Source of the DNA: Squalus acanthias
Taxonomy: Eukaryota
Direction: 5' to 3'
Assembly (NCBI GenBank): GCA_030390025.1
Contig: CM059432.1
Span: forward strand, 17,734,001-17,798,000
Length of the DNA stretch: 64,000 nt
Part shown: positions 1 to 64,000 of the stretch, piece after piece
How the letters are laid out: each line of letters starts with the position of its first letter
Numbering within the stretch: the stretch's first letter is position 1
The notes under the pieces: generated by a model
Database searches by the model: none
What the model was told of the DNA's origin: nothing
What the model saw: the letters and a program-made list of their open reading frames with translations, nothing else
Made by a program: the position numbers and the translations under genes

Positions 1-660
1 GTCCGTAACCCTGTAAGTTCCTCATCCTCAAGTACCCATCCAACTCCCTTTTAAAATTATTTATGGAATCAGCTTCCACCATCTTTTCAAGTGGAGCGTT
101 CCAGATCCTGACAACGTTCGGAGTGAAAACATTTCTCCCCCTCTCCCCTCTAGATCTTTTTCCAATGATTTTGAATCTATGACCTCTAGTTATTGACCCA
201 CTCGCCAGAGGGAATATTGTTTCCCTATTTACTCCATCAAAACCCCCTCATCATCTTGAAAACCTCTATTAGGTCACCTCTTAACCTTCTCTGTTCCAAG
301 GAGAACAGTCCTAACTTTTCCAATCTCTCCTCATAACTGAAGTCCCTCATCCCTGGTAACATCCTGGTAGAACTCCTCTGTGCCCTTTCTAAGGCCTTTA
401 CATCTTTCCTGAAATGTGGTGCCCAGAATTGTCTACAATACTCCAGCTGAAGCCTAATGAATGCTTTATAAAGTTCTAGTATGATCTCTTTGCTTTTACA
501 TTCTATTCCTCTATTTATAAACCCAAGTAACCCATATGCTTTTTTGGCCAGCTTTAAGGATTTGTGTACATGGACACCAAGGTCTCTCTGCCCCTCTACA
601 CTTTTCAAAAACGTTCCATTTATAGTGTGCTGTCTTTCCACATTAGTCCTCCCAAAGTGC
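1..660 (-). mobile_element. CR1 LINE 3' fragment
   Basis: ORF 237-641: RDLGV..LEYCxQFWAPHFRKDVKALER..LGLFSLEQRRLRGDLIEVFK, the CR1 ORF2 C-terminus. Confidence 0.9.
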
Positions 661-966
661 CTCTTATGTCACTGAAATTACTGTTTTTATGTTGGAACAT
701 GACGCTTCCACTTGAAAGAGAAGACGCAAACTGTACTGAACATTTAAATATGCTGCACTGTTAGGGATTTCAGAACCTGCCTAATTTATGACGCATTTAT
801 TTTCTTATTGGGAAACTGTTTTGCAGTTGGTATACATTTACATTCAGAAATAAGTCTGGACTGTTCTAAAGTGATTATCTAAGCAGCAGCAGATGTGACA
901 GGTGCCATTTTGAAGGGTCCTGCTGCGAAAGAGGTTCATGGCAGAAGGAAGTAAAAATACAGCAAA

Positions 967-1162
967 ATGTGGGGTGGGGGGGGGGGGATGGGCGGGCAGC
1001 TGTATTTTTGGATTAATGTGGGAGGGGGGTGGGGATGGGCGGGCAGCTGTATTTTTGGATTAATGTAGGAGGGGGGTGGGGATGGGCGGGCAGCTGTATT
1101 TTTGGATTAATGTGGGAGGGGGGTGGGGATGGGCGGGCAGCTGTATTTTTGGATTAATGTGG
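967..1162 (+). repeat. G-rich 47-bp minisatellite, about 4 copies
   Basis: Unit tgtgggaggggggtggggatgggcgggcagctgtatttttggattaa; gattaa recurs at 1011, 1058, 1105 and 1152. Confidence 0.95.
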
Positions 1163-1649
1163 AGTTCCAGCTACAAATTATTTTTATACACTAATAAGCT
1201 CCACTACCTGAGCTCGATATTCCCAATCTCGATATCCCTGCTCTTTAAAATTCTTTCCCTTCATCTCAAAGCCTCCTCAAAAACTATTTCTTTGACGAGA
1301 CCCTTGGTTTTCCCCACCTTAGCTCCCTCTAATTTCCAGCCTGGGGTACTCCTTTTCCCTGTAAAGCAATCGGAGAGGTTCTTCTACGTAAGAAGTTACT
1401 ATATCAATACAAGCGGTTGAATTTTTGACAGTAATTTCTGGCTCCCGTTCATACCTGAGATTGTGTATAATTGCCTCTGATATCAGTGAATGAAAAGTGT
1501 AATATTATAATTTAAATTCAAAACTCAAGGAGGAGCAAACCTCCACATTTCTGTTTGAGGAAAATCAGTTAGAAATGAACGCATGAAAGCGTGGAAGAAG
1601 AAAAGGCCATTTGGATAACCGTCCGTCCCCCTCCCCTTGCACAAAGCAT

Positions 1650-1693
1650 ATGCACTCTACCCTATGCACTCTACCCTATGCACTCTACCCTAT
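1650..1693 (+). repeat. 14-bp tandem repeat (atgcactctaccct) x3
   Basis: Read directly. Confidence 0.85.
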
Positions 1694-2464
1694 CTACTCC
1701 TGAAGGAACAGTCTGCATATATGCGCCTTGACCCCAAAAATTAATCAAGCAAAACTCCAGTATATTCATCTATCTTCACACCTCCATCACTAAGACCCAG
1801 GCAGAGCCCTCCACAGCTCACATCTTCCTCCCTCTCCCAACTACAGAGGCCATTGTGCCCTGTGGAGTATTTTGATCACCTCAGTCTAAACTTCTGCCTT
1901 GTGCACCGTTTCTCCGGGGTTTTCGCAGATCTCCCTCTGAAAATAAAAGTTGTGGGAAAATACAATGGCCATTTTGCGCATTGATCCCACAAACAGCAAT
2001 TAGATGAATCATTTTTTTTTTGTTGTTGATGTGGATTGAGGGAAAATCTTGGAATTTTAGCCAGGACATCTCTGGGTTCTTCTTTAAAGAGTGCCATGTG
2101 ATCTTTAAGGTCCACCTAAACAGGCAGTCGTCCTCTAAAGGGCTGCACTACCAGCAATGCAGTACTGTACCTCCTCAGGGCCACACTGAAGTGTTAGCTT
2201 ACAGTACATGCTCAAGCTCTAGAGTAGGGCTTGAACAAATTTCTTAGTCAAATTCAAGATTACGACCAACTGACCCAAGCTCACACTTTGAATTGAGCAA
2301 TGTGGACTGTAGTGTTAAGACTCAAATTGTGAAACTTCCACTTGATTACTTCAGAAGTCAGGGAGAAGTTTTGCCGATTTAATTTCTCAGCAGTTTTAGG
2401 TCTGGTTATTTGTCCCCTCTAGAGGATTAAATGGGTTGCCTAGAGTTCATTGCAGTGCAGAGGG

Positions 2465-3203
2465 TGGGAGTCTAGGTGGGGTGGAGGAACAAAGGGATCT
2501 CAGAGTACAAACACACAAATCACTAAAAGTTGCAACGCAGGTTAGCAAGGCCATAAAAAAAGCAAACCAAGCACTAGGGTTTATTTCTAGAGGGATAGAA
2601 TTGAAAAGTAGGGAAGATATGCTAAACCTGTATCGAACCTTGGTTAGACCACCCTTAGAGTACTGCGTACAGTTCTGGCCGCCATGTTATAAAAAGGATA
2701 TACAGGCACTGGAGAGGGTGCAGAGAAGATTTACAAGGATGATGCCAGAAATGTGAAGGTATACATATCAGGAAAGGGTCTCTTTTCGCTTGAAAAAAAG
2801 AAGGCTGAGGGATGACCTAATAGAGGTATTTAAAATTATGAAAAATTTTGATAAAATGGATAGAGAGAGAATGTTTCCACTTGTGGGGAAGAGCATAATT
2901 AGAGGCCATCAATATAAGATAGTCACCAAGAAATCCAATAGGTAATTCAGAAGAAACTTCTTTACCCAAAGAGTGGTGAGAATGTGGAACTCACTACCAC
3001 AGGGAATGGTTAAAGCGAATAGTATAGATGCATTTAAGGGGAGGCTAGACAAGCATATGAGGGAGAAGGGAATAGAGGGTTATGCTGATAGATTTAGATG
3101 AGGAAAGACGGGAGGAGGCTCGAGTGGAGCATAAACGCCGGCATGGACTGGTTGGGCCGAATGGCCTGTTTCTGTGCCGTATATCCTATGTAATCCTATG
3201 TAT
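2465..3203 (+). mobile_element. CR1 LINE 3' fragment
   Basis: ORF 2436-2756 CR1 C-terminal motifs; 3' UTR gggccgaatggcct and cctatgt tail. Confidence 0.88.
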
Positions 3204-3394
3204 GTAAATGCTACAAGTTTCTTTGGAAGGAGGCAAACTCTATGTGCCTAATAGATTTTCTTATTCCGTATTATACGTTCATAAGTTCAGCTACAAATAA
3301 ACGGAATCTTTATCACCACCATTAGTTCATCTCTAGTCTCCCGGGGATAGCCATTAGCAATCTTGCACAGTTTAAAATACATACACTTTTTCAA

Positions 3395-3940
3395 GTGTAT
3401 TACACAGTTCTGGTCTCCATAATACAAAAAGGATATAGAAGCACTGGAGAAAGTGCAAAAAAGATATACAATGATGATACCAGAACTGAGAGTATAACTA
3501 TCAGGACAGATTGGGGCTCTTTTCTCTAGGAAAGAGAAGACTGAGGGGTGACCTGATTGAGGTCTTTAAATTTCTGAAAGGGTTTGATAGGGTAGACTTG
3601 GGAGGGAAGATGTTTCCACTTGTGGGGAAGTCTAAAACTAGGGGGGCCATAAATAGAAGATAGTCACAAATAAATCCAATATTGAATTCAGGAGAAACTT
3701 CTTTACTCAGAGAGTGGTGAGAATGTGGAACTCGCTACCACAGGGAGTAGATGAGGCGAATAGCATAGATGCATTTAAGGGGAAGCTAGATAAACACATG
3801 AGGGAGAAAGGAATAGAAGGATATGCTGATAGGCTGAGATGAAGTAAGGTGGGAGGAGGCTCGTGTGGAGCCTAAACACTGGCATGGACCAGTTGGGCCG
3901 AATGGCCTGTTTCTGTGCTGTAAATTTCGATTTAATTCTG
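3395..3940 (+). mobile_element. CR1 LINE 3' fragment, similar subfamily to 2465-3203
   Basis: Shared 3' sequence aaacttctttactcagagagtggtgagaatgtggaactcgctaccacaggga. Confidence 0.85.
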
Positions 3941-4030
3941 TTACATGCTGGAAAGAGATTGAAAGGGAGTTAAGCTACGGCACATACTTTTTCATTCTTT
4001 TATCTGTTTGCAGTAGTGGGTCCTCTTTAC

Positions 4031-4129
4031 CTTAGACTGCCACGTTAAATCTCCTCCCTCCTCAATCAACGCCTGGATCATTTTCATGTTGCCGTGCCGA
4101 GCCGCGATATGCATGGCCGTCTCACCGTT
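4031..4129 (-). CDS. trpn1: TRPN1 exon (most 3' in window): [33 protein letters not shown]
   Basis: 99 nt; acceptor cggcag, donor AAG|gtaaag. Confidence 0.92.
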
Positions 4130-7100
4130 CTGCCGACATCAAAAACAAAGCAACCAAACGGATCACATAAAAACCCACTACAGCCAGAAAAGAGTAGCTA
4201 ACCTTAACCAGTCCAGACAATAGGCCTGGGATTTCCCGGGACTTCTCGGCATAACTTTGGCATAAGTGCGGAGTTGCGCCTTCTGTTCCAAAGGAATTCG
4301 AGCAGAACTGATTTACACTGAAGCACCGTCGCAGGCTAATTTCCTCGAATGTTTGCGTCACGTTTAAGATACGTCTGCTGAAAACCTCTCCCGTTTGTTT
4401 ACATAGCCTCACCCCCGCCCCTCCCCCACCCCCATGCTCATGTGATTTTCCTGCATTCAAGTCAGTAACATGCCAGCATAGATTTACCTCCAGAATTTAG
4501 GCAGAGCAGGGCCCAAAGTCACCTGATATTGACGTAACTGGAGGAGTAATTGCATTTCTCGGGTCTGAAGCTTGAACTTTTTTTTTTAGGAAAGAGTCAC
4601 TTTTATAACTATTGACACTTCCGTGTTCAAAAACAACATTTTTACTTCCTTCTATATAAATAAACTGTTATAGAAACTGCAGTGTCTGCCCTAGCGATTC
4701 AAATACCTTTTCATGTTCTCCTCCAGTGCACATCAACTTATCTAAGTCAACATTCAAACAGCAATACATAAATTGGAAGATCCAGAGCATTCTCCATAGA
4801 CCTGTATTAGTGCACCCGTGCAATTTCTAAAGATCGGTGGGCGTGACGCTTCATTTTATCACATGTTTTGTAAATAACTAAAGCACAGCTGCAGAGTTGT
4901 AGAATTAGAATTGCTCACTTCTTCGATATTGTGATTTGCTAAAACAGAGATTGACGCATTGGGTAGCATTGAGTTTGCAAGTATTTATCAAAATGAATAG
5001 GTACTGGACCAATTCAGCAACACAATTTATAATGGTGCTTGTATGAAACCATGTGAGCCAGTTGTACCTACTATTCAGATCTGGGTTTCAAAAAATTTGC
5101 ATTTGGGCTTCCTGGCCAGGTGAAGAACAATGTTTAACTTATTCCCAAGTTTGATTATTTAAAAACTGTTAGCATACAGGTGTACAGTTTCGATCAACTT
5201 CATTAGGATAGGACTAAAATAACCATTAATTCAAGCCTCCGTCCAGCCATTTAGAATATAAAATAATATCGCTGAATTTGCAATTCTTTTCCACCAATTT
5301 TTACATACGCAGGCAATTTGAGCTCCACAAGATCCCGCAGGCAAGATCGGCGCAGAAATCGGCGTATATTTTGGCGTAATATCTGCATAATCCTCGCACC
5401 TGCTCCCCCTGCCACCCATTCCATCAGCCAGCCACGCGATCTCCTGGGAGAGACAACAAAAGGAGGAAAATCCTATACCAATTTCGGGGGGGGGAAACTC
5501 TTGGAAATTCCTCTCTGACACGCAAAGGCAATCAAACAAGTTTGAGGAGACCATGGCGATGGGGGGTTGGGGGAGGTGGTGCATTACATTGCGCCCAGAG
5601 TCTCAGGCCCACAGGCACCCGTGCTCATTCTGAATCCAGCGCAAAGCAGCTAACCAGCGGTGAATGAAAGCCTCAGGCCTGCCCTGCTGCTGCAGACATC
5701 AAACATCTTTAATAAAACTTTGACGGAGGGCTCATTTTCTGACTATTCCTCTGCGGGGAGGGGAAACTTTAAAAATACTCCAGACTCCGTACAGGGCAAT
5801 TTAAATTAATTACAGTAAAAGTTTGCAGGACAGAGAGATAAAGTGCTGCTTACCTTCCAACCACACTCTGAAGGGGAAATTTTATCTCCTCACGATTATC
5901 ACGAGCCCACCCTAGCACCTTGAGGCCCCATTGGCTCTGTTTCAGTCACAAATCGATTATACTCGATTACGCTAGTTGATTGCACTGATTCATGTGCAGA
6001 TTTTATGTTCGGGCTTATGCTAGTTAGATTGCGCAGCAACTTGGCTGCAATTTCACCTCGGCCAGAAGGGCGCAGCGTCGGCAGCAATCGGCAAATTGCA
6101 CCCTTAGAAGAAACTCAGGGCCTTTGATTTGATTTAATCATCCTGACAATATATCCAAGCACCCTATTTTGCATTAGCCTTCAGAGATGCATTTGTGTGT
6201 GTGCATTTGCGTGAGTGTGTGCGTGAGTGTGCGTGTGTATCTGTTAGTGTGTGCGTGAGTGTGTGTGTATTTGTTAGTGTGTGTGTGTGTATTTGTTAGT
6301 GTGTGCGTGAGTATTTTTAGTGCGTGTGTGCGTGTGTATTTGTTAGTGTGTGCGTGAGTGTGTGTGTGTGTGCGCGTGTGTATTTGTTAGTGTGTGCGTG
6401 AGTGTGTGTGTGTGTATTTGTTAGTGTGTGCTTGAGTGTGTGAGTGTGTGTATTTGTTAGTGAGTGTGTGTGTGTGTATTTATTAGTGTGTGCGTGAGTG
6501 TGTGTGTGTATTTATTAGTGTGTGCGTGAGTGTGTGTGTGTATTTATTAGTGTGTGCGTGAGTGTGTGTGTGTATTTATTAGTGTGTGCGTGAGTGTGTG
6601 TGTGTATTTATTAGTGTGAGTGTGTGTGTGTGTATTTGTTAGTGTGTGTGTGTGAGTGTGTGTGTGTATTAGTGTGTGCGTGAGTGTGTGTGTGTATTTG
6701 TTAGTGTGTGCGTGAGTGTGTGTGTATTTATTAGTGTGTGCGTGAGTGTGTGTGTGTGTGTATTTATTAGTGTGTGCGTGAGTGTGTGTGTATTTATTAG
6801 TGTGTGCGTGAGTGTGTGTGTGTGTATTTGTTAGTGTGTGTATTTGCGTGTGTACGTGCGTATTTGTGTACATGGATGTCAGATGAGAACAGGATCAGGC
6901 TGGGGTACGACGTGTCTATGACCAAGTACTGTAATGATGTTCATTATCAAGGCTCATATACAAATAATAGCCACTTGTGAAACAGAACCTCAGCAAGGAG
7001 TCAAAGACATCAGGAAATGAGGAAAAGGGAAAAAAATGATAAGGATAAAAAAAAAAAACGATTACAGAGATTACTGAATATGAGGAATCTCATCATAGAC

Positions 7101-10100
7101 TTTGCTACCAGCTGTGCCCTAATTATCCAAGCTTGAGCTCGCACAACCACTGGAAGATAATGCAACATAACAGATCCTATTAATACAATATAATGTATAC
7201 CAGACTCTTCATTCCAATATAAATCTGCTTTACAATTGCAGGTTATATTATAATCAGCAGCAAGCAAATCTCCCAGCCTTTGTTTAGTTTTTAAGCCATC
7301 TCATTAGGCTTTGTTTTATATCGTATTATAAAAGAATAATGAATGGTACAGTACATTTTACTGTTCTGCCTTAGGAGCTCACTAAAACCACAGAGTAAAT
7401 GATAGTTCAATTATCCAAAATTCTAAATGTAATATGAAATGTAGTTTGCATCAATAGCCAGCAGTTTTGCTTAAAAAGAAGACATTGTATATATTCTTAC
7501 CTCTTGCCCCGCATTTACATCAGCTCCACTTTTTAACAGCATCTCTGCCACTTTCTCACCATCCTTAACTCGAGCTGCAATGTGCAGTGGGGTCTCCTGA
7601 GCCTGTAGAGAGAAAGGCAGCATCACTGGCCCTTAACCTTCACAACCTCAATCAGACAGAAGCTGGAACCAGCGGCAGAAAATAAATAAAAGTAATCCCA
7701 AAAGATTCAGCTGTGTAAAATGCATTTCTTTTTGTAGTCCTACGTATGTCGCTGGAGGGTTCCATTTTTCAACCTGCTTCCCACCATCGTTTCACTTTAG
7801 GGGTGCTCAACGGAGCTAACTCGCCTGGCAAGAAAGAAACTTGCCTTTTATACAGTGTCCTTTCGTGACTTCAGGACGTTCCAGAGCCCTTCACAGCTCA
7901 TTCTTCAAGTGTAGTTACCATTGTAATGTAGGGAAATGAGGCAACCAATTCGTGCACAGCAAGGTCCCAGCAAATGCAATGAGATAAACGGCCAGTTAAC
8001 TTGTTTTGGTGTTGTTGGTTGAGCTGTGCTGTTTCCAGTATTACGCAGTAGTTACAGCCCAGAAACAGGCCATTTGGCCCAATAGGTCCAGGCCAGTTTT
8101 TATGCTCCACACGAGCCAGTATGAGGTGAAACTGTCACCATTTTTACACAGAAAACATGGAGCCACCTTCTCTTTCCAGTGCACCTTGAAATGATCTTTC
8201 TCTTTTTATGGGTAGGTGAAACTTTGTGTTATTCAGTCCTCGGGAATGGGACACTTTCCTCTACTTATATCCAGTTGGCTGTCAAGATCAGGAATTCCCA
8301 AGTTTGTTATAGTGCAGGTTGGGGTAGGGAAACGTTCTGTCTTCTCCATTTCATTGCCAATTTCAGAAGAGCACTGATCTGAACTATACCAATATCTATA
8401 ATACATGCAAGGTCTCGTGTATAATGTGGCCGTCCTGTCCAGATTAGTCTTGCTTCCTGTGTCCCGATTCTTGATTTAGAATTTTTAAGACAACATTTTA
8501 TGTTGTATTTGCAGGCTTTTTGTCACTGGGTGGTGCCGTGATACAACTACCTCAGGTTGACTCGCCATTTTGTTTTATCACTTACCCGCCCAACCTGTTT
8601 GTAGCTGCCTGACTTTGCACCTCGGCCTAACTGCTTCCTGGCCACCATGTGTGGTCGGGCCTCAAGCCTAGTGCTCAGGCCTATCTATCCAACTGATTTC
8701 CAGCCCCCCGGGTACATTGGCATTGTGATTATGTTACTGGACTAGTAATCTAGAAGCCTGGACTAATAATCCGGAGACATGAGTTTAAATCTCCACCATG
8801 GCAGCTGGGGAATTTAAATTCAGTTAATTAAAAACAAAAATCTGGAATAAAAAGCTAGTATCAGTAATGGTGACCATGAAATTTCCAGATTGTCGTAAAA
8901 ACCCATCTGGTTCACTAATGTCCTTTAGGGAAGGAAATCTGCCGTCCTTACCCGGTCTGGCCTATATGTGGTTCCAGCCCCACAGCAATGGGGGTTGACT
9001 CTTAACTGCCCTCTGAAATGGCGGCTCACCACCACCTTCTCAAAGGCAATTAGGGATGGGCAATAAATGCTGGCAATGCACACATCCCAAGAATGAATTA
9101 AAAAAAAAAGATTGGCTTTGTAGCTGCCTGACAGTTGGCTACAGAATATCTATATTCAGAATATTTAGGGACATTAAGAGTGGTCAGAGAAGAAGTATCG
9201 TCCAATCAGTCGGGTGCGGAGTCATTCCCAGTACTCAGAGGTACAAAGTTCCAACTAACCCAGTCCTCTTGAAACAGGAACCTAACAAGAAAGGCTTCAC
9301 CATCCATCGCTCAGTACATCATAATGGCATAGATAAGCTGTACTCACAATGCCTTATCCTATCATTTAAGAAACCAATGTGAAACTAAAAGTAGTCCTCA
9401 AACAGCTCCAGATAACTGAGCTCCAGTTAATCACTCCGAGCCAAGATGTGCTATTTGAATAAGTTACATTGTGGGAGGAGAACCACTACAAGGACTGCCG
9501 CGCTTAAAGAAGGTCCATCACCACCTTCTCAAGGCAACTAGGGATGGGCAATAAATGCAGCTTTGCCAGCATCACCTACATCTTGGGGGGAAAAAAGGCA
9601 TTGCTATTCAGTCCCCAATATACTATATCTGTCCTTACCTTGCCCCCTTTAAGCTGGACCTGGGCCCCAAAGCCCAGCAGGGTCTGTACCACCATGGGTT
9701 TGCAGTACTGCACTGCAATGTGTAGGGCTGTGTAGCAGTCCTTCGTTTTAGCATCAACGTGCGCCCCCTTCTGGAGTAAAGCTTTCACGACAGCTGTGTG
9801 CCCTCTCTTTGCTGCAGCATGGAGACACACTGCCCCCGACTAGTGAAAGAAAAAATAAAACACTGTGAGAAAACAGCAGCAAAACAAGCAGCCGAGAGTT
9901 TTGTTAACACCCTTTAAAAAATCCCTAGAAGATCCTGTTCACTGTGTTCCTACACCTAATTTACTGTTTATTATTGTAGAATTAAAAATGCCAAACTATT
10001 TTTCGTGTTGTGAACTATTTTAAGTGCTATAATATGTTATTTTAGGTCAAATCATAGAATGTACATTGAACACTAAAGCTGTTTGCAAATTTTAAAAATG

Positions 10101-13100
10101 TTTTGTTTACTGTTATAATTCTCCAGTTTTGCTTACAGATTTCAGTCAGTAAATGCGAGCTCTGATGAGGCAGTGAGGGAGTCAGAAGGTCCAAGGGTCC
10201 AGCTTCTCCCCCTCTACAGGGGATCCAGTGGTGGTTAAACCCCCCCCCTCCCTACAGGGCAGGACTCCGGCAATGCGTGGAGAGGGATACTTCCCCCCCT
10301 CCCTACCTACAGAGCAGGACTCCGGCAATGCGTGGAGAGGGATACTTCGCTCTCACAGAGCAGGACTCCGGCAATGCGTGGAGAGGGATACTTCGCTCTC
10401 ACAGGGCAGCAATGAGACACAGGAGAGTCTCTCCCACAAAGTGAGAATGATCCGGCAGACAGAAGTGATGAATTGTCCCTTCGTGGTAGAGGAGAGTGAG
10501 ACGCTGCAGTTGGTGCCATTTTCCTGGTCAGAAGTGGTGAACTTATTTTAAAAGCATACCGCAGTTTGATGTATTTCTCAAATTTCCTTTCCTCTCCTGA
10601 AACCACTAACTTGTGCTTAGTCCATTGGGACTGGCAGTGCGCTGGGACCTCAAAGTTAGCATTCCTCATGTTTGCTAGTGATTGTCAGTTGGCTTCAACC
10701 ACAGTCCACATCTTTCCAACATGGGCCACTCGATCAGGAACCCTGGCTGACCTTTCCCCTCCTAGTCCAGGAGCTTTGACACCAACTGGAGCATTGCCAA
10801 CTTGACTGAGAGCAATTGACTCAGTGCAGACTAATTGAACTTGAGACCTTCCCAATGCCTGCTGCTCAGTATCACTCCAGGCAGTGCATTTAATACATAA
10901 GCCATTGGAGTGAGCTCGGTCTTTATCCTTAACATAAGAACATAAGAAATAGGAGCTGGAGTAGGCCATTTGGCCCTTCGAGCCTGCTCCACCATTCAAC
11001 AAGATCATGGCTGATCTTCTACCTCAACTCCACCTTCCCGCACTATCCCCATATCCCTTAATTCCCTTTGTTCCCAAAAATTTATCGACTTCTGTCTTGA
11101 ATATACTCAACGACTGAGCATCCATAGTTCTCTGGAGTAGAGAATTCCAAAGATTCACAACCCTTTGTGTGAAGAAATTTCTCCTCATCTCAGTCCTAAA
11201 TGGCCGACCCCTTATTCTGAGACTGTGACCCCGTGTTCTAGATTCCCCAGCCAGGGGAAACATTTTCTCAGCATTAACCCTGTCAAGCCCCTTAAGAATT
11301 TTATATATTTCAATTAGATCAACTCTCAAGTTGAGGCAGGAACCCTCACAACATTCAAGAAGCATTTAGATCTTCTTTACTCTTATACTCTAATATACAT
11401 CCCAGGAATCAGTCCGGTGAAATTAACAAAAAAACGATGGTTGAGAAAGATAGATTGTGGCCATTTTTTAAAGCATTAATTAACATTTTGGACGGATGTA
11501 ATTGTTTAACAAGGCAACAGTATTTTAACACATTGATACCAAGTGCTGATCACAAAATCTGTAAGAATGGTCTGAGATGCGGCAACTGAAAAGCGATCCT
11601 GCTTTTTGTTTTTGGAGACTAAATTTTACTGTGAGTATTATTCTGGACACTGAGCAGATCTGAATTGCTAACCTCCTGCTTTCCTCCTCCTCCTCCCACC
11701 TCCGCACCCTGTAAAACTGGGCAAATGGACTACAAATGCAATGCACATGATACCTAGTGAAGCGATATAGCACAGAGCACACTTATTGCAGTGACATAAA
11801 AAGAGCAAGACTTCAAAGGGGGAAATACTGGCCGACAACCTCAGAGAACATTTTGAAGCCTAATATAGTCAAGCTACGTAACTGTAAATTCATGGGGAAT
11901 CGAAACATGATTTTCGTTGTTGCTTCACCTTGTCAGAAATTGAGGTCCTCTTTTAATGGAGCTTTCACAGACACTGGGAGAAACTTCTGCTTTGACAAGA
12001 GCTTTACGATCATGAGTTTTTAAGTAAAATACAGCACGTTTGTCCTCAGCATCAAGTAAAAGCTTGGTCACAGTGCTTGCCCATGGTGCTTGGCATATCA
12101 TACGGACTGGTTAGAACAGTGCAAGACAGCTCTCTGTTGGCTTACTAGGTAAAATGTGGTATGATGGGGGTCAAGGGGAAGACCCTCAGTGGCTGGAATC
12201 ATATCTAACACACAGGAAGATGGTTAGCGTTGTTGGACGCCAATGATCACAGCCACAGGACGTTGGTGCAGGAGCTCCTCATGGAAACATCATGTGAACA
12301 TCGAATAGGATTGGGTTCAGCTTTGATGCTCTCCTCCTCCCCCACTAAGGTGGATTATCCCTGTCTAGGCTCACACATGAAGGATTACCACTTATACGAG
12401 CACTTGTGGAACCATACACCCCAGTCAGGAACTGTTGGACCGGAAGAGAGAAAGGTCAGCAAAGAAACACTAGTAGGCTTATGAAATATATATTTTTTGA
12501 AATGGCCCTTCGTACTTATTCCTTGGGATATGATATGCACTTATTCGGATGGAGTCAGGCTCATTGGGGTAAATTTACAGGCCCATGTACCCAGCAGAGT
12601 GCCATGCTCGAAGGAAGTGCAGATTGGAAGATCGGTGCTATAGATCTCTGAATCATGCTCCCTTCAAGCACAGTTCCCCATTGGGAGGGCAGGATTGGTG
12701 AATGTATAAGGAATAGTGGCTGCCAAATTGGTGCATTCATTAGTGCAGAAACTCTGTCCCCAGACGGTTCATGGTCAAAGACCCAAAATGAAGGAGGCAA
12801 ATAAAACATTTTTTTTTAAATGGATTAGTTCTACCTTATTGGGCATGTGCAAAGGGACCCCTTTCTTCAGGAATGCCAGCGCTGTGTCAGGGTGGCCACA
12901 TTGTGAGGCAATGTGCATCAGGGTACTTCCATCCTATAATTAAAGCACATCATAAAAGGTTCACAAGTATCTGTTTATTTAATAAAAAGAAAGAAAGACT
13001 TGCATTTATATAGTGCCTCTCACGACCACCGGACATCCCAAAGCGCTTTAGAGCCAATGAAGTACCTTTTGAAGTATAGTTACTGTTGTAATGTAGGAAA

Positions 13101-16100
13101 CCCAACAGCCAATTTACGCACAGCAAGCTCCCACAAATAGCAATGTGATAACGACCAGATAATCTGTTTTAGTGATGTTGATTTAGGGATAAATATTGGC
13201 CAGGACACCAGGGATAACTCCCCTGCTCTTCTTTGAAATAGTGCCATGGGATAGACATAGAAAACATAGAAAAATAGGAGCAGGAGTAGGCCATTCGGCC
13301 CTTCAAGCCTGCTCCGCCATTCAATACGATCATGGCTAATCCTCTATCTCAATACAATATTCCCGCTCTCTCCCCATACCCCTTGATGCCTTTTGTGTCT
13401 CGAAATCTACCTATCTCCTTCTTAATCCACAGCCTTCTGTGGTAGAGAATTCCATAGGTTCACCACCCTCTGAGTGAAGAAATTTCTCCTCATCTCAGTC
13501 CTAAATGTCCTACCCCGTATCCTGAGACTGTGACCTCTCGTTCTAAACCCCCCAGCCAGGGGAAACATCCTCCCTGCATCCAGTCTGTCTAGCCCTGTCA
13601 GAATTTTATACCTTTCAATGAGATCCCTTCTCATTCTTCTAAACTCTAGTGAATACAGGCCTAGTCGACCCAATCTCTCCTCATACGACAGTCCTGCCAT
13701 CCTAGGAATCAGTCTGGTGAACCTTCGCTGCACTCCCTCTATGGCAAGTATATCTTTTCTTAGGTAAGGAGACCAAAACTGCACACAGTACTCCAGGTGT
13801 GGTCTCACCAAGGCCCTGCATAACTGTAGTAAGACATCCTTGCTCCTGTACTCAAATCCTCTTGCAATGAAGGCCAACATACCATTTGCCTTCCTAACTG
13901 CTTGCTGCACCTGCACGCTTGCTTTCAGTGACTGGTGTACAAGGACACCCAGGTCCCTCTGTACATGAAACATTTCCCAATCTATCACCATTTAAATAAT
14001 ACTCTACCTTTCTGTTTTTCCTACCGAAGTGGATAACTTCACATTTATCCACATTATACTGCATCTGTCATGTATTTGCCCACTCACTTGAAGCCTCTTT
14101 GCATCCTCCTCACAACTCACAATCCCACCTAGTTTTGTGTCGTCAGCAAACTTGGAAATATTACATTTGGTTCCCTCATCCAAATCATTGATATATATTG
14201 TGAATAGCTGGGGCCCAAGCATTGATCCCTGCAGTAGCCCACTAGTCACCGCCTGCCACCCCGAAAAAGACCCATTTATTCCTACTCTCTGTTTCCTGTC
14301 TGTTAACCAATTTTCAATCCATGCCAGTATATTACCCCCAATCCCATGTGCTTTAATTTTGCACACTAACCTCTTAGGTGGGACTTTATCAAAGGCCTTC
14401 TGAAAATCCAAATACACCACATCCACTGGTTCTCCCTTATCTATTCTACCAGTTACATCCTCAAAAAACTCCAGTAGGTTTGTCAAACACGATTTCCCTT
14501 TCATAAATCCATGTTGACTTTGTCTAATCCCGTTGATATTTTCTAAGTGTCTTGTTATCACATCCTTTATAATGAACTCTAGCATTTTCCCTACTACTTT
14601 TACATCTTTAACATCTCATCTGACAGTGCAGCACTCCCTCAGTACTGCACTGGACTGTCAGCCTAGATTTTGGTGCTCAAGTCTCTTGAACCCACAACCT
14701 TCTGACTCAGAGGCGAGAGTGCTACCAACTGAGCCACAGCTTAAAGTATTTACCATAATTAAAATTAAACACACCAGGCTCCCTGATGTCCCGGGGGGTA
14801 AATGCTCTCTGTGGTATGGTACTGAGACATACAAGTCTGATTCCTAGTCAATGCTGACTTAGCTGATCTCAGCCCAGGTAGTAATGGCCTGAATGTCCCT
14901 GGGATAGGGAGGGACAACAAAAAAATGATCAGCCAGACATGCATGTGTCATTGTATCTGCTGTTGTAGGCCCACTATGTCTATGTTGGTTGTGTTGGCAG
15001 TCTAATGTTAGTATTGTTTTCTTGGAGTCCTGATTTCTGTGCATGCTGGCATCCCTCATACACCAGTGCTCGTATGTTGTGGTATCCCGTGGTGCTAGGA
15101 TATGCATTCTCAGGTATTCATAAGAACATAAGAAATAAGAGCAGGAGTAGGCCATACGGCCCCTCGAGCCTGCTCCGCCATTCAATAAGATCATGGCTGA
15201 TCATCAACCCAACTCCACTTTCCCGCCTGATTTCCATATCCCTTGATTCCCCTAGAGTCCAAAAATCTAATATCTCAGCCTTGAATATACTCAAAGACTC
15301 TGTTTTCACAGCCCTCTGGGGCAGAGAATTCCAAAGATTCACAACCCTCTGAGTGAAGAAATTCCTCCTTATCTCAGTCTTAAATGGCTGACCTCTTATC
15401 CTGAGACTATGCCCCCTAGTTCTAGACACTCCAGCCAGGGGAAACAACCTCTCAGTATCTACCCTGTCAATCCCCTTCAGAATCTTGTATGTTTCAATGA
15501 GATCACCTCTCATTCTTCTAAACTCCAGAGAGTATAGGCCCATTCTACACAATCTCTCATCATAGGACAGCCCTCTCATCCCAGGAATCAATCTAGTGAA
15601 CCTTTGTTGCACCGCCTCCAAGGCAAGCATATCCTTCCTTAGATAAGGAGACCAAAACTGTGCACAGTACTCCAGGTGTGGTCTCACCCAGGCCCTGTAC
15701 AATTGTAACAAGACTTCCTTACTCTTATACTCCAACCCCCTTGCAATAAAGGCCAACATGCCATTTGCCTTCCTTATTGCTTGTTGTACCTGCATACTAG
15801 CTTTCTATGTTTCTTGCACGAGGACACCCAAATCTCTCTGAACACCAACATTTGAAAGTTTCTCACCATTTAAAAAATATTCTGTTTTTCTATTCTTCCT
15901 ACCAAAGTGAATAACCTCACATTTCCCTACATTATACTCCATCTGCCACCTTACTGCCCACTCACTTAGTCTATCTATATCCCTTTGCAGACTCTTTGGG
16001 CTGGATTTTGATACTGGGGCGGGTTGGGGTCGTGTCATCTGCATTTCGTGTTACCCACCCGACTGCATTTGGATGTGGGAGATTGATGCAATTTTCACTT

Positions 16101-19100
16101 AATTGGGCAATTGAGTTCCAGCATATGAGAACCCATGAACCAGTTAGTGGTTTCAGTCTGAAAGTTGCCTCTGATGATGTCATCATTGCTGCTGCATTGC
16201 AGGTCAGGTCAGAGACTGCCTGAGAGAGAGAGAGAGAGAGAGATTTTTTTTTTGCATCCAGGTCCTCTCACAGCAAAGGCCAGGCAGTCTCTGAAGACAT
16301 TCAATGCAGCAGCATCAGAGGCGACTTTCAGACCTAATACTACTACTACCTTCATCACATCTCCGTTGTAATAGTGGACCTGCAGCTGATAGTCAGCTAT
16401 CCACTTGTGCTCCCGCCAGGTTTCACTGGCGTGTTTCAGATCAGGCGTGCTTCACGTGGGAAAAGGGTTAAACTAGCTAAAACGTTTCAAAATGGCATTA
16501 CAGAGCCAATTTAGGGGTTGTTAAGGGCTTTAATGGCCTCTCCTGCCTCTTGGAGGCGGGACGGAGACGGGACCACCACACACGATTTCATCAAAATTGC
16601 GTGGAGACGGAATGGAGGCGGGATTGGGTCCGCCCACCACTTTTCGCAATTTTAACCCCCCACACGCCTCCAAACCCGCCTCCACGGGTCTATGAAAATC
16701 CAGCCCTTTGTGTTTTCCTCACAGCTTACTGTCCCAGCTAGCTTTGTATCATCAGAAAACTTGGATACATTACACTCGGTCCCTTCATCTAGGTTATTAA
16801 TATAGATTGTAAATAGCTGAGGCCCCAACACTGATCCTTGCAGCACCCCACTAGTTACAACCTGCAAACCTGAAAAAGATCCGTTTATCCCTACTCTCTG
16901 CTTTCTATCCGTTAATCAATCCTCTATCCATGCTACTATATTACCCCCAACCCCATGTGCCCTAATCTTGTGTAATAACCTTTTATGTGGCACCTTATGG
17001 AATGCCTTTTGGAAATCAAATATGCTACATCCTCTGGTTCCCCTTTCTCTATCTTGCTAGTTACATCCTCAAAAAACTCTAATAAATTTGTCAAACACGA
17101 TTTCCCTTTCATAAAACCATGTTGACTCTGCCTAATCATGTTATGATTTTCTAAGTGACTTGATACCACTTCCTTAACAATGGGTTCCAGCATTTTACCG
17201 ATGACTGATGTCAGGCTAACTGGCCATAGAAACATAGAAGATAGGAGCAGGAGTAGGCCATTCGGCCCCTCGAGCCTGCTCCGCCATTTAATGAGATCAT
17301 GGCTGATCATCCAAATTCAGTACCCTGTCCCTGCTTTCTCCCCATATCCCTTGATCCCTTTAGCCTTAAGAAATATATCTAACTCCTTCTTGAATATATT
17401 TAATGAATTGGCCTCAACTGCCTTCTGTGGTAGAGAATTCCACAGGTTCACCACTCTCTGGGTGAAGAAATTCCTCCTCATCTCAGTCCTAAATGGCTTA
17501 CCCCTTATCCTTAGACTGTGACCCCTGGTTCTGGACTCCCCCGCCATCGGGAACATCCTTCCTGCATCTAGTCTGTCTAGTCCTGTTAGAATTTTATAAG
17601 TTTCAATGAGATCCCCTCTCATTCTTCTAAACTCTAGCGAATACAAGCCCAATCGTCCCAATCTCTCTTCATACGTCATTCCTGCCATGCCAGGTATCAG
17701 TCTGGTGAATCTTCGCTGCACTCCCTCCATGGCAAGAACATCCTTCCTCAGATAAGGCAACCAAAACTACACACAATACTCAAGGTGTGGTCTCACCAAG
17801 GCCCTGTACAACTGCAGCAAGACATCCTTGCTCCTGTACTCGAATCCTCTCGCTATGAAGGCCAACATACCATTTGCCTTCTTAACCGCCTGCTGCACCT
17901 GCATGCTTACCTTCAACGACTGGTGCACAAGGACACCCAGGTCTCGTTGCACTTCCCCTTCTCCCAATCTATTGCCGTTCAGATAATAATCTGCCTTCCT
18001 GTTTTTGCTACCAAAGTGGATAACCTCGCATTTATCCACATTATACTGCACCTGCCATGCATCTGCCCAATCACCCAACCTGTCCAAATCATACTGGAGT
18101 TTCTCTGCATCCTCCTCACAGCACACACGCCCACCCAGCTTTGTGTCGTCTGCAAACTTGGAGATATTACATCTAGTTCCCTCGTCTAGATCATTAATAT
18201 ATATTGTGAATAGCTGGGGTCCTAGCACCTATCCCTGCGGTACCCCACTAGTCACTGCCTGCCACTCGGAAAAAGACCCGTTTATTCCAACTCTTTGCTT
18301 CCTGTCTGCCAACCAGTTCTCTATCCAAGTCAGTACCTTACCCCCAATCCCATGTGCTTTAACTTTGCACGCTAATCTCTTATGCGGGACCTTATCGAAA
18401 GCCTTCTGAAAGTCCAAATACACCACATCCACTGGTTCTCCCTTATCTATTCTACCAGTTACATCCTCAAAAAATTCCAGTAGATTAGTCAAGCATGATT
18501 TACCTTTAGTAAATCCATGTTGACTTTGTCCGATCCTGTCACTGTTTTCCAAGTACTCAGCTATTACATCCTTTATAATGGACTCTAGCATTTTCCCCAC
18601 GACTCATGTCCTACTTACTGGTCTATAATTCCCCGTTTTCTCTCGACCACCTTTTTTAAATAGTGGGGTTACATTAGCTACCCTCCAATCCATGGGAACT
18701 GTGCCAGAGTCTATAGGATTTTGGAAGATGACCAGCAATGCATCTACTATTTCTTAGGCCAGTTCCTTAAGTACCCTAGGATGTAGATTATCAGGCCCTG
18801 GGGATTTATCGGCCTTCAATCCCATCAATTTCCCAAACACCATTTCCCTACAAATACTGATTTCATTCAGTTCCTCCCTCTCATTAGACCCTATGTTCCC
18901 CGACATCTCTGGGAGGTTATTTGTGTCCTCCTTTGTGAAGACAGAATCAAAGTATGTATTTAATTGGTCAGCCATTTCTTTGTTCCCCATTATAAATTCC
19001 CCTGATTCTGACTGCAAGGGACCTACGCTTGACTTCAGCAATCTTTTTCTCTTCACATATGTATAGAAGCTTTTACAGCCAGTTTTTATGTTCCCTGCAA

Positions 19101-22100
19101 GCTCACTCTCATACTCTATTTCCCCCCTCTTAATTAATCCTTTTGTCCTCCTTTGCTGAATCCTAAACTGCTCCCAATCCTCAGGTTTGCTGCTTTCTCT
19201 GGCCAATTTATATGTCCTCTCCTTGGATCTTATGCTGTCCCTAATTTCACTTGTTAGCCACGGTTGCACCACCTTTTTTGTTTTATTTTTATGCCAGACA
19301 GGGAACAACAAATTCTGTAGTTCATCCATGCGATCTTTAAATGTTTGCCATTGCCTATCCACCGTCAACCCTTTAAGTAACAGTCCCCAATCCATCCTAG
19401 CCAACTCGCGCCTCATATCATCATAGTTTCCTTTATTTAAATTCAGGACCCTAGTCTCTGAGTCAACTACTTCACTCTCCATCTTAATGAAGAATTCTAT
19501 CATATTATGATCGCTCCTCCCCAAGGGGCCTTGCACAACAAGATTGCTAATTAATCCTTTCTCATTACATAATACCCAGTCTAAGATGGCCTGATCTCTA
19601 GTTGGTTCCTCGACATATTGGTCCAGGAAAACATCCCGTATACACTCTAGGAATTCCTCCTCCACAGTATTGTTACTAATTTGGTTAGCCCAATCTATAT
19701 GTAGATTAAAGTCGCCCATGATAACTGCTGTGCTCTTATTGCACGCTTCTCTAATTTCCCTTTTAATGCCATCCCCAACCTCCGTATTACTGTTTGGGGG
19801 TCTATACACCACTCCCACTAGCGTTTTCTGCCACTTGGTATTTCTCAGTTCTACCCATACAGATTCCACATCATCAGAGCTAATATCCTTCCTTACTATT
19901 GTGCTAATCTCCTCTTTAATCAGCAATGCTACCCAACCTCCTTTTCCTTTTTGCCTGTCCTTCCTGAATGTTGAATTCCCAGCCTTGGTCACCCTGGAGC
20001 CAAGTCTCCGTAATCCCAATTATATCATATCTGTTTATATCTATTTGTGCAGCTAATTCATCCACCTTATTACGAATGCTCCTCGCATTATTACACAAAG
20101 CCTTCAGGCTTGTTTTTTTAACACTCTTAGTCCTTTTAGAATTATTATTTACTGTGGCCCTGTTTGATTTACACCCTTGATTTCTCTGCCTTCCACTTTT
20201 GCTTTTCTCCTTCCTGTCTTTTGCTTCTATCCTTGCTTCCCTTTCCTCTATCTCCCTGCACAGGTTCCTAACCCCCTGCCATTTTAATTTAAACTCTCCC
20301 CAACAGCACTAGCAAACACTCCCCCTAGGTCATCGGTCCTGGTCCTGCCCATGTGCAAACCGTCCAGTTTGTACTGGTCCCACCTCCCCCAGAACCAGTT
20401 CCAATGTCCCAGGAATTTGAATCCCTCCCCCTTGCACCATTCCTCTAGCCACGTATTCATCTGAAATATCCTTCTATTTCTACTCTGACTAGCACGTGGC
20501 ACTGGTAGCAATCCTGAGATTACTACCTTTGAGGTCCTATTTTTTAATTTACCTCCTAACTCCCTATATTCAGCTTTTAGGACCTCATCCCATTTTTTAC
20601 CTATATCGTTGGTACCTATATGCACCACGACAACTGGCTGTTCACCCTCCCCCTCCAGAATGCCCTGCAGCCACTCCGAGACATCCTTGACCCTTGCACC
20701 AGGGAGGCAACATACCATCCTGGAGTCTCGTTTCCCCTTACAATAGAATCCCCTATCACTATAGCTTTCCCGCTCTTTTTCCTCCCGTCCTGTTCAGCAG
20801 AACCACCCATGGTACCAGGAAGTTGGCTGCTGCTGCCTTCCCCCGATAAGCCATCTCCCCTGTAGTTCCCTGTTTTTTCTCTCCCTCCTTTCTTGAATAG
20901 CGGTGTTACATTTGCGACCTTCCAATCCGTTGGCACCATTCTAGAATCTAGGGAATTTTGGAAGATCAAAACCAATGCATCCACTATCTCTTCAGCCACC
21001 TCTTTTAGAACCTTAGGATGTAGGCCGTCAGGTCCAGGGGATTTGTCGGCTTTCAGTCCCATTAGTGTCTCTAGTACTTTTTCTCTACTTATATTAATTA
21101 CATTAAGTTCCTCACCCTCATTAGACTCTTGGGGCTGGATTTTCATTGACCCGTGGAGGCGGGTTTGGAGGCGTGTGGGGATTAAAATTGCGAAAACTGG
21201 CGGGCGGGCACAAGTCCGCCTCCATCCCGCCTCCACGCAATTTTTATTAAATCGTGTCTGCTGATCCCGACTCCGTCCCGCCTTTAAGAGGCGGGATAGG
21301 CTGTTAAGGCCCTCAACAAGCACTAAATTGGCTCTATAATGCCATTTTGAAAGGCCTTTGTGATTTTAACCCTTGTTCAACGTGAAGCACGCCTGTTCTG
21401 AACCATGAATGTGAAACCTGGCGGTAACACATTTCGAAAGCTGACTATCAGCTGCAGGTCCACTATTACAACGGAGAAGTAGTAGTAGTAAAAATTATCT
21501 GGGAGCAGATCTAGGGCTTTGCCTTCAGCTCTCTCTCTCTCTCTCTCTCTCAGCAGACTTTTGCATCCAGGTCCTCTCACAGCAAAGGCCAGGCAGTCTT
21601 TGCAGACCTTCAATGCAGTAGCAATGATGACATCATCAGAGGCGACTTTCAGACTGAAAACACTAATTGGTTCATGGGTTCCCACATGCTGGAACTCAAT
21701 TGCCCAATTAGGTGAAAATCGCATCAATCTCCCACATCCAATTCCAGTCGGGTGGATAACACGAAAAGTGGATAACATGACCCTAGCCCGCCCCAGTATC
21801 AAAATCCAACCCATAGTTCCTCATAGTTTAGTGCTAATATCTATATGCACTGGTGTCTCTGGTGTTCTCGTGACATTGTAGGCTTGACCACTAAATTCAA
21901 CATCGTTGCACTCATTTTCTAGGTGTGAAACAGGCGCAACAATAACCAATTTACAGGGCAGAGGCCTGCACGGGCGTTCGGGCCACTGCTAAATTGGTCA
22001 GGGCTTTTGATTAAGGTGGCCCTGGCTTCGCAAGCTCTGACCATTATTTCCAGGCCTTATGCTGCCTAACTAGTGGTCCTTAATGGTCGCTCAAAATCAT

Positions 22101-25100
22101 GCCCCAAAACTTGCTGAAATGTCCTTTTTTTTGGAGTCAGAAGGAGCAAGAGTGCTCTTGCCCTAGCCCTCCTCCCCACCCCCATCTCCCCCCAGACTTG
22201 CCTGTGGGCCTCGAAACTGGCTGAAATTAGTTAGGCCCCAACAGGTGAGCTGTGTCAGGGTGCCCGATTGGCACCTACAGCTTGCCTGAATGATGATGAT
22301 GAGGCCTGAGGACGTATTTAAGTCGGTCCTCGGACCTGTCCATCCTGGCGTGTCCTCACTGCGCACCGCCTGGTTTTGGGTGCTGTCCAATTTCTAGCCT
22401 AGTGAGTTTAAAACACACCCATCATAGAATCCAACTAATTAGTACAGAGCTTATGATGGATGGATGACGTTTTCTCATGTTCTTTGCTCACCTGTGAGCA
22501 TTAGTGAAGAAAAAAGGTCACAACAACAGTTCCCTCTATCACTACAGGAGTGCTCTCCCCTAAAAACAATTCCACAAATATTCAAATCTGAAAATTTTGA
22601 GGTCTCTTACCCCAATACACAAATGTCACAAGAAGCACCATTAAAACATTCATGCTGTGACCTAGAGCAGATCATGGATGAACCTAGCTACATTGAGTTC
22701 ATATGCCAATGATTTACCCTCAGTCCCAAAAGTGCATCTTAGTTAATAATCTAAAGGTATTATTCCAGCCCGATGTGCCAGCCAATGCTTCCTGCTATAT
22801 AAAAGAAGAAGAAATAGAGAACTTGCATTTATATAGCGCCTTTCATAACCTCAGGATGTCCTAAAGCGCTTTACAGGCAATTAAGTATTTTTGAAGTGTC
22901 ATCACTGTTGTAAGGTAGGGAAACGTTTATCGCTAGGCTGCTGCCAACAAGGGAACCACTGGACTACGCCAAAAACTGGCCTTTGCTATAGCCACGCATC
23001 CCTGGGCTTTTGTTTCTTTCAAGGTTCATTTGCGGCTCATCTATGTGTGTTTCCTTCCTGCTATTAAATTTGCCTCTAATTGTCAGGCCTCTTTATTCAC
23101 TTGCAAGCCAAACAAAAAAGAAGCAGAGCAATGTCAGACTGTTGGAATGCACTGATATCTGACCTCCGGCTAAGCATCAGAAGAGAAACAGATGGGACAG
23201 GTACGACTTGTCCTGGACACGTATTTCCGAGGACCTGGCTGGAGTTTTTTTTAAGAGCCTCGCACAACTTTGCCAGTTAGGCAGCTTGTGAACCTAAGGA
23301 GAACGCACGAGAACACACTCTGCTTAGCACAGGGATCCCTGCGAGATTGATTGCTGCCGATTAGTATTCCAGGTGGCTACCAGCTGGCATCACCCACACG
23401 GCAGGCTGCACGGCTCAGAACTGCTGAAGCTCAGAACCGACTGCAATGAGAGCTCAGGCGGAATCCAAGTCTGAGTTCTGAATTGAATTTTCTGGTAATC
23501 ATAATACTCATTAAAGTGGTTCTCGCCCTGGGACATTTTGTCAGCCAAGTTAAGCACGCCAAGCCAGGTTAGGGCATATTTATGGCACTGAGTCCCCGTG
23601 CTATGGAATCTGCTCTGTTTGTATTTAATTTGTTTTTTTTTTAAAAATGAACGACACTTCAATCTGCTCCTACTATTATGCAGTTTAATATAGTCAAAAT
23701 GCTTTATGACACACGATTAGAAATTTCTCTTTGCGGTATTAATGGACGAATGGTTAATGCATTTTGTATGACATTCCTCTGACTGCTATTTTAAACTGAA
23801 TATTAATCTGTTTGCTTTAAACTGGTTAACGCATCCAATAAAATCTCAGATAGAAGACGGTTTGCATGAATGTGTTAAGTGTTCATAATATTGGAAACAG
23901 CAGTTTCTAGGCTATAATTTCTTGAAACCTTCCAAAACTGGGAGCTTTTCGTTCTTATTCAAGTGAGGATCTGACCACAGATCCTACTAGTCAGAGAAAA
24001 AAAAGACTGTCAACCACTTCTGACCTAAACAACACTGCAGCTTGGTGCCGTGTGGTTTGTGCATTTACCTTCCGAATGGTGCAGCATGGCAAGCGACCAC
24101 AGTTCCTGCTCTCCGCACACAGGCTTTACCACTGTGTGGGGGGTTTCCTGTCAATCGGGGAAGGACATTGGGAACAGCCACCTCTTCCTGGTTTCATTCT
24201 ATAATTTAAGGCCTATTCACATCAGCCTCTAAACATTGCTCCAAGTATATAAATTTCCCTTTTTAAAAAAAAAATTGTGAGGCTGGATCATTGCCCTCAG
24301 AGGGGGGAACCGCAGTCATGCTTTCTGCACAGTTGGGGATATTTATTTATTTTTAAAAAGACAGCTTCTTCTGGGTTGAATACCTGTGTTCAGCTCCTGG
24401 CTGGCAGTGAATCTCCATATTTAAATAAACATTTACTACCACTCGGTGATAAACAGGTTAGATTGAAGACCCTGACTAGTTTCCAATAAAGGGAGAGGAC
24501 TTTTCTTTTCCAGAGTATTTTTTTCCCTTATTTATTGCCCCTGGGTTTTACTCTGTTTTTTTTTGTCTCTCCATGGTTACAAGGCTGTAGGGTGTTAGGA
24601 AGAGTCTATTCATGATGCTCCAGACATAGTGTGTATGGGGCTGGCTTGATGGTCTTTTCCTGCCTGTCATTTTCGTACGTGTCTTGTGCCAGACTCAGAA
24701 CAAATTAGGTCTCGTCCTTTTGTAAATTCTGCTTATTTAGTTACCATGGAAAAGTGTCAAGAGTTTGAAAGCTATGAATGAAGGAAATACCTTCGTTCGG
24801 GCAAGTACATTGGACTTGAATTTCTCAGTCAATACTTCGACCACATTGGTGTGCCCTCGTTCGGCAGCGATGTGTAATGGTGACCGGTCCAGCTGTAACA
24901 TAGGAAGAGACAACGTGGGTCCACATTAAATCACCACAAAATTCAATGTAATCCAATACTGTTGACCTCGTTTTTAGAGTTACTTATCCCTCTGTTTATA
25001 CTGGATGTGCTTATCGAAGCCTTGTATATTTTATGTTCCCCGCAATCCTCACCTCAATGTCTGCACGTAAGTAAAATTGTAGTTTCGCTCTAGGGGGGAG

Positions 25101-28100
25101 AAATTTGGTTGGTTAGCGCCTCCCGTTAGCGCGGGGGGGGGCGCTAAGGGATTAGCGACCGGGCGCGGCGAATGCAGCGACTCCCGCGAACGTCACAGTG
25201 CCGGTTTAGCGCTGGCGCCAACTCTTACCGCCTGGGCCTCTAGCGCCCCGCAGATTGTGACATCATAAAGTGCGCAGCACCCCGTTATCGCCCCAGATGT
25301 GAAATTGCCTCCCGCCCCCTGCTGTATCGCCGGGCATGAACAACGGCAGGAAGAGGAGGCGTTGTCAACTCGGCTGTCCGCTTGAGGAGCGCTAAATAAA
25401 GGGAATAGTTTTCAGGTAGAATCATAGAATGGTTACAGCACGGAAGAAGGCCATTCGGCCTGTCGAGCCCGTGCTGGCTCTCTGCAAGAGCACTTCAGCT
25501 AGTCCTACTCCCCCGCCCTTTCCCCGCAGCCCTGCGAATGTTTTTCTTCCAGGTACTTATCCAATTCCCTTTTGAAAGCCACGATTGAGTCTGCCTCCAC
25601 CACCCTTTCAGGCAATGCATTCCAGATCCTAACCACTCGCTGCGTAAAAAAGTTTTTCCTCATGTCGCCTTTGGTTCGTTTGCCAATCACCTTAAATCTG
25701 TGTCCTCTGGTTCACGACCCTTCTGCCAATGGCAACAGTTTCTCTCTATTTACTCTGTCCAGACCCCAACCGTTATTATTTGCACCAGTCTGGTGTCTGC
25801 TCAAAGTTTTTGATGTTTCATTGCTGCAAGATGTCCAAGCCCTCCACTTTGAGAGTGTGTTTGGGGCTGTAATGGCAGTTGTGCAGGTCGCCTTGCAACG
25901 CAGAATTGCTGACAAGTAGACTGTGCACCATCATTGGCCCTTCCACTGAAGCGAGGGAAGCAGCCTCTGATGCCGTTAGCAATGCGCTGCAAATTGTTCA
26001 GCGCTCTGCCGCTACCGCCCTGCTCTCGGACTTTAGCGCCCTACGAAAAGTGGTTAGCGCTTGATTTAGCGCTCTGCTTCCCTTTTGGAGCACTAAAGCT
26101 GAATTTTCTGGCAGGAGAGAATCATTAGCGCCTGGCGCTACTTTCTCTACTTTTCAAAAGTTTCTAGCCCTCGGTGTTCACAAAATCACAAGATAATTAC
26201 AGAGGAGGAAGGTCATTCGGCCCATCTTAACTCATCCATCCAGACAGATCCTAACATCACCCCACTGTAATCCAATTGTTTCTGAAATGGTTTTTGCCTC
26301 CGCTACTCTATCTCTGGAAGTTTACTTCACACATTCATGTAAAGAAGTATTTCCTAACATCAGTCCTAAAATTAGCTTTTACTTGTTTGAACCTGTGTCC
26401 CCTAGTTCCATTACTGCAGTTTGATTAAAGAACTATTCTGGATTACCTTTTCTGTACCTTTATCAATCTAGATACCACTTTATCACCCCTCAGACACCTT
26501 CCTTTCCAGGCTAAAAAGTTCAGGTTTCTCCAGCTTTTCCTCATAATTCAATAAATCTGATAATTTGTGGGCTAGAAAATGATCATGAAAGTTGCTGTAT
26601 TGTTAACAACAACAACGTGTATTTATACAGCGCCTTCAACATAGTAAAACATCCCGAGGTGCTTCACAGGAGCGTTAGAAAGCAAAATTTGATACCAAGC
26701 CACATAAGGAGATATTAGGGCAGATGAGTAGGTTTTAAGCAGCGTCTTAAAGGAGGAGAGAGAGGTAGAGAGGCGGAGAGGTTTAGGGAGGGAATTCCAG
26801 AGCTTAGGGCCTTCTGCAGCCAAAGGCACGGCCGCCAATGGCGTAGCGATTAAAATCGGAGATGCTCAAGAGGCCAGAATTTGAGGAGTGCAGATATCTC
26901 GGGGTGTTGTGCGGCTGGAGGAGATTACAGAGATAGAGAGGGGCGAGGCCATGGAGGGATTTGAAAACAAGGATGAGAATTTTAAAATCGAGGCGTTGCT
27001 TAACCGGTTGCCAATGTTGGTCAGTGAAGGGGTGAACGGGACTTGGTGCGAGTTAGGACACGGGCCTAAAAGTCATTAATGTCTTTCAACGAAAGGAGCC
27101 TGCTACCCCCTACCTACTCTGGCCTACATGTAACTCCAGTTCACTCTTAATGCTCTCATGAATGGGCCATAAATACTGGCTAATCAATGTCATTCACAAC
27201 CCAAGAACTTTTTATTTTACAGTAGAGACAACTTTTGAATTGGTCTTTTGCTTTTTTTTTGCTTTGTATTTTTGAGGCTCCTAGTTCCATTTATTTGGGA
27301 AATTTCACTAAATTATAATGTTAGGCTGCAATATGTTTTCCTAATGGTAATTATATATATATATAAAGAAAATAAAGACTTGCATTTATATCGCCTTTTA
27401 TGACGTCCCAAAGCGCTTCACAGCCAATTAAGTATTTTTTGAAGTGGAGTCACTGTTGCAATGTAGGAAATGCAGCAGCCAATTCGCACACAGCAAGTTC
27501 CCACAAACAACAATGTGATAATGATCAGATAATCTGTTTTAGTGATGTTGGTTGATGGATAAATATTGGCCAGGACACCGGGGAGAACTCCCCTGCTCTT
27601 CTTTGAATAGTGCTGTGGGATTTTATATGTCCCAAAGGGTAAACGGGGCCTTAGTTTAACGTCGCATCCAAAAGACAGCACCTCTGACAGTGCAGCACTT
27701 CCTCGCTCCTGCACTAGAGTGACAGCCTAGATTTTGTGCTCAAGTCTTTGGAGTGGGACCTGAACCCACAACCTTCTGACTCAGCCAAGAGTGCTCCAAC
27801 TGAGACACAGCTGAAACATAATAGATATCGAGAGAAGGAGGCCAGCTTTATAAGGAGATCCGACGCCTTGCATATACTCAGCCACCAGGGTATCTAGGTC
27901 TAGAAGATCTTATTTGAACATCTCCCTGGAGTTATGTGTAAGCAGGCTGACGATCAGCCCAGAGGTGCTCTATTCTAAAAGGAGATCTGCAAACTTCATC
28001 AAGAAACAGGACAATGCTTACATTGGCTCAGAAAGACATTACTGTGCTTAATTACTTACCCCACTGGCTCATTCCATTGGGTTACAGGTGACTTCAACTA

Positions 28101-31100
28101 GGTCAGTCAGTTTGCTGTCCATTTGAAACAAGGTTTTTTATAAGTCTTTTAAAAGTAGCTGCTGAGCCTTTAAATTGACTTGTTTTTTCTTTACCATCTA
28201 GCAATTCAGGATACCCGTTTTATAGAGGCATCATTTACATTTAGCTTTAATTAGGCAAACATGATGGAAAGGGGGACCTAATAAACCACAGTGCCACTAC
28301 TGTCTCATTTAAATACGCCCCTTTTAGGGAGGTCACTTCCAGCAGTGGGCAGAATTGACATCGTAATGTTGAGAAGACAATGAAGTGGAAGACGTTCTGG
28401 CATTATGGAACCCCGCCCCATTTCCATCCCTGCCCGCCTGAACATTGGACAGCAAACATAAATTCTTATTATTACCATTTTTAACTGATGTGTACTGAAT
28501 GCTAAAGGTACCTTGTCTGCAATGTTTGGGTTGGCTTTGTACTGGTAGAAGAACTTCAGCATGAACTCATCCCCTTCCCAGGCAGCAACATGTAAGGGAG
28601 TCTGGCCTTCGTCCTGCATTGAAGGAACAAGCAAAGGTTGAAGCAAAGTAACGTTGCAGCAAACTGCCAATTGTGCTACTGTTGGCTGTATTAGAAAGTT
28701 GTAATTTGTGCCATCTGATTTAAAGGAAAAATACAGTCCCAACAAAACGAGACCTCCATCTGGATGATGTTTGACTGGTGAAGCTCAAACAATGTTTGTT
28801 CTCTCTTTCTCTCCCCTTGAAATAAGAATCTACTTTAGCAGGTGTCAAAGCCAAAGCAAACCAATTTCCGCCACAGACCATGCAAAAGCTCGGCTTTGAC
28901 CAAACCCACCCAGTTTCCAGGCAAAACAGAGAAATTACTCTATGCCCCTGAAGGTAATCAAACAAAACTCCAGGAATCATTCCAACTTTATAACATATGT
29001 GATTTAACTTCCGATGTCACAGCATGCCACACACGGGGCTTGGTTTTAACTCCCGGACGGGAACACGTCTGGGAGTGGCAGCAGGCAGGCTCAGCTGATT
29101 TTATCATGTTTGCGTTCATTATCCTTACATTTATCCACTTCAACAATAGGTGCTTATTATTCCAGTCTCTCATGTACTGGGACCTGATCACATCACTTAT
29201 CTTCATCTACAAGTTTTATTATATTACAAGAAACACCCTCCTCCACATCACTTATGAACTGTGTGAACAGGGAACATAGATTTAACTTCTGTGAAACCCC
29301 ACAAGTCACTTCCCTAAGACAGCGCTCTTTGACTTTATCTTCTATCACTAAGCAAGTTCTCAATCCAGCTTGATTTATCCATTAAGTCGATGCACCTTAG
29401 CCATTAAAAACATCATGAGCAGAACTTTCTCAATTACCATAGCTACTAATTTAACTACTTTTTTGAAGTTACCATAGATTAGAGCAATATTTTATGAATT
29501 CCAATACTAATCTGATTGTATCTCACATTTCTCTGCAGTTTTTGAAGGCTGGTGCTTTGTATGCATTAAACGCATTTGCCATTTTTTCATCTTCCAAGTT
29601 TCTACATGACTTACCTCTGAAAGAAAATGTCTTTGCACTCCATTCACTCCCACAACTAACATTTGGATCCCTTTTGCTGCATCCTAGAATCTACCTTGCT
29701 ATTATTCTCTGACTCTCATTTTAGTTATCCTCAACTGACATCTGTACAACTCTCAGTCCTCACAACTCCTTTTATATTTTTAAATATTTCTGCTTTGCCT
29801 TTAAGTTAGTTGTGACCTCTTAATTAGTGGGCACGGTAGCATAGTGGTTATGTTACTGAACTAGTAATCCAGAATAATCCGGAGATGTGAGTTCAAATCC
29901 CACCACAGGCAGCTGGGGATTTTAAATTCTATTAATTAAAATTAAAATCTGGGATTAAAAGCTAGTATCAATAATGGTGACCATGAAGCTACCAGATTGT
30001 CGTAAAAACCCATCTGGTTCACTAATGTCCTTTAGGGAAGGAAATCTGCCGTCCTTACCCGGTCTGGCCTATATGTGACTCCAGACCCACAGCAATGTGG
30101 TTGACTCTTAACTGCCCTCTGCGGTTCAAGAAGGTGGCTCACCACCACCTTCTCAAGGGCAATTAGGGATGGGCAATAAATGCCAGTCTTGCCAGTGACG
30201 CCCACATCCCATGAACAAATAAAAAAAAACTCAGCCACTTGTTTTTAACCATCATTTTTCTTGTGTTGAAAGCTCACTTCTGTACAGGTCCCCATCCTCT
30301 GTGACTGAGCGGAGGACTACCCGAACTATGGAAGGAGGTATTGATGCTCAGACAGAAACCTGAACTGCCTACCTTCTGCCTCACAGCCAAGCTACCAAGA
30401 CACTTGAAGGACACCAGTAGGATGTCATAAAGATGTGGACACAAATTTTTATTATTAAAGAGGCACTACTTTGGCTCACGCAGAGGGATAGCTGGAATAG
30501 AGGACCCCACAGGAAGGATCAAACCTTCTCGCAAATAGTGGACAACCATCAACCGCCTCAGAATTGGTCATGGTAGATGTTGCCACCTTCTCTATAGATG
30601 GAAGATTAAAGCACACCATCATGCGACTGTGGAGCGCCTAATCAGACCCTGGAGCACATCATTGAGCACTGCCCTCAGAGGAAATTCACAGGCAGCCTAC
30701 AAGATACCCAGGCTGTTACACAGGAAGCTTTGGCCTGGATATCTGAGTTAGATATTGACATCTGATTTGCTTTGCTACTACCATACGACAGAAGAAGAAG
30801 CTGGAATAGTCAAGTGTTATATTCATTGCGTTCAGAAAAACAGCAATGTTTAGCCAGATAGAGAAATGTGTTTCAACCCTATTTGGGCAAATTGTTCCAA
30901 CATTTAGCAAACACAGAAAGAATCTTTGTCAACTAACAAAGATGGTGTCTGTTTACTGAACCATGTTAGTAGGGTGCTATCGATAATAAAATATATATCT
31001 TATGAAGAGGAAGATTACATTCATATATAGTTGCATCACCTGCAAGTTCCCCTCCAAGTCACACACCATCCTGACTTGGAAATATATCACCGTTCCTTCA

Positions 31101-34100
31101 TCGTCGCTGGGTCAAAATCCTGGAACTCCCTCCCTAACAGCACTGTGGGAGTACCTTCACCACACGGACTGCAGCGGTTCAAGAAGGCGGCTCACCACCA
31201 CCTTCTCGAGGGCAATTAGGGCTGGGCAATAAATGCTGGCCTCGCCAGCGACGCCCACATCCCAGGAACGAATAAAAAAAAGTTCCTTGTGTTAAAGCAG
31301 TCTTTGCTGTATTATGGAGCTAGAAATGAGGTCAAAGGAAGAAATAGTTTCCCATTTGGAAATTTCGGGAATTTCAATCTTTCAGCCTTGGTCATTTGGT
31401 TGTTGACTCTGCTAGTGAATAAGAAGGCATTTTCTCCTGCAATATACAGTATTCAGCTTTAGGCCTTCATCCTTACCAGCAGACAACAGTGTAACTTGTC
31501 ATTGTTGTTCTGTACTCACATTTTGAAAATCAACACCAGCACCAAACTCCACCATGAGTTTAGCCAGTTCCATATCTTTTTTTCTGCAGCAGACATGCAA
31601 GACTGTGTCACCATTATCCTGAAAAGTAAGTTGGGAGATTAGGTGCAGGTTATTTTCATTTAAAAGGCTCCAACATACACATAATATATGTTTAAAATTC
31701 ATTTCCCTGTAACTTCCACTGAAGTAAACACCCATGTAAGCCCAGTAGGAGCTGCATGGTACAGCAGTGCTGCAGAATGTGGTGCCGATGTCTGATATTT
31801 GAGTTGCTTGATAATACACCGGATGCCAAGGGTCCTACAGCTCTGTAACATGCAACATTGTATTAGAATATTATTGAAGTCAATGGAAATAATTATCGTG
31901 AGAGATGTAAAATGGGCTGCCGATTCGCAGTAACCCATTTTACACTGTCGCACAAAGTCAAAATCTACCCCATATTGTGTACAAGCCCAGCTCAGATCTG
32001 GTAGAAGTTGGACATCTTCGAACCTAACAAAAGGACAGCAATATGAATTTTTCTGCTTTTGTGGTTGTCATCAGGTGAAGAGTAGGACAAGTCACTGAAT
32101 ATATTTAAGAAGGCGATAGATAGATTTCTAGACACAAAAGGCATCAAGGGGTATGGGGAGAGAGCGGGAATATGGTATTGAGATAGAGGATCAGCCATGA
32201 TCATATTGAATGGCGGAGCAGGCTCGAAGGGCCGAATGGCCTACTCCTGCTCCTATGTTTCTAAGTGGCACAGGACTCCCAGGGGACGACCACATAAAAG
32301 GGATGGGCAATAAATGCTGGCCTTGCCAGCGATGCCCACATTCCATGAACGAATAAAAAAAAAGACAGAGGGTTTACTGATTATCATATTAGAATTGAAG
32401 GATGAGCAGTAGCCAACAAAGCTGAGGGTCTTTGGGATCACAATTGCTGAACTGCATTACATGTTAGAGGATGCACAGAAGGTGTCAAGAACTGCTTTGC
32501 CTGTGACTGGAAATCTTTTTGCCACTGTTTTAGAATCTCCTTAGTGGGTATTTAATACAAATGATCAGAGACGATGTCCACCTGCATTCAGAACTAACGT
32601 AGCTTTCCAGAAATGCCACATTAGTCCACAGAGGTGTAGGGCAACGTTTGAGGAGACAGCACCCATTCTATACCGGACTCCCCAAGGTGCCATCAACTGC
32701 ACACAGATGGGGAGAGGGCACCTCCAGTAAATCATACCGTCTATGTCAACTGCAACTGGTCTACACACAATGAAGGATTCCTTCATTCTTAGCCAGACAA
32801 ATCTGTCTCCAGTGTTCCAGCGAAGTGGTCAACTGCAAGGCAGGTTATTGGGGGGCTTGGGCTACAGTCTGAAAGCGTGGCTCAGAAACACATTGCTCAG
32901 AAAATGGTGGAACCACTCAGCAGGTAGCATAGTGGTTATGTTATTGGACTAGTAATCCAGAGGCCTGGACTAATGATCTGGAGCACATGAGTTCAAATCC
33001 CACCACAGCAGCTGGGGAATTTAAATTCAGTTAATAAAAAAAAAAATCTGGAATAAAAAGCTAGTATCAGTAATGGTGAACCATGAAACTGTCAGGTTGT
33101 TGTAAAAAAAAACATCTGGTTTACTAATGTCCTGCAGGGAAGGAAATCTGCCGACCTTAGCTGGAGTGGCCTATATGTGACTCCAGACCCACAGCAATGT
33201 GGTTGACTCTTAACTGTCCTCTGAAATGGCCTAGCAAGCCACTCAGTTAAGGGAAATTAGGGATGGGCAATAAATGCTGGCCTTGCCAGCGATGCCCACA
33301 TCCCGTGAATGAATAAAGGGAAAAAAAAAATCTATGGAGTGAAAAAGTGGGGGTGGGAAGGAAATAACAAAAGGGAAGGTCTGTGATAGGGTGGAGGGCA
33401 GGAGTGATGTTGAAAGGCTGTTTCCCTGGCTGGAGAGCCTAGACCTAGGGTTCATAGTCTCAGGATAAGGGCTCGCCCATTTAGGACTGAGATGAGGAGA
33501 AATTTCTTCACTCAGAGGGTTGTGAATCTTTGGAATTCTCTTCTTCAGAGGGCTGTAGCTGCTCAGTCATTGAGTGTATTCAAGACTGAGATAGGTTTTT
33601 GGGAATCAAGGGATATGGGGATAGGGCGGGAAAGTGGAGTTGAGGTAGAAGATCAGCCATGATCTTATTGAATGGAGGAGCAGGCTCGAGGGGTCATATG
33701 GCCCACTCCTGCTCCTATTTCTTATGTTCTTAAGATTAAATGACAAAAGAGACCTCCCCTTTTGTTCTTTTCCCTTGCCCTTTTCCCCTGGCTCTGTACT
33801 TGCTTATAAACTTCTTCCAGTTCTGGTGAAAGGTCATCGACCTGAAACGTTAACTCTGTTTCTCTCTCCTCGATGCTGCCTGACCTGCTGAGTGTTTCCA
33901 GCATTTTCTGTTTTTAATTTCAGATTTCCAGCAGCCGCAGTATTTTGCTTTAGTCAATCAAACAAACCATCAGTCTCCTCAATCAGCCTTGACAGCTCGA
34001 GAGGAGAATTTATAGCACAATCCAGCCAAAGTGTGCAAAATGATTGTGGTCTGCTGTGTGTTGCACAATCTCACCACCGAGATTCAATAAAGAATGCACC

Positions 34101-37100
34101 CAATCCATGACCATAGAGGATGGAGGATTCCAACTCACTGCACCAGACGGAAGATGAGTTTGCATTAGCAGGGGAGATTAGGGTCAAATGACTTCAGTTA
34201 GGGTAATCTGGTGGAACATCGCAGGGTACGTTTTTATCTTCAGCAGTCCCAGCACAGAACTTTGTGCACCAGGAACACACATTGAGAAGTCGGATGTGCT
34301 CGCCCATGACTTTCTTTCCCTTGTTGACAAGCCTTACTGTACAGAGCTCCAACAGTACTTGAACCAGGCCTTTGTTCACTTGTACCTTCCTTTGTGCCCT
34401 GAGCTGCAGATCGGCATTAACACTAAGCAGCTCCTTGCAGACTGCGATGTTACCGATTTCAACGCTTAGAAACAATGGGTTGCAGCCGTCCTGTGGAAAG
34501 AAAGAAAGAAATTGAGACCTAGGAAAGAAAGAATGTAGGAAGAAAGACTTGCATTTATATAGCGCCTTTCACAACGTCAAGATGTCCCAAAGCGCTTTAC
34601 AGCCAATGAAGTACTTTTGAACTGTAGTCACTGTTGTAATGTGGGAAACACAGCAATCAATTGATAATGACCAGATAATCTGTTTTTTTTAGTGATGTTG
34701 ATTGAGGGATAAATATTAGCCAGGACAGTGGGGAGTACACCCTTGCTCTTTTTCGAATAGTGCCATGGGATCTTTTACGTCCATCTGAGAGAGCAGACGG
34801 GGCCTCAGTTTAACGTCACATCCAAAAGATGACACCTCCGACAGTGCAGCACTCCCTCAGCACTGCACTGGAGTGTCAGCCTTGAGTTTGTGCTCAAGTC
34901 CCTGGAGTGGGCCTTGAACCCACAACCTCTGAGGCGAGAGTGCTACCAACTGAGCCACAGCTGACAGATAGATGTATGTAAGAAAGAAAGCATGAAAGGA
35001 AGAAAGAAAGTTAAATACCACAGACTGTCTAATTAGTGTTTAAAAAGGTGACATTTAGGTATTATTTAGCAGTGACAATAAGGGTGAAATACTTGTTGCT
35101 TATTAGAAATAAATTAATGTCTGTGTTGAAATTTCACCCCGAATGTGGATACTGTGGCTCAGTGGGTAGCACACTCGCCTCTGAGTCAGAAGGTTGTGGG
35201 TTCAAGGCCCACTCCAGGGACTTGAGCAGATAAAGCTAGGCTGACACTCCAGTGCAGTGCTGAGGGAGTGCTGCACTGTCAGAGGTGCCGTCTTTCAGAT
35301 GAGATGTTAAACCAGGTGGATGTAAAAGATCCCATGGCACTATTTCAAAGAAAAGCAGGGGAGTTATCCCCGGTGTCCTGGCCAATATTTCTCCCTCAAC
35401 CAACATAACAAAAACAGATTATCTGGTCATTTTCACATTACTGTTTGTGGGAGCTTGCTGTGCGCAAATTGGCTGCCGCTTTTCCCACAAGTACTTCATT
35501 GGCTGTAAAGCACTTGGAGACGTCCGGTGGTTGTGAAAGGCGCTATAGAAATGCAAGTCTTTCTTTCTTTTTTACTGTTATAACCCGACCAAGTGTTGCA
35601 ATCTTGTAAAACACCCGGCCTTTGGCGGTGATTACCAGGGACTGGTAACTTTATAACTGATAAAAGATCATAACATGTACATGAGAATTCGTGTTGCCAC
35701 TGCCTGGTTTTGGACTGGACAGTCTGTCTTTAAGCGAGATGTCTGGAGATTTTTTAATGTGTAAATTGGAGTTGATCTTCCGATCAGGGTTACAACTTGG
35801 CATTAGTTGGACGATGCACGACTCCTTCGTTCTGTTAATTGGCTGACTCCCCCCACCTGATTTTGAGGAGTCAGCTTCATTTACAAAGTTTGAGGCAAGC
35901 TCCTGGTCTACTTTGGGCCGAGCTTTGGGAGTTCGATCAGGGCAGGCTGTAGGAAAGCTCTTAAAATGTTGGCAGCAATTGCACAGGATGCTACTATTTT
36001 TAATGAAACATTCCAGTCTTTGCAAAGGCCCAGTGGATGGCACAATAAACATAGAGGCAGGAAACTGAGTACTTGTTTGTCTGTTAGATTGCTTATTACT
36101 AGCAACAGTATGCACAGGGTGAATTACGATTTCTGTCAGCTGCCTCTGCAAAGTACAGAAATAAACATCTTTCTAGTAAGTGAAAATCAATTAAGAGGCA
36201 TCTGAGTCAAACAAAGGGGAGATTAATATCTTAATGTCCATTGAATTATTACAGCAGCCATTCAATCTAAATGGCAGTATCTTGTGTATCTTTCGAAAGC
36301 ACTGCTTGAATGTTAACAAGGGAACAGTGTGCTAATTTTTTGTTTTAACTCTGACATATCTTTACAAGATCTTAAAACAAGTCAGTTAAGGTATGTGGCA
36401 CAGATCAAAGAGCCAGGCCAACTCAGTCAGTGACTCTTTAATTGCCGACAGTGTCTGAAGTGAAGAAATGGGTCGAAGCCTGCGCGTGGGGAACAGGACC
36501 AATGAGTCTTTTGGCGGATAACTCTGTGACCGAGGGTTCCAATGATAGGTTTGTACCAGATTACCTGCACTTAGATCAGCAGTCTGCAGCCCGTGGCCAA
36601 CAGAGAAACTGGGCTCGTAGTTCAGATGTATGTTCAAAGATGGCTCAGAGAAGCATCTATTACATTGATATATCGAGGAGGATAGTAAAGTTTATAATTA
36701 CGAACATACGGAAAGGAAAAGGACAAGAAAAGACCAACTGGTCCATCCGGCCTATTTCATTCAGACAAGAGCCTTAAGCCAATTAGGATAAAAGTTCTGG
36801 GAAACTCATCTCTAACCTCTGAAGGAAATCTCCAGCATACTGCAGTAACTGATAACACTGATCACTGCTGGCTTCCCCTACCTTCTATAACTCAAGATGT
36901 CTACCACTCCCAGGAACATATGCTATTCTGTACTTAGTTCTGATTATTTACTTGTTTTATGTTAAGTAAATTGTCGATTGGTTTATAGCCTGATTCTTGA
37001 TATGATATTCGATTGCCGACTAAAGATGAGAATTACATGGCTGCAGGGTTATCTGTTCAAACTTTGGTTCTCAATATTACTAACCAAGGTAGTGGACGCG

Positions 37101-40100
37101 TGAAGGAACATTTTGGATCACAGAGGCTGGACCGTCCGCTTATGCGTCAGCCTTGGCTCAGTTGTAGGCTCTGTCTCCTCTGAGTCAGAAGGTTGTGGGT
37201 TCAAGTCTCACTCCAGAGACTTCGCACAACACCAGGTTATAGTCCAACAGTTTTATTTGAAATCACAAGCTTTCGGAGCTATCGATCGCCCCTTCCTCAG
37301 GTGAAGCATCATGTCCAGAGACTTGAGCACATAATCTAGGTTGACACTCCAGTGCAGTACTGAGGGAGTGCTGCACTGTCGGAGGTGCCGTCTTTCGGAT
37401 GAGATGTTAAACCGAGGCCCTGTCTGCCCTCTCAGGTGGACGTAAAAGATCCCATGGCACTATTCGAAGAAGATCAGGGGAGTTCTCCAGGTGTCCTGGC
37501 CAATACTTATCCCTCAACCAACATCAATTGGGCTGCTGCGTTTCCTACATTACAGCAGTGACTACATTTCAAAAGTATTCCATTGGCTGTAAAGTGCTTT
37601 GGGACTTGTCCTGAGGTTGTCAAAGGTGCTATATAAATGCAAGTCTTTCTTTTCTTCTTTCTTATAGGCGTTCTGGGTAATGCATAATCTGAGTAGAAAA
37701 TCGAGCATAAAATACTGAAATATAAACAGAAAATGCTGGAAATACTCAGCAGGTCAGGCAGCATCTGTGGAGAGAGGAACAGAGTTAACGTTTCAGGTCA
37801 GTGACCTTTCCTCAGAACTAGAAAAACACTGATGGGTTGCCAAGTGATGGAGCAACGCTCTGATCTTCTGTTTGATGGCCAGTGAAGTGGAGGTGGTGCA
37901 GAACGAGGCAGTTTCGAGGGAGTGGCCCTGCTTTCCACTCCAGAAGACCCATATCATAGGACAGCATTGCAGCATGCCTGGAGAGAGGCTGAGAAAGAAA
38001 GCTTTGAGGTCTTAGCTGGCTATTACTGCCACTGGCAATGCCAGCCTTACAGTGCAGACAAGCTGCAGGTGCCCTTACAGCAGAAGGCACACCACCTCTT
38101 CATCCAGCTGTCTACTGATGCACAATCTTTGGAGCCAGTTCTGCGAGGTCATTGCCAGGCAACTGCATCTCTGCTTGTAAATGCGGGTGGTAGGTACTGG
38201 CAGATGAGCAAAGTCTGTCTCTGGTACAGACTGATTTGCTTGGCATTGCTACTCTTCTTCTTTCAAAACAAAACATGACCAACTAAATGAAAACAGGAAA
38301 GAAGCAATGAAAATGGTTGCAGAAATAGCCTCCAGATTCTACCACTCATCTTATTATAGGGCATGTTCTAGGCACTTTGTAAACAGCACACCCCAGAACT
38401 TTTGGGCAGTCATTTTATAAAGTGTGTCGATGACTCAGCAGTATCTTCTTCTTCTTCTTCTTAGGCAGTCCCTCGGAACCAAGGATGACTTGCTTCCACA
38501 CTAAAAATGAGTTCTCAGGTCTACAGTGCAGTAGTCTACAGATGGTCTACAGAGCAGTAGTCTACAGATGGTCTACAGAGCAGTAGTGATACCCGCCCTC
38601 CTGTATGCTTCAGAGACCTGGACCATGTACAGTAGGCACCTCAAAGCTCTGGAGAGGTACCACCAACGCTGCCTCCGCAAGATCCTGCAAATACATTGGC
38701 AGGATAGGCGCACCAACGTCAGTGTTGTCACTCAGGCCAACATCCCCAGCATCGAAGCTTTGACCATGCTCGATCAGCTCCGATGGACGGGCCACATCGT
38801 CCGCATGCCCGATACGAGACTCAGCAGTATATCACTGCAAACAGTGGGCAACCATCAACCGCCTCGATGCCGCCACCTTCTCCACAGATGGAAGATTAAA
38901 GCATCCCCATCATGTGACTGTGGAGCTCCTGATCAGACCCTGGAGTTATCCCCGGTGTCCTGGCCAATATTTATCTCTCAACCAACATAACAAAAACAGA
39001 TTATCTGGTCAGTATCACATTGCTGTTTGTGCTGTGCGCAAATTGGCTGCCGTGTTTCCCACATTACAACAGTGACTCCACTTCAGAAATACTTCAATGG
39101 CTGTAAAGCGTTTTGAGACATCCAGTGGTCGTGAAAGGCGCTATATAAATGCAAGTCTTTCTTTCTCATTGAGCACTGCCCTCAGAGGAACTTCACAGGC
39201 AGCCTACAAGATATCCACGCTGTTACACCGGAACCATTGGCCTGGATATCTGAGTTAGATATTGACATCTGATTTGCTTTGCTACTACCATACGACAGAA
39301 GAAGATCACTGTAAGCGTGGGAATGTTGCATGCTTATCTGAGCCTGATTCTATGCTCTCTCAGTATCCAATTTCAGCAGGAGTCACTAGATGCCAACCTG
39401 GCAAAAATAAGTTTGCACTGTGAATAAATTTGCAACCTTTCTACTGGCTTGAAGACACACCACATTCAACCACCAATGCACTTGAAGACACACCACATTC
39501 AACCACTGATCTGCTTGTTACCTCTAGACTTGACTATTCCAATGCACTCTTGGCTGGCCTCCCACGCTCTACCCTACGTAAACTTGAGATCACCCAAAAC
39601 TTGGCAGTCCGTGTCCTAACTCGCACCAAGTCCCGTTCACCCATCACCCCTGTGCTCCCGGTTAAGCAACGTCTCAATTTCAAAATTCTCATCCTTGTTT
39701 TCAAATTCCTCCATGGCCTCGCCCCTCCCTATCTCTGTAATCTCCTCCAGCCCCACAACCCCATCCCCCCCACCCCGAGATATCTGCGCTCCTCCAATTC
39801 TGGCCTCTTGAGCATCCCTGATTATAATCGCTCCACCATTGGTAGCCGTGCCTTCAGTTGCCTGGGCCCTAAGCTCTGGAATTCCTTCCCTAAACCTCTC
39901 AGCCTCGCTACCTCTCTTTCCTCCTTTCAGATGCTTCTTAAAACCTACCTCTTTGACCAAGCTTTTCGCCATCTGCTCTAATTTCTGCTTATGTGGCTCA
40001 GTGTCAAATTTTTGTCTTATAACACTCCTGTGAAGCGCCTTGGGATGTTTTACTATGTTAAAGGCGCTGTATAAATGCAAGTTGTTGTTGTTGTTGGCTG

Positions 40101-42219
40101 ACCAATAGAACCAAAGGGTACTGGTACAGGGATTGTCATCAGCCTGGGAGAATGTTATCAGTGGGGACCCACAGGGGTCTGATTTGGGACCCCTTTTGTT
40201 TAATATTTTTATAAATGATCTAGAGCTAGGAGTCATAAGCGCAGTGGTTAAATGTGCAGATGATACAAAGCTAATGAAGGTGGTAGACAACATAGCTGAA
40301 CAGGATAAGCTACAGAAGGATTTGAATATACTTGGGAACTGGGCAGACTGGTGGCAGATGAAATTCAGTGTAGAGAAATAAAAAATGCTTCACACGGGGA
40401 CAGAAAATTCAGGAAGGGACTATTACTTAAATGAAAAGAAAATAATGTGCATGGGAAATGAAAGAGATCTAGGGTCTTAATTGACAATAAATTGAAGCTA
40501 TCGCAACAATCTCATTGGCAGTGATTATCCAAATCAGATGTTGAGATGTATTAAAAGGTCAATATTGAGCCGAAATAGTGAGCTCATCCTGCCACTTTAT
40601 AATTCATTGGTGCGACTGCATTTAGAATACTGTGCACAGTTCTGGTCACCAAAGTACAAAAAAGATATTGCAGGTATTGGAAGGATCCAGAAGAGAACAA
40701 CTAGAATGTACTGACGAAGGGTCATCGACCTGAAACGTTAACTCTGTTTCTCTCTCCACAGATGCTGCCTGACCTGCTGAGTATTTCCAGCATTTTCTGT
40801 TTTTAACCAGAATGATGTCTGGGTCTGTTGTAGACTAATTGATTGAGATTGATTGATATAATTAGTCAACAACTCCATATCGTTGTATCGTGCGACTACC
40901 AGCTTGGTAGATGGCGAACCAAATGGAGCTTGGGTCTTTCTTCGTTTTGCATGACACATCTCATTCAACCTCTGACCTATCAGAGGAATGAATAGGAGTA
41001 AAAGAGGAGTCAATGTTTTTGCTGGTTGTCAGTTATTGATCAGCAAGATTGAATGTGTTAGGTTATTCTCTCTGTCCCACTATTATACCCATCTAACATC
41101 AAAGAAATGAAACAGAACCAGAAAATCTCATTCATTAGCTGCTACTAAAAAAGAATTTCAAGCCCCAATTGCCCATCGAACGAGCAGGCCTTTCTTTGAG
41201 AAGGCCAACATCAACAGTTGTTCCCAGAGTGAGATTGGACTGATCATATAAAAACATCTGTGAGAAGTCGCACAACACCAAGTTATAGTCCAACAGCTTT
41301 ATTTGAAATCACAAGCTTTCGGAGCGCTGCTCCTTCGTCAGGTGAAGTGAAGAGATGCATATGGGCACAGCATAAATAGTCAGAGAACAATGCCAGATGA
41401 TTACAGTTAATCTTTCTAACTGCCCTTTATCACACCTCGGCAGAGAGATAATCACGGCAATCAAAGGTGTGGAGACACACGACAACGCAAAAATCGTCGA
41501 GCAGAAACTGATAGCCAAGTTCCGCACCCATGAGGACGGCCTCAACCGGGATCTTGAGTTCATGTCACGCTACATGTAACCCCACCTGACGTAGAGTCAT
41601 CCAGACTCGAGCCGTCGTTGGCTTGTTCTCTCTACACAGATGCGGCCGGACCTGCTGTGATTTCCAGCAAAATAAGTTTTTTGTTTTCCATACAGACCCC
41701 AGCATCTGCCACATTTGACCCCTTGTGACCCCACCTCATTGTCTTTGATGTAATGTTTTCCTGACTGACCTGTTTGGACACCATCCACACCTTTGATTGC
41801 CGTGATTATCTCTCTGCCGAGGTGTGATAAAGGGCAGTTAGAAAGATTAACTGTAATCATCTGGCAGTGTTCTCTGACTATATATGCTGTGCCTATATAC
41901 ATCTCTTCACTTCACCTGACGAAGGAGCAGCGCTCCGAAAGCTTGTGATTTCAAATAAAGCTGTTAGACTATAACCTGGTGTTGTGCGACTTCTCACATT
42001 TGTCCACCCCAGTCCAACACCGGCATCTCCACATCATATAAAAACATGGATAGGGCCAGTGTATTCAGCTACAGCCATTAATGATGAAGATTCTCTATTA
42101 CCTACCTTATCTTGTATGAATCGAGCATCTTTGTTTGAGGACTTCAGCAGCATCTGTACTATGTTGAGAGCACCGCTTGGTCGACTAGCTGCACAGTGTA
42201 GAGGCAACTGATCCTTATG
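4031..42219 (-). CDS. trpn1: TRPN1/NompC mechanosensitive TRP channel, partial gene span: 9 exons encoding 341 aa of the N-terminal ankyrin-repeat array; 5' and 3' exons lie outside the window
   Basis: Nine GT-AG phase-0 exons splice into one open frame. The peptide is colinear with recalled NompC/TRPN1 ankyrin repeats, e.g. EGQTPLHxAAx[29 protein letters not shown]......KKGVx[14 protein letters not shown]....P.VV.TLLGFGA.V...[16 protein letters not shown]. Confidence 0.93.
6190..6872 (+). repeat. Complex (GT)n micro/minisatellite with higher-order unit ~gtgtgtgcgtgagtgtgtgtgtgtatttattag
   Basis: Read directly; source of the spurious HT-rich ORF. Confidence 0.95.
7501..7602 (-). CDS. trpn1: TRPN1 exon: [34 protein letters not shown]
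   Basis: 102 nt; acceptor ctctacag, donor GAG|gtaaga. Confidence 0.93.
8710..9110 (+). mobile_element. tRNA-derived SINE family B (possibly Meta/MESC-domain type); other copies at 29829-30230 and 32920-33330
   Basis: tRNA-like A/B boxes, core ctggttcactaatgtcctttagggaaggaaatctgccgtccttacc, and a tail shared with the LINE at 59900-62040. Confidence 0.75.
9639..9839 (-). CDS. trpn1: TRPN1 exon (two ankyrin repeats): [67 protein letters not shown]
   Basis: 201 nt; acceptor ttcactag, donor AAG|gtaagg; overlaps ORF 9576-9830. Confidence 0.93.
10255..10405 (+). repeat. Three copies of a ~50-bp unit (caggactccggcaatgcgtggagagggatacttc)
   Basis: Read directly. Confidence 0.8.
10930..11330 (-). mobile_element. 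CR1 LINE 3' end
   Basis: ORF 11024-11365 ([34 protein letters not shown]) and (ttcttatg)n tail. Confidence 0.9.
12835..12933 (-). CDS. trpn1: TRPN1 exon: [33 protein letters not shown]
   Basis: 99 nt; acceptor ttatag, donor AAG|gtagaa; translated by hand. Confidence 0.93.
12985..14742 (-). mobile_element. DeuSINE-type SINE (12985-13252 and 14598-14742) split by a CR1 insertion (13253-14597)
   Basis: The SINE breaks at gtgccatgggat and resumes at ttttacatc..gacagtgcagcactccc; ORFs 13422-13991 and 14004-14585 are CR1 RT ([18 protein letters not shown]). Confidence 0.88.
15998..16706. mobile_element. PIF/Harbinger-type MITE
   Basis: TIRs gggctggatttt / aaaatccagccc; 3-bp TSD TTT (15995-97 and 16707-09); host CR1 resumes seamlessly. 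Confidence 0.85.
17227..20860 (-). mobile_element. Near full-length CR1 LINE (3.6 kb): ORF1 SGNH-esterase remnant plus ORF2 APE endonuclease and RT, frameshifted
   Basis: [30 protein letters not shown] (ORF1); [24 protein letters not shown] (APE); [19 protein letters not shown] (RT). Confidence 0.93.
21132..21812. mobile_element. Second copy of the same MITE family, opposite orientation
   Basis: TIRs gggctggatttt / aaaatccaaccc; internal blocks shared with 15998-16706. Confidence 0.82.
24791..24892 (-). CDS. trpn1: TRPN1 exon: [34 protein letters not shown]
   Basis: 102 nt; acceptor gttacag, donor AAG|gtattt; not in ORF track, translated by hand. Confidence 0.92.
25092..26170. mobile_element. 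GC/CpG-rich non-autonomous Harbinger-like element containing a CR1 3' fragment (25418-25765, minus)
   Basis: Ends ggggagaaattt / aagtttctagccc; repeated subterminal tagcgcc motifs; related to 44378-45121 and 49075-49218. Confidence 0.65.
26600..27065 (-). mobile_element. L2 LINE 3' end
   Basis: [29 protein letters not shown]2 tail ggcgctgtataaata and (ttg)n. Confidence 0.85.
27365..27815 (-). mobile_element. DeuSINE-type (SacSINE1-like) tRNA SINE
   Basis: tRNA head, Deu-like core gctgcactgtcagaggtgctgtc, L2-type tail. Confidence 0.8.
28512..28613 (-). CDS. trpn1: TRPN1 exon: [34 protein letters not shown]
   Basis: 102 nt; acceptor atgcag, donor AAG|gtacct. Confidence 0.92.
30290..30800 (+). 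mobile_element. Vingi/Ingi-type LINE 3' end; a second copy at 38840-39304 is split by a SINE fragment (~38946-39165)
   Basis: Encodes [64 protein letters not shown], then ccatacga and a (gaa)n tail. Confidence 0.7.
31033..31281 (+). mobile_element. 3' end of the LINE family seen at 59900-62040
   Basis: Near-identical to 61790-62040 ([33 protein letters not shown]). Confidence 0.85.
31520..31618 (-). CDS. trpn1: TRPN1 exon: [33 protein letters not shown]
   Basis: 99 nt; acceptor ttttcag, donor AAT|gtgagt. Confidence 0.92.
33410..33735 (+). mobile_element. CR1 3' end inserted among Penelope-like fragments (33330-33950)
   Basis: CR1 tail sequence; downstream aggtcatcgacctgaaacgttaactctg..gatgctgcctgacctgctgag is a PLE-type 3' UTR. 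Confidence 0.75.
34386..34490 (-). CDS. trpn1: TRPN1 exon: [35 protein letters not shown]
   Basis: 105 nt; acceptor ttccacag, donor AAG|gtacaa; ankyrin repeat. Confidence 0.9.
34540..34965 (-). mobile_element. DeuSINE-type SINE, full length
   Basis: tRNA head, Deu-like core and L2 tail. Confidence 0.85.
35150..35572 (+). mobile_element. DeuSINE-type SINE, full length
   Basis: gtggctcagtgggtagcacactcgcc..ggttcaagg head; aaaggcgctatagaaatgcaagtctttc tail. Confidence 0.85.
37145..37660 (+). mobile_element. DeuSINE-type SINE containing a 91-bp Penelope-like insert (37223-37313)
   Basis: Insert flanked by an 11-bp direct repeat TCCAGAGACTT (37212-22 and 37314-24). Confidence 0.85.
37263..37304 (-). 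ncRNA. Minimal hammerhead motif in the 91-bp PLE insert
   Basis: Minus strand TCAC-CTGAGGA-A-GGGGC..GCTCC-GAAA-GC-TT-GTGA. Confidence 0.62.
37784..37818 (-). ncRNA. Minimal hammerhead motif, second PLE family
   Basis: Minus strand GTT-CTGAGGA-A-AGGTC(ACT)GACCT-GAAA-CG-TT-AAC. Confidence 0.62.
38445..38817 (-). mobile_element. RTE LINE insertion with an inverted 5' segment
   Basis: (gaa)n tail and 3' end on minus (38445-38520); plus-strand RTE peptide [32 protein letters not shown]; 13-bp TSD GACTCAGCAGTAT. Confidence 0.85.
39505..40095 (+). mobile_element. L2 LINE 3' fragment
   Basis: ORF 39430-39981: [36 protein letters not shown]. Confidence 0.9.
40100..40850 (+). mobile_element. Older CR1 fragment containing a short Penelope-like insert (~40709-40808)
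   Basis: [28 protein letters not shown]; the insert is flanked by agaatg. Confidence 0.8.
40708..40742 (+). ncRNA. Minimal hammerhead motif, second PLE family
   Basis: GTA-CTGACGA-A-GGGTC(ATC)GACCT-GAAA-CG-TT-AAC. Confidence 0.6.
41309..41345 (-). ncRNA. Minimal type I hammerhead ribozyme motif (PLE), in TRPN1 pre-mRNA sense
   Basis: Reverse-complement copy of 41912-41948. Confidence 0.7.
41912..41948 (+). ncRNA. Minimal type I hammerhead ribozyme motif (PLE)
   Basis: TCAC-CTGACGA-A-GGAGC(AGC)GCTCC-GAAA-GC-TT-GTGA. Confidence 0.7.
42106..42219 (-). CDS. trpn1: TRPN1 exon (most 5' in window): [38 protein letters not shown]
   Basis: 114 nt; acceptor ttttcag, donor AAG|gtaggt; ankyrin repeat. 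Confidence 0.9.
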
Positions 42220-42496
42220 CTGAAAAGTAAAGAAAAGTGCAGTGAAATAGGCGCTGTGCATCCTGAGGAGGCTATCGATACAGCAACATTTTTCCATTTA
42301 TTTCCCCAGTTCTCACTCCTGCTCATCACCTGTGATACTGTTCAGCGGGCAATGGCTGTATTCCTACCAAGTAATCACTCTTCATAAAAAGGTGGGGAAA
42401 TCTATGTATGTAGGATTAGCATGGTTTGCCTGGCTGTTTGAACAAACTTCCTTCACTTGTTTGTTGGTTCTCTTCAATAAATCATCGTTAACTAAT

Positions 42497-44290
42497 TAAA
42501 ATTTCTGGCAGGGGAGAGGCGGGCCTAGAAGTTGGGCTGCTTGGTGAACACTTTTCAAGGCGCTACACGGCCTGCTAAGGCCCCAAAATGGCGCCCGGAA
42601 GTGCGCCTTCCGCCATATAGGTAGAGGAGGTAGCGCTCGCGTCAGGAGCGCACGCAGACAGCGTTTAAAGTCAAAAATAATTTTTGTAGTTGAGGGCCCT
42701 GCGGTTCGTTTTTGGACTTTCCCAGTGCTTCACCGGCCACGTGTTGACCTCTCAGCACAACGTGACGCTAATGGGCATGAAGGTCCTCTCGCCAGCGCTA
42801 TTGAAAGGGATCATCCAGTACTTGCAGGTTAGTTGCTGGTTCACTACTTCTGGCTACTCTTTGACTTCTGGGCATTTTTCACTGACTTCAAAGTTCACTT
42901 TGTCTGCACAGGTAGAGATTTTGCTGCTTTTTGCACTGTTTTTGCTCTTTGACTCGCAACGTGTCTGGCTGCAGATATGGGTGGTCTGGTAAGGCTGGGA
43001 ATAGAACATGATTGGGAGACACCACAAAGCAGGCGAAGCTGCCAGAGGAGGTAGGAGGAGGAGGAGGGCACTCAACAGGAGGCCATATCCACCGAGGGTC
43101 TTCAGGGAACACTTCTTCTATCCTTAACATGACTGAGGAGCAATGTATGAGTCGCTTTCGCCTTACCAAGGCTACGCCACCTGCTCCAGGCTCAACTACA
43201 GCCTCAACCCAGGGCATGAACAGCACAGTCTATGGCTGTCAAGGTCACTGTCGCCCTCAACTTTTATGCAACGGGCTCCTTTCAGGCTGCAACAGGTGAC
43301 ATTAGCAACATCTCCCAGTTTGCAGTGCACCGATGTATCAGGGAGGTCACCGAGGCTCTATACACCAAAAGAAACACCGACATCTCCTTCCCTATCTCAC
43401 ACCCAAGTCCCGTTCACCCATCACCCCTGCTGCTCGCTGACCTACATTGGCTCCTGGTCAGGCAACGCTTCGATTTTAAAATTATCATCCTTGTTTTCAA
43501 ACCTCTACATGGTCTCGCCCCTCCCTATCACTGTAACCTCCTCCAGCCCTACAACCCCTCTGAGATCTCTGCGTTCCTCCAATTCTGGCCTCCTGAGCAT
43601 CCCCGATTTTAATCGCTCCACCATTGGCGGCCGTGCCTTCAGCTGCCAAGGCCCCAACCTCTGGAATTCCCTCCCTAAACCTCTCCACCTCTCTCTCCTC
43701 TTTTAAGGCGCTTCTTAAAACCTACCTCTTTGACCAAGCTTTTGGTCACCTGCCTTAATAGCTCCTTATGTGGCTCAGCATCAAATTTTTTTTGATAACG
43801 CTCCTGCGATGCATCGAGACATTTAATAACTACATTAAATGTAAGTTGTTGTTGCTGTTGTTGTTATTGACAGAGTGAAGCAGGATGAACAAGCATGAGG
43901 TATTGCCCGCATGGTGGACAGTGCGTTACGTGTTCCACATCAGCACCCTGGAATATTTATCAATCGGAAGGGATTCCACTCCCTCAACGTACAACTGGTT
44001 TGAAACCACAGGCAGTGCATCATGCAGGCCTGCGTCTTGCTATCCCGGCAGCAGTCATGACTCTTTCATTCTGTGCCAGTCCTCCGCGGTGACTTTATTC
44101 CAACCAGGCCGCCAAGGTACAAGCTGACTATTGGGCAAGAAAGGTTATCGCTTCCGGTGGAGTGCGGTGAGTGCAGCAGTGGGGACGACTCCAGTTAGGA
44201 ACCCGAAGATGCACAGCACGCCTCCAATGAGAGCCATGCTGCCACAAGGAACCCCAATGCAGCAAACAATCGACATGCTCAAGCAGCACG
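42497..44290 (+). mobile_element. Degenerate PIF/Harbinger transposase gene, interrupted by an L2 fragment (~43395-43865)
   Basis: [79 protein letters not shown]. Confidence 0.85.
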
Positions 44291-44377
44291 AGAGAAGCGG
44301 CCTCGGCAGAGCATCGCGAGAGACCCGAGGAGTGGCTAGATAAGAAGCACGAGAGAACCAGCAGTCATAGAGTCTAA

Positions 44378-45121
44378 GGGCTAAAAATTGAGTCGCGCCC
44401 CACTTTTAGCGCCCCGAAAAAATTAGCGGCCCCGCGCCGGAACTTCAGTGGTTGCGCCCCAAGAGGGAAGCGGGGCGCCACTGGAAGCACCCCGCATCCC
44501 TCTTGGGGCGCTGCGAGTCAATATCGTGGCGCTATGTGCTGCAGCGCCAGGCGCTGCGGCACGTCGCGCCGCGGTATTGCAGGCCTTCCTCCCCTTCTTA
44601 AAGGGGAGGGACCCTGCGCAGCGCGAACCGGGGCCCAGCTGGGCCCCCAGGGATCGGGAGTGCCGGCAAAAGAGCCCGGCACTCAAGAGAAGTGCCGGGC
44701 TCTTGGAGCGCAGCCGGCACTTCACGGTGGGGGGGCTTCACGGGGTCCGGGGACAGCAACGGGGGCAGGTGCTGGCAGGCGGCCAGCAACAAAAATGGCC
44801 GCCTGCCACCTCCCCTTTAAATATCGCCGCCCCGGCCGCACGTACGCCTCCCTGAACCCGTCGGACATAGCGTCTGGCGGTAAATCAGGGGGCGCGACTG
44901 AAGATCGCGGCTGGAGCGCGAGCGGGGTGCTGCGCACGGCGATGACGTCATCGCCGGCGGCGCAGCGCCACAGGGCGCTACCGGCTGGCGCCGCCGCTAA
45001 CCTCCCGCTGAATTTTGCGGGAGGCGTGGGTAGCGCTGCGCCCGGGCGTTAGCTGCTTTACGCCCCATTAGCGCCCTCTTAAGGCGCTAACGGGAGGCGC
45101 AAGCAGCTGAATTTTTCCCCC
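44378..45121. mobile_element. CpG-rich non-autonomous Harbinger-like element
   Basis: Ends gggctaaaaatt / aatttttcccc; tagcgcc subterminal motifs as at 25092-26170. Confidence 0.65.
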
Positions 45122-45122
45122 T

Positions 45123-46127
45123 GAGTGTCTCCGCTTCCACCACTTCCATCGGCAGCGAGTTCCAGGTCCTCACCACTCACTGCGTAAAAAAGTTTTTCCT
45201 CACATCCCCTCTGTATCTCATGCCCAAAACCTTAAATCTGTGTCCCCTAGTCCTTGTACCATCAACTAGTGGGAACAGCCTTTCCCCGTCTAGCCTATCC
45301 AAACCCATCATAATCTTGTACACCTCTATCAAATCATTCTTCAACCTCCTTTGTTCTAATGAAAACAAATCCAGCTTCTCCAACCTGTCCTTGTAGATAA
45401 GATCCCCCATCCCCAGAACCATTCTGGTAAATCTCCTCTGCACCCTTTCAAGGGCCTTCACATCCTTCCTAAAGTGTGGTGACCAGAACTGGATGCAATA
45501 CTCCAGTTGTGCTCTAACCAACGCTTTATAGGGGGTGCTATAGTGTTAAGTTCGTGTAAGTATTTAGTTTAGCGGTTAGTGTTTTTAGTGGTTGCTGTTA
45601 GCTAAACAGTTAAATGACCTTAAAGCTAAACAAACAGTTTCAAATAAGTGTTAGCTAACATGGCAGGACAGCTGAAGCCCATCGCATGCACATCATGTGC
45701 CATGTGGGAACTCCAAAACCCTTTGTGTGCCCTGGAAAACCAAATATACAGGAAGTTCCACGAACTGTTCGAGCTCGAGTTCAGAGTTTCAGAGCTTGAG
45801 GGCTGGCTGGCGTCACAACAGTGCATACGGGAAGCTGAGAGTTTTGTGGATAGCACGTTTAAGGAGATGATTACCCCTCAGCCAAAGAGAGTTCAAGAGG
45901 AGAGGATGTGGGTGACCACCAGGCAGACTAGGAGGAACAGGCAGGCAGTGCAGTAAAATCTAAATGGTACTATTTTGAGGGGGGTGCAAGAGCAGGGGGA
46001 CCTGGGGTGCATATTCACAAATCTTTGAAGGTGGCAGGGCAAGTTGATAAGGCGGTTAAGAACGGATATGGGATACTTGGCTTTGTGTATAGGGCAATGT
46101 ATGCAAAACAAGGAAGTCATGCTAAAC
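45123..46127. mobile_element. Rearranged CR1: minus-strand 3' part (45123-45529) joined to a plus-strand 5' part (ORF1 N-terminus 45648-45956 plus ORF2 piece)
   Basis: ORF 45177-45521 (-) is the CR1 C-terminus; ORF 45648-45956 (+) has CTSCAMWE..ELEFRVSELE, the CR1 ORF1 zinc-finger/coiled coil. Confidence 0.75.
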
Positions 46128-46200
46128 CAGTGGTGGGCAAAATATGGCCCACGGGCCGTATCCGACCCACCAATGGATTCTGTCCGGCCCACCAAGGCCT
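46128..46200 (+). mobile_element. hAT-like terminal fragment
   Basis: cagtggtgggcaaaatatggcccacgggccgtatccgaccc resembles hAT termini (CAGGGGTGGGCAA..GGCCCGCGGGCC). Confidence 0.5.
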
Positions 46201-46309
46201 GGCTTCAAGATGTGAACGTCCGCCGAATCTGACCCCGCCCCATGTGATGTCAAGAGGCGGGTCATTGTCTCCGAGGCAGCAGGGGAGTCAACATAGCAAC
46301 GGGCCTTAG

Positions 46310-47545
46310 AGACGGGAGGCAAAGCCAAACTTGATTGCATTTTTTGAGGCGGTAACAAGGAGGGTTGATGAGGGTAGTGGGTTTGATGTAGTCTACGTGG
46401 ATTTTAGCAAAGCTTTTGACAAGGTCCCACATGGCAGACTGGCCAAAAAAGTAAAAGCCCATGGGATCCAAGGGAAAGTGGCAAGTTGGATCCAAAATTA
46501 GCTTAGTGGCAGGAATCAAAGGGTAATGGTTGACGGGTGTGTTTGTGACTGGAAGACTGTTTCCAGTGTGGTTCTGCAGGGCTCAGTACTAGATCCCTTG
46601 CTTTTTGTGGTATATATCAATGATTCAGACTTCAATGTAGAGGGCATGATTAAGAAGTTTGCAGATGAAACAAACATTGGCTGTGTGGTTGATAGTGAGG
46701 AAGAAAGCTGTAGACTGCAGGAAGATATCAATGGACTGGTCCAGTGGGCAGAAAAGTGGCAAATGGAATTCAATCCGGAGAAGTGTGAGGTAATACATTT
46801 GGGGACGGCTAATAAGGCAAGGAACACATAATAAATGGTCGGACACTGAGAAGTGTAGAGGAATATAGAGACCTTGGAGTGCATGTCCACAGATCCCTGA
46901 AGGTAGCAGGACAGGTAGATAAGGTGGTTAAGAAGGCAAACGGGATACTTTCCTTTATTAGCCAAGGCATAGAATATAAGAGCAGGGAGATTATGCTTGA
47001 ACTGTATAAAACACTAGTTAGGCCACTGCATACAGTTCTGGTCACCACATTACAGGAAAGATGTGATTGCACTAGAGAGGGTACAGAGGAGATTTACAAG
47101 GATGTTGCCAGGACTTGAGAATTTTAGCTATGAGGAAAGATTGGATAGGCTGGGTCTGAGTGGAGACTTAATTGAGTTGTATAAATTTATGAGGGGCCTA
47201 GATAGAGTGGATAGGAAGGACCTATTTCCCTTAGCAGAGGGGTCAATAACCAGTGGGCATAGATTTAAAGTAATTGGTGGAAGGATTAGAGGGGAGTTGA
47301 GGGGAGTGCTTTTCACCCAGAGGGTGGTGGGGGTCTGGAACTCACTGCCTGAAAGGGTGGTAGAGGCAGAAACCCTCATGCATTTAAAAAGTGCTTGGAT
47401 GTGCACTTGAAGTGCCGTAAACTGCAGGGCTACGGACCAAGAGCTGGAAAGTGGGGATTAGGCTGGAGAGCTCTTTTTCGGCCGGCACAGACACGATGGG
47501 CCGAATGGCCTCCTTCTGTGCCGTAAATTGCTCTGATTCTATGAA
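46310..47545 (+). mobile_element. CR1 LINE RT and 3' end
   Basis: ORFs 46526-46831, 46879-47118 and 47063-47410. Confidence 0.9.
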
Positions 47546-47989
47546 GATACAGAGGCTGAGGTGGGCAGGAGGAGGCCGGGATCATCAATCCCACTGCACT
47601 CTAATTTTGGTCAAAACCTTTAAGCTGTTTCTCAGCGGGGTGCCTTAAGCTTTACTTTTGCATCGCTCTAAATGAAAGAGTTGCTGCTGTTAAAGTGGTG
47701 ATGTAACTCCAAAGGTCGGGTCCCCTCTGATTCTGGAGTGTATGGACGGAAACACCAGCGTGGTGTCCAGCCGAGTTTAAAAAGTGCTGAGGGATTCCGT
47801 TTACCCGTTTACCTGGGCGTAAGAGTTTAAAAAAAAAAATGCTTTGAGGCTCCTGCCCACCCTCGAAACATTTCAACTTTAATTTCTGGCAGCAGAGCCC
47901 CGCGTCTACGTGTGACCATGACCGCACACAGGTGCTCCTGGCAGCACCATGTGTCGATTTGCAGCCGGGCATAGTCCACAGCAGAACTG

Positions 47990-48485
47990 ATTCACCAGGC
48001 TGATACCTGGGATGGCAGGAATGACGTATGAGGAGAGATTGGGTCGATTGGGCTTATACTCGCTGGAGTTTAGAAGAATGAGAGGGGAATCTCATTGAAA
48101 CTTATAAAATTCTGAAAGGACTGGACAGACTAGATGCAGGAAGGATGTTCCCGATGGTCGGGGAGTCCAGAACCAGGGGTCACAGTCTAAGGGTAAGGGG
48201 TAAGCCATTTAGGACAGAAATGAGGAGGAATTTCTTCACCCAGAGAGTGGTGAACCTGTGGAATTCTCTACCACAGAAGGCAGTAGAGGCCAATTCATTA
48301 AATATATTCAAGAAGGAGTTGGATATATTTCTTAAGGCTAAAGGGATCAAGGGATATGGGGAGAAAGCAGGGACAGGGTTCTGAATTTGGATGATCAGCC
48401 ATGATCTCATTAAATGGCGGAGCAGGCTAGAGGGGCCGAATGGCCTACTCCTGCTCCTATCTTCTACGTTTCTATGTTTCTATGT
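47990..48485 (+). mobile_element. CR1 3' end, same young subfamily as 17227-20860
   Basis: Peptide nearly identical to ORF 17317-17760. Confidence 0.9.
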
Positions 48486-49454
48486 AACTCCGATGCTTCC
48501 AGTGCAACCATCAATCCCAGACCATTAACGTGGTGAAGCTGCAGTCTGGGTCGCTCTCTGTGAAAGTGCACAGAATTTCAGACAGATTAACTTTGCAAAA
48601 GACTTTCTGGGAGTTTGGGGCTTTTTACTTCATTGGGAACACGTCAGCCCATAGTTTCAGTCTCATTTGTTGCAGTGACCAACCAAGATGAGCGCCATTT
48701 TGACTGGTCGGTGTGAGATTAATCCCTCTCACGCTGAGTGTGCCATGCATTGGACAGTTTCAGAGGAAGCTCTCAAGTTGCTACGCATATTGCAAAAAGT
48801 CTTCAGGCTTCTGTGGGATACATTGGGCCACGGCCCCCACCCCACCCCCCCCCCCACCGGGGGGAGGGCCTTTTACCGACGGCAGCGCGGCCCCTAAACC
48901 AGTGGAGTGCGGTGAGTGCAGCAGTGGGGAGGGCACAGGCCTGTAGGAAACACAGCAGCCAATTTGCGCACAGTAAGCTCCCACAAACAGCAATGTGATT
49001 ATGACCAGATAATCTGTTTTAGTGATGTTGATTGAGGGATAAATATTGGCCAGGACACCGGGGATAACTCCCCTGCGCCTGATTTAGCGCTCAAATCACC
49101 TCCAGGGGCGATAGAGGCGAATTTTGCAGTCGGAGGCGATAATTAGCGGCAGGCGCTAAACTTTGCACCCGGCCGATATTAGCGCCCCAAAATGGGCGAT
49201 ACCGAATTTTTCTCCCCAGTTGGGGTCGGGGGATTTTATTGCAAATATGGTCTGTTTAATTGAGGACTAGGCATAAAAAAATTAATCCTCTGCTCACTTC
49301 TAGTTTCTTTTGCAATTGTCAATGTTAAAAATCAGGAATGCTCTCTTTCATCCTCTTTAATTCAGTTTCCATATTTCTGAAACTAAAAGAAAAATTCAAA
49401 AATACCGGGTTTAAAATATTACAATAGATTTTTTTAATATTCTTGCACATAAAG

Positions 49455-50215
49455 TTGATACGGCTGTTAAAAAGGCTTACACGATCCTTGGCTTTATAAA
49501 TAGAGGCATAGAGTACAAAAGCAAGGAAGTTATGCCAAAGTTTATAAATCACTGGTTAGGCCTCAGCTGGAGTACTGTGTCCAATTCTGGGCACCACACA
49601 AGGATGTCAAAGCATTGGAACGGGTGCAGAGGAGATTTACTAGAATGGTACCAGGGATGAAGGACTTCAATTATGTGGAGATGACTAGAGAAGCTGGGAT
49701 TGTTCTCCTTCGAGCAGAGAAGGTTAAGGGAAGATTTAATAGAGGTGTTCAAAATCATGATGGGTCTTGACAGAGTAAAGAGGAGGAAACAGTTTCCACT
49801 GGCAGTAGGGTCGGTAACCAGAGGACATAGATTTAAGGAATTGGCAAAAGAGAATTTTTTTTCCCCCCAGGATCTGGAATGCCTTGCATTTAGGTGGTCA
49901 CCTGTCCTAATATCTCCTTATGTGGCTCGGTGTCAAATTCTGATTGATAGCGTCCCCGCGAAGCGCCTTGAGACGTTTTGCTACGTTAAAGGCGCTATAT
50001 AAATGCAAGTTGTTGTTGTTGCTGGTGTGTAGTGGAAGCAGATTCAATAGTAACTTTCAAAAGAGAATTGGATAAATACTTGAAGGGGAAAAAAAAAATG
50101 ACAGGGCTGTGGGGAAAGAGCCGGGGAGTGGGACTAATTGGACAGCTCTTTCAAAGAGCCCGGCACAGGCACGATGGGCCGAATGGCCTCCTCCTGTGCT
50201 GTAGGATTCTATGAT
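49455..50215 (+). mobile_element. CR1 3' fragment with an inserted L2 tail (~49890-50025)
   Basis: CR1 C-terminal motifs; ggcgctatataaatgcaag(ttg)n. Confidence 0.8.
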
Positions 50216-50596
50216 AGAAAGAATATACTACGTGACTAGGGAACATCAACTTTATTCCCTTTGTGAGGAATACTTGTGCAATGTAATGTAATGCATTGCA
50301 CTTCATCAGCAGGGCTGGAATTGAATCCAGGTCCCAGAGGTGAAAATGCCTGTATCTAACCCACTCCCCCATTTCCCTTTGTTCTTTGCCAACTATATAA
50401 CAAGATGGATGTTCCATAATGACCTATTGTATAATTTTTTTTTTACCTGGAGCAATAAACCCAGAACTAGAAGTAACTGTTTGTGGCATAATGTCACAAA
50501 CTCTCCCAGCCAGAATATGAATGTGTATAAAATAGAGTCAGAAACACATTGTTCTCTGTCTATGTATGCTTTGTATCTGATTTGTATTCCCTCACT

Positions 50597-50633
50597 TTAC
50601 CTGACGAAGGAGCAGCGCTCCGAAAGCTCGTGA
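50597..50633 (+). ncRNA. Minimal hammerhead motif in a short PLE insert (50538-50685; 12-bp TSD TATAAAATAGAG)
   Basis: TTAC-CTGACGA-A-GGAGC(AGC)GCTCC-GAAA-GC-TC-GTGA. Confidence 0.68.
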
Positions 50634-51131
50634 TTTCAAATAAAACTGTTGGACTATAACCTGGTGTTGTGCGACTTCTCATTTTTATAAAATAGAGGGA
50701 AGGGCACACAGTTGATTAGCTGGCTGTCCTTTCACCTCTAATGGGATCTATTCTGAATCCAATCCAGAATGAGGGAAGTCCTCTCTCTCGGCTGGCTGCA
50801 AGGGTCTTGTGTGAAATATGCAGCTTCAACCCATTTCCTCGTGGGCGTGAGCCCATAGCACAAAACTGCTCCTAATTTGGTACTAAATTAATGATGTCAT
50901 TCAAAGGCAATAATGGTGGCTTGTGTATTATATAGAAATAGGTGCGGTAAGGGTAAGGGTAAGTAGAGAGAGGTTTACTCTGCCGCCGCTTGTGCTAATC
51001 CTGACCGTGGAAATGTTCGTACCGCTTGGTGTTCTGGTGCTAGCATTAAAATTCCTCGCTTTGCTAAGCACAAAATTTTATCCCATCAACAAAAAGAAAG
51101 AAAAAAGGGAGATAAGAGGAATCCTGGCTGT

Positions 51132-51270
51132 ACACAATACCTTATATGGCAGTGATGTCTCATCTACGTCATAATCGGTGCCGAACACATCATGTCGCCA
51201 ATCCCTTACAAGGCAGTGAAAGCTCACAAAAATCTAACACATCATAATAGACGCCTCATATATTATAAGC
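51132..51270 (+). promoter_or_regulatory. Protamine Z1 promoter: CArG box CCTTATATGG (51140-51149), CRE half-site CGTCA (51167-51171), CArG-like CCTTACAAGG (51204-51213), TATA-like TATAAG (51264-51269)
   Basis: Motifs read directly; colinear with the Z2 promoter. Confidence 0.7.
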
Positions 51271-51350
51271 TGTGAAAGATATTAAAACATCAAAAAAAAG
51301 ACAAAATACTGGGATTCAAGAAGCAAAAGAAAGCTGAAAAGGACACAATA

Positions 51351-51506
51351 ATGCAGTGCGGTAAGCCAAAAAAGAAACCAGAAGCTTGTTTTTTACGAAG
51401 GCGGCACTTGCGACGCCTCCATATATGCAAAAGGGACAGATCTAAAACTTATCGAAGGAGACGCCACATTAGAAGATTGCCAAAAAGACGAAGAAGAAGA
51501 TGTTAA
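51351..51506 (+). CDS. Sperm protamine Z1-like (scylliorhinine Z1 type), 51 aa, intronless: [51 protein letters not shown]
   Basis: Translated by hand: 18 Arg, 7 Lys, 4 Cys. Closely resembles the recalled dogfish Z1 (..KPKKK...[39 protein letters not shown]). Upstream TATA; AATAAA at 51638 and 51654. Confidence 0.92.
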
Positions 51507-51637
51507 AAGTTGACTATGCCAGATTCATCCAGCCAACTAGTAACATTCTTAATGAATTTTGTGAAGAAAAATTCACTTCGTGAAGAGATCCTCTCTGAAA
51601 TCAATGCTGTCGCTGCTTTATATACTGCGGCAATTTG

Positions 51638-51659
51638 AATAAACTTCAAATCAAATAAA
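51638..51659 (+). terminator. Tandem poly(A) signals (AATAAA x2) of the protamine Z1-like gene
   Basis: AATAAA at 51638-51643 and 51654-51659, about 130 nt after the stop, followed by GT/T-rich sequence. Confidence 0.7.
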
Positions 51660-52719
51660 CATTGTGTACCTTGTTTTCAATTAAGTGTCCTGTTGATCCT
51701 CATTTACTGATCTATGATGTAACCATTTATAATCGCCTTTCTTGTAACTTTTTTACTCTTTTACTGTCTCTTTAATACTATGGGCTTCCTTGGGGCAATG
51801 CGGAGCCAATACAAAGTGGTCCACCAGATTCAGCTCCTGAGGTGGCAGATCTCAACTGGGACATCAAAATCAGTAGCTTCTGAATCGAGAATGGGGAAGA
51901 ATAGCCAAAGCTCCTGCTCCTGAATGCTATCCAATGACCTTCACTGGGAAAGTGCACTTGGGGGGATTTTAGAGCTCAGCTGCGACGCCACTGACATGTA
52001 ATGGTGCGCTGCTGTTCAATCCTGGCCTAAGTTGTCTGGCTCCGGTGGATCTGCAGAGGATGGGGCCAAGACCATGCTTTCAACCCCCCGCACCTTTGGC
52101 AGAAAATATATGTTCACCCACTCGTAAATGGGGAAACGCGGTCTCCAAGTTTTCCGTAATTAAGCCTAATCGAGCGCTGGGTGCAAGGACCCGCCTGCCC
52201 TGGGGGTTTAACAGAAGAGCCTGTGCAAATGGTCTCAGAGCGCAGCCGTACGCAGACCCCATCAACAAGGGGAATTTTATTTATGTTTGACTGGAATGAA
52301 AGCTACTCTTCTGACTCCGGCAGTCCTGTGTGCATTGACTGCAGCTGAGACCATTCAGTTCTGTAATGAATCCTATTGGGGTGAAATCACAACATGCAAT
52401 ATTTTATGTCTATATTAAATTCCTGAAGAAGTTATGTCGAGATACAAAGGAGCAACAGATACAAATGATCGTGTATCCGAAGCACATCCCCAGCATAGAC
52501 GCTATCATTCCTCTAAATGTTAAATCCGGTGACGTAAAGGATGAGCTCCCCACCACCCACCCAAAAAAAATGTTGTTCGTGTTAATTGGACCTTATTCTT
52601 GATACTTACATTTGGAGTTTGTCCAGATATACAAAGAGAAAAGAGAGGAAAACCCAACAAGTAGACTTCCAATATCGGGCTGCTGTGTCGCCGGCAGCAG
52701 TGCCTCGGGTAAATCTTAA

Positions 52720-53235
52720 AGGGGTAGGGAAGACGACCGGGATAGGGGGGCGACCGGGAGAGGGGGGCGACCGGGAGAGTGGGCAACCGGGAGAGAGGGG
52801 CAATTGGCAGAGGGGGGTGATTGGGAAAGGGGGCGATTAGGAGAGGGAGCGATCAGGGGAGGGGGATCGGGAGAGGGAGCGATCGGGGGAGAGAGCCGAT
52901 CGGAAGTGGGAGATTGGGGGGGGGAGACGGGGAGAGGGGGGCGATTGGGAGGGGGAGATTGGTAGAGGGGAGCGATCGGGTGAGGGGGAAATCGGGAGAG
53001 GACGGATCGGGAGAAGGGGGCAATCGTGAGAGGGGGATCGGGGGAGATCGGGAAAGGGGCATTGAGAGGGACGTTCGGGAGAGGTGGGGATCGGGGGAGG
53101 GTGCAATCAGGAGTGGGAGCGATCGGGAGGGGTTGGCGACGTGATTGGAGGGTCGAGATCGCAATTGGAGGTGTCAAGCTCCCAATCAGGGCAGGGATGT
53201 GGCGATCAGGGGTGGGTGCTTCGATCGAGGTGGGA
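52720..53235 (+). repeat. Purine/G-rich low-complexity repeat ((c)gatcgggrg units), probably the interior of a non-autonomous DNA transposon
   Basis: Dozens of G3-G7 runs spaced by gatc/gatt; source of the Pro-rich and Gly-rich ORFs. Confidence 0.8.
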
Positions 53236-53344
53236 GATCAGAAATCTATCTAATTTCTAGAAGGCATTTACAGAGTTCCTCATGAAAGGCTATTAGTTAA
53301 CCTCAAAGCTGTGGAGATTCAGGGAAATTCTTATGTAAAGATAT

Positions 53345-55363
53345 GGGGTGAAATACTATAACGCTGGAAAATGGGCAGGAGCACAGTAAAGTGAGATATG
53401 CCTGTACACAGTCAAAAAGCGCAGGCTGACGTCAACTTCGTGCTGTCTACTAATTACCATAATTGTAGTGCAAAACGGAACGCGCTCCTGACAGGCTGTG
53501 TGCTCAGCAGGGGGCCGAAGTTCACGTCGCTGAAGCAAGACAAACTTTACTTAAAGCTAGCCTACTCCTCCACAAGGCAGTCTGCAGCTCTTAAAGGTGA
53601 GCTGCCTTCTGCTGATCAAAAATGCCAAAAGTGCTTCAGCACTAACACAAATGGCTCAACAGGCCAGGGAAACGACACCCAGGGTCTCGGACGCAGCACT
53701 TGAGCTTTGTGCAGGGGGTTAATACTGGAAGAGAGGTCCTCTACCCACAGGGGCCTCCAGAAAGAAGGATGTGGGACCAGATCGCCGAGGCAATGCCGCC
53801 TGGGACCCCAGGACCTGGCTCTAGAGCCCAAAGAAGTTTCATGACCTCAAACGAGTGGTCAAGGTCAGTGAATACATCTTCAAAAGCCATCTCCTACCAA
53901 CTACATCACTAGCCTCACACACTGCTCAATGCATGACCACCCCACCCCCACCCCCGCCCCCCATCACTCACATACCAACAATCTCTACCAAACACAAGGC
54001 ACACCTCACATTCCTAGCTTCACCTGTTGGAGGAGACAGTGCTGGCAATTCTTGGCAGGGGCATGGCTGAGCCCTTGGCTAACGGCGGGGCTGAAAGAAT
54101 ACAAGATGCCAGTATCCTCATACATTATCCTCCTTCTCACATCCCACTTCACCCGCATCCCAGAATCTCTTCTGATTTACAAGCTGCACATGGTGTAAGC
54201 ATGCACCTCTTGCTTTCCCCTCCTCACCTCATCACATTTCTTCTTCATTTCAGACACCCAAGAAATCCAGCCTGCCAGCCAATGCTTGACCCAGAAGAGG
54301 GGGAGGAGAGTGACGAAAAAGAAGAAACATCATCACTCAATTTCACACTCCCAGCCACCAGCTCCTCCACTGAAAGTCAGCAGCCTTCCACCAGCCATGC
54401 TGCAGCCATTGGGGTAGCACTGTGTAACAGCACTAGGATAGGCAGGACAGTCACTAAGGGAATGCACAAGGGTGATTAGTTGATTTTTTGATGTAATATT
54501 GGATGCATATATGGATAAAGTTGGATTGGAAAGTTTGCTTTGTGCTTGCTTTTATTTCAGCATTGTGGCCAAGAGGACGCTGTGATGGTCAGTAACAGAG
54601 GGAAAGGAAGTTGTGGGACAGATGTTGAAAGGGAATTGGGGTTGTGTTCACTGGTACCGCAGGCGGAGGATTCGATCCCAGATATCCCGGCCAGAAAGGG
54701 GCTGTCTGGGTTGCCTCCTTCCTTCCGCTTCCTCTCTTCCGCTTCCTCCTCCCTCTGCTTCTCCTCCCTCTGCGAGCAGTTTGTCCCCTTTGCTGCCTCT
54801 CCTCTATCTCCATGTGATGCTGCAGCCCAAGAGGGACTGCAGCTAGAGTCCCCGGGACTGGGAACAAGTGGTCTTCTTAGAGGCCTTCATTTAACAACCA
54901 AAGCTTTACAAACACCCAACAGCACTCCCTGCACACTTTAACAACTTTTTAAATGTATTGCACCAAGCCACAACTCCAATAAAATGTAAGGAAGCCTGTC
55001 CAAAAGCAAAAAACTACACTTAGCTGAAAGTTGTGTGTGTCCCTTTAAGAAGCGCTGGTAGTGGCTCCGTTGTACTGCTGCACGCACGTTCTTCCGTGCA
55101 TGGTTTGGAGAGGGCGTTATTAGCAGTGGCGACATCCAAAATCAGAGATCGTGCGTCAGTTCACACGTTGCACGCTGAGTGATGTCACGATCTGGATCAT
55201 TTAAATACGGGAAGCGAGAGCTGGCAGCAGCAGTGCTGCCAACCTGCCGCAAAATGGCGGCCGCCGCGTTCCGCACTGGAAGCCAGCAGAAGCGAGGCAG
55301 CCGCCATTTTTTTCCACCAAACCGGCCTTAACAGCCGACGTTAAAAGGCTCCAAATTCGCGGC
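53345..55363. mobile_element. Degenerate Harbinger-type element (Myb/SANT-like ORF remnant on plus, acidic transposase-tail-like remnant on minus)
   Basis: Ends ggggtgaaat / aaattcgcggcc; RRMWDQIAEAM Myb-like remnant. Confidence 0.5.
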
Positions 55364-56291
55364 CAACGTATCAAAATATTCCAGCTGGAAGGTGAGGGGA
55401 AAAAATCTAACCAATGGGGCTCGCCGTGAGATGGCCCACTCCAGCAAACTCTGGGCCAATAGGGAACTGGGTAGAACAATGGCCGATAAAGTTTAATAAC
55501 GACAGATGTAAACTGCTACTCATTGGAAGGAAACACATGTAACTTTGTGAATTGACTTCAAATAGCTTGGGATGAAGTTGAGAAAAAAGCCAGGGGGTCT
55601 AAGCAAACGCGGCGCTCACATTTTCCAACCAATGCAGACCAGCAAAGCTGACAATGTTGAACCAATGGAATACAATTTAGAGAAAGTCAATGATCAAACA
55701 ATGGGGAGAGAGCGGGAATATGGTATTGAGATAGAGGATCAGCCATGATCATATTGAATGGCGGAGCAGGCTCGAAGGGCCGACTGGCCTGCTCCTGCTC
55801 CTATTTTTCTATGTTTCTATGTTTCTAACTGTACAGTGGTCTGGACAGACCATACCTTGAGCACTATATCTGGCCACTGGGGACAGAGGGGAGCTACTCA
55901 AACACTCGAGGCAGCACAGAGGAGAGCCACAAAGGCTGAAGGCCGGGCTTAAAAGGTCTGTTATGAAGAAAGACTGGCTTTTCATCCCGAGAGGTAATCT
56001 TTTAGAGCGGACAAGACTGTTAATGGTATGGTAAAGGTAAATCCAGTTTTAATTAAACAGTGAGAACAGACTCAGTTGCCTGCCTGCACATTGATAGGTG
56101 TCAGGTGATCAGACATCACGTGATCAGACCTTCAGGAATGCCTCCAACCAGATTTGGCAACTCTATGACACATAAACTTGATTGTACTCAACAATCCACT
56201 GGTGAGAAGTATATATACGAAGCGTAAATATGCTTTTGTGAGTTTTAACCCCATTGTGTAGGCCTGGAGGATAAACTATAGTAGCTTTATA

Positions 56292-56445
56292 CAACAATAC
56301 CTTATAAGGCAATGATACTCGCTCGCATCACAATCAACACTGAGCGCCTCATGTTTAATGTCAAATATGGACCTTACAAGGCCGTGGAAAACTGCAAAAT
56401 CACGGCGACATCACAGTAGGCCAGACCTATGAAAAAACTATAAAA
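56292..56445 (+). promoter_or_regulatory. Protamine Z2 promoter: CArG box CCTTATAAGG (56300-56309), CArG-like CCTTACAAGG (56372-56381), CRE-like CGACATCA (~56406), TATAAAA (56439-56445)
   Basis: Motifs read directly; colinear with the Z1 promoter. Confidence 0.72.
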
Positions 56446-56495
56446 CTGGAAATTGCAACATTTAGAAAAGAAAGTCAGTGGTTAAACTCTGAACC

Positions 56496-56639
56496 ATGAA
56501 GAGGTGTGGGCGCAAGCGCAGGCGCAGGCGCAGAAATGCGTGCAAGCCGAAGAAGCGGCCGTGCAAGCAAAGATCGAGTACTATTGTCAGAGCCCATCTT
56601 GTTCATCGCAGAAGAGCTGCAAGACGTTGCGCTCATTAA
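56496..56639 (+). CDS. Sperm protamine Z2-like (scylliorhinine Z2 type), 47 aa, intronless: MKRCGRKRRRRRRNACKPKKRPCKQRSSTIVRAHLVHRRRAARRCAH
   Basis: Translated by hand: 16 Arg, 6 Lys, 4 Cys. Closely resembles the recalled dogfish Z2 (MKCGRKRRRRRRHACKRKKRACKQRSSTIVRAHLVHRR..ARRCP). Kozak accATG, TATAAAA at 56439, AATAAA at 56796. Confidence 0.93.
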   Translation: MKRCGRKRRRRRRNACKPKKRPCKQRSSTIVRAHLVHRRRAARRCAH

Positions 56640-56795
56640 GAAGCTACAATAGACCAAAGAAGAAATAGTGAGAACCATGTTTGAGCTGAGCTAACGAGTG
56701 CTCTGAAAATGTGCACGAGGCCGACTTGTACTTGAAGGGAACTATATTTGAATGCAACTTCGCTACTTCACACCCATGTTCACTGATTCAAATTG

Positions 56796-56801
56796 AATAA
56801 A
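56796..56801 (+). terminator. Poly(A) signal of the protamine Z2-like gene
   Basis: AATAAA about 157 nt after the stop; context caaattgAATAAA resembles Z1 caatttgAATAAA. Confidence 0.7.
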
Positions 56802-57834
56802 ACGCCTACAAGTACTTGAGACTTGAAAGAACTAAAATATTGTGTATGGCTCAAGTTTTTCTTCAGGTGTAAGGTTTAACTATAAATTTTTGTTTCCATC
56901 TTGACTGTGCAAGCTGATCAAGCAAGAATGCTGCGGCCACTGGAAAAGCACACTGGTCTTTTGAGTAACCAAGGGTTATTCAACAGCCCCCCCTCTGAAC
57001 AGGCACCCCTGACAATACCGTACTCCCTCAGTACTGCACTAGGGTGGCAGCCGAGTTTATTATGATGAGGGGCAGAAGTGCTACTGGCTGATTGTACACC
57101 ATCAGCGCCACTTAGATTGTTGCCTCATAATTGTTGCTATCACCTTGCAACGCTAAATAGTTGAGAGTAGGACAAGTAGATACAAATTCAAACTGGTAAA
57201 AAGGCAAATTAAAACTGATGTCAAGAAGTTCTTCAGACAAATAGTGATCAATATATGGATGGACTTCTAGTTTGCAAAGGTGAAATGAATTTAAATGGGC
57301 CAAATGACCTATCCTAGACCCATCATGTTGAAAGGGGTTATGGAGACTTACCTTACTAAACTAAACTAACTCAAAAGAATAGGGAAGGCCATTCGGCCCA
57401 TCTTAATTAAACCATTAAGACCCTACAGTTCCACCCATTGCAGCATCCAGCGTTTTTACCTCCACTACTTTATCTGGGAGTCCATTCCGTGCATTGATCA
57501 CTCTTTGTGTGAAGAATCTACAGATACTAGCCCTAAATTTACCTTTTCCCAGTTTGAACCTTGTCCTTCTCTCCCAGTTTAAAGTAATATTCTGGATTTA
57601 CATTTTCCATTCCCTTAACTATCTTATATACCTCGAGAAGGTCATCTCGCAGATGCCTTCTTTCCAGGATGCAAAGCCAACTTTCTCCAGTCTTTCCTTG
57701 TAACTCAGATTACATTAGCAATCAGACTCTTGGTCCTTCTCTGCACCGCTTCCAGTGTATGAATTTCTCTATTTCTGGCAAGCAGAACTGGTTTCAGTAT
57801 GTAAGTTGTGGTCTGACCAGAGCACTGGTCTCAG

Positions 57835-58852
57835 TCAGCCTTGGCTCAGTGGTAGCGCTCTCACCCTGAGTCCAAAGGTTGTGGGTTCAAGTCCCCCATA
57901 CAGCAGACCTGAACACATAATCTAGGCTGACACTTTTCAGCGCAGTACTGAGGGAGTGCTGCTCTGTCGGAGGTGCCGTCTTTTGGATGTGACATTAAAC
58001 CGAGGCCCCCGTCAGCCCTGACAGATGGACGTAGAAGATCCCATGACACTATTCAAGCGCAACCTCAAGCTACATAATATCAACGTTAATACAAAAGAGT
58101 ATGCTGGAAATCTGAAATAAAAACAGAAAATGCTGGAAATACTCAGCAGGTCAGGCAGCATCTGTGGAGAGATAGAGTTAACGTTTGAGGTCGATGACCT
58201 TTCAGGTAATAGAATGTTATCATTTATTGCGAGGGGAATTGAATACAAAAGTAGGGAGGTTATGCTTCAGTTGTACAGGGCATTGGTGAGACCACATCTG
58301 GCGTACTGTGTACAGCATTGGTCTCCTTATTTAAGGAAGGATGTAAATGCGTTGGAGGCAGTTCAGAGAAGGTTCACCAGACTAATACCTGGAATGGGCG
58401 GGTTGTCTTATGAGGAAAGGTTAGACAGGCTAGGCTTGTATCCGCTGGAGTTTAGAAGAATAAGAGGTGACTTGATTGAAACATATAAGATCCTGAGGGG
58501 TCTGGACAGGGTGGATGTGGAGAGGATGTTTCCTTTTGTGGGAGAATCTAGAACTAGGGGTCACTGTTTAAAAATAAGGGGTCGCCCATTTAAGACAGAG
58601 ATGAGGAGAAATTTTTTCTCACAGAGGGTCGTGAGTCTTTGGAGCTCTCTTCCTCAGAGGGCGGTGGAAGCAGAGTTTTGAATATTTTTAAGGCAGAGGT
58701 AGATAGATTCTTGGTAAGCAAGGGGGTGAAAAGTTATCGGGGGTAGGTGGGAATGTGGAGTAATCAGATCAGCCATGATCTTATTGAATGGTGGAGCAGG
58801 CTCGAGGGGCCTAGTGGCCGACTCCTGCTCCTAATTCGTATGTTCGTATGTT
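57835..58852 (+). mobile_element. Cluster of DeuSINE 5' part (57835-58055), short PLE fragment (~58100-58204, minus) and CR1 3' end (58205-58852)
   Basis: SINE head; gctggaaatactcagcaggtcaggcagcatc; ORF 58130-58681 CR1 C-terminus. Confidence 0.82.
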
Positions 58853-59899
58853 CTGTTTTTATGTAATATCACCGTTGAGAAAGTCGCATCGCTGACTGAA
58901 CGAGCTGGCGAGCTGTGATGTCTGACAGTGTGTTGATCTCCTGAAGCAGGTGACAGCAGCACAACAATGAGCAGCAGCTTGTCGATCACAGTCTGTGAAA
59001 CGTGCGAGAGAGCTTGCCTCCTCACTCGAGCCGGTACAGTCATAAAGACTGATTCACTTTTCCACACAATGGTCATCATCTTTGACAAGGAGTTGCCAGT
59101 TTGCAATTTTTTTGATCTAGTATCTATCTATCCGCTGCTGAAATAATAAGAAGTTATTCACAAGCAGAACTCAGCAACTTCACCTCTGCAAATGAGCCTA
59201 AATACAATGCGGATCGGTTTTTAATGACATTGAATTAAATATGCTAGCAAAGGAATGCAAAAAAGGTCAAAGGTTGCAATTTGTTAACAATAACATATGT
59301 CAAAAGTCACACGCAGCATCATGTCTGGGACGACATGGTCTCTCCTGGAGTTGTCCATCATTTCCAGCCTGGAAAAACATAGAAACATAGAAAAATTGGA
59401 GCAGGAGTAGGCCATTCGGCCCTTCGAGCCTGCTCCGCCATTCAATATGATCATGGCTGATCCTCTATCTCAATACCATGTTCCCGCTCTCTCCCCATAC
59501 CCCTTGATGCCCCATGTGTCTAAATCAACAGCTCCAAGTTCTGCGCAAAGCCTTGGCCAATATTGGAGCCAGACTCCTCCATGCTCCTTGACATTGCCAA
59601 GAGACAGTGCACCCCTAGTGGCTGCAGCAGGCTTACCATTGCACCTAGCAATTCGGTGTGCATGCCCATCACCCTTCTTCTGAAGGCTGCCCTATCGAGG
59701 TCCTCATCTGAGTCATGTGCAGCAGAACTCGCTCGTGAACACGCCCTACGGGGAGCTGGCCCCGAGCTACCCTTTTCCCCTGGCCTTGCTGCAGCCCACT
59801 CGTGCCCGGTACCTCACCTTGTGCAGATCCCACATCTGCATTACCCTCCTACACTCCCCTCCAGTTGGCTCAAGGCCTGTAAGAATTAGCTATCTCAAG

Positions 59900-62040
59900 A
59901 GTTGTTTATTCTCACATCCATGAGGCACTGTGGACCATCAGCAGCAGCAGAATTGTATTCCACCACAATCTGTAACCTCATGGCCCGGCATATCCCTCAC
60001 TCTACCATTACCATCAAGCCAGGGGACCAACCCTGGTTCAATGTGGAGTGTAGAAGAGCATGCCAGGAGCAGCACCAGGTGTACCTAAAAGTGCGGTGCC
60101 AACCTGGAGAAGCTGCAATACAGGACTACATGCATGCTAAACAACGGAAGCAGCATGCTATAGACAGAGCTAAGCGATTCCACAATCAACAGATCAGATC
60201 AAAGCTCTGCAGTCCTACCACATCCAGTCGTGAATAGTGGTGGACCATTAAACAACTAATGGGAGAAGGAGGCTCCATGAATATCCCCATCCTCAATGAT
60301 GGTGGAGCCCAGCACGTGAGTGCAAAAGACAAGGCTGAACCATCTTCAGCCAAAAGTGCCGAGTGGGTGATCCATATCGGCCTACTCCTGAGGTCCCCAC
60401 CACCACAGAAGCCAGTCTTCAGCCAATTCGACTCACTGCATGTGATATCAAGAAATGGCTGAGCGCACTGGATACAGCAAAGGCTATGGGCCCCGATAAC
60501 ATCCCGGCTATCATGCTGAAGACTTGTGCTCCAGAACTAGCCGCGCCTCTAGCCAAGCTGTTCCAGTACAGATACAACACTAGCATCTATCCGACAATGT
60601 GGAAAACTACCCAGGTATGTCCTGTCCCTTAAAAGCAGGACAAAATAAATCCGGCCGATTACCAGCCCATCAGTCTACTCCCAATCATCAGCAAAGTGAT
60701 GGAAGGTGTCATCGACAGTGCTATCAAGCAGTACTTACTCACCAATAACCTGCTCACTGATGCCCAGTTTGGGTTCCGCCAGGACCACTCATCTCCAGAC
60801 CTCATTACAGCCTTAGTCCAAACATAGACAAAAGAGCTGAATTCCAGAGATGAGGTAAGAGTGACTGCCCTTGACATCAAGGCAGCATTTGACCAATTGT
60901 GGCATCAAGGAGCCCTAGTAAAACTGAAGTCAATGGGAATCGGGGGGAAAACTCTCCACTGGCTGGAGTCATACCTAGCACAAAGGAAGATGGATGTGGT
61001 GGTTGAAAATCAATCATCACAGCCCCAGGACATCGCTGCAGGAGTTCCTCAGGGCTGTGTCCTAGGCTCAACCATCTTCAGCTGCTTCATCAATGACCTT
61101 CCCTCCATCATAAGGTCAGAAGTGGGGATGTTCGCTGACGACTGCACAGTGTTCAGTGCCATTCGCAACTCCTCAGATAATGAAGCAGTCCATGTCCACA
61201 TGCAGCAAGACCTGGATGATATTCAGGCTTGGGCTGATAAGTGGCAGGTAACATTCACGCCACACAAGTGCCAGGTAATGACTATCTCCAACAAGCGAGC
61301 ATCTAACTACCGCCCCTTGACATTCAACAGCATTACCATCGCCGAATCCCCCACCATCAATATCCTGGGGGGTCACCATTGACCAGAAATTTAACTGGAC
61401 CAGCCACATAAATACTGTGGCAACAAGAGCAGGTCAGAGGCTGGATATTCTGCGGCGAGTGTTTTGCCTCCTGACTCTCCAAAGCCTTTCCACCATCTAC
61501 AAGGCACAAGTAAGGAGTGTGATGGAATACTCTCCACTTGCCTGGATGACTGCAGCTCCAACAACACTCAGGAAGCTCGACACCATCCAGGACAAAGCAG
61601 CCCGCTTGATTGGCACCCCATCCACCACCTTAAACATTCACTCCCTCCACCACCAGCGTACCGTGGCTGCAGTGTGTACCATCTACAAGATGCACTGCAG
61701 CAATTCGCCAAGGCTTCTTCGGCAGCACCTCCCAAACTCGTGACCTCTTCCACCTAGAAGGACAAGGGCAGCAGGCGCATGGGAACACTACCACCTCCAA
61801 GTTCCCCTCCAAGTCACACATCATCCTGACTTAGAAGTATTTCGCCATTCCTTCATCGTCACTGGGTCAAAATCCTAGAACTCCCTACCTAACAGCACTG
61901 TGGGAGCACCTTCACCACACGGACTGCAGCGGTTCAAGAAGGCGGCTCACCATCGCCTTCTCAAGGGTAACTAGGGATGGGCAATAAATGCTGGCCTTGC
62001 CAGCGACGCCCACTTCCCATGAACGAATTTTAAAAAAAAC
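59900..62040 (+). mobile_element. CR1/L2-group LINE distinct from the dominant CR1 family, 2.1 kb of ORF2 with RT, degenerate; apparent partner of SINE family B
   Basis: KAMGPDNIPA, ALDIKAAFD, GVPQG..LG, MFADD, WADKWQVTF, YKAQVRSVMEYSPLAW; ends in gggatgggcaataaatgctggccttgccagcgacgcccac plus A-tail. Confidence 0.88.
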
Positions 62041-62609
62041 ATACCACCCCAAGTTTGAGACAATGGGGGCTATTGAGCATATTCCAGAACTGTTTGCATC
62101 TTTAACGTTAGAATGGCCTTCATTTAATGCACCTAGCAGGGGACTTAGCTAAACAGACAAGGTTGTTGCCATGGCTCTCCTACCGAAGAGGGAGGTTTCT
62201 TATTGAAGGTGGTAGCTTTGATTGGCAGCTCAGCAAGCAATGCTTGACACATAGGACCGTCTTCTAATTCTCTCTCTGGACAGAGTCTTGGGCACACTGT
62301 GCCTGGAACAGTCCCAGAGGTCTCAGCTTCTCTCCAGTCAGTATAGAATCATAGAATCATACAGATCAGAAGGAGGCCATTCGGACCATCGTGCCAGTGC
62401 CTGCTCTTTGAAACAGCCATCAATTCGTTCCACCCCACTCTGTTCTTAACCCTAACCACGCAGCCTGTAATAGGGAGATGTTAGTGGCAGTCAATTCAGG
62501 GAGTGAGTTTTCCCATAACACAGGGTATATTTCTATTATTTTGATGATAGGAAGAGTAGTAGGGAATTGACTGAATCTCTGTGTAAAATGATGTTCCGTC
62601 CATTCATAT

Positions 62610-63085
62610 CATCATCATCGGTCTGCCTGAGGCAGGTTCTGGCTCAATTCTTCCTTCTCTAAAGCACTTTGTCATGTGTCTCTCGCTTCAATGCTCCAAA
62701 CTATCTCCCATTCTTCAGGTGGTCCGGAGAAGCATCCTTCTTTTCCTTCCTCTCGGTCTTTTTCCTGCCATCCATCCTCTTAACACCTTTTTCAATGTCC
62801 CGTCCCCTCTCAGAACATGCCCAATCCAATTAATTTGCTGTTTTTCTGAAGTCAATCTAACTTAGTTTTATTCTGTATCATTACCTCCACCTCCTCCTCA
62901 TTAATTTCCTTATCTATCCACTTGAATTTCTCCCTGCATCTCTAAACCTACATCTCAAAGCCTGACCACCTCTTTCCTTGCAGCTGATAAGAGCTTTCTA
63001 ACGTGTCATCTTCCCCTCATCAGCAATACCTTCAGGCTGTGGACCTTAGGGCCGTGTCCTTTTTTGCCCTTCTTCTTCTTCTTCA
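62610..63085 (-). mobile_element. Old RTE LINE 3' fragment
   Basis: Minus strand LNWIGHVLRGDGTLKKVLRGWMAGKRPRGRKR and (gat)n tail. Confidence 0.7.
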
Positions 63086-64000
63086 TTCACAGAGAGAAGG
63101 AGCAATGCTTTACAAATAACATAATTATAAAACATATAGCATGCCACTTTTATTCTTGAAACTCTTTCGGAGCTGTACGGTTGTGTTCCCTCAGACCTAC
63201 CTAGGCACCTGAAGAAACCCAATGGTCAGCTTAACTGTGATCTTGATGAACTAAGTGCTTCATTGTACATATTCTTCTCTGCTGTTCCTGGATGCCCAAG
63301 TGGGGTCATCACCCTGGTTACAAAGGGTTGCCAAGTAATCACCCACTCACATGCCTCTGGACGAATAATTTCGAGATAGTGGACTGGAGAAGTTCAACGG
63401 CATTGTGGCACACATTCACATGAAGAATTATGCGGCTGTCATCACACGCCAGCTGAACATTGAGGGCGTGCAAACCTTTCAGTTGATACATTTCAGTGGG
63501 TGCTGAAATGGAGCCTTAATTGCCACATGTGTCCCACCTATGGTACCCTGGATCTGAGGAAATCCAACCATTCTGTGATATTAACTGTGAAACCTCCCTG
63601 AACGGCTTAAAGTGGTGGTGCCCCGCAGACTGACTAATGCGACTTAGGTCACCCACGGCAACCTGGAAAGTATCTGATGGCGTAAAAATTCAAATCAATG
63701 ATTACTTTTACAGCCACGGACAGGGCTGATTGAAAATAGGCTGCAATTTAGGGGTCAGCAGCTAGCTTAACTCAGGTATTGCATCAGGTGGGAAGCGTCT
63801 GAGAAGTCAAGGAATAAACTCTCACGTTAGGCCCCCTATTTGCATATGCAAAGAGCTTAACGCCTGTTTCAGGCACAGGCCCTGGACGCCTATACTTCAT
63901 CCTTTACCCATATGACAGGTGGCGCAGAATGTGCGCACGCATGTCGCCCGCCATATTGGATATCGAGCCACCTATTTTACGCCTGTAAAACGGGCGCTGT

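Follow-up and report, generated by a model that had tools for sequence, protein, structure and literature searches.

Putative sperm-chromatin genes antisense in a TRPN1 intron of Squalus acanthias, and their likely common origin

The mammalian PRM1-PRM2-PRM3-TNP2 cluster sits between SOCS1 and RMI2. The nearest described relative of the genes reported here, scylliorhinine Z1 of Scyliorhinus canicula (P08433), is known as a protein, and we read its Squalus copy as a gene. Keratinous protamines are short, contain at least 30 mol% Arg and carry several Cys; those of dogfish belong to mature sperm chromatin and are disulfide cross-linked. Besides Z1 and Z2, the other two dogfish protamines are Z3 and S4. 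The general sequence is described as running from histone to transition protein to protamine (PMC8812575), and dogfish sperm chromatin is reported to disperse only with a reducing agent, as is the case in man and bull (PMC2110730).

In this work we analyse a window of 64,000 nucleotides from Squalus acanthias, together with its continuation on the same contig (C8), where window numbering is carried on as the C8 position minus 17,734,000. We think it likely that five intronless sperm-chromatin genes, lying antisense in a 68-kb intron of TRPN1, are tandem copies of one ancestor with its promoter and 3′ end. As in the mammalian PRM cluster, protamines and transition-type proteins are grouped in one orientation and the protamines are Cys-rich. 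The shark genes differ in being intronless, in being nested in a host intron and in being traceable to one putative ancestor by their flanks. Judged by CLEC16A and RMI2, the two loci are not syntenic: the mammalian genes lie between CLEC16A-SOCS1 and RMI2, whereas Squalus has its CLEC16A family on C18, RMI2 on C3802 and the protamines on C8, in line with the preliminary description of this DNA, which had placed them at a locus of their own. In the 120 of its 156 kb that were covered (one 501-N gap), the RMI2 contig has no protamine-like ORF, and no promoter match below E 9.

Five genes in one TRPN1 intron

The Z1 ortholog (51351-51506, + strand) is a single exon encoding 51 aa with 18 Arg, 7 Lys and 4 Cys. 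A second Cys/Arg-rich protamine gene, which we call Z2-like (56496-56639, + strand), is also a single exon and encodes 47 aa with 16 Arg, 6 Lys and 4 Cys; the two start codons are 5,145 nt apart. Both proteins have the composition of keratinous protamines (Arg 18/51 and 16/47, four Cys each). A TATA-like TATAA (51264) stands 87 nt 5′ of the Z1 ATG and a TATAAA (56439) 57 nt 5′ of the Z2-like ATG, and AATAAA follows each ORF (51638 and 51654 for Z1, 56796 for Z2-like). These recomputed coordinates and compositions agree with the earlier report of two intact single-exon ORFs, 51 and 47 aa long and about 5 kb apart on the + strand, each with TATA and AATAAA. The 464 kb contain 3,556 ATG-ORFs of 25-150 aa; these two rank first and second among them by Arg+Lys fraction (0.49 and 0.47), and are therefore not chance ORFs.

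A protein search with the Z1 ORF returned scylliorhinine Z1 as its sole match (E 1.4e-14). The two are 78% identical end to end over 51 aa (Swiss-Prot P08433, PRTZ1_SCYCA), and alike in their 51-aa length, Arg runs and C-terminal Cys; P08433 is also a member of the protein cluster of the Z1 ORF. The preliminary description had named this match and proposed the search that now bears it out. The 47-aa ORF may correspond to dogfish scylliorhinine Z2, which its sequence seems to resemble. A protein search with it gave 1 candidate and none at E <= 10, and an exact look-up, Pfam and Atlas were also blank, which shows neither absence nor novelty. The Z1 and Z2-like proteins are 41% identical in a low-complexity alignment. 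Neither exact protein (51 aa, 47 aa) is present in a collection of 15 billion proteins.

Three further genes for basic proteins lie beyond the window on the + strand, i.e. g3 (88 aa; C8:17810973-17811239, L003:2973-3239), g4 (83 aa; C8:17822165-17822416, L004:4165-4416) and g5 (55 aa; C8:17834916-17835083, L005:6916-7083), the last being a Lys-rich decaying copy. They were chosen on protein composition, ahead of any promoter comparison, and the five ORFs hold ranks 1, 2, 3, 7 and 8 by Arg+Lys among the same 3,556. Z1 and Z2-like form the 5′ end of this cluster. An ORF at 104,041-104,220 (32% R+K) was left out of the set before alignments, having no shared upstream block by eye and no profile match. 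No candidate for Z3 or S4, or any other additional ORF rich in Arg or Lys and preceded by the common promoter, is present in the 464 kb.

The g3 protein and A0A4W3HC88 of Callorhinchus milii are 65% identical, and g4 aligns end to end with A0A4W3KE18 of the same species, the sole 2 matches among 1.84 billion representatives; by these alignments both genes have chimaera orthologs. Database searches with g3 and g4 brought back only these orthologs, labelled ‘Uncharacterized’, and an Atlas search for g4 was blank, which again shows neither absence nor novelty. The g3 and g4 genes may correspond to the dogfish spermatid-specific proteins S1/S2; the 47-, 88- and 83-aa ORFs fit dogfish Z2, S1 and S2 in size, composition and probably sequence. 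At its N terminus g5 starts like g3 and g4; it has a premature stop, and its own stop is lost in a related organism. The Pfam families Protamine_P1 (PF00260), P2, TP1 and TP2 matched none of the five proteins, nor P08433, at E <= 10. A Protamine_P1 profile search of the genome also gave no match and is uninformative, its controls being likewise silent.

The host gene is a complete ankyrin-TRP channel gene, as is known for TRPN1/NompC; in Squalus its third coding intron also houses the cluster of five antisense genes. A TRPN1 coding exon (42106-42219, - strand, about aa 118-155) forms the 3′ border of this intron. It is 80-89% identical by tblastn to TRPN1 of Chiloscyllium, Hemitrygon and Heterodontus, with a pyrimidine tract and AG before it, i.e. 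the splice acceptor noted earlier, and GT after it. Protein mapping past position 64000, as the preliminary description had proposed, places the next upstream exon (aa 85-117) at 110,337-110,239 (- strand; C8:17844239-17844337). The intron, TRPN1's largest, therefore spans 42,220-110,238, of which 42220-64000 falls in the window and the rest continues to C8:17844238. Since the next exon lies there without a gap, Z1 and Z2-like are antisense within 68 kb of intron, where the earlier estimate was more than 21 kb. Consecutive TRPN1 exons thus flank the cluster on the opposite strand of a gap-free contig. The junction across the cluster is drawn from three of four cartilaginous-fish TRPN1 proteins, the chimaera protein having no match at the 42219 exon among those listed.

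It is very improbable that the nested arrangement arose from misassembly, or that both protamine ORFs are dead copies of genes elsewhere. There is a single assembly, no contig from the sequencing runs spans the intron, and g5 does show that copies decay at this locus. Against this, neither the 264 kb around the TRPN1 exons nor the wider 464 kb contains an N, and the genome has one complete TRPN1, aligned in 29 pieces over 1,629 of 1,648 aa, with no stops and its exons in order and in phase. Z1, Z2-like and g5 each have one DNA match genome-wide, a search with g4 finds only itself and g3, and Z1 retains 78% identity to the dogfish protein and its length.

Is the nesting itself functional, e.g. 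through enhancers shared with TRPN1 or mutual antisense silencing? All five genes are antisense to TRPN1 and lie in its largest intron. However, tandem duplication by itself would put all copies on one strand and give a large intron, and no result links the expression of cluster and host, so we regard this as improbable. In all likelihood TRPN1 hosts the cluster passively, and we propose that it tolerates the nested genes because they and TRPN1 are active in different cells. The suggested tie between sperm-chromatin genes and mechanotransduction is unsupported, as nothing links the function of cluster and TRPN1, and the accompanying statement that amniotes have lost TRPN1 is wrong and was dropped.

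For expression, one contig of run X1 (RNA by guess) matches L005:6876-7209 with 0 differences, inside the predicted g5 transcript and at depth 2.3, a weak hint that g5 is transcribed. Runs X11 and X8 have no cover over g5, which proves nothing. X1 contains 0.31 of the 42 words of the Z2-like stretch, and two further runs from the study and species label of X1 contain almost none. Of the 12 rows listed for the Z2-like stretch, 10 contain part of it and 0 are on record as RNA.

A shared upstream block and 3′ element

The Z1 upstream block (51133-51275, + strand) contains CCTTATATGG (51140), CCTTACAAGG (51204), CRE-like half-sites and the TATA-like box. The block before the Z2-like gene (56290-56445, + strand) contains CCTTATAAGG (56300), CCTTACAAGG (56372) and the TATAAA. 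Two boxes we take to be CArG-like and the half-sites to be CRE-like, both names being consensus labels. In a leave-one-out procedure, a profile was built from the flanks of four genes and used to search 464 kb for the omitted fifth. With upstream flanks, the omitted gene was the best non-training match in 5/5 trials (E 2e-9 for Z1, 3e-7 for Z2-like, then 4e-3, 5e-6 and 4e-5), the next unrelated match having E >= 1.4. From this comparison of sequences we conclude that the upstream region is homologous in all five genes.

The 3′ flanks tell a similar, less even story. The distance from the ATG to a common TGA, where translation of the two long genes stops, is 248, 256, 267, 252 and 279 nt in Z1, Z2-like, g3, g4 and g5, and a poly(A) signal follows some 40-50 nt beyond this TGA. 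In the Z1 3′ UTR (51507-51660, + strand) this TGA is at 51596-51598, before the two AATAAA signals. In the Z2-like 3′ UTR (56640-56830, + strand) it is at 56749-56751, the long genes' stop position, and the UTR also holds its AATAAA and the shared element ACAAGTACTTGAGACTTG. Downstream leave-one-out succeeded in 4/5 trials (E 2e-4 for Z2-like, 7e-10, 9e-4, and 0.16 for g5); Z1 failed, with E 4.9 and not as the best match in the 464 kb. The 3′ element is common to at least three genes. Searches of the genome with patterns designed from the cluster genes found no further exact copies of the upstream or the 3′ pattern; the 3 matches per pattern are there by construction, the patterns having been designed from the same genes (controls: 0 forward and 66 reverse matches for the upstream pattern, 0 for the 3′ pattern).

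The Z coding sequences show no significant likeness to those of g3 and g4 beyond composition. Together with an upstream identity of just 45-56% and the failed downstream test of Z1, this could mean that the Z and S coding sequences are unrelated and that their flanks became alike by convergence of binding sites or by gene conversion at the locus. We consider this improbable, since the likeness runs collinearly through some 125-200 nt upstream and continues 3′ of the ORF, the ATG-to-TGA length is similar in all five genes, and the only 3 copies of the 3′ element in 3.71 Gb are those of the cluster (with a pattern built from these genes). The best reading is that one tandem-duplicated family holds both the protamines and the transition-type proteins.

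Truncation or extension

In which direction did the family change? The short genes may be copies with an early stop in frame, the former C-terminal coding stretch surviving as 3′ UTR. The comparisons are consistent with such a relic to differing degrees: it is clear for g5, moderate for Z1 and positional only for Z2. For g5 the likeness to the coding end is significant (1/1000 against g3, 3-20/2000 against g4). The Z1 3′ UTR matches the C-terminal coding end of g3 at 30/60 nt ungapped, a score reached by 7/2000 shuffles, and keeps the g3 codon register (LNE...R.P, then a stop); this depends on window size, other sizes giving 27, 263 and 1156 of 2000, and a gapped pairwise test was not significant (166/1000). 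Nor was the Z2-like 3′ UTR significantly like the g3 or g4 coding end (best ungapped 348/2000, gapped 969 and 687 of 1000).

We give an even chance to the fuller proposal, that Z1 and Z2 descend from a spermatid transition-protein gene by truncation and Cys enrichment, their lost C terminus still visible in the 3′ UTRs, and that disulfide-locked protamines and a cluster of protamines with transition proteins arose independently of mammals. If this is true, one array in a TRPN1 intron records the whole route, with long S-type genes, one failing truncation and two successes.

The opposite course has a smaller, still appreciable chance of being right. A short protamine-like ancestor would have had a long 3′ UTR, g3 and g4 would have gained their C-terminal domain by read-through, and the TGA region of the short genes would be an RNA control element. 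The Z2-like and g5 stops fall at about the same alignment column, and the long persistence of the TGA in three UTRs would suit RNA constraint better than neutral decay. A tree of the five genes has no root and little support (bootstrap 62-86; 37-39 for the downstream part alone) and so does not give the order of events. That said, the chimaera already has both long forms, Z1 retains the g3 register in its UTR, and g5 starts like g3 and g4 and groups with g4 by its promoter (bootstrap 77), which suggests a derived origin for at least one of the truncations.

A plausible course of events can be sketched from the biology of dogfish and mammals. The common promoter, with its two CArG-like boxes, CRE-like half-sites and TATA, would drive all the genes in round spermatids. 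The long g3 and g4 proteins would come first, as histone-displacing intermediates. Z1 and Z2 would then replace them, their Arg runs binding DNA, and the four Cys of each would lock the chromatin by disulfides.

What the cluster may tell

No description of where a shark protamine gene lies was found in the literature searched, nor of the genomic setting, promoter or spermatid-protein kinship of scylliorhinine Z1; dogfish work is largely in subscription journals outside that scope, so this absence is weakly tested. TRPN1 is useful as a landmark, and nothing shows that it matters functionally to the cluster.

It has long been asked how vertebrate protamines and transition proteins came about, and their own sequences are of too low complexity to decide the matter. 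In this cluster the signal is carried by the non-coding flanks, in which protamines and transition-type proteins appear to have promoter, gene length and 3′ end in common. These flanks are alignable markers, and the TRPN1 intron tells where to look, in the genome of any shark, ray or chimaera, for genes that are readily overlooked. With both, the family can be rooted and the truncation model tested. A repeated origin of Cys-rich protamines has been argued for amniotes (PMC13756071), in a work in whose available text the words shark, dogfish and cartilaginous do not occur. The shark cluster would add a non-amniote case.

Two protamine genes in a TRPN1 intron

Two small plus-strand open reading frames (ORFs) rich in Arg and Cys had been claimed for the window, and both are as described: the ORF at 51351-51506 encodes 51 aa with 18 Arg, that at 56496-56639 encodes 47 aa with 16 Arg, and each has four Cys. 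The claimed TATA and AATAAA signals are also in place: a TATA-like box precedes the first ORF by 87 nt and the second by 57 nt, and AATAAA follows the first at 51638 and 51654 and the second at 56796. Among 3,556 ATG-initiated ORFs of 25-150 aa in 464 kb, no others are as basic as these two, and each has a single DNA match across the 3.71-Gb genome. Descriptions of dogfish sperm proteins date back to the 1980s. The proposed identity of the first ORF with one of these, Z1, is confirmed by its sole match in a collection of 5.8 billion proteins, scyliorhinine Z1 (E 1.4e-14), whose cluster includes Swiss-Prot P08433; the end-to-end identity to our ORF is 78%. The 47-aa protein had no match in the protein-collection searches. 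It is presumably Z2, and we call it Z2-like. A purine-rich imperfect tandem array (52734-53129, period 16-17, ~25 copies) lies between the two genes.

Used as a query, an exon in the window retrieves cartilaginous-fish TRPN1 at 91-97%. Mapped with these proteins, TRPN1 runs on the minus strand from ~161,200 to -70,300 (window numbering, continued at both ends); its 29 aligned pieces account for 1,629 of 1,648 aa and are free of stops and N. The exon that encodes aa 85-117 has its end at 110,239, at a GT, and the following exon starts at 42,219 after AG, in phase. The suggested antisense nesting is therefore borne out on this assembly, the splice junction being predicted from exon borders; the host intron spans 68 kb and is the longest in TRPN1. 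It is filled with many LINE reverse-transcriptase fragments and with pieces that we take to be Harbinger-type transposon genes, nuclease-like and Myb-like (42900-44400 and 53400-55400); similar ORFs occur at ~94-97 kb on another contig, C3802.

The preliminary description also held that amniotes have lost TRPN1. This is incorrect: three turtle proteins and one tuatara protein share 74-75% identity with shark TRPN1 over ~1,500-1,600 aa, and a passage of one study lists nompC as present in turtles and alligators (PMC4282873). These orthologs are deposited as 'PP6 regulatory ankyrin repeat subunit-like', 'unnamed protein product' and the like, so the gene is hidden in amniotes. Its link to the protamine cluster looks incidental, and the simplest view of TRPN1 is that of a passive host.

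A family of five genes

When the extended region was scanned by composition, three further basic-protein genes came to light in the intron, all on the plus strand: g3 (76,973-77,239, 88 aa), g4 (88,165-88,416, 83 aa) and g5 (100,916-101,083, or L005:6916-7083 in the sub-stretch that holds it; 55 aa, 17 Lys). A sixth candidate ORF at 104,041 is without the shared flanks and was excluded. A 387-aa open frame on the minus strand of L005 (99,022-100,182 in window numbering), presumably reverse-transcriptase-like, lies ~0.7 kb upstream of g5. The g3 and g4 products presumably correspond to S1 and S2, two spermatid proteins of dogfish. A g3+g4 profile has two matches among 1.84 billion proteins, both uncharacterized and from Callorhinchus milii, one with 65% identity to g3 and the other aligning end to end with g4; because both have orthologs there, g3 and g4 are older than the chimaera-elasmobranch split. 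None of the five cluster proteins matches the Pfam protamine or transition-protein families. The 464 kb around the window hold no additional Arg- or Lys-rich ORF with the common promoter, therefore any counterpart of Z3 or S4, two other dogfish proteins, is elsewhere or absent.

The kinship of the five genes is well supported. All share an upstream block with the boxes CCTTATAWGG / CCTTAMAAGG 57-72 nt apart, half-sites that we label CRE-like, and a TATA-like box; one of the two boxes is degenerate in g3 and in g5. In a leave-one-out test, where a profile from 230 nt upstream of four genes was searched over 464 kb, the omitted gene was the best non-training match in all five trials (E 2e-9 for Z1, 3e-7 for Z2-like, 4e-3 for g3, 5e-6 for g4 and 4e-5 for g5). 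Next came g4's palindromic boxes read on the reverse strand, followed by matches at E 1.4 or worse. Downstream profiles retrieve Z2-like (E 2e-4), g3 (7e-10) and g4 (9e-4); g5 is the best match, yet weak (0.16), and Z1 is not the best match in the 464 kb (4.9). Genome-wide, an exact pattern for the upstream pair has three sites, and so has one for the 3′ element, all inside the cluster; these are matches by construction, as both patterns were built from cluster genes, and the control for the upstream pair gave 66 reverse matches. Upstream pairwise identity is only 45-56%, so the duplications are old. An unrooted tree places Z1 and Z2-like apart from g3, g4 and g5 (bootstrap 75 overall, 86 for promoters).

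Direction of kinship and the state of g5

In all five genes a TGA lies 248-279 nt after the ATG and precedes the poly(A) signal by ~40-50 nt; in g3 and g4 it is the actual stop codon. It may be the relic of a long ancestor, and we give truncation as the direction of kinship about even odds. The 3′ stretch of g5 significantly resembles the C-terminal coding sequence of the long genes (1 of 1000 shuffles against g3, 3-20 of 2000 against g4); ungapped, its likeness to g3 is not significant (209-319 of 2000). Between Z1 and g3, the comparison terminates on the common TGA with codon register kept at all four window sizes, with scores reached by 7, 27, 263 and 1156 of 2000 shuffles, and by 166 of 1000 in a gapped test. 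When 464 kb were searched with a g3/g4/g5 profile, the Z1 stretch was the second-best non-training match, near full length (E 4.2). Z2-like agrees with the long genes in position and post-TGA sequence only.

While g5 is open in this genome, the differences listed for sequencing run X5, from a related organism (~96% alike), include a stop at codon 20, where a CGG that contains a CpG has become TAG, and loss of the terminal stop. Judging from these two changes, g5 is probably decaying. A weak hint of its transcription comes from run X1, which we guess to be RNA, where one contig covers L005:6876-7209, within the predicted transcript (depth 2.3, 0 differences).

Comparison with mammals and a proposed mechanism

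The shark cluster is predicted to work like the mammalian PRM/TNP2 cluster, but it occupies a different locus, as had been proposed: CLEC16A is on C18 and RMI2 on C3802, whereas the cluster is on C8, where the window spans 17,734,001-17,798,000. The contig that carries RMI2 (C3802:99505-106713) is 156 kb long and has a gap of 501 N ~6.5 kb ahead of the matched exon; no such gene was found in the 120 kb examined there. As this contig is gapped and apart from CLEC16A, the counterpart region of the mammalian locus may be fragmented in the assembly.

The structure, nesting and shared flanks are established here, while we infer the mechanism from the biochemistry of dogfish sperm and from the order in which events unfold in mammals. 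One spermatid promoter type would drive the whole array. The g3 and g4 proteins would displace histones; Z1 and Z2 would come afterwards, compacting DNA via their Arg runs and cross-linking through Cys. The sequence of steps is modelled on events in mammalian sperm chromatin, as outlined in part of PMC8812575. The proposed cross-linking accords with the reducing agent that, in an excerpt of PMC2110730, is required to disperse dogfish sperm chromatin.

A literature search, with relevant subscription journals outside its scope, found no account of the location or kinship of shark protamine genes. The cluster offers a five-gene family with a testable model of its origin.

What the first reader, a model, noticed from the sequence alone, without database searches (positions are those of the whole stretch)
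51132..56445. Z1 and Z2 share a colinear promoter built on two CArG-type boxes despite divergent proteins
Seen, first block: Z1 acaataCCTTATATGGcagtgat versus Z2 acaataCCTTATAAGGcaatgat. Seen, 64/72 bp later: Z1 CCTTACAAGGcagtgaaa versus Z2 CCTTACAAGGccgtggaaa. Both then have acatca and a TATA about 60-67 bp after the second box. The first boxes are perfect CC(A/T)6GG, the established SRF/MADS site, and CRE-like half-sites lie in between. Inference: the genes arose by tandem duplication and kept a spermatid cis-regulatory module (SRF-like plus CREM-like). I recall SRE-like elements being described in mammalian PRM1 promoters; if verified, this would suggest a deeply conserved regulatory logic.
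Basis: partly seen in the sequence, partly recalled or inferred. Interest (0 to 1): 0.72.

Follow-up and report, generated by a model that had tools for sequence, protein, structure and literature searches.

The report
Shared promoter of two shark protamines
Two neighbouring shark genes for small basic sperm-DNA-packing proteins no longer resemble each other in their coding parts but still share the same twice-repeated switch sequence in front of them, which points to a kept sperm-cell control module whose binding protein (possibly SRF) is still unproven.

Summary
The promoters of two intronless basic-protein genes (Z1, a confirmed homologue of catshark protamine Z1; Z2, name recalled, no database hit) align far above chance (0 of 2000 shuffles; still 0 of 2000 with the four boxes removed), while coding regions and flanks do not. 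No third copy lies in the window. The module is richer than reported. Each promoter has two units, each a CArG-type box with a GGC(A/C)(A/G)TG flank followed by a CRE-like word at matching distance (26/25 bp, then 35/36 bp), then TATA. In one related shark, Z1 box 2 and both CRE-like words show no listed change; box 1 could not be read. Enrichment of conservation in the named elements is not significant (P 0.15). Both genes lie antisense, probably in an intron of trpn1 (NompC). Best reading: an old tandem pair that kept a spermatid promoter under selection. SRF is the likeliest reader (about 50%) but binding and expression are untested, and only 1 of 4 CRE-like words is a true half-CRE. Deep conservation with mammalian PRM1 is unsupported. 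New variant of a known kind; moderate interest.

The parts
51133..51157 (+). Z1 promoter block 1: CACAAT flank, strict CArG box (51140-51149), GGCAGTG flank; forms an imperfect 20-bp dyad
   Evidence: 21 of 25 letters identical with Z2 block 1; flanks
51166..51175 (+). Z1 unit-1 CRE-like word (contains the only exact half-CRE, 51167-51171), 26 bp after box 1
   Evidence: no difference listed in run X18
51204..51222 (+). Z1 box 2, CArG-like (one C in the A/T core; box 51204-51213) with GGCAGTG flank
   Evidence: 16 of 19 identical with Z2 block 2; no difference listed in run X18 over 51202-51231
51239..51248 (+). Z1 unit-2 CRE-like word (ACATCA, CpG-free form), 35 bp after box 2
   Evidence: no difference listed in run X18
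51259..51269 (+). Z1 TATA-like stretch (TATAAG at 51264-51269); transcription start not mapped
   Evidence: run X13 lacks 2 letters at 51262
51351..51506 (+). Z1 coding sequence, intronless, 51 aa, 18 Arg, 7 Lys, 4 Cys: protamine Z1 homologue
   Evidence: E 1.4e-14 to scyliorhinine Z1 of Scyliorhinus canicula (cluster holds Swiss-Prot P08433); 40 of 51 aligned columns identical; 8 synonymous and 4 replacement differences listed in run X18 over codons 12-39
51638..51659 (+). Z1 poly(A) signals (AATAAA at 51638 and 51654)
56293..56317 (+). Z2 promoter block 1: AACAAT flank, strict palindromic CArG box (56300-56309), GGCAATG flank
56325..56334 (+). Z2 unit-1 CRE-like word (GCATCA, not an exact half-CRE), 25 bp after box 1
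56372..56390 (+). Z2 box 2, CArG-like (56372-56381), identical in all 10 letters to Z1 box 2, with GGCCGTG flank
56408..56417 (+). Z2 unit-2 CRE-like word (ACATCA), 36 bp after box 2
56439..56445 (+). Z2 TATA box (TATAAAA)
56496..56639 (+). Z2 coding sequence, intronless, 47 aa, 16 Arg, 6 Lys, 4 Cys: protamine-type protein; the name Z2 is recalled, not confirmed by a call
   Evidence: ORF and composition; no hit
56796..56801 (+). Z2 poly(A) signal; the 9 letters TTGAATAAA are shared with Z1
   Evidence: poly(A) region 50 of 2000 shuffles, weak
42106..42219 (-). Context: nearest trpn1 (NompC) exon, residues 118-155 of the shark reference; the most 5' of nine trpn1 exons in the window. Z1 and Z2 lie 9 and 14 kb to its 5' side on the other strand
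   Evidence: residues 1-117 have no match right of 42300 (best 21 bits)

Best explanation
This is the shared proximal promoter of two old tandem protamine paralogues of a shark, kept by selection while the short basic coding regions diverged past recognition. A unit of about 65 bp (CAAT, CArG-type dyad, GGC(A/C)(A/G)TG, then a CRE-like word) was first doubled inside the promoter; the gene with its two-unit promoter was then duplicated. Most likely mechanism: a homodimeric MADS-box factor, SRF, binds the strong distal box and the weaker proximal box, cooperates with a CREM/ATF-type bZIP dimer on the CRE-like words, and switches both genes on together at the TATA box in round spermatids. Shown: homology of the promoters, the two-unit layout, protamine identity of Z1 (about 0.9). 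Inferred: selection on the motifs and a spermatid role (about 0.8).
For: Homology is confined to block1-to-TATA and survives removal of the boxes. It is patchy, with motif islands of 21/25 and 16/19 identity, while the CDS does not align, as expected from selection on sites. Box-to-CRE-word distances match by unit: 26/25 and 35/36 bp. Box 2 carries the same core C in both genes, so the internal doubling came first (inference). Z1 unit 1 aligns with Z1 unit 2 beyond the box (11 of 2000 shuffles) and Z1 unit 2 with Z2 unit 1 (40 of 2000). In run X18, 9 differences are listed in 113 promoter positions, none in box 2 plus flank or the two CRE-like words. Synonymous sites of the Z1 CDS differ at 8 of 20 (P 7e-4 against the promoter). 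Box 1 fits the consensus CArG and box 2 the CArG-like class as defined in PMC5839776 (passage). Three of the four boxes extend their dyad to about 20 bp, which suits a homodimer. In mouse, CREM occupies the Prm1 promoter at -43 on an imperfect CRE, and Srf and Mkl2 promoters are CREM-bound and H3K4me3-marked in testis (PMC3091680 supplement file 2; weak, the table has over 6600 rows). [quoted passage not shown]
Against: No binding or expression data for this shark. Box 1 lies in the unreported end zone of the X18 contig, where 6 differences are unlisted, and the Z2 promoter was not compared with any relative. The Z1 upstream flank is as conserved in X18 (16 of 182) as the promoter (9 of 113), P 1.0. 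Named elements against the rest: 1 of 42 versus 8 of 71, P 0.15. The excess of X18 changes at positions not shared by Z1 and Z2 depends on the alignment: P 0.004 with MAFFT and one other setting, 0.27-0.30 with three settings. X18 changes the T of the box-1 3' flank (51153). Box spacing differs by 8 bp (6.1 versus 6.9 helical turns), which argues against fixed-phase cooperation. Z2 unit 1 and unit 2 do not align beyond the box (1263 of 2000; whole units 259 of 2000). Only 1 of 4 CRE-like words is an exact half-CRE. No listed title or abstract in two searches shows SRF driving spermatid genes.
Confidence: 0.45

Rival explanations
1. Same homologous, selected spermatid promoter, but the boxes are read by something other than SRF: a SOX factor such as SOX30 on the ACAAT word abutting box 1, a nuclear receptor (GCNF or NR5A type) on the CAAGG of box 2, or an unknown germ-cell factor recognising the 15-bp asymmetric word. 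The CArG match would then be incidental.
For: The non-consensus C of box 2 is kept in both paralogues and in X18, odd for a plain SRF site. All four boxes share a one-sided flank GGC(A/C)(A/G)TG, and this 15-bp word occurs 4 times in the window, all here (pattern derived from these sites). (A/C)ACAAT sits 1 bp before box 1 in both genes. Prm1-3 expression is lost in Sox30-null mouse testis (PMC5732304, passage). GCNF and CREM regulate mouse protamine genes reciprocally (PMC2853129, passage).
Against: Both distal boxes are perfect CArG boxes with different cores (TTATAT versus TTATAA), the variation that the CArG consensus allows. Box 2 lacks the AGGTCA half-site that GCNF needs. ACAAT-type words are common: 98 HACAAT in the window. 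The SOX motif itself is recalled.
Confidence: 0.3
2. The promoter, not the gene, was copied: ectopic gene conversion or promoter capture put the same module in front of two unrelated or long-separated basic ORFs.
For: Homology stops at TATA; 5'UTR, CDS and flanks are at chance level. The proteins do not align above shuffles (501 and 735 of 2000).
Against: Promoter identity is patchy with several indels, unlike a recent tract. The 3'UTRs show a weak match (28 of 2000) ending in a shared 9-letter poly(A) word. Both ORFs are intronless, 47-51 aa, with 4 Cys and 3 His.
Confidence: 0.12
3. Neutral remnant of a duplication with no present function.
For: The promoter is not more conserved than its upstream flank in the one relative read.
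Against: Neighbouring DNA of the same duplication has lost all similarity, and synonymous sites differ at 40% between this shark and X18 alone, so 21 of 25 identity between older paralogues is unlikely without selection.
Confidence: 0.05
4. The boxes are intronic SRF enhancers of the host gene trpn1 (a mechanosensory channel), and the protamine genes are bystanders.
For: The module probably lies in a trpn1 intron. SRF and MRTFB act in mouse hair cells (PMC10703445, abstract start, passages).
Against: Each module sits in the same orientation 60-67 bp before a TATA box of a protamine ORF. That paper never mentions trpn.
Confidence: 0.04

Closest known systems
Protamine Z1 (scylliorhinine Z1) of Scyliorhinus canicula, Swiss-Prot P08433
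   Same: 40 of 51 aligned columns identical with the Z1 ORF, E 1.4e-14.
   Different: The record is a protein; no description of its promoter or genomic setting was found. Z2 matched nothing.
CArG and CArG-like boxes bound by SRF homodimers; paired-CArG promoters of muscle and cytoskeletal genes
   Same: Box 1 is a consensus CArG, box 2 deviates by one base (definition in PMC5839776). A consensus plus a degenerate box close to TATA recalls smooth-muscle actin-type promoters (recalled, no call).
   Different: Here the targets are protamine genes; spacing is not phase-conserved (64 versus 72 bp); binding is not shown.
Mammalian protamine (Prm1/Prm2) promoters: imperfect CRE bound by CREM-tau, GCNF sites, an SRE footprint near PRM1 -190
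   Same: TATA promoter of a protamine gene with an imperfect CRE close to the start (mouse Prm1 CREM peak at -43) and an SRE-type site upstream (PMC4607923, passage citing earlier footprinting).
   Different: Two boxes in a doubled unit here; no Pfam match of the shark proteins; host locus trpn1 rather than the SOCS1-RMI2 interval of mammals (recalled). I did not see the sequence of the mammalian SRE, so I could not align it.

Membership tests
SRF-bound CArG element | Sequence CC(A/T)6GG (consensus) or at most one deviation (CArG-like) | tested here: met
   Box 1 consensus in both genes, box 2 one deviation in both (definition)
SRF-bound CArG element | Conserved in orthologous promoters | tested here: inconclusive
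SRF-bound CArG element | Bound by SRF in vitro or in vivo and needed for transcription | not testable with these tools
   needs EMSA, ChIP or reporter
SRF-bound CArG element | SRF and a cofactor present in the expressing cell (spermatid) | not testable with these tools
   Only indirect mouse data; the catshark expression supplement could not be read
CRE / CREM site | Full palindromic CRE (TGACGTCA) | tested here: not met
   The only TGACG in the two promoters is the Z1 half site at 51167-51171, not part of a full palindrome
CRE / CREM site | Exact half-CRE (TGACG/CGTCA; PMC3091680) | tested here: inconclusive
   Met in 1 of 4 units (Z1 unit 1); the other three carry CATCA
Shark protamine Z1 | Sequence homology to S. 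canicula Z1 | tested here: met
Shark protamine Z2 | Sequence homology to a named Z2 protein | tested here: inconclusive
   No hit (47-aa low-complexity query); the name rests on recall
Tandem gene duplicates | Alignable coding sequence or protein | tested here: not met
   CDS 1141 of 2000 shuffles; proteins 501 (local) and 735 (global) of 2000
Tandem gene duplicates | Adjacent, same strand, homologous regulatory DNA | tested here: met
   5145 bp between start codons, both on +; promoter 0 of 2000, 3'UTR 28 of 2000
Dispersed repeat | Further copies away from genes | tested here: not met
   None in the 64-kb window; depth stays flat over the Z1 promoter in runs X13 and X18 while it jumps at a true repeat at 50820-50890; whole genome not held
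Orthologue of the mammalian PRM1 promoter | Protein family match | tested here: not met
   No Pfam family at E up to 1 for either ORF
Orthologue of the mammalian PRM1 promoter | Shared synteny with the mammalian protamine cluster | tested here: inconclusive
   The only other gene identified in the window is trpn1; SOCS1 and RMI2 (recalled neighbours in mammals) were not searched, and nothing outside the window could be read

The most novel reading that the evidence does not exclude
SRF, known as a muscle and immediate-early regulator, directly drives haploid-stage transcription in shark testis through a paired-CArG plus CRE-like module that serves a whole cluster of sperm chromatin genes (Z1, Z2 and perhaps the S-type genes noted about 37 kb further on) nested antisense in the trpn1 mechanosensory channel gene. 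In its boldest form (probability about 0.07) the SRE plus CRE pairing of mammalian PRM1 descends from the same ancestral jawed-vertebrate promoter.
Probability: 0.3. Interest if true: 0.68.

Novelty: new variant of a known kind. Interest (0 to 1): 0.4.

Why it matters
Protamine proteins evolve too fast and are too low in complexity to trace their ancestry; here the promoter keeps a signal that the coding regions have lost. If the module holds across sharks, it gives a way to find and relate unannotated sperm chromatin genes and to test whether vertebrate protamines share an origin. It also offers two short, defined sites on which to test whether SRF has a role in spermatids, for which my searches found no direct report. 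Retention of cis-elements by duplicates, and CRE-like sites in protamine promoters, are in themselves ordinary.

Tried and rejected
Whole-genome scan for the module: no genome is held. Naming Z2: no hit in Pfam, word-indexed search (1 candidate, none at E 0.01), ESM Atlas or 1.84 billion representatives (0 at E 0.001). Expression: no RNA holder listed; run X9 (RNA guessed) covered only 51612-51760 and a repeat, and X11 had no cover over the promoter; neither is evidence. Footprinting used 4 of 23 listed runs and only Z1 (50800-51760); 96 of 136 difference rows were hidden, so run X13 (58 differences over 51051-51760) could not be placed. The 'changes fall outside shared positions' test was significant with 2 of 5 alignments and is not counted as support. 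'Changes toward the Z2 letter' (6 of 9 with MAFFT, 2 to 5 with others; two of them at CpG) likewise. Protein-level homology of Z1 and Z2: not above shuffles. Homology upstream of block 1: rejected (1604 of 2000). The strict CArG at 50871 is rejected as part of the module: it lies in a high-copy repeat. YY1 was considered (recalled core CCAT): only Z1 box 1 has it. RFX2 X-box was considered (PMC4498915, passages: a 14-bp inverted repeat): no matrix was available to score, and the 6-bp spacer does not fit the recalled consensus. Literature: 'scylliorhinine' 0 papers; two of 'scyliorhinine', 'protamine', 'trpn1' 0 papers; shark protamine searches listed no paper on these genes' promoters (listings only). 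One review was not held. The catshark atlas supplement could not be read and may hold srf, crem and protamine expression. PMC3285179 has no mention of SRF in its main text.


Full report
What is there. The stretch holds two short intronless ORFs on the + strand, 51351-51506 (51 aa) and 56496-56639 (47 aa), the only ATG-started ORFs of 21 aa or more with over 45% Arg+Lys among the 11 that reached 28%. Each has an A at -3, a TATA-like word upstream and AATAAA downstream. The first matches scyliorhinine Z1 of Scyliorhinus canicula (E 1.4e-14, the single candidate; its cluster includes Swiss-Prot P08433; 40 of 51 columns identical). The second found no match in four searches; calling it Z2 rests on recall. 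Nine exons of trpn1 (NompC) run on the minus strand from 42219 down to 4031 and match the shark protein P0005 at 86-100%. Residues 1-117 have no match right of 42300 (best 21 bits). The two genes therefore probably lie antisense in a trpn1 intron whose other end is outside the window; this is inferred, since the missing exons were not seen.

Check of the observation. Every word quoted is at its place. The 250 bp before the two start codons align with score 105.5 against 43.4 +/- 6.9 for dinucleotide shuffles (0 of 2000); the best of 992 other tiles scores 67.5 and 58.5. With the four boxes removed the score is 60 against 30.9 +/- 5.2 (0 of 2000), so the likeness is not just the boxes. It is confined to block1-to-TATA. 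Upstream DNA, 5'UTR, CDS and DNA after the poly(A) signal are at chance level (1604, 747, 1141, 1885 of 2000); the 3'UTR is weakly above it (28 of 2000). Of 6 strict and 32 arm-intact CArG-like boxes in the window, the only pairs 40-100 bp apart that include a strict box are these two. One correction: an exact half-CRE occurs once, in Z1.

Each promoter has two units. All four boxes fit CCTTA(C/T)A(A/T)GGC(A/C)(A/G)TG, found 4 times in the window, all here (the pattern was derived from these sites, so this shows uniqueness, not significance). Each box is followed by a word (A/G)C(A/G)TCA(C/T)A(A/G)T, 26 and 25 bp after box 1 and 35 and 36 bp after box 2 (6 in the window, 4 here). Z1 unit 1 aligns with Z1 unit 2 downstream of the box (11 of 2000) and Z1 unit 2 with Z2 unit 1 (40 of 2000), but the two Z2 units do not (1263 of 2000). 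Because unit-specific traits (core C in box 2, distances) are shared by both genes, the unit was doubled before the gene pair arose (inference). Three of four boxes extend their dyad to about 20 bp (5 of 7 letters matching between arms, read).

Relatives. No genome is held. Twenty runs from 9 studies hold the Z1 stretch or part of it, none on record as RNA. I laid 4 of the 23 listed runs on 50800-51760. X13 covers 51051-51760 in one contig (58 differences, places mostly hidden; 2 letters missing at 51262). X18 covers 51121-51295 without gaps and with 15 differences, 9 of them listed. From the table layout I infer that the other 6 lie within about 31 letters of the contig ends, a zone that includes box 1. 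None of the 9 falls in box 2 with its flank (51202-51231) or in the two CRE-like words; one changes the flank of box 1 (51153). The promoter (9 of 113) is far less changed than synonymous sites of the Z1 CDS (8 of 20, P 7e-4) but no less than the upstream flank (16 of 182, P 1.0). The CDS shows 8 synonymous against 4 replacement changes (P 8e-4), so Z1 is a working gene. A test of whether changes avoid positions shared by Z1 and Z2 gave P 0.004 with two alignments and 0.27-0.30 with three; I do not count it. Footprinting is thus compatible with constraint but not decisive, and Z2 was not examined.

How it most likely works. An old tandem pair kept a compact TATA promoter under selection so that both protamines are transcribed together in round spermatids. 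Box 1 is a consensus CArG and box 2 a CArG-like box by the definition in PMC5839776 (passages), and the extended dyad suits a homodimer, so SRF is the likeliest reader, working with a CREM/ATF-type factor on the CRE-like words. [quoted passage not shown] Against SRF: no binding data, spacing out of phase (6.1 versus 6.9 turns), a kept non-consensus C, and no listed paper showing SRF control of spermatid genes (listings only). Promoter capture or conversion, neutral remnant and trpn1 enhancer are less likely.

Comparison with what is known. That shows a resemblance in logic, not descent. The shark proteins match no Pfam family, the locus is trpn1, for which the 73 hits show no mammalian name, and strict CArG boxes arise about once per 11 kb here. 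Works like: a paired-CArG plus CRE promoter. Membership: sequence criteria met, binding untested, orthology to PRM1 not supported. No paper on these shark promoters or on their position in trpn1 turned up, in a library that lacks most subscription journals, where the older shark protamine work appeared. Other papers seen as passages only: PMC1463010, PMC7962346, PMC11979771 (supplement unreadable, and may bear on expression), PMC11607694, PMC11083954, PMC10703445, PMC10454534, PMC4498915, PMC3285179 (no occurrence). An earlier unchecked note places S-type spermatid protein genes about 37 kb beyond the window; I could not test it.

Verdict. Real feature, homologous and probably functional; mechanism plausible but unproven; the deep-conservation claim is not supported. 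New variant of a known kind, interest 0.4.

Noticed in passing
window 4031-42219 (minus strand): Nine exons of trpn1 (NompC), residues 118-458 of the shark reference; the first 117 residues are not in the window, so Z1 and Z2 probably sit in an intron of over 21 kb.
   Followed up: partly
about 37 kb beyond the window's end: An earlier unchecked note reports two S-type spermatid protein genes and a decaying third copy; with Z1 and Z2 this would be a larger sperm chromatin gene cluster, possibly all inside trpn1.
   Followed up: no
window 42106-42219 and 34386-34490: The trpn1 exons read Cys for Phe at residue 126 and Asn for Ile at residue 159 relative to the shark references whose sequences were printed.
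   Followed up: no
window 51040-51080: No difference is listed in run X18 over these 41 bp upstream of the Z1 module, against 16 in the 124 bp before them; it has no counterpart at Z2. A possible Z1-specific element.
   Followed up: partly
window 51387-51389: In run X18 codon 13 of Z1 reads Val instead of Cys, losing one of four cysteines.
   Followed up: no
window 50820-50890: A short high-copy repeat (depth jumps in all four runs) containing a strict CArG box at 50871.
   Followed up: partly
window 52734-53129: Purine-rich 16-bp minisatellite, about 25 copies, between Z1 and Z2.
   Followed up: no
window 43008-43609 and 53550-54900: Broken frames that resemble Harbinger-type transposase and partner genes (resemblance recalled, not tested).
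   Followed up: no
window 44001-45000: CpG-rich kilobase (GC 0.63, CpG observed/expected 0.90) with no gene start identified.
   Followed up: no

Follow-up and report, generated by a model that had tools for sequence, protein, structure and literature searches.

An intronless shark protamine Z1 gene paired with a second protamine-like ORF, probably within an intron of TRPN1

The Z1 coding sequence and its dogfish counterpart

The DNA analyzed is a stretch of 64,000 nucleotides from Squalus acanthias, referred to below as the window. The ORF at its center of interest lies on the forward strand, together with two sets of putative transcription signals:

51264..51268, + strand: TATA-like box (TATAA) that precedes the Z1 ATG by 87 bases; its function is presumed
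51351..51506, + strand: protamine Z1 ortholog, a single coding exon of 51 amino acids with four Cys, identified by a database match and a shuffle test
51638..51659, + strand: two AATAAA signals (51638 and 51654), with a G/T-rich stretch after them and no genomic poly(A) tract

The ORF described in an earlier note on this DNA was recovered: it runs from the ATG at 51351 to a TAA ending at 51506, and its translation gives the same 51 residues. The Cys residues are at positions 3, 13, 26 and 51, as that note had stated, and the several His that it mentioned are three in number (His19, His24 and His39). The protein contains 18 Arg and 7 Lys and has a calculated mass of about 6.65 kDa in its full-length, unmodified form, and its combined fraction of both residues (0.49) is the highest among the 633 ATG ORFs of at least 20 amino acids in the window. 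With its 51 amino acids it falls under the 70-amino-acid cut-off used to list the longer ORFs. An in-frame stop is located 26 codons before the ATG, with no ATG in between, and a scan of the bases preceding the ATG (51291-51350) found no GT dinucleotide; hence the ORF does not represent the terminal part of some longer exon.

The homolog search yielded a single candidate and a single match, scyliorhinine Z1 of the dogfish Scyliorhinus canicula (E 1.4e-14), in a cluster that contains P08433 / CAA29099.1 from that species. When compared with P08433, the ORF is identical at 40 of 51 positions (78%) over the full length, without gaps; being colinear with the entire dogfish protein, the coding sequence has no intron. 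As the ORF is short and of low complexity, and no Pfam family matches it, the similarity might be thought to reflect nothing but a common Arg/Lys composition of a chance ORF. Dogfish Z1 likewise has no Pfam match, and the local score between the two proteins is 221, compared to a mean of 45.7 and a maximum of 89 for 5000 shuffles of the same composition, none of which approaches the observed value. The shuffle test refutes an origin of the match by chance or composition, the probability of which we consider negligible. Of the residues other than Arg and Lys, 17 of 26 are identical. The Z1-like identity proposed in the earlier note is thus borne out both by the database match and by the shuffle test. 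The exact protein is absent from a collection of 15 billion proteins. The dogfish proteins have long been known, as database names and titles in reference lists attest; the gene present here is a further Z1 ortholog.

Both proteins share the length of 51 residues, Cys13, Cys26 and Cys51, His19 and His39, and all Arg runs, whereas they differ by 11 substitutions in total. Their basic content is similar (18 Arg, 7 Lys and 4 Cys here; 16 Arg, 8 Lys and 4 Cys in dogfish Z1). The first Cys, at position 3 here and at position 4 in the dogfish protein, is shifted by one and not lost. That the N-terminus is unlike that of dogfish Z1, as had been noticed, is correct, six of the 11 differences being at positions 2-4 and 10-12; no other part of the protein is as variable, and the change here is ordinary drift. 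In comparison with the dogfish sequence, the protein has an additional His (position 24) and one Glu (position 11), and both positions differ again in a close relative.

Conservation was assessed in that one relative, represented in two runs (X2 and X4) from one study which show identical differences and were therefore counted once. Contig X2 covers all 1501 bases compared, with 51 other letters, and is ~96% identical (about 3.4% away). Forty of the 48 changed places are displayed, and the remaining eight could hide a change in the coding sequence or in a motif. Among the displayed changes, six are located in the Z1 coding sequence, three of them synonymous (codons 3, 20 and 43) and three non-synonymous (codons 4, 11 and 24), and all six leave the Arg, Lys and Cys residues untouched. 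The 10 indels listed all fall outside the coding sequence, and neither a stop nor an indel disrupts the frame among the displayed differences. The three amino-acid changes all occur at positions that also differ from the dogfish protein (post hoc p 0.008). For the displayed changes in this single relative, a test for selection on the coding sequence did not reach significance (pN/pS 0.29, Fisher p 0.13); divergence in the coding sequence is not lower than in its flanks (6/156 vs 14/433 upstream).

The frame, the start and the stop are kept, the TATA-like box and AATAAA are present, and the frame is also kept in the relative, so the gene looks intact, as had been described. This arrangement fits a one-exon gene that would give an mRNA of ~0.37 kb. 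None of the seven matching runs was listed as RNA; four of them were aligned, two of which were guessed to be RNA. The coding sequence is uncovered in both, and one of them contributes a single piece of 188 bases and depth 3, at 51612-51799, extending beyond the poly(A) signals; this speaks neither for nor against expression. A scan of the region from 49 to 59 kb gave no Rfam match. Short fragments of interspersed repeats, matched by many unrelated contigs, are found on both sides of the Z1 gene (~50820-50890 and ~51900-51955).

A second protamine-like ORF and the two promoters

The window includes one more ORF of protamine-like composition, and each of the two ORFs is preceded by a promoter region:

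51133..51303, + strand: proximal promoter of Z1, with homology to that of the second gene
51140..51154, + strand: box A, 211 bases before the Z1 ATG, with its first 10 bases a perfect CC(A/T)6GG
51204..51218, + strand: box B, 147 bases before the Z1 ATG, CArG-like with one mismatch
56293..56477, + strand: promoter of the second gene, with boxes at 56300 and 56372 and a TATAAAA at 56439, 57 bases upstream of the ORF
56496..56639, + strand: second protamine-like ORF, 47 amino acids with 16 Arg, 6 Lys, 4 Cys and 3 His
56796..56801, + strand: AATAAA of the second gene, read from the sequence

The second ORF is located 5.1 kb downstream of Z1 on the same strand (5145 bases from start to start), and it is the sole other Cys-rich basic ORF of such make-up in the 64-kb window. 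From its size, its Arg run and its four Cys, it is a candidate counterpart of scylliorhinine Z2 (protamine Z2) from the dogfish S. canicula. It has no match in the protein libraries searched, where one candidate shared words with it and none reached E<=10. No further protamine gene, recognizable by a box or by a Cys-rich basic ORF, was found in the window. A promoter-like score near 63 kb was rejected, as it derives from an A/G-rich run in an apparent transposase remnant. Between the two genes, at 52734-53129, there is a G-rich tandem array of about 25 copies of a 16-base unit.

The promoters of the two genes are homologous although their coding regions are not detectably related. Alignment of the promoters over 170-190 bases gives a local score of 35.5, compared to a maximum of 19.5 among 964 background segments of the window. 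Homology between the coding regions was detected neither in protein, where 1345 of 5000 shuffles reach the score, nor in DNA, where 332 of 1750 background segments do so. The far-upstream DNA of the two genes shows no similarity. At the 3' ends (51624-51668 and 56782-56846) there are short look-alike stretches around AATAAA, with a marginal score that 21 of 1140 background segments reach.

Each promoter contains the sequence CCTTAYAWGGC twice (51140 and 51204; 56300 and 56372). These four copies are the only ones in the 64 kb, with 0.15 expected and none of 100 shuffles reaching four; as the motif was derived from the same four copies, it is where they lie that carries weight. In both promoters the distal box matches CC(A/T)6GG perfectly; this sequence, which occurs six times in the window, we take to be the CArG consensus, a target of SRF-type factors. 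A full CRE (TGACGTCA) was not found between 50.7 and 51.8 kb, a region with one half site at 51167. The simplest reading of the homologous promoters would be an old tandem duplication, or an exchange of promoters, that may keep both genes in one spermatid programme.

The upstream sequence also bears on the origin of the Z1 ORF. Its lack of introns and the LINE fragments found around it are features that would also be seen in a processed retrocopy that derived from a Z1 mRNA and landed near TRPN1. Nevertheless, a retrocopy would not carry a promoter, and the 170 bp upstream of the ORF are homologous to the promoter of the neighboring gene; moreover, the AATAAA signals are followed by a G/T-rich element instead of a trailing poly(A) tract, which argues against a retrocopy. 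We regard such an origin as very improbable. It can also be considered that the ORF is an intact-looking silent duplicate, or a recent pseudogene, of a working copy located elsewhere, since the selection test is not significant and the search for further copies covered the 64-kb window. The identity of 78% to dogfish Z1 over the full length speaks against this, and so does the finding that no listed change in the relative affects the reading frame with its start and stop codons, the two boxes, or the TATA and poly(A) signals, although this last argument is weak because few changes are expected. A silent copy appears improbable to us, and a working Z1 gene remains the preferred reading.

Position of the protamine genes relative to TRPN1

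Exons of the TRPN1 gene are present on the opposite strand of the window:

4031..42219, - strand: TRPN1 (NompC) gene, the probable host, with nine colinear exons for residues 118-458
42106..42219, - strand: the TRPN1 exon of the window that lies furthest 5', starting from residue 118; an internal exon, having a pyrimidine tract and AG acceptor as well as a GT donor

All nine exons are intact, and seven of them show 88.6-100% identity. One ankyrin exon shares 97% identity with TRPN1 of Heterodontus, and another matches residues 267-299 of NompC in 5VKQ. Both protamine genes are antisense to the exons for residues 118-458 and lie 5' of them. Neither tblastn using fragments of seven homologs nor a profile of 15 detected sequences for TRPN1 residues 1-117 in the window, while a control piece (residues 119-157) was recovered in the same search with E 1e-20. 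As the window lacks residues 1-117, the first TRPN1 exons are most likely located beyond its 64 kb, which would place the two protamine genes, in antisense orientation, in a TRPN1 intron. The protamine genes are therefore probably intronic, in an intron of >21.7 kb.

An intron of this size would be larger than any of the eight observed, the longest of which measures about 12 kb, and the 42.2-kb exon is the first in one isoform predicted for a ray (P0059). Both points would agree with a head-to-head arrangement, in which the protamine genes are upstream of TRPN1 because the latter starts at the 42.2-kb exon or because its first exons were lost or moved. However, the 42.2-kb exon has a canonical acceptor, six of the seven mapped TRPN1 homologs extend 113-117 residues N-terminal of it, and the nine exons are present, intact and well conserved. 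We consider the head-to-head arrangement unlikely.

Z1 orthology, the intact frame, the TATA-like and poly(A) signals, the homology of the promoters and the TRPN1 exons on the opposite strand are the observations from which our account is built: the ORF is real and very probably represents a functional intronless gene for the shark keratinous protamine Z1, one of two tandem genes for Cys-containing protamines that have a promoter design in common and are probably located, in antisense orientation, within a large intron in the 5' part of TRPN1.

With respect to the remainder of the window, 20 of its 93 longer ORFs were scanned against Pfam; three match LINE domains, and no other matches were obtained. 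Stretches at ~43.2-45.0 kb, ~53.4-55.4 kb and ~62.9-64.0 kb resemble decayed DNA transposons, presumably of the Harbinger type, and have no Pfam match in the ORFs scanned. The G+C peak at 44-45 kb may come from such a transposon and not from a gene promoter.

Proposed function and comparison with other protamine loci

From the features described, the following sequence of steps can be proposed. Transcription of Z1 in spermatids, after meiosis, would start ~25-30 bases past the TATA box and produce the mRNA of ~0.37 kb; both genes may be activated jointly through their paired boxes. The Arg and Lys runs of the protein would bind DNA and neutralize its phosphates, and disulfides among the four Cys, placed at both ends and in the middle, would then lock the condensed chromatin, as in eutherian protamines.

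The earlier note had suggested cross-linking both by disulfides and by zinc. In zinc-binding protamines of the eutherian P2 type, a conserved set of Cys and His binds the metal. Of the three His, His19 and His39 are common to dogfish Z1, while position 24 is Asn in both the dogfish and the close relative, which weakens the zinc idea; zinc binding by Z1 finds no support here and is putative. By analogy, cross-linking of Z1 through its Cys residues may fairly be supposed. One source describes that dogfish sperm chromatin disperses when exposed to a reagent that reduces and alkylates, together with detergent (PMC2110730), and others describe the roles of Arg and Cys in eutherian PRM1 (PMC8812575) and provide the eutherian protamines as a model for the steps proposed for Z1 (PMC8812575; PMC2112839).

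The literature search returned no paper on this genomic locus by titles and abstract starts of the papers listed (in one case 40 of 2198), a weak piece of evidence because most subscription journals, the home of classic protamine work, are not covered. It likewise returned no paper treating TRPN1 together with protamine and, among the 12 papers listed for CArG with protamine, no title on a protamine promoter box, and with the terms protamine Z1/Z2 only irrelevant insulin papers. The word "protamine" is absent from the main text of the catshark genome paper (PMC11979771), the supplements of which may list the genes, and the part available of PMC3750513 adds nothing on the locus. The gene is of a known kind, a Z1 ortholog, and the layout of the cluster is a modest novelty.

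Among 5.8 billion protein clusters, a single Z1 cluster (that of the dogfish) was found, although a word-based search can also miss sequences of biased composition; TRPN1 is represented there from several sharks, rays and a chimaera. The presence of one Z1 cluster despite several TRPN1 sequences from cartilaginous fishes suggests that annotations may drop such tiny genes. The TRPN1 address, together with the promoter signature, would allow these genes to be collected by synteny across cartilaginous fishes. With such a collection it could be tested whether the cysteine-rich protamines, and their clustering with transition proteins, had a single origin or separate ones in sharks and mammals.

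We put forward, tentatively and with somewhat less than even confidence, that in sharks a single cluster of ~50 kb, located within or next to the 5' end of TRPN1, holds Z1, Z2 and the S1/S2 family of spermatid transition proteins, and that the two protamine genes are regulated together through a promoter that was duplicated and has CArG-like boxes in tandem. If this is true, the latter would be a cis-element without description for protamine genes in the literature searched.

In comparison with eutherian PRM1 and PRM2, Z1 is alike in its length of about 50 amino acids and in its Arg-rich core with Cys for disulfides, according to PMC8812575. The same source gives PRM1 an intron in its coding region, whereas the Z1 coding sequence has none. 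The Pfam protamine families, which represent amniote PRM1 and PRM2, match neither Z1 of this window nor dogfish Z1. No SOCS1-like sequence was found among the 20 scanned of the 93 longer ORFs of the window. The eutherian PRM-TNP2 genes are clustered beside SOCS1, as stated in PMC4869110, and the two genes of the window are likewise clustered, as a tandem pair; the neighboring gene is SOCS1 or TNP2 in mammals and, within the window, TRPN1 in this shark. If the cluster proposed for sharks is true, protamine and transition-protein genes would have been assembled there independently of the mammalian PRM-TNP2-SOCS1 locus.

Follow-up and report, generated by a model that had tools for sequence, protein, structure and literature searches.

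Protamines are small proteins in which Arg makes up about 30% or more of the residues and is arranged in runs. Their genes are transcribed in spermatids, the Arg runs bind DNA phosphates, disulfide cross-links are formed through Cys, and the sequences change fast. In mammals, protamine genes have one intron, and their neighbours are SOCS1 and RMI2, within the SOCS1-RMI2 interval. The protamines of dogfish sperm were reportedly sequenced in the 1980s; the work of Martinage et al., dating from 1985, is said to concern protamine Z2 (scylliorhinine Z2) of Scyliorhinus canicula. The mammalian cluster PRM1-PRM2-TNP2 is described in a study covering amniotes (PMC13756071), where protamine genes are reported to be often present yet unannotated, and whose main text does not mention sharks.

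Two protamine-type genes, adjoined by TRPN1, were identified in the window, as the whole analysed stretch of 64,000 nucleotides is called here (Table 1). As in the mammalian cluster, two Cys protamine genes are arranged in tandem, and the chemistry of their products would be the same as that of mammalian protamines, charge neutralisation being followed by disulfide locking. Unlike the mammalian genes, both have uninterrupted frames, and the neighbour identified is TRPN1, where mammals have SOCS1 and RMI2; in contrast to amniote P1/P2, neither shark protein matches a Pfam protamine model.

The product of the gene at 56496-56639 is comparable to Z1 of S. canicula (P08433) in size, in being about one third Arg and in its four Cys residues, and the promoter of its gene is homologous to that of the Z1 gene in the window. 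The sequences themselves show no likeness beyond composition, since 490 of 2000 shuffles match the score obtained against dogfish Z1, and the identification of this protein as Z1 was rejected on this ground. Judging from the DNA, 56496-56639 is predicted, with a probability of roughly 0.83, to be a working gene for a Cys-containing sperm protamine of this shark, which in all likelihood corresponds to dogfish Z2. The gene itself would be the expected counterpart of a protein reportedly known for decades, and the value of the finding is its genomic address.

Table 1. Position of the protamine genes, of their putative control signals and of TRPN1 exons within the window.
Feature	Position	Strand	Basis or remarks
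Z2-like protamine coding sequence (predicted)	56496..56639	+	47 aa, one exon; frame also unbroken in organisms B and C
TATA box TATAAAA	56439..56445	+	no difference recorded in three runs from relatives
Promoter region homologous to that of the Z1 gene	56290..56477	+	local alignment, shuffles
CArG-type box (CC, six A/T, GG)	56300..56309	+	within 23-base block common to the Z1 promoter
Imperfect CArG-like 10-mer	56372..56381	+	identical in both promoters
Polyadenylation signal AATAAA	56796..56801	+	157 bases past the stop; sole one in 56000-57200
Protamine Z1 homologue	51351..51506	+	51 aa, one exon, 18 Arg, 7 Lys, 4 Cys
Z1 promoter region; CArG-like boxes at 51140 and 51204; TATA-like TATAAG at 51264	51131..51303	+	alignment
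Two AATAAA signals of the Z1 gene (51638, 51654)	51638..51659	+	motif scan
Most 5' TRPN1 exon in the window	42106..42219	-	internal, 114 bases, begins at residue 118
Eight further TRPN1 exons, about residues 155-459	4028..34493	-	protein-to-DNA search
TRPN1 exons, first four of these	34493-34386, about 31630-31520, 28613-28509, 24895-24791	-	
TRPN1 exons, last four of these	12933-12835, 9839-9639, 7605-7501, 4135-4028	-	
Probable TRPN1 intron, at least 21.8 kb, both protamine genes antisense within	42220..64000	-	inference

The reading frame at 56496

An earlier note, made from the letters of this DNA, had placed an intact gene at 56496-56639 on the plus strand, absent from the list of open reading frames. 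Translation of these positions returned the same 47-residue peptide, closed by a TAA stop, and the TATAAAA motif, said to stand 57 nt before the ATG, begins at 56439, exactly 57 bases upstream. The Kozak context, which had been called good, does have A at position -3, but it has A instead of G at +4, and is better described as adequate, short of optimal. The antisense open reading frame at 56475-56678 is present as reported and encodes 67 residues; no features of its own were found among those tested.

The predicted protein contains 16 Arg (34%), 6 Lys (13%), 4 Cys (positions 4, 16, 23 and 45) and 3 His residues. Arg runs are found at residues 6-13 and 38-44, and Ser27-Ser28-Thr29 form a patch. 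The proportion of Arg, the presence of a run of six Arg and the lack of Asp and Glu correspond to the composition expected of a protamine, and a promoter and a polyadenylation signal, as expected of an intact gene, are found on either side of the frame. When the 485 ATG frames of 25-120 aa in the window were ranked by net basic charge, this frame came first, with a value of 0.47. In 100 simulations of the window by a third-order Markov model, no frame of 40-120 aa reached 0.45, the maximum being 0.28. By rank and simulations together, the frame lies beyond chance.

Contig depth is flat across the gene in two genomic runs, and the gene is therefore no high-copy repeat. Short pieces of two very abundant repeats, with high contig depth, flank it at 56096-56166 and 57002-57060, the gene itself having the depth of a single contig.

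Promoter homology with the Z1 gene

The Z1 gene, the promoter region shared by the two genes and the TRPN1 setting had all escaped the earlier note. The frame at 51351-51506 ranks second in net basic charge within the same set of 485 frames. Its 51-aa product matched scyliorhinine Z1 of S. canicula with an E of 1.4e-14, in a cluster which includes P08433. Global alignment to dogfish Z1 gave 40 identities over 51 columns (about 80%), and local alignment to S. canicula Z1 gave 39 over 47; in both cases, none of 2000 shuffles equalled the score. By this protein match the gene is a Z1 homologue, and the identity of about 80% marks the window as DNA of a species other than S. canicula. It is located upstream of the Z2-like gene, on the same strand, and the two ATGs are 5145 bases apart. 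A G-rich tandem array of about 25 copies of a 16-17 base unit is found at 52734-53129, between the two protamine genes.

The alignment of 51131-51303 with 56290-56477 has a score of 83, with 123 identities, 43 mismatches and 29 gap positions. This score was reached by none of 500 dinucleotide shuffles (mean 28, largest 49), and 551 control blocks taken from the window scored 39 at most. Beyond the promoter region, the flanks are at background, both further upstream (352 of 500 shuffles) and downstream (212 of 500). The coding parts show no likeness at the DNA level, as 206 of 500 shuffles score as high, and the two proteins are alike in composition only, their score being attained by 520 of 2000 protein shuffles. 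Likeness between the 3' UTRs is weak (11 of 500 shuffles) and was given no weight.

Each promoter contains two boxes of the form CCTTA(T/C)A(A/T)GG, and these four are the only matches in the window. The first box agrees with the CArG consensus recognised by SRF and further MADS factors, and is a putative site for them. Neither promoter region contains a perfect CRE palindrome, no third copy of the promoter was found in the 64-kb window, and the shared motif had no match in metagenome contigs.

The homology of the promoters suggests an old tandem duplication, after which the coding parts would have diverged beyond recognition. Because the coding sequences have no likeness beyond composition, it is the promoter only that speaks for a duplication, and this segment may instead have been moved from one gene to the other by gene conversion. 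On the reading by duplication, the shared promoter betrays common descent, and two shark protamines whose coding parts cannot be aligned are for this reason likely to be paralogues.

We propose that the shared promoter module activates the two genes jointly in post-meiotic spermatids. The Arg runs of the Z2-like protein would neutralise DNA phosphates and condense chromatin while histones leave, and the Ser-Ser-Thr patch could be phosphorylated during loading. Disulfides would next arise from the four Cys residues, within and between Z2-like and Z1 molecules, and lock the nucleus. In a study of sperm chromatin fibres (PMC2110730), those of dogfish, like those of man and bull, are reported to be dispersed by reduction and alkylation, and those of trout by detergent alone; this result fits disulfide locking.

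Assignment to Z2 and comparison with relatives

The gene had originally been named protamine Z2-like. The first half of this name is upheld by composition, signals, relatives, the Z1 neighbour and the shared promoter, and 56496-56639 is in our judgement very probably a protamine-type gene; the second half was confirmed by no search. The 47-aa protein would closely resemble dogfish Z2, which is presumably of about the same length, with four Cys, an Arg run at its N-terminus and a C-terminal half that is less basic and partly hydrophobic, and shorter than Z1, whose records have 50 and 51 residues. The four cysteines are present in the predicted protein, Cys16 being replaced by Gly in two relatives (organisms B and C).

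A word-indexed protein search with the 47-aa query scored one candidate and kept none, and a full HMMER search against 1.84 billion representatives gave no match. In a control, simulated relatives with 70-90% identity passed the thresholds of both sensitive searches in 197-200 of 200 trials; either the collections thus lack Z2, or its likeness to this protein is lower than supposed. Exact look-up was also blank for the 47-aa protein, as was the Atlas search, whose low recognition makes a blank uninformative. Pfam gave no family for the 47-aa or the Z1 protein up to an E of 10, weak matches being dropped by filters. These last three blanks mean little, since all three resources were blank for the confirmed Z1 homologue as well. 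No Z2 sequence was found in the literature covered, which mostly excludes subscription papers, the dogfish work of the 1980s among them, and no shark protamine was found in supplements of PMC7126135 and PMC11083954.

Provided that it encodes a protamine, the gene is very likely the counterpart of Z2. The other working gene that might be considered, a further Cys protamine of the shark lineage equipped with the Z1 promoter, is improbable. It would explain why the two sensitive searches returned no relative, though the same collection includes dogfish Z1; the blanks, however, could also be accounted for by a length cut in the collections, Z2 being presumably shorter than Z1, and the earlier note and our own reading agree on a close likeness to Z2.

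Four runs were compared over 55950-57150; two genomic ones among them, from organisms B and C, belong to one study. In each of these organisms, one contig spans the whole gene with about 97% identity; 32 differences were counted over 56010-57142 in one genomic run, and 33 over 55950-57142 in the other. Within the coding part, both carry a silent change in codon 3 in addition to the change of Cys16 to Gly, by which at least one cysteine is seen to be dispensable to relatives; a third run, from organism C, shows an additional silent change in codon 5. Neither organism has an indel or a stop in the frame, and no difference is recorded in the TATA box, both CArG-like boxes, start, stop and AATAAA. 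Three of the seven promoter differences hit positions common to both paralogues.

A genuine protamine copy that is silent or decaying, with the active copy elsewhere, is even less probable than a protamine other than Z2. The replacement of Cys by Gly in relatives would agree with such a copy, as would the lack of significant coding constraint: in organism C, 2 of 144 coding and 29 of 992 flanking bases differ (Fisher P 0.41, not significant, in a test whose power at 144 bases is low). No run on record as RNA contains the gene, which points the same way. On the other side, the frame, TATA box, start, stop and AATAAA are unbroken in three organisms, and the coding part shows no loss of CpG (observed/expected 1.14); the fast change of protamines, together with the low power of the test, takes weight from the missing constraint. 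One contig of 166 bases, inside the predicted transcript, matches 165 bases at 56592-56756 with no difference and a depth of 5; its run is RNA by guess, and could be DNA. Another run extends well past the TATA box on the upstream side, and so looks like DNA; neither was counted as a sign of expression.

That the frame arose by chance on a short GGCGCA repeat within an intron is hardly credible, and the promoter homology refutes it in practice: the frame has no database relative, and 4.2 tandem copies of the 6-base unit lie beneath an Arg run, but the repeat spans just 25 of the 144 bases, no simulation yielded a similar frame, and the promoter in front of it is homologous to that of the confirmed Z1 gene.

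The TRPN1 locus and the rest of the window

TRPN1 (nompC) is the only host gene identified in the window besides the protamines. Nine of its exons, encoding residues 118-459, are arranged on the minus strand from 42219 down to 4028; the one at 9839-9639 shares 97% identity with the TRPN1 proteins of Heterodontus and Callorhinchus, which also shows the window to be DNA of a cartilaginous fish. The most 5' exon has a polypyrimidine-CAG acceptor and a GT donor, and does not open with a start codon. When six proteins of sharks, rays and chimaeras were used in tblastn, residues 1-117 had no match in the window; with four N-terminal queries and a profile built from 16 N-termini, the best result in 42.3-64 kb had an E above 6. 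The 64-kb window contains no N. Provided that TRPN1 is complete and its exons are in order, the first of them lie beyond 64000, and both protamine genes are probably nested, in antisense orientation, within a TRPN1 intron of at least 21.8 kb.

A GC- and CpG-rich block at 44001-45300 could in principle be an internal promoter, though parts of it recur in the window as a repeat; the block is probably a transposon end. Its GC content is 0.69 and its CpG observed/expected ratio 0.98 at 44501-45000, and it has an internal inverted match as well as partial copies elsewhere in the window. A frame close to it, at 43232, is presumably Harbinger-like.

Two models from other species touch on the same gene. 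In a ray, a TRPN1 isoform model starts at the exon which is the most 5' here; a long intron at this place in other elasmobranchs, or an internal start, may be the cause. In a turtle, a TRPN1 protein is named as a PTP4A3 isoform, which hints that both genes adjoin there and may help to place this locus relative to the protamine locus of amniotes.

It is conceivable, and put forward tentatively, that in sharks the Z1, Z2 and transition-type S1/S2 genes form one cluster antisense to TRPN1, in its 5' introns and perhaps beyond, whose growth by local duplication is visible only in the shared promoter with its paired CArG-like boxes, and which is unrelated to PRM1-PRM2-TNP2. Were this true, Cys-locked protamines and their clustering with transition-protein genes would have evolved separately in sharks and amniotes, under different transcriptional control. 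Protamines evolve too fast to be traced as proteins, so that a common origin of those of sharks, bony fish and amniotes is hard to test. By protein search, TRPN1 is conserved in chimaeras, rays, bony fish, amphibians, turtles and crocodilians. The TRPN1 anchor, which is a mechanosensory channel gene, and the conserved promoter block would offer two ways of tracing them independently of the protein, and the origin of shark protamines would become testable by synteny. Within the literature searched by titles and the beginnings of abstracts, to which subscription papers mostly do not belong, neither a shark protamine locus nor a link to TRPN1 was found; the genes and their arrangement may already stand in other publications or in annotations of shark genomes.

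A six-frame scan of the window for basic stretches returned nine, none of them a Z3-like or S4-like frame. Two basic frames were rejected as protamines, the one at 43008 sitting among transposon-like frames and the one at 63086 lying on a CTT repeat. Rfam had no match in 42000-64000. Many fragments which we take to be LINEs of CR1/L2 type, with partial reverse transcriptase and endonuclease frames, are located at 11000-21200, 46500-47400 and 58130-61400; those in 13-21 kb are mostly on the minus strand.
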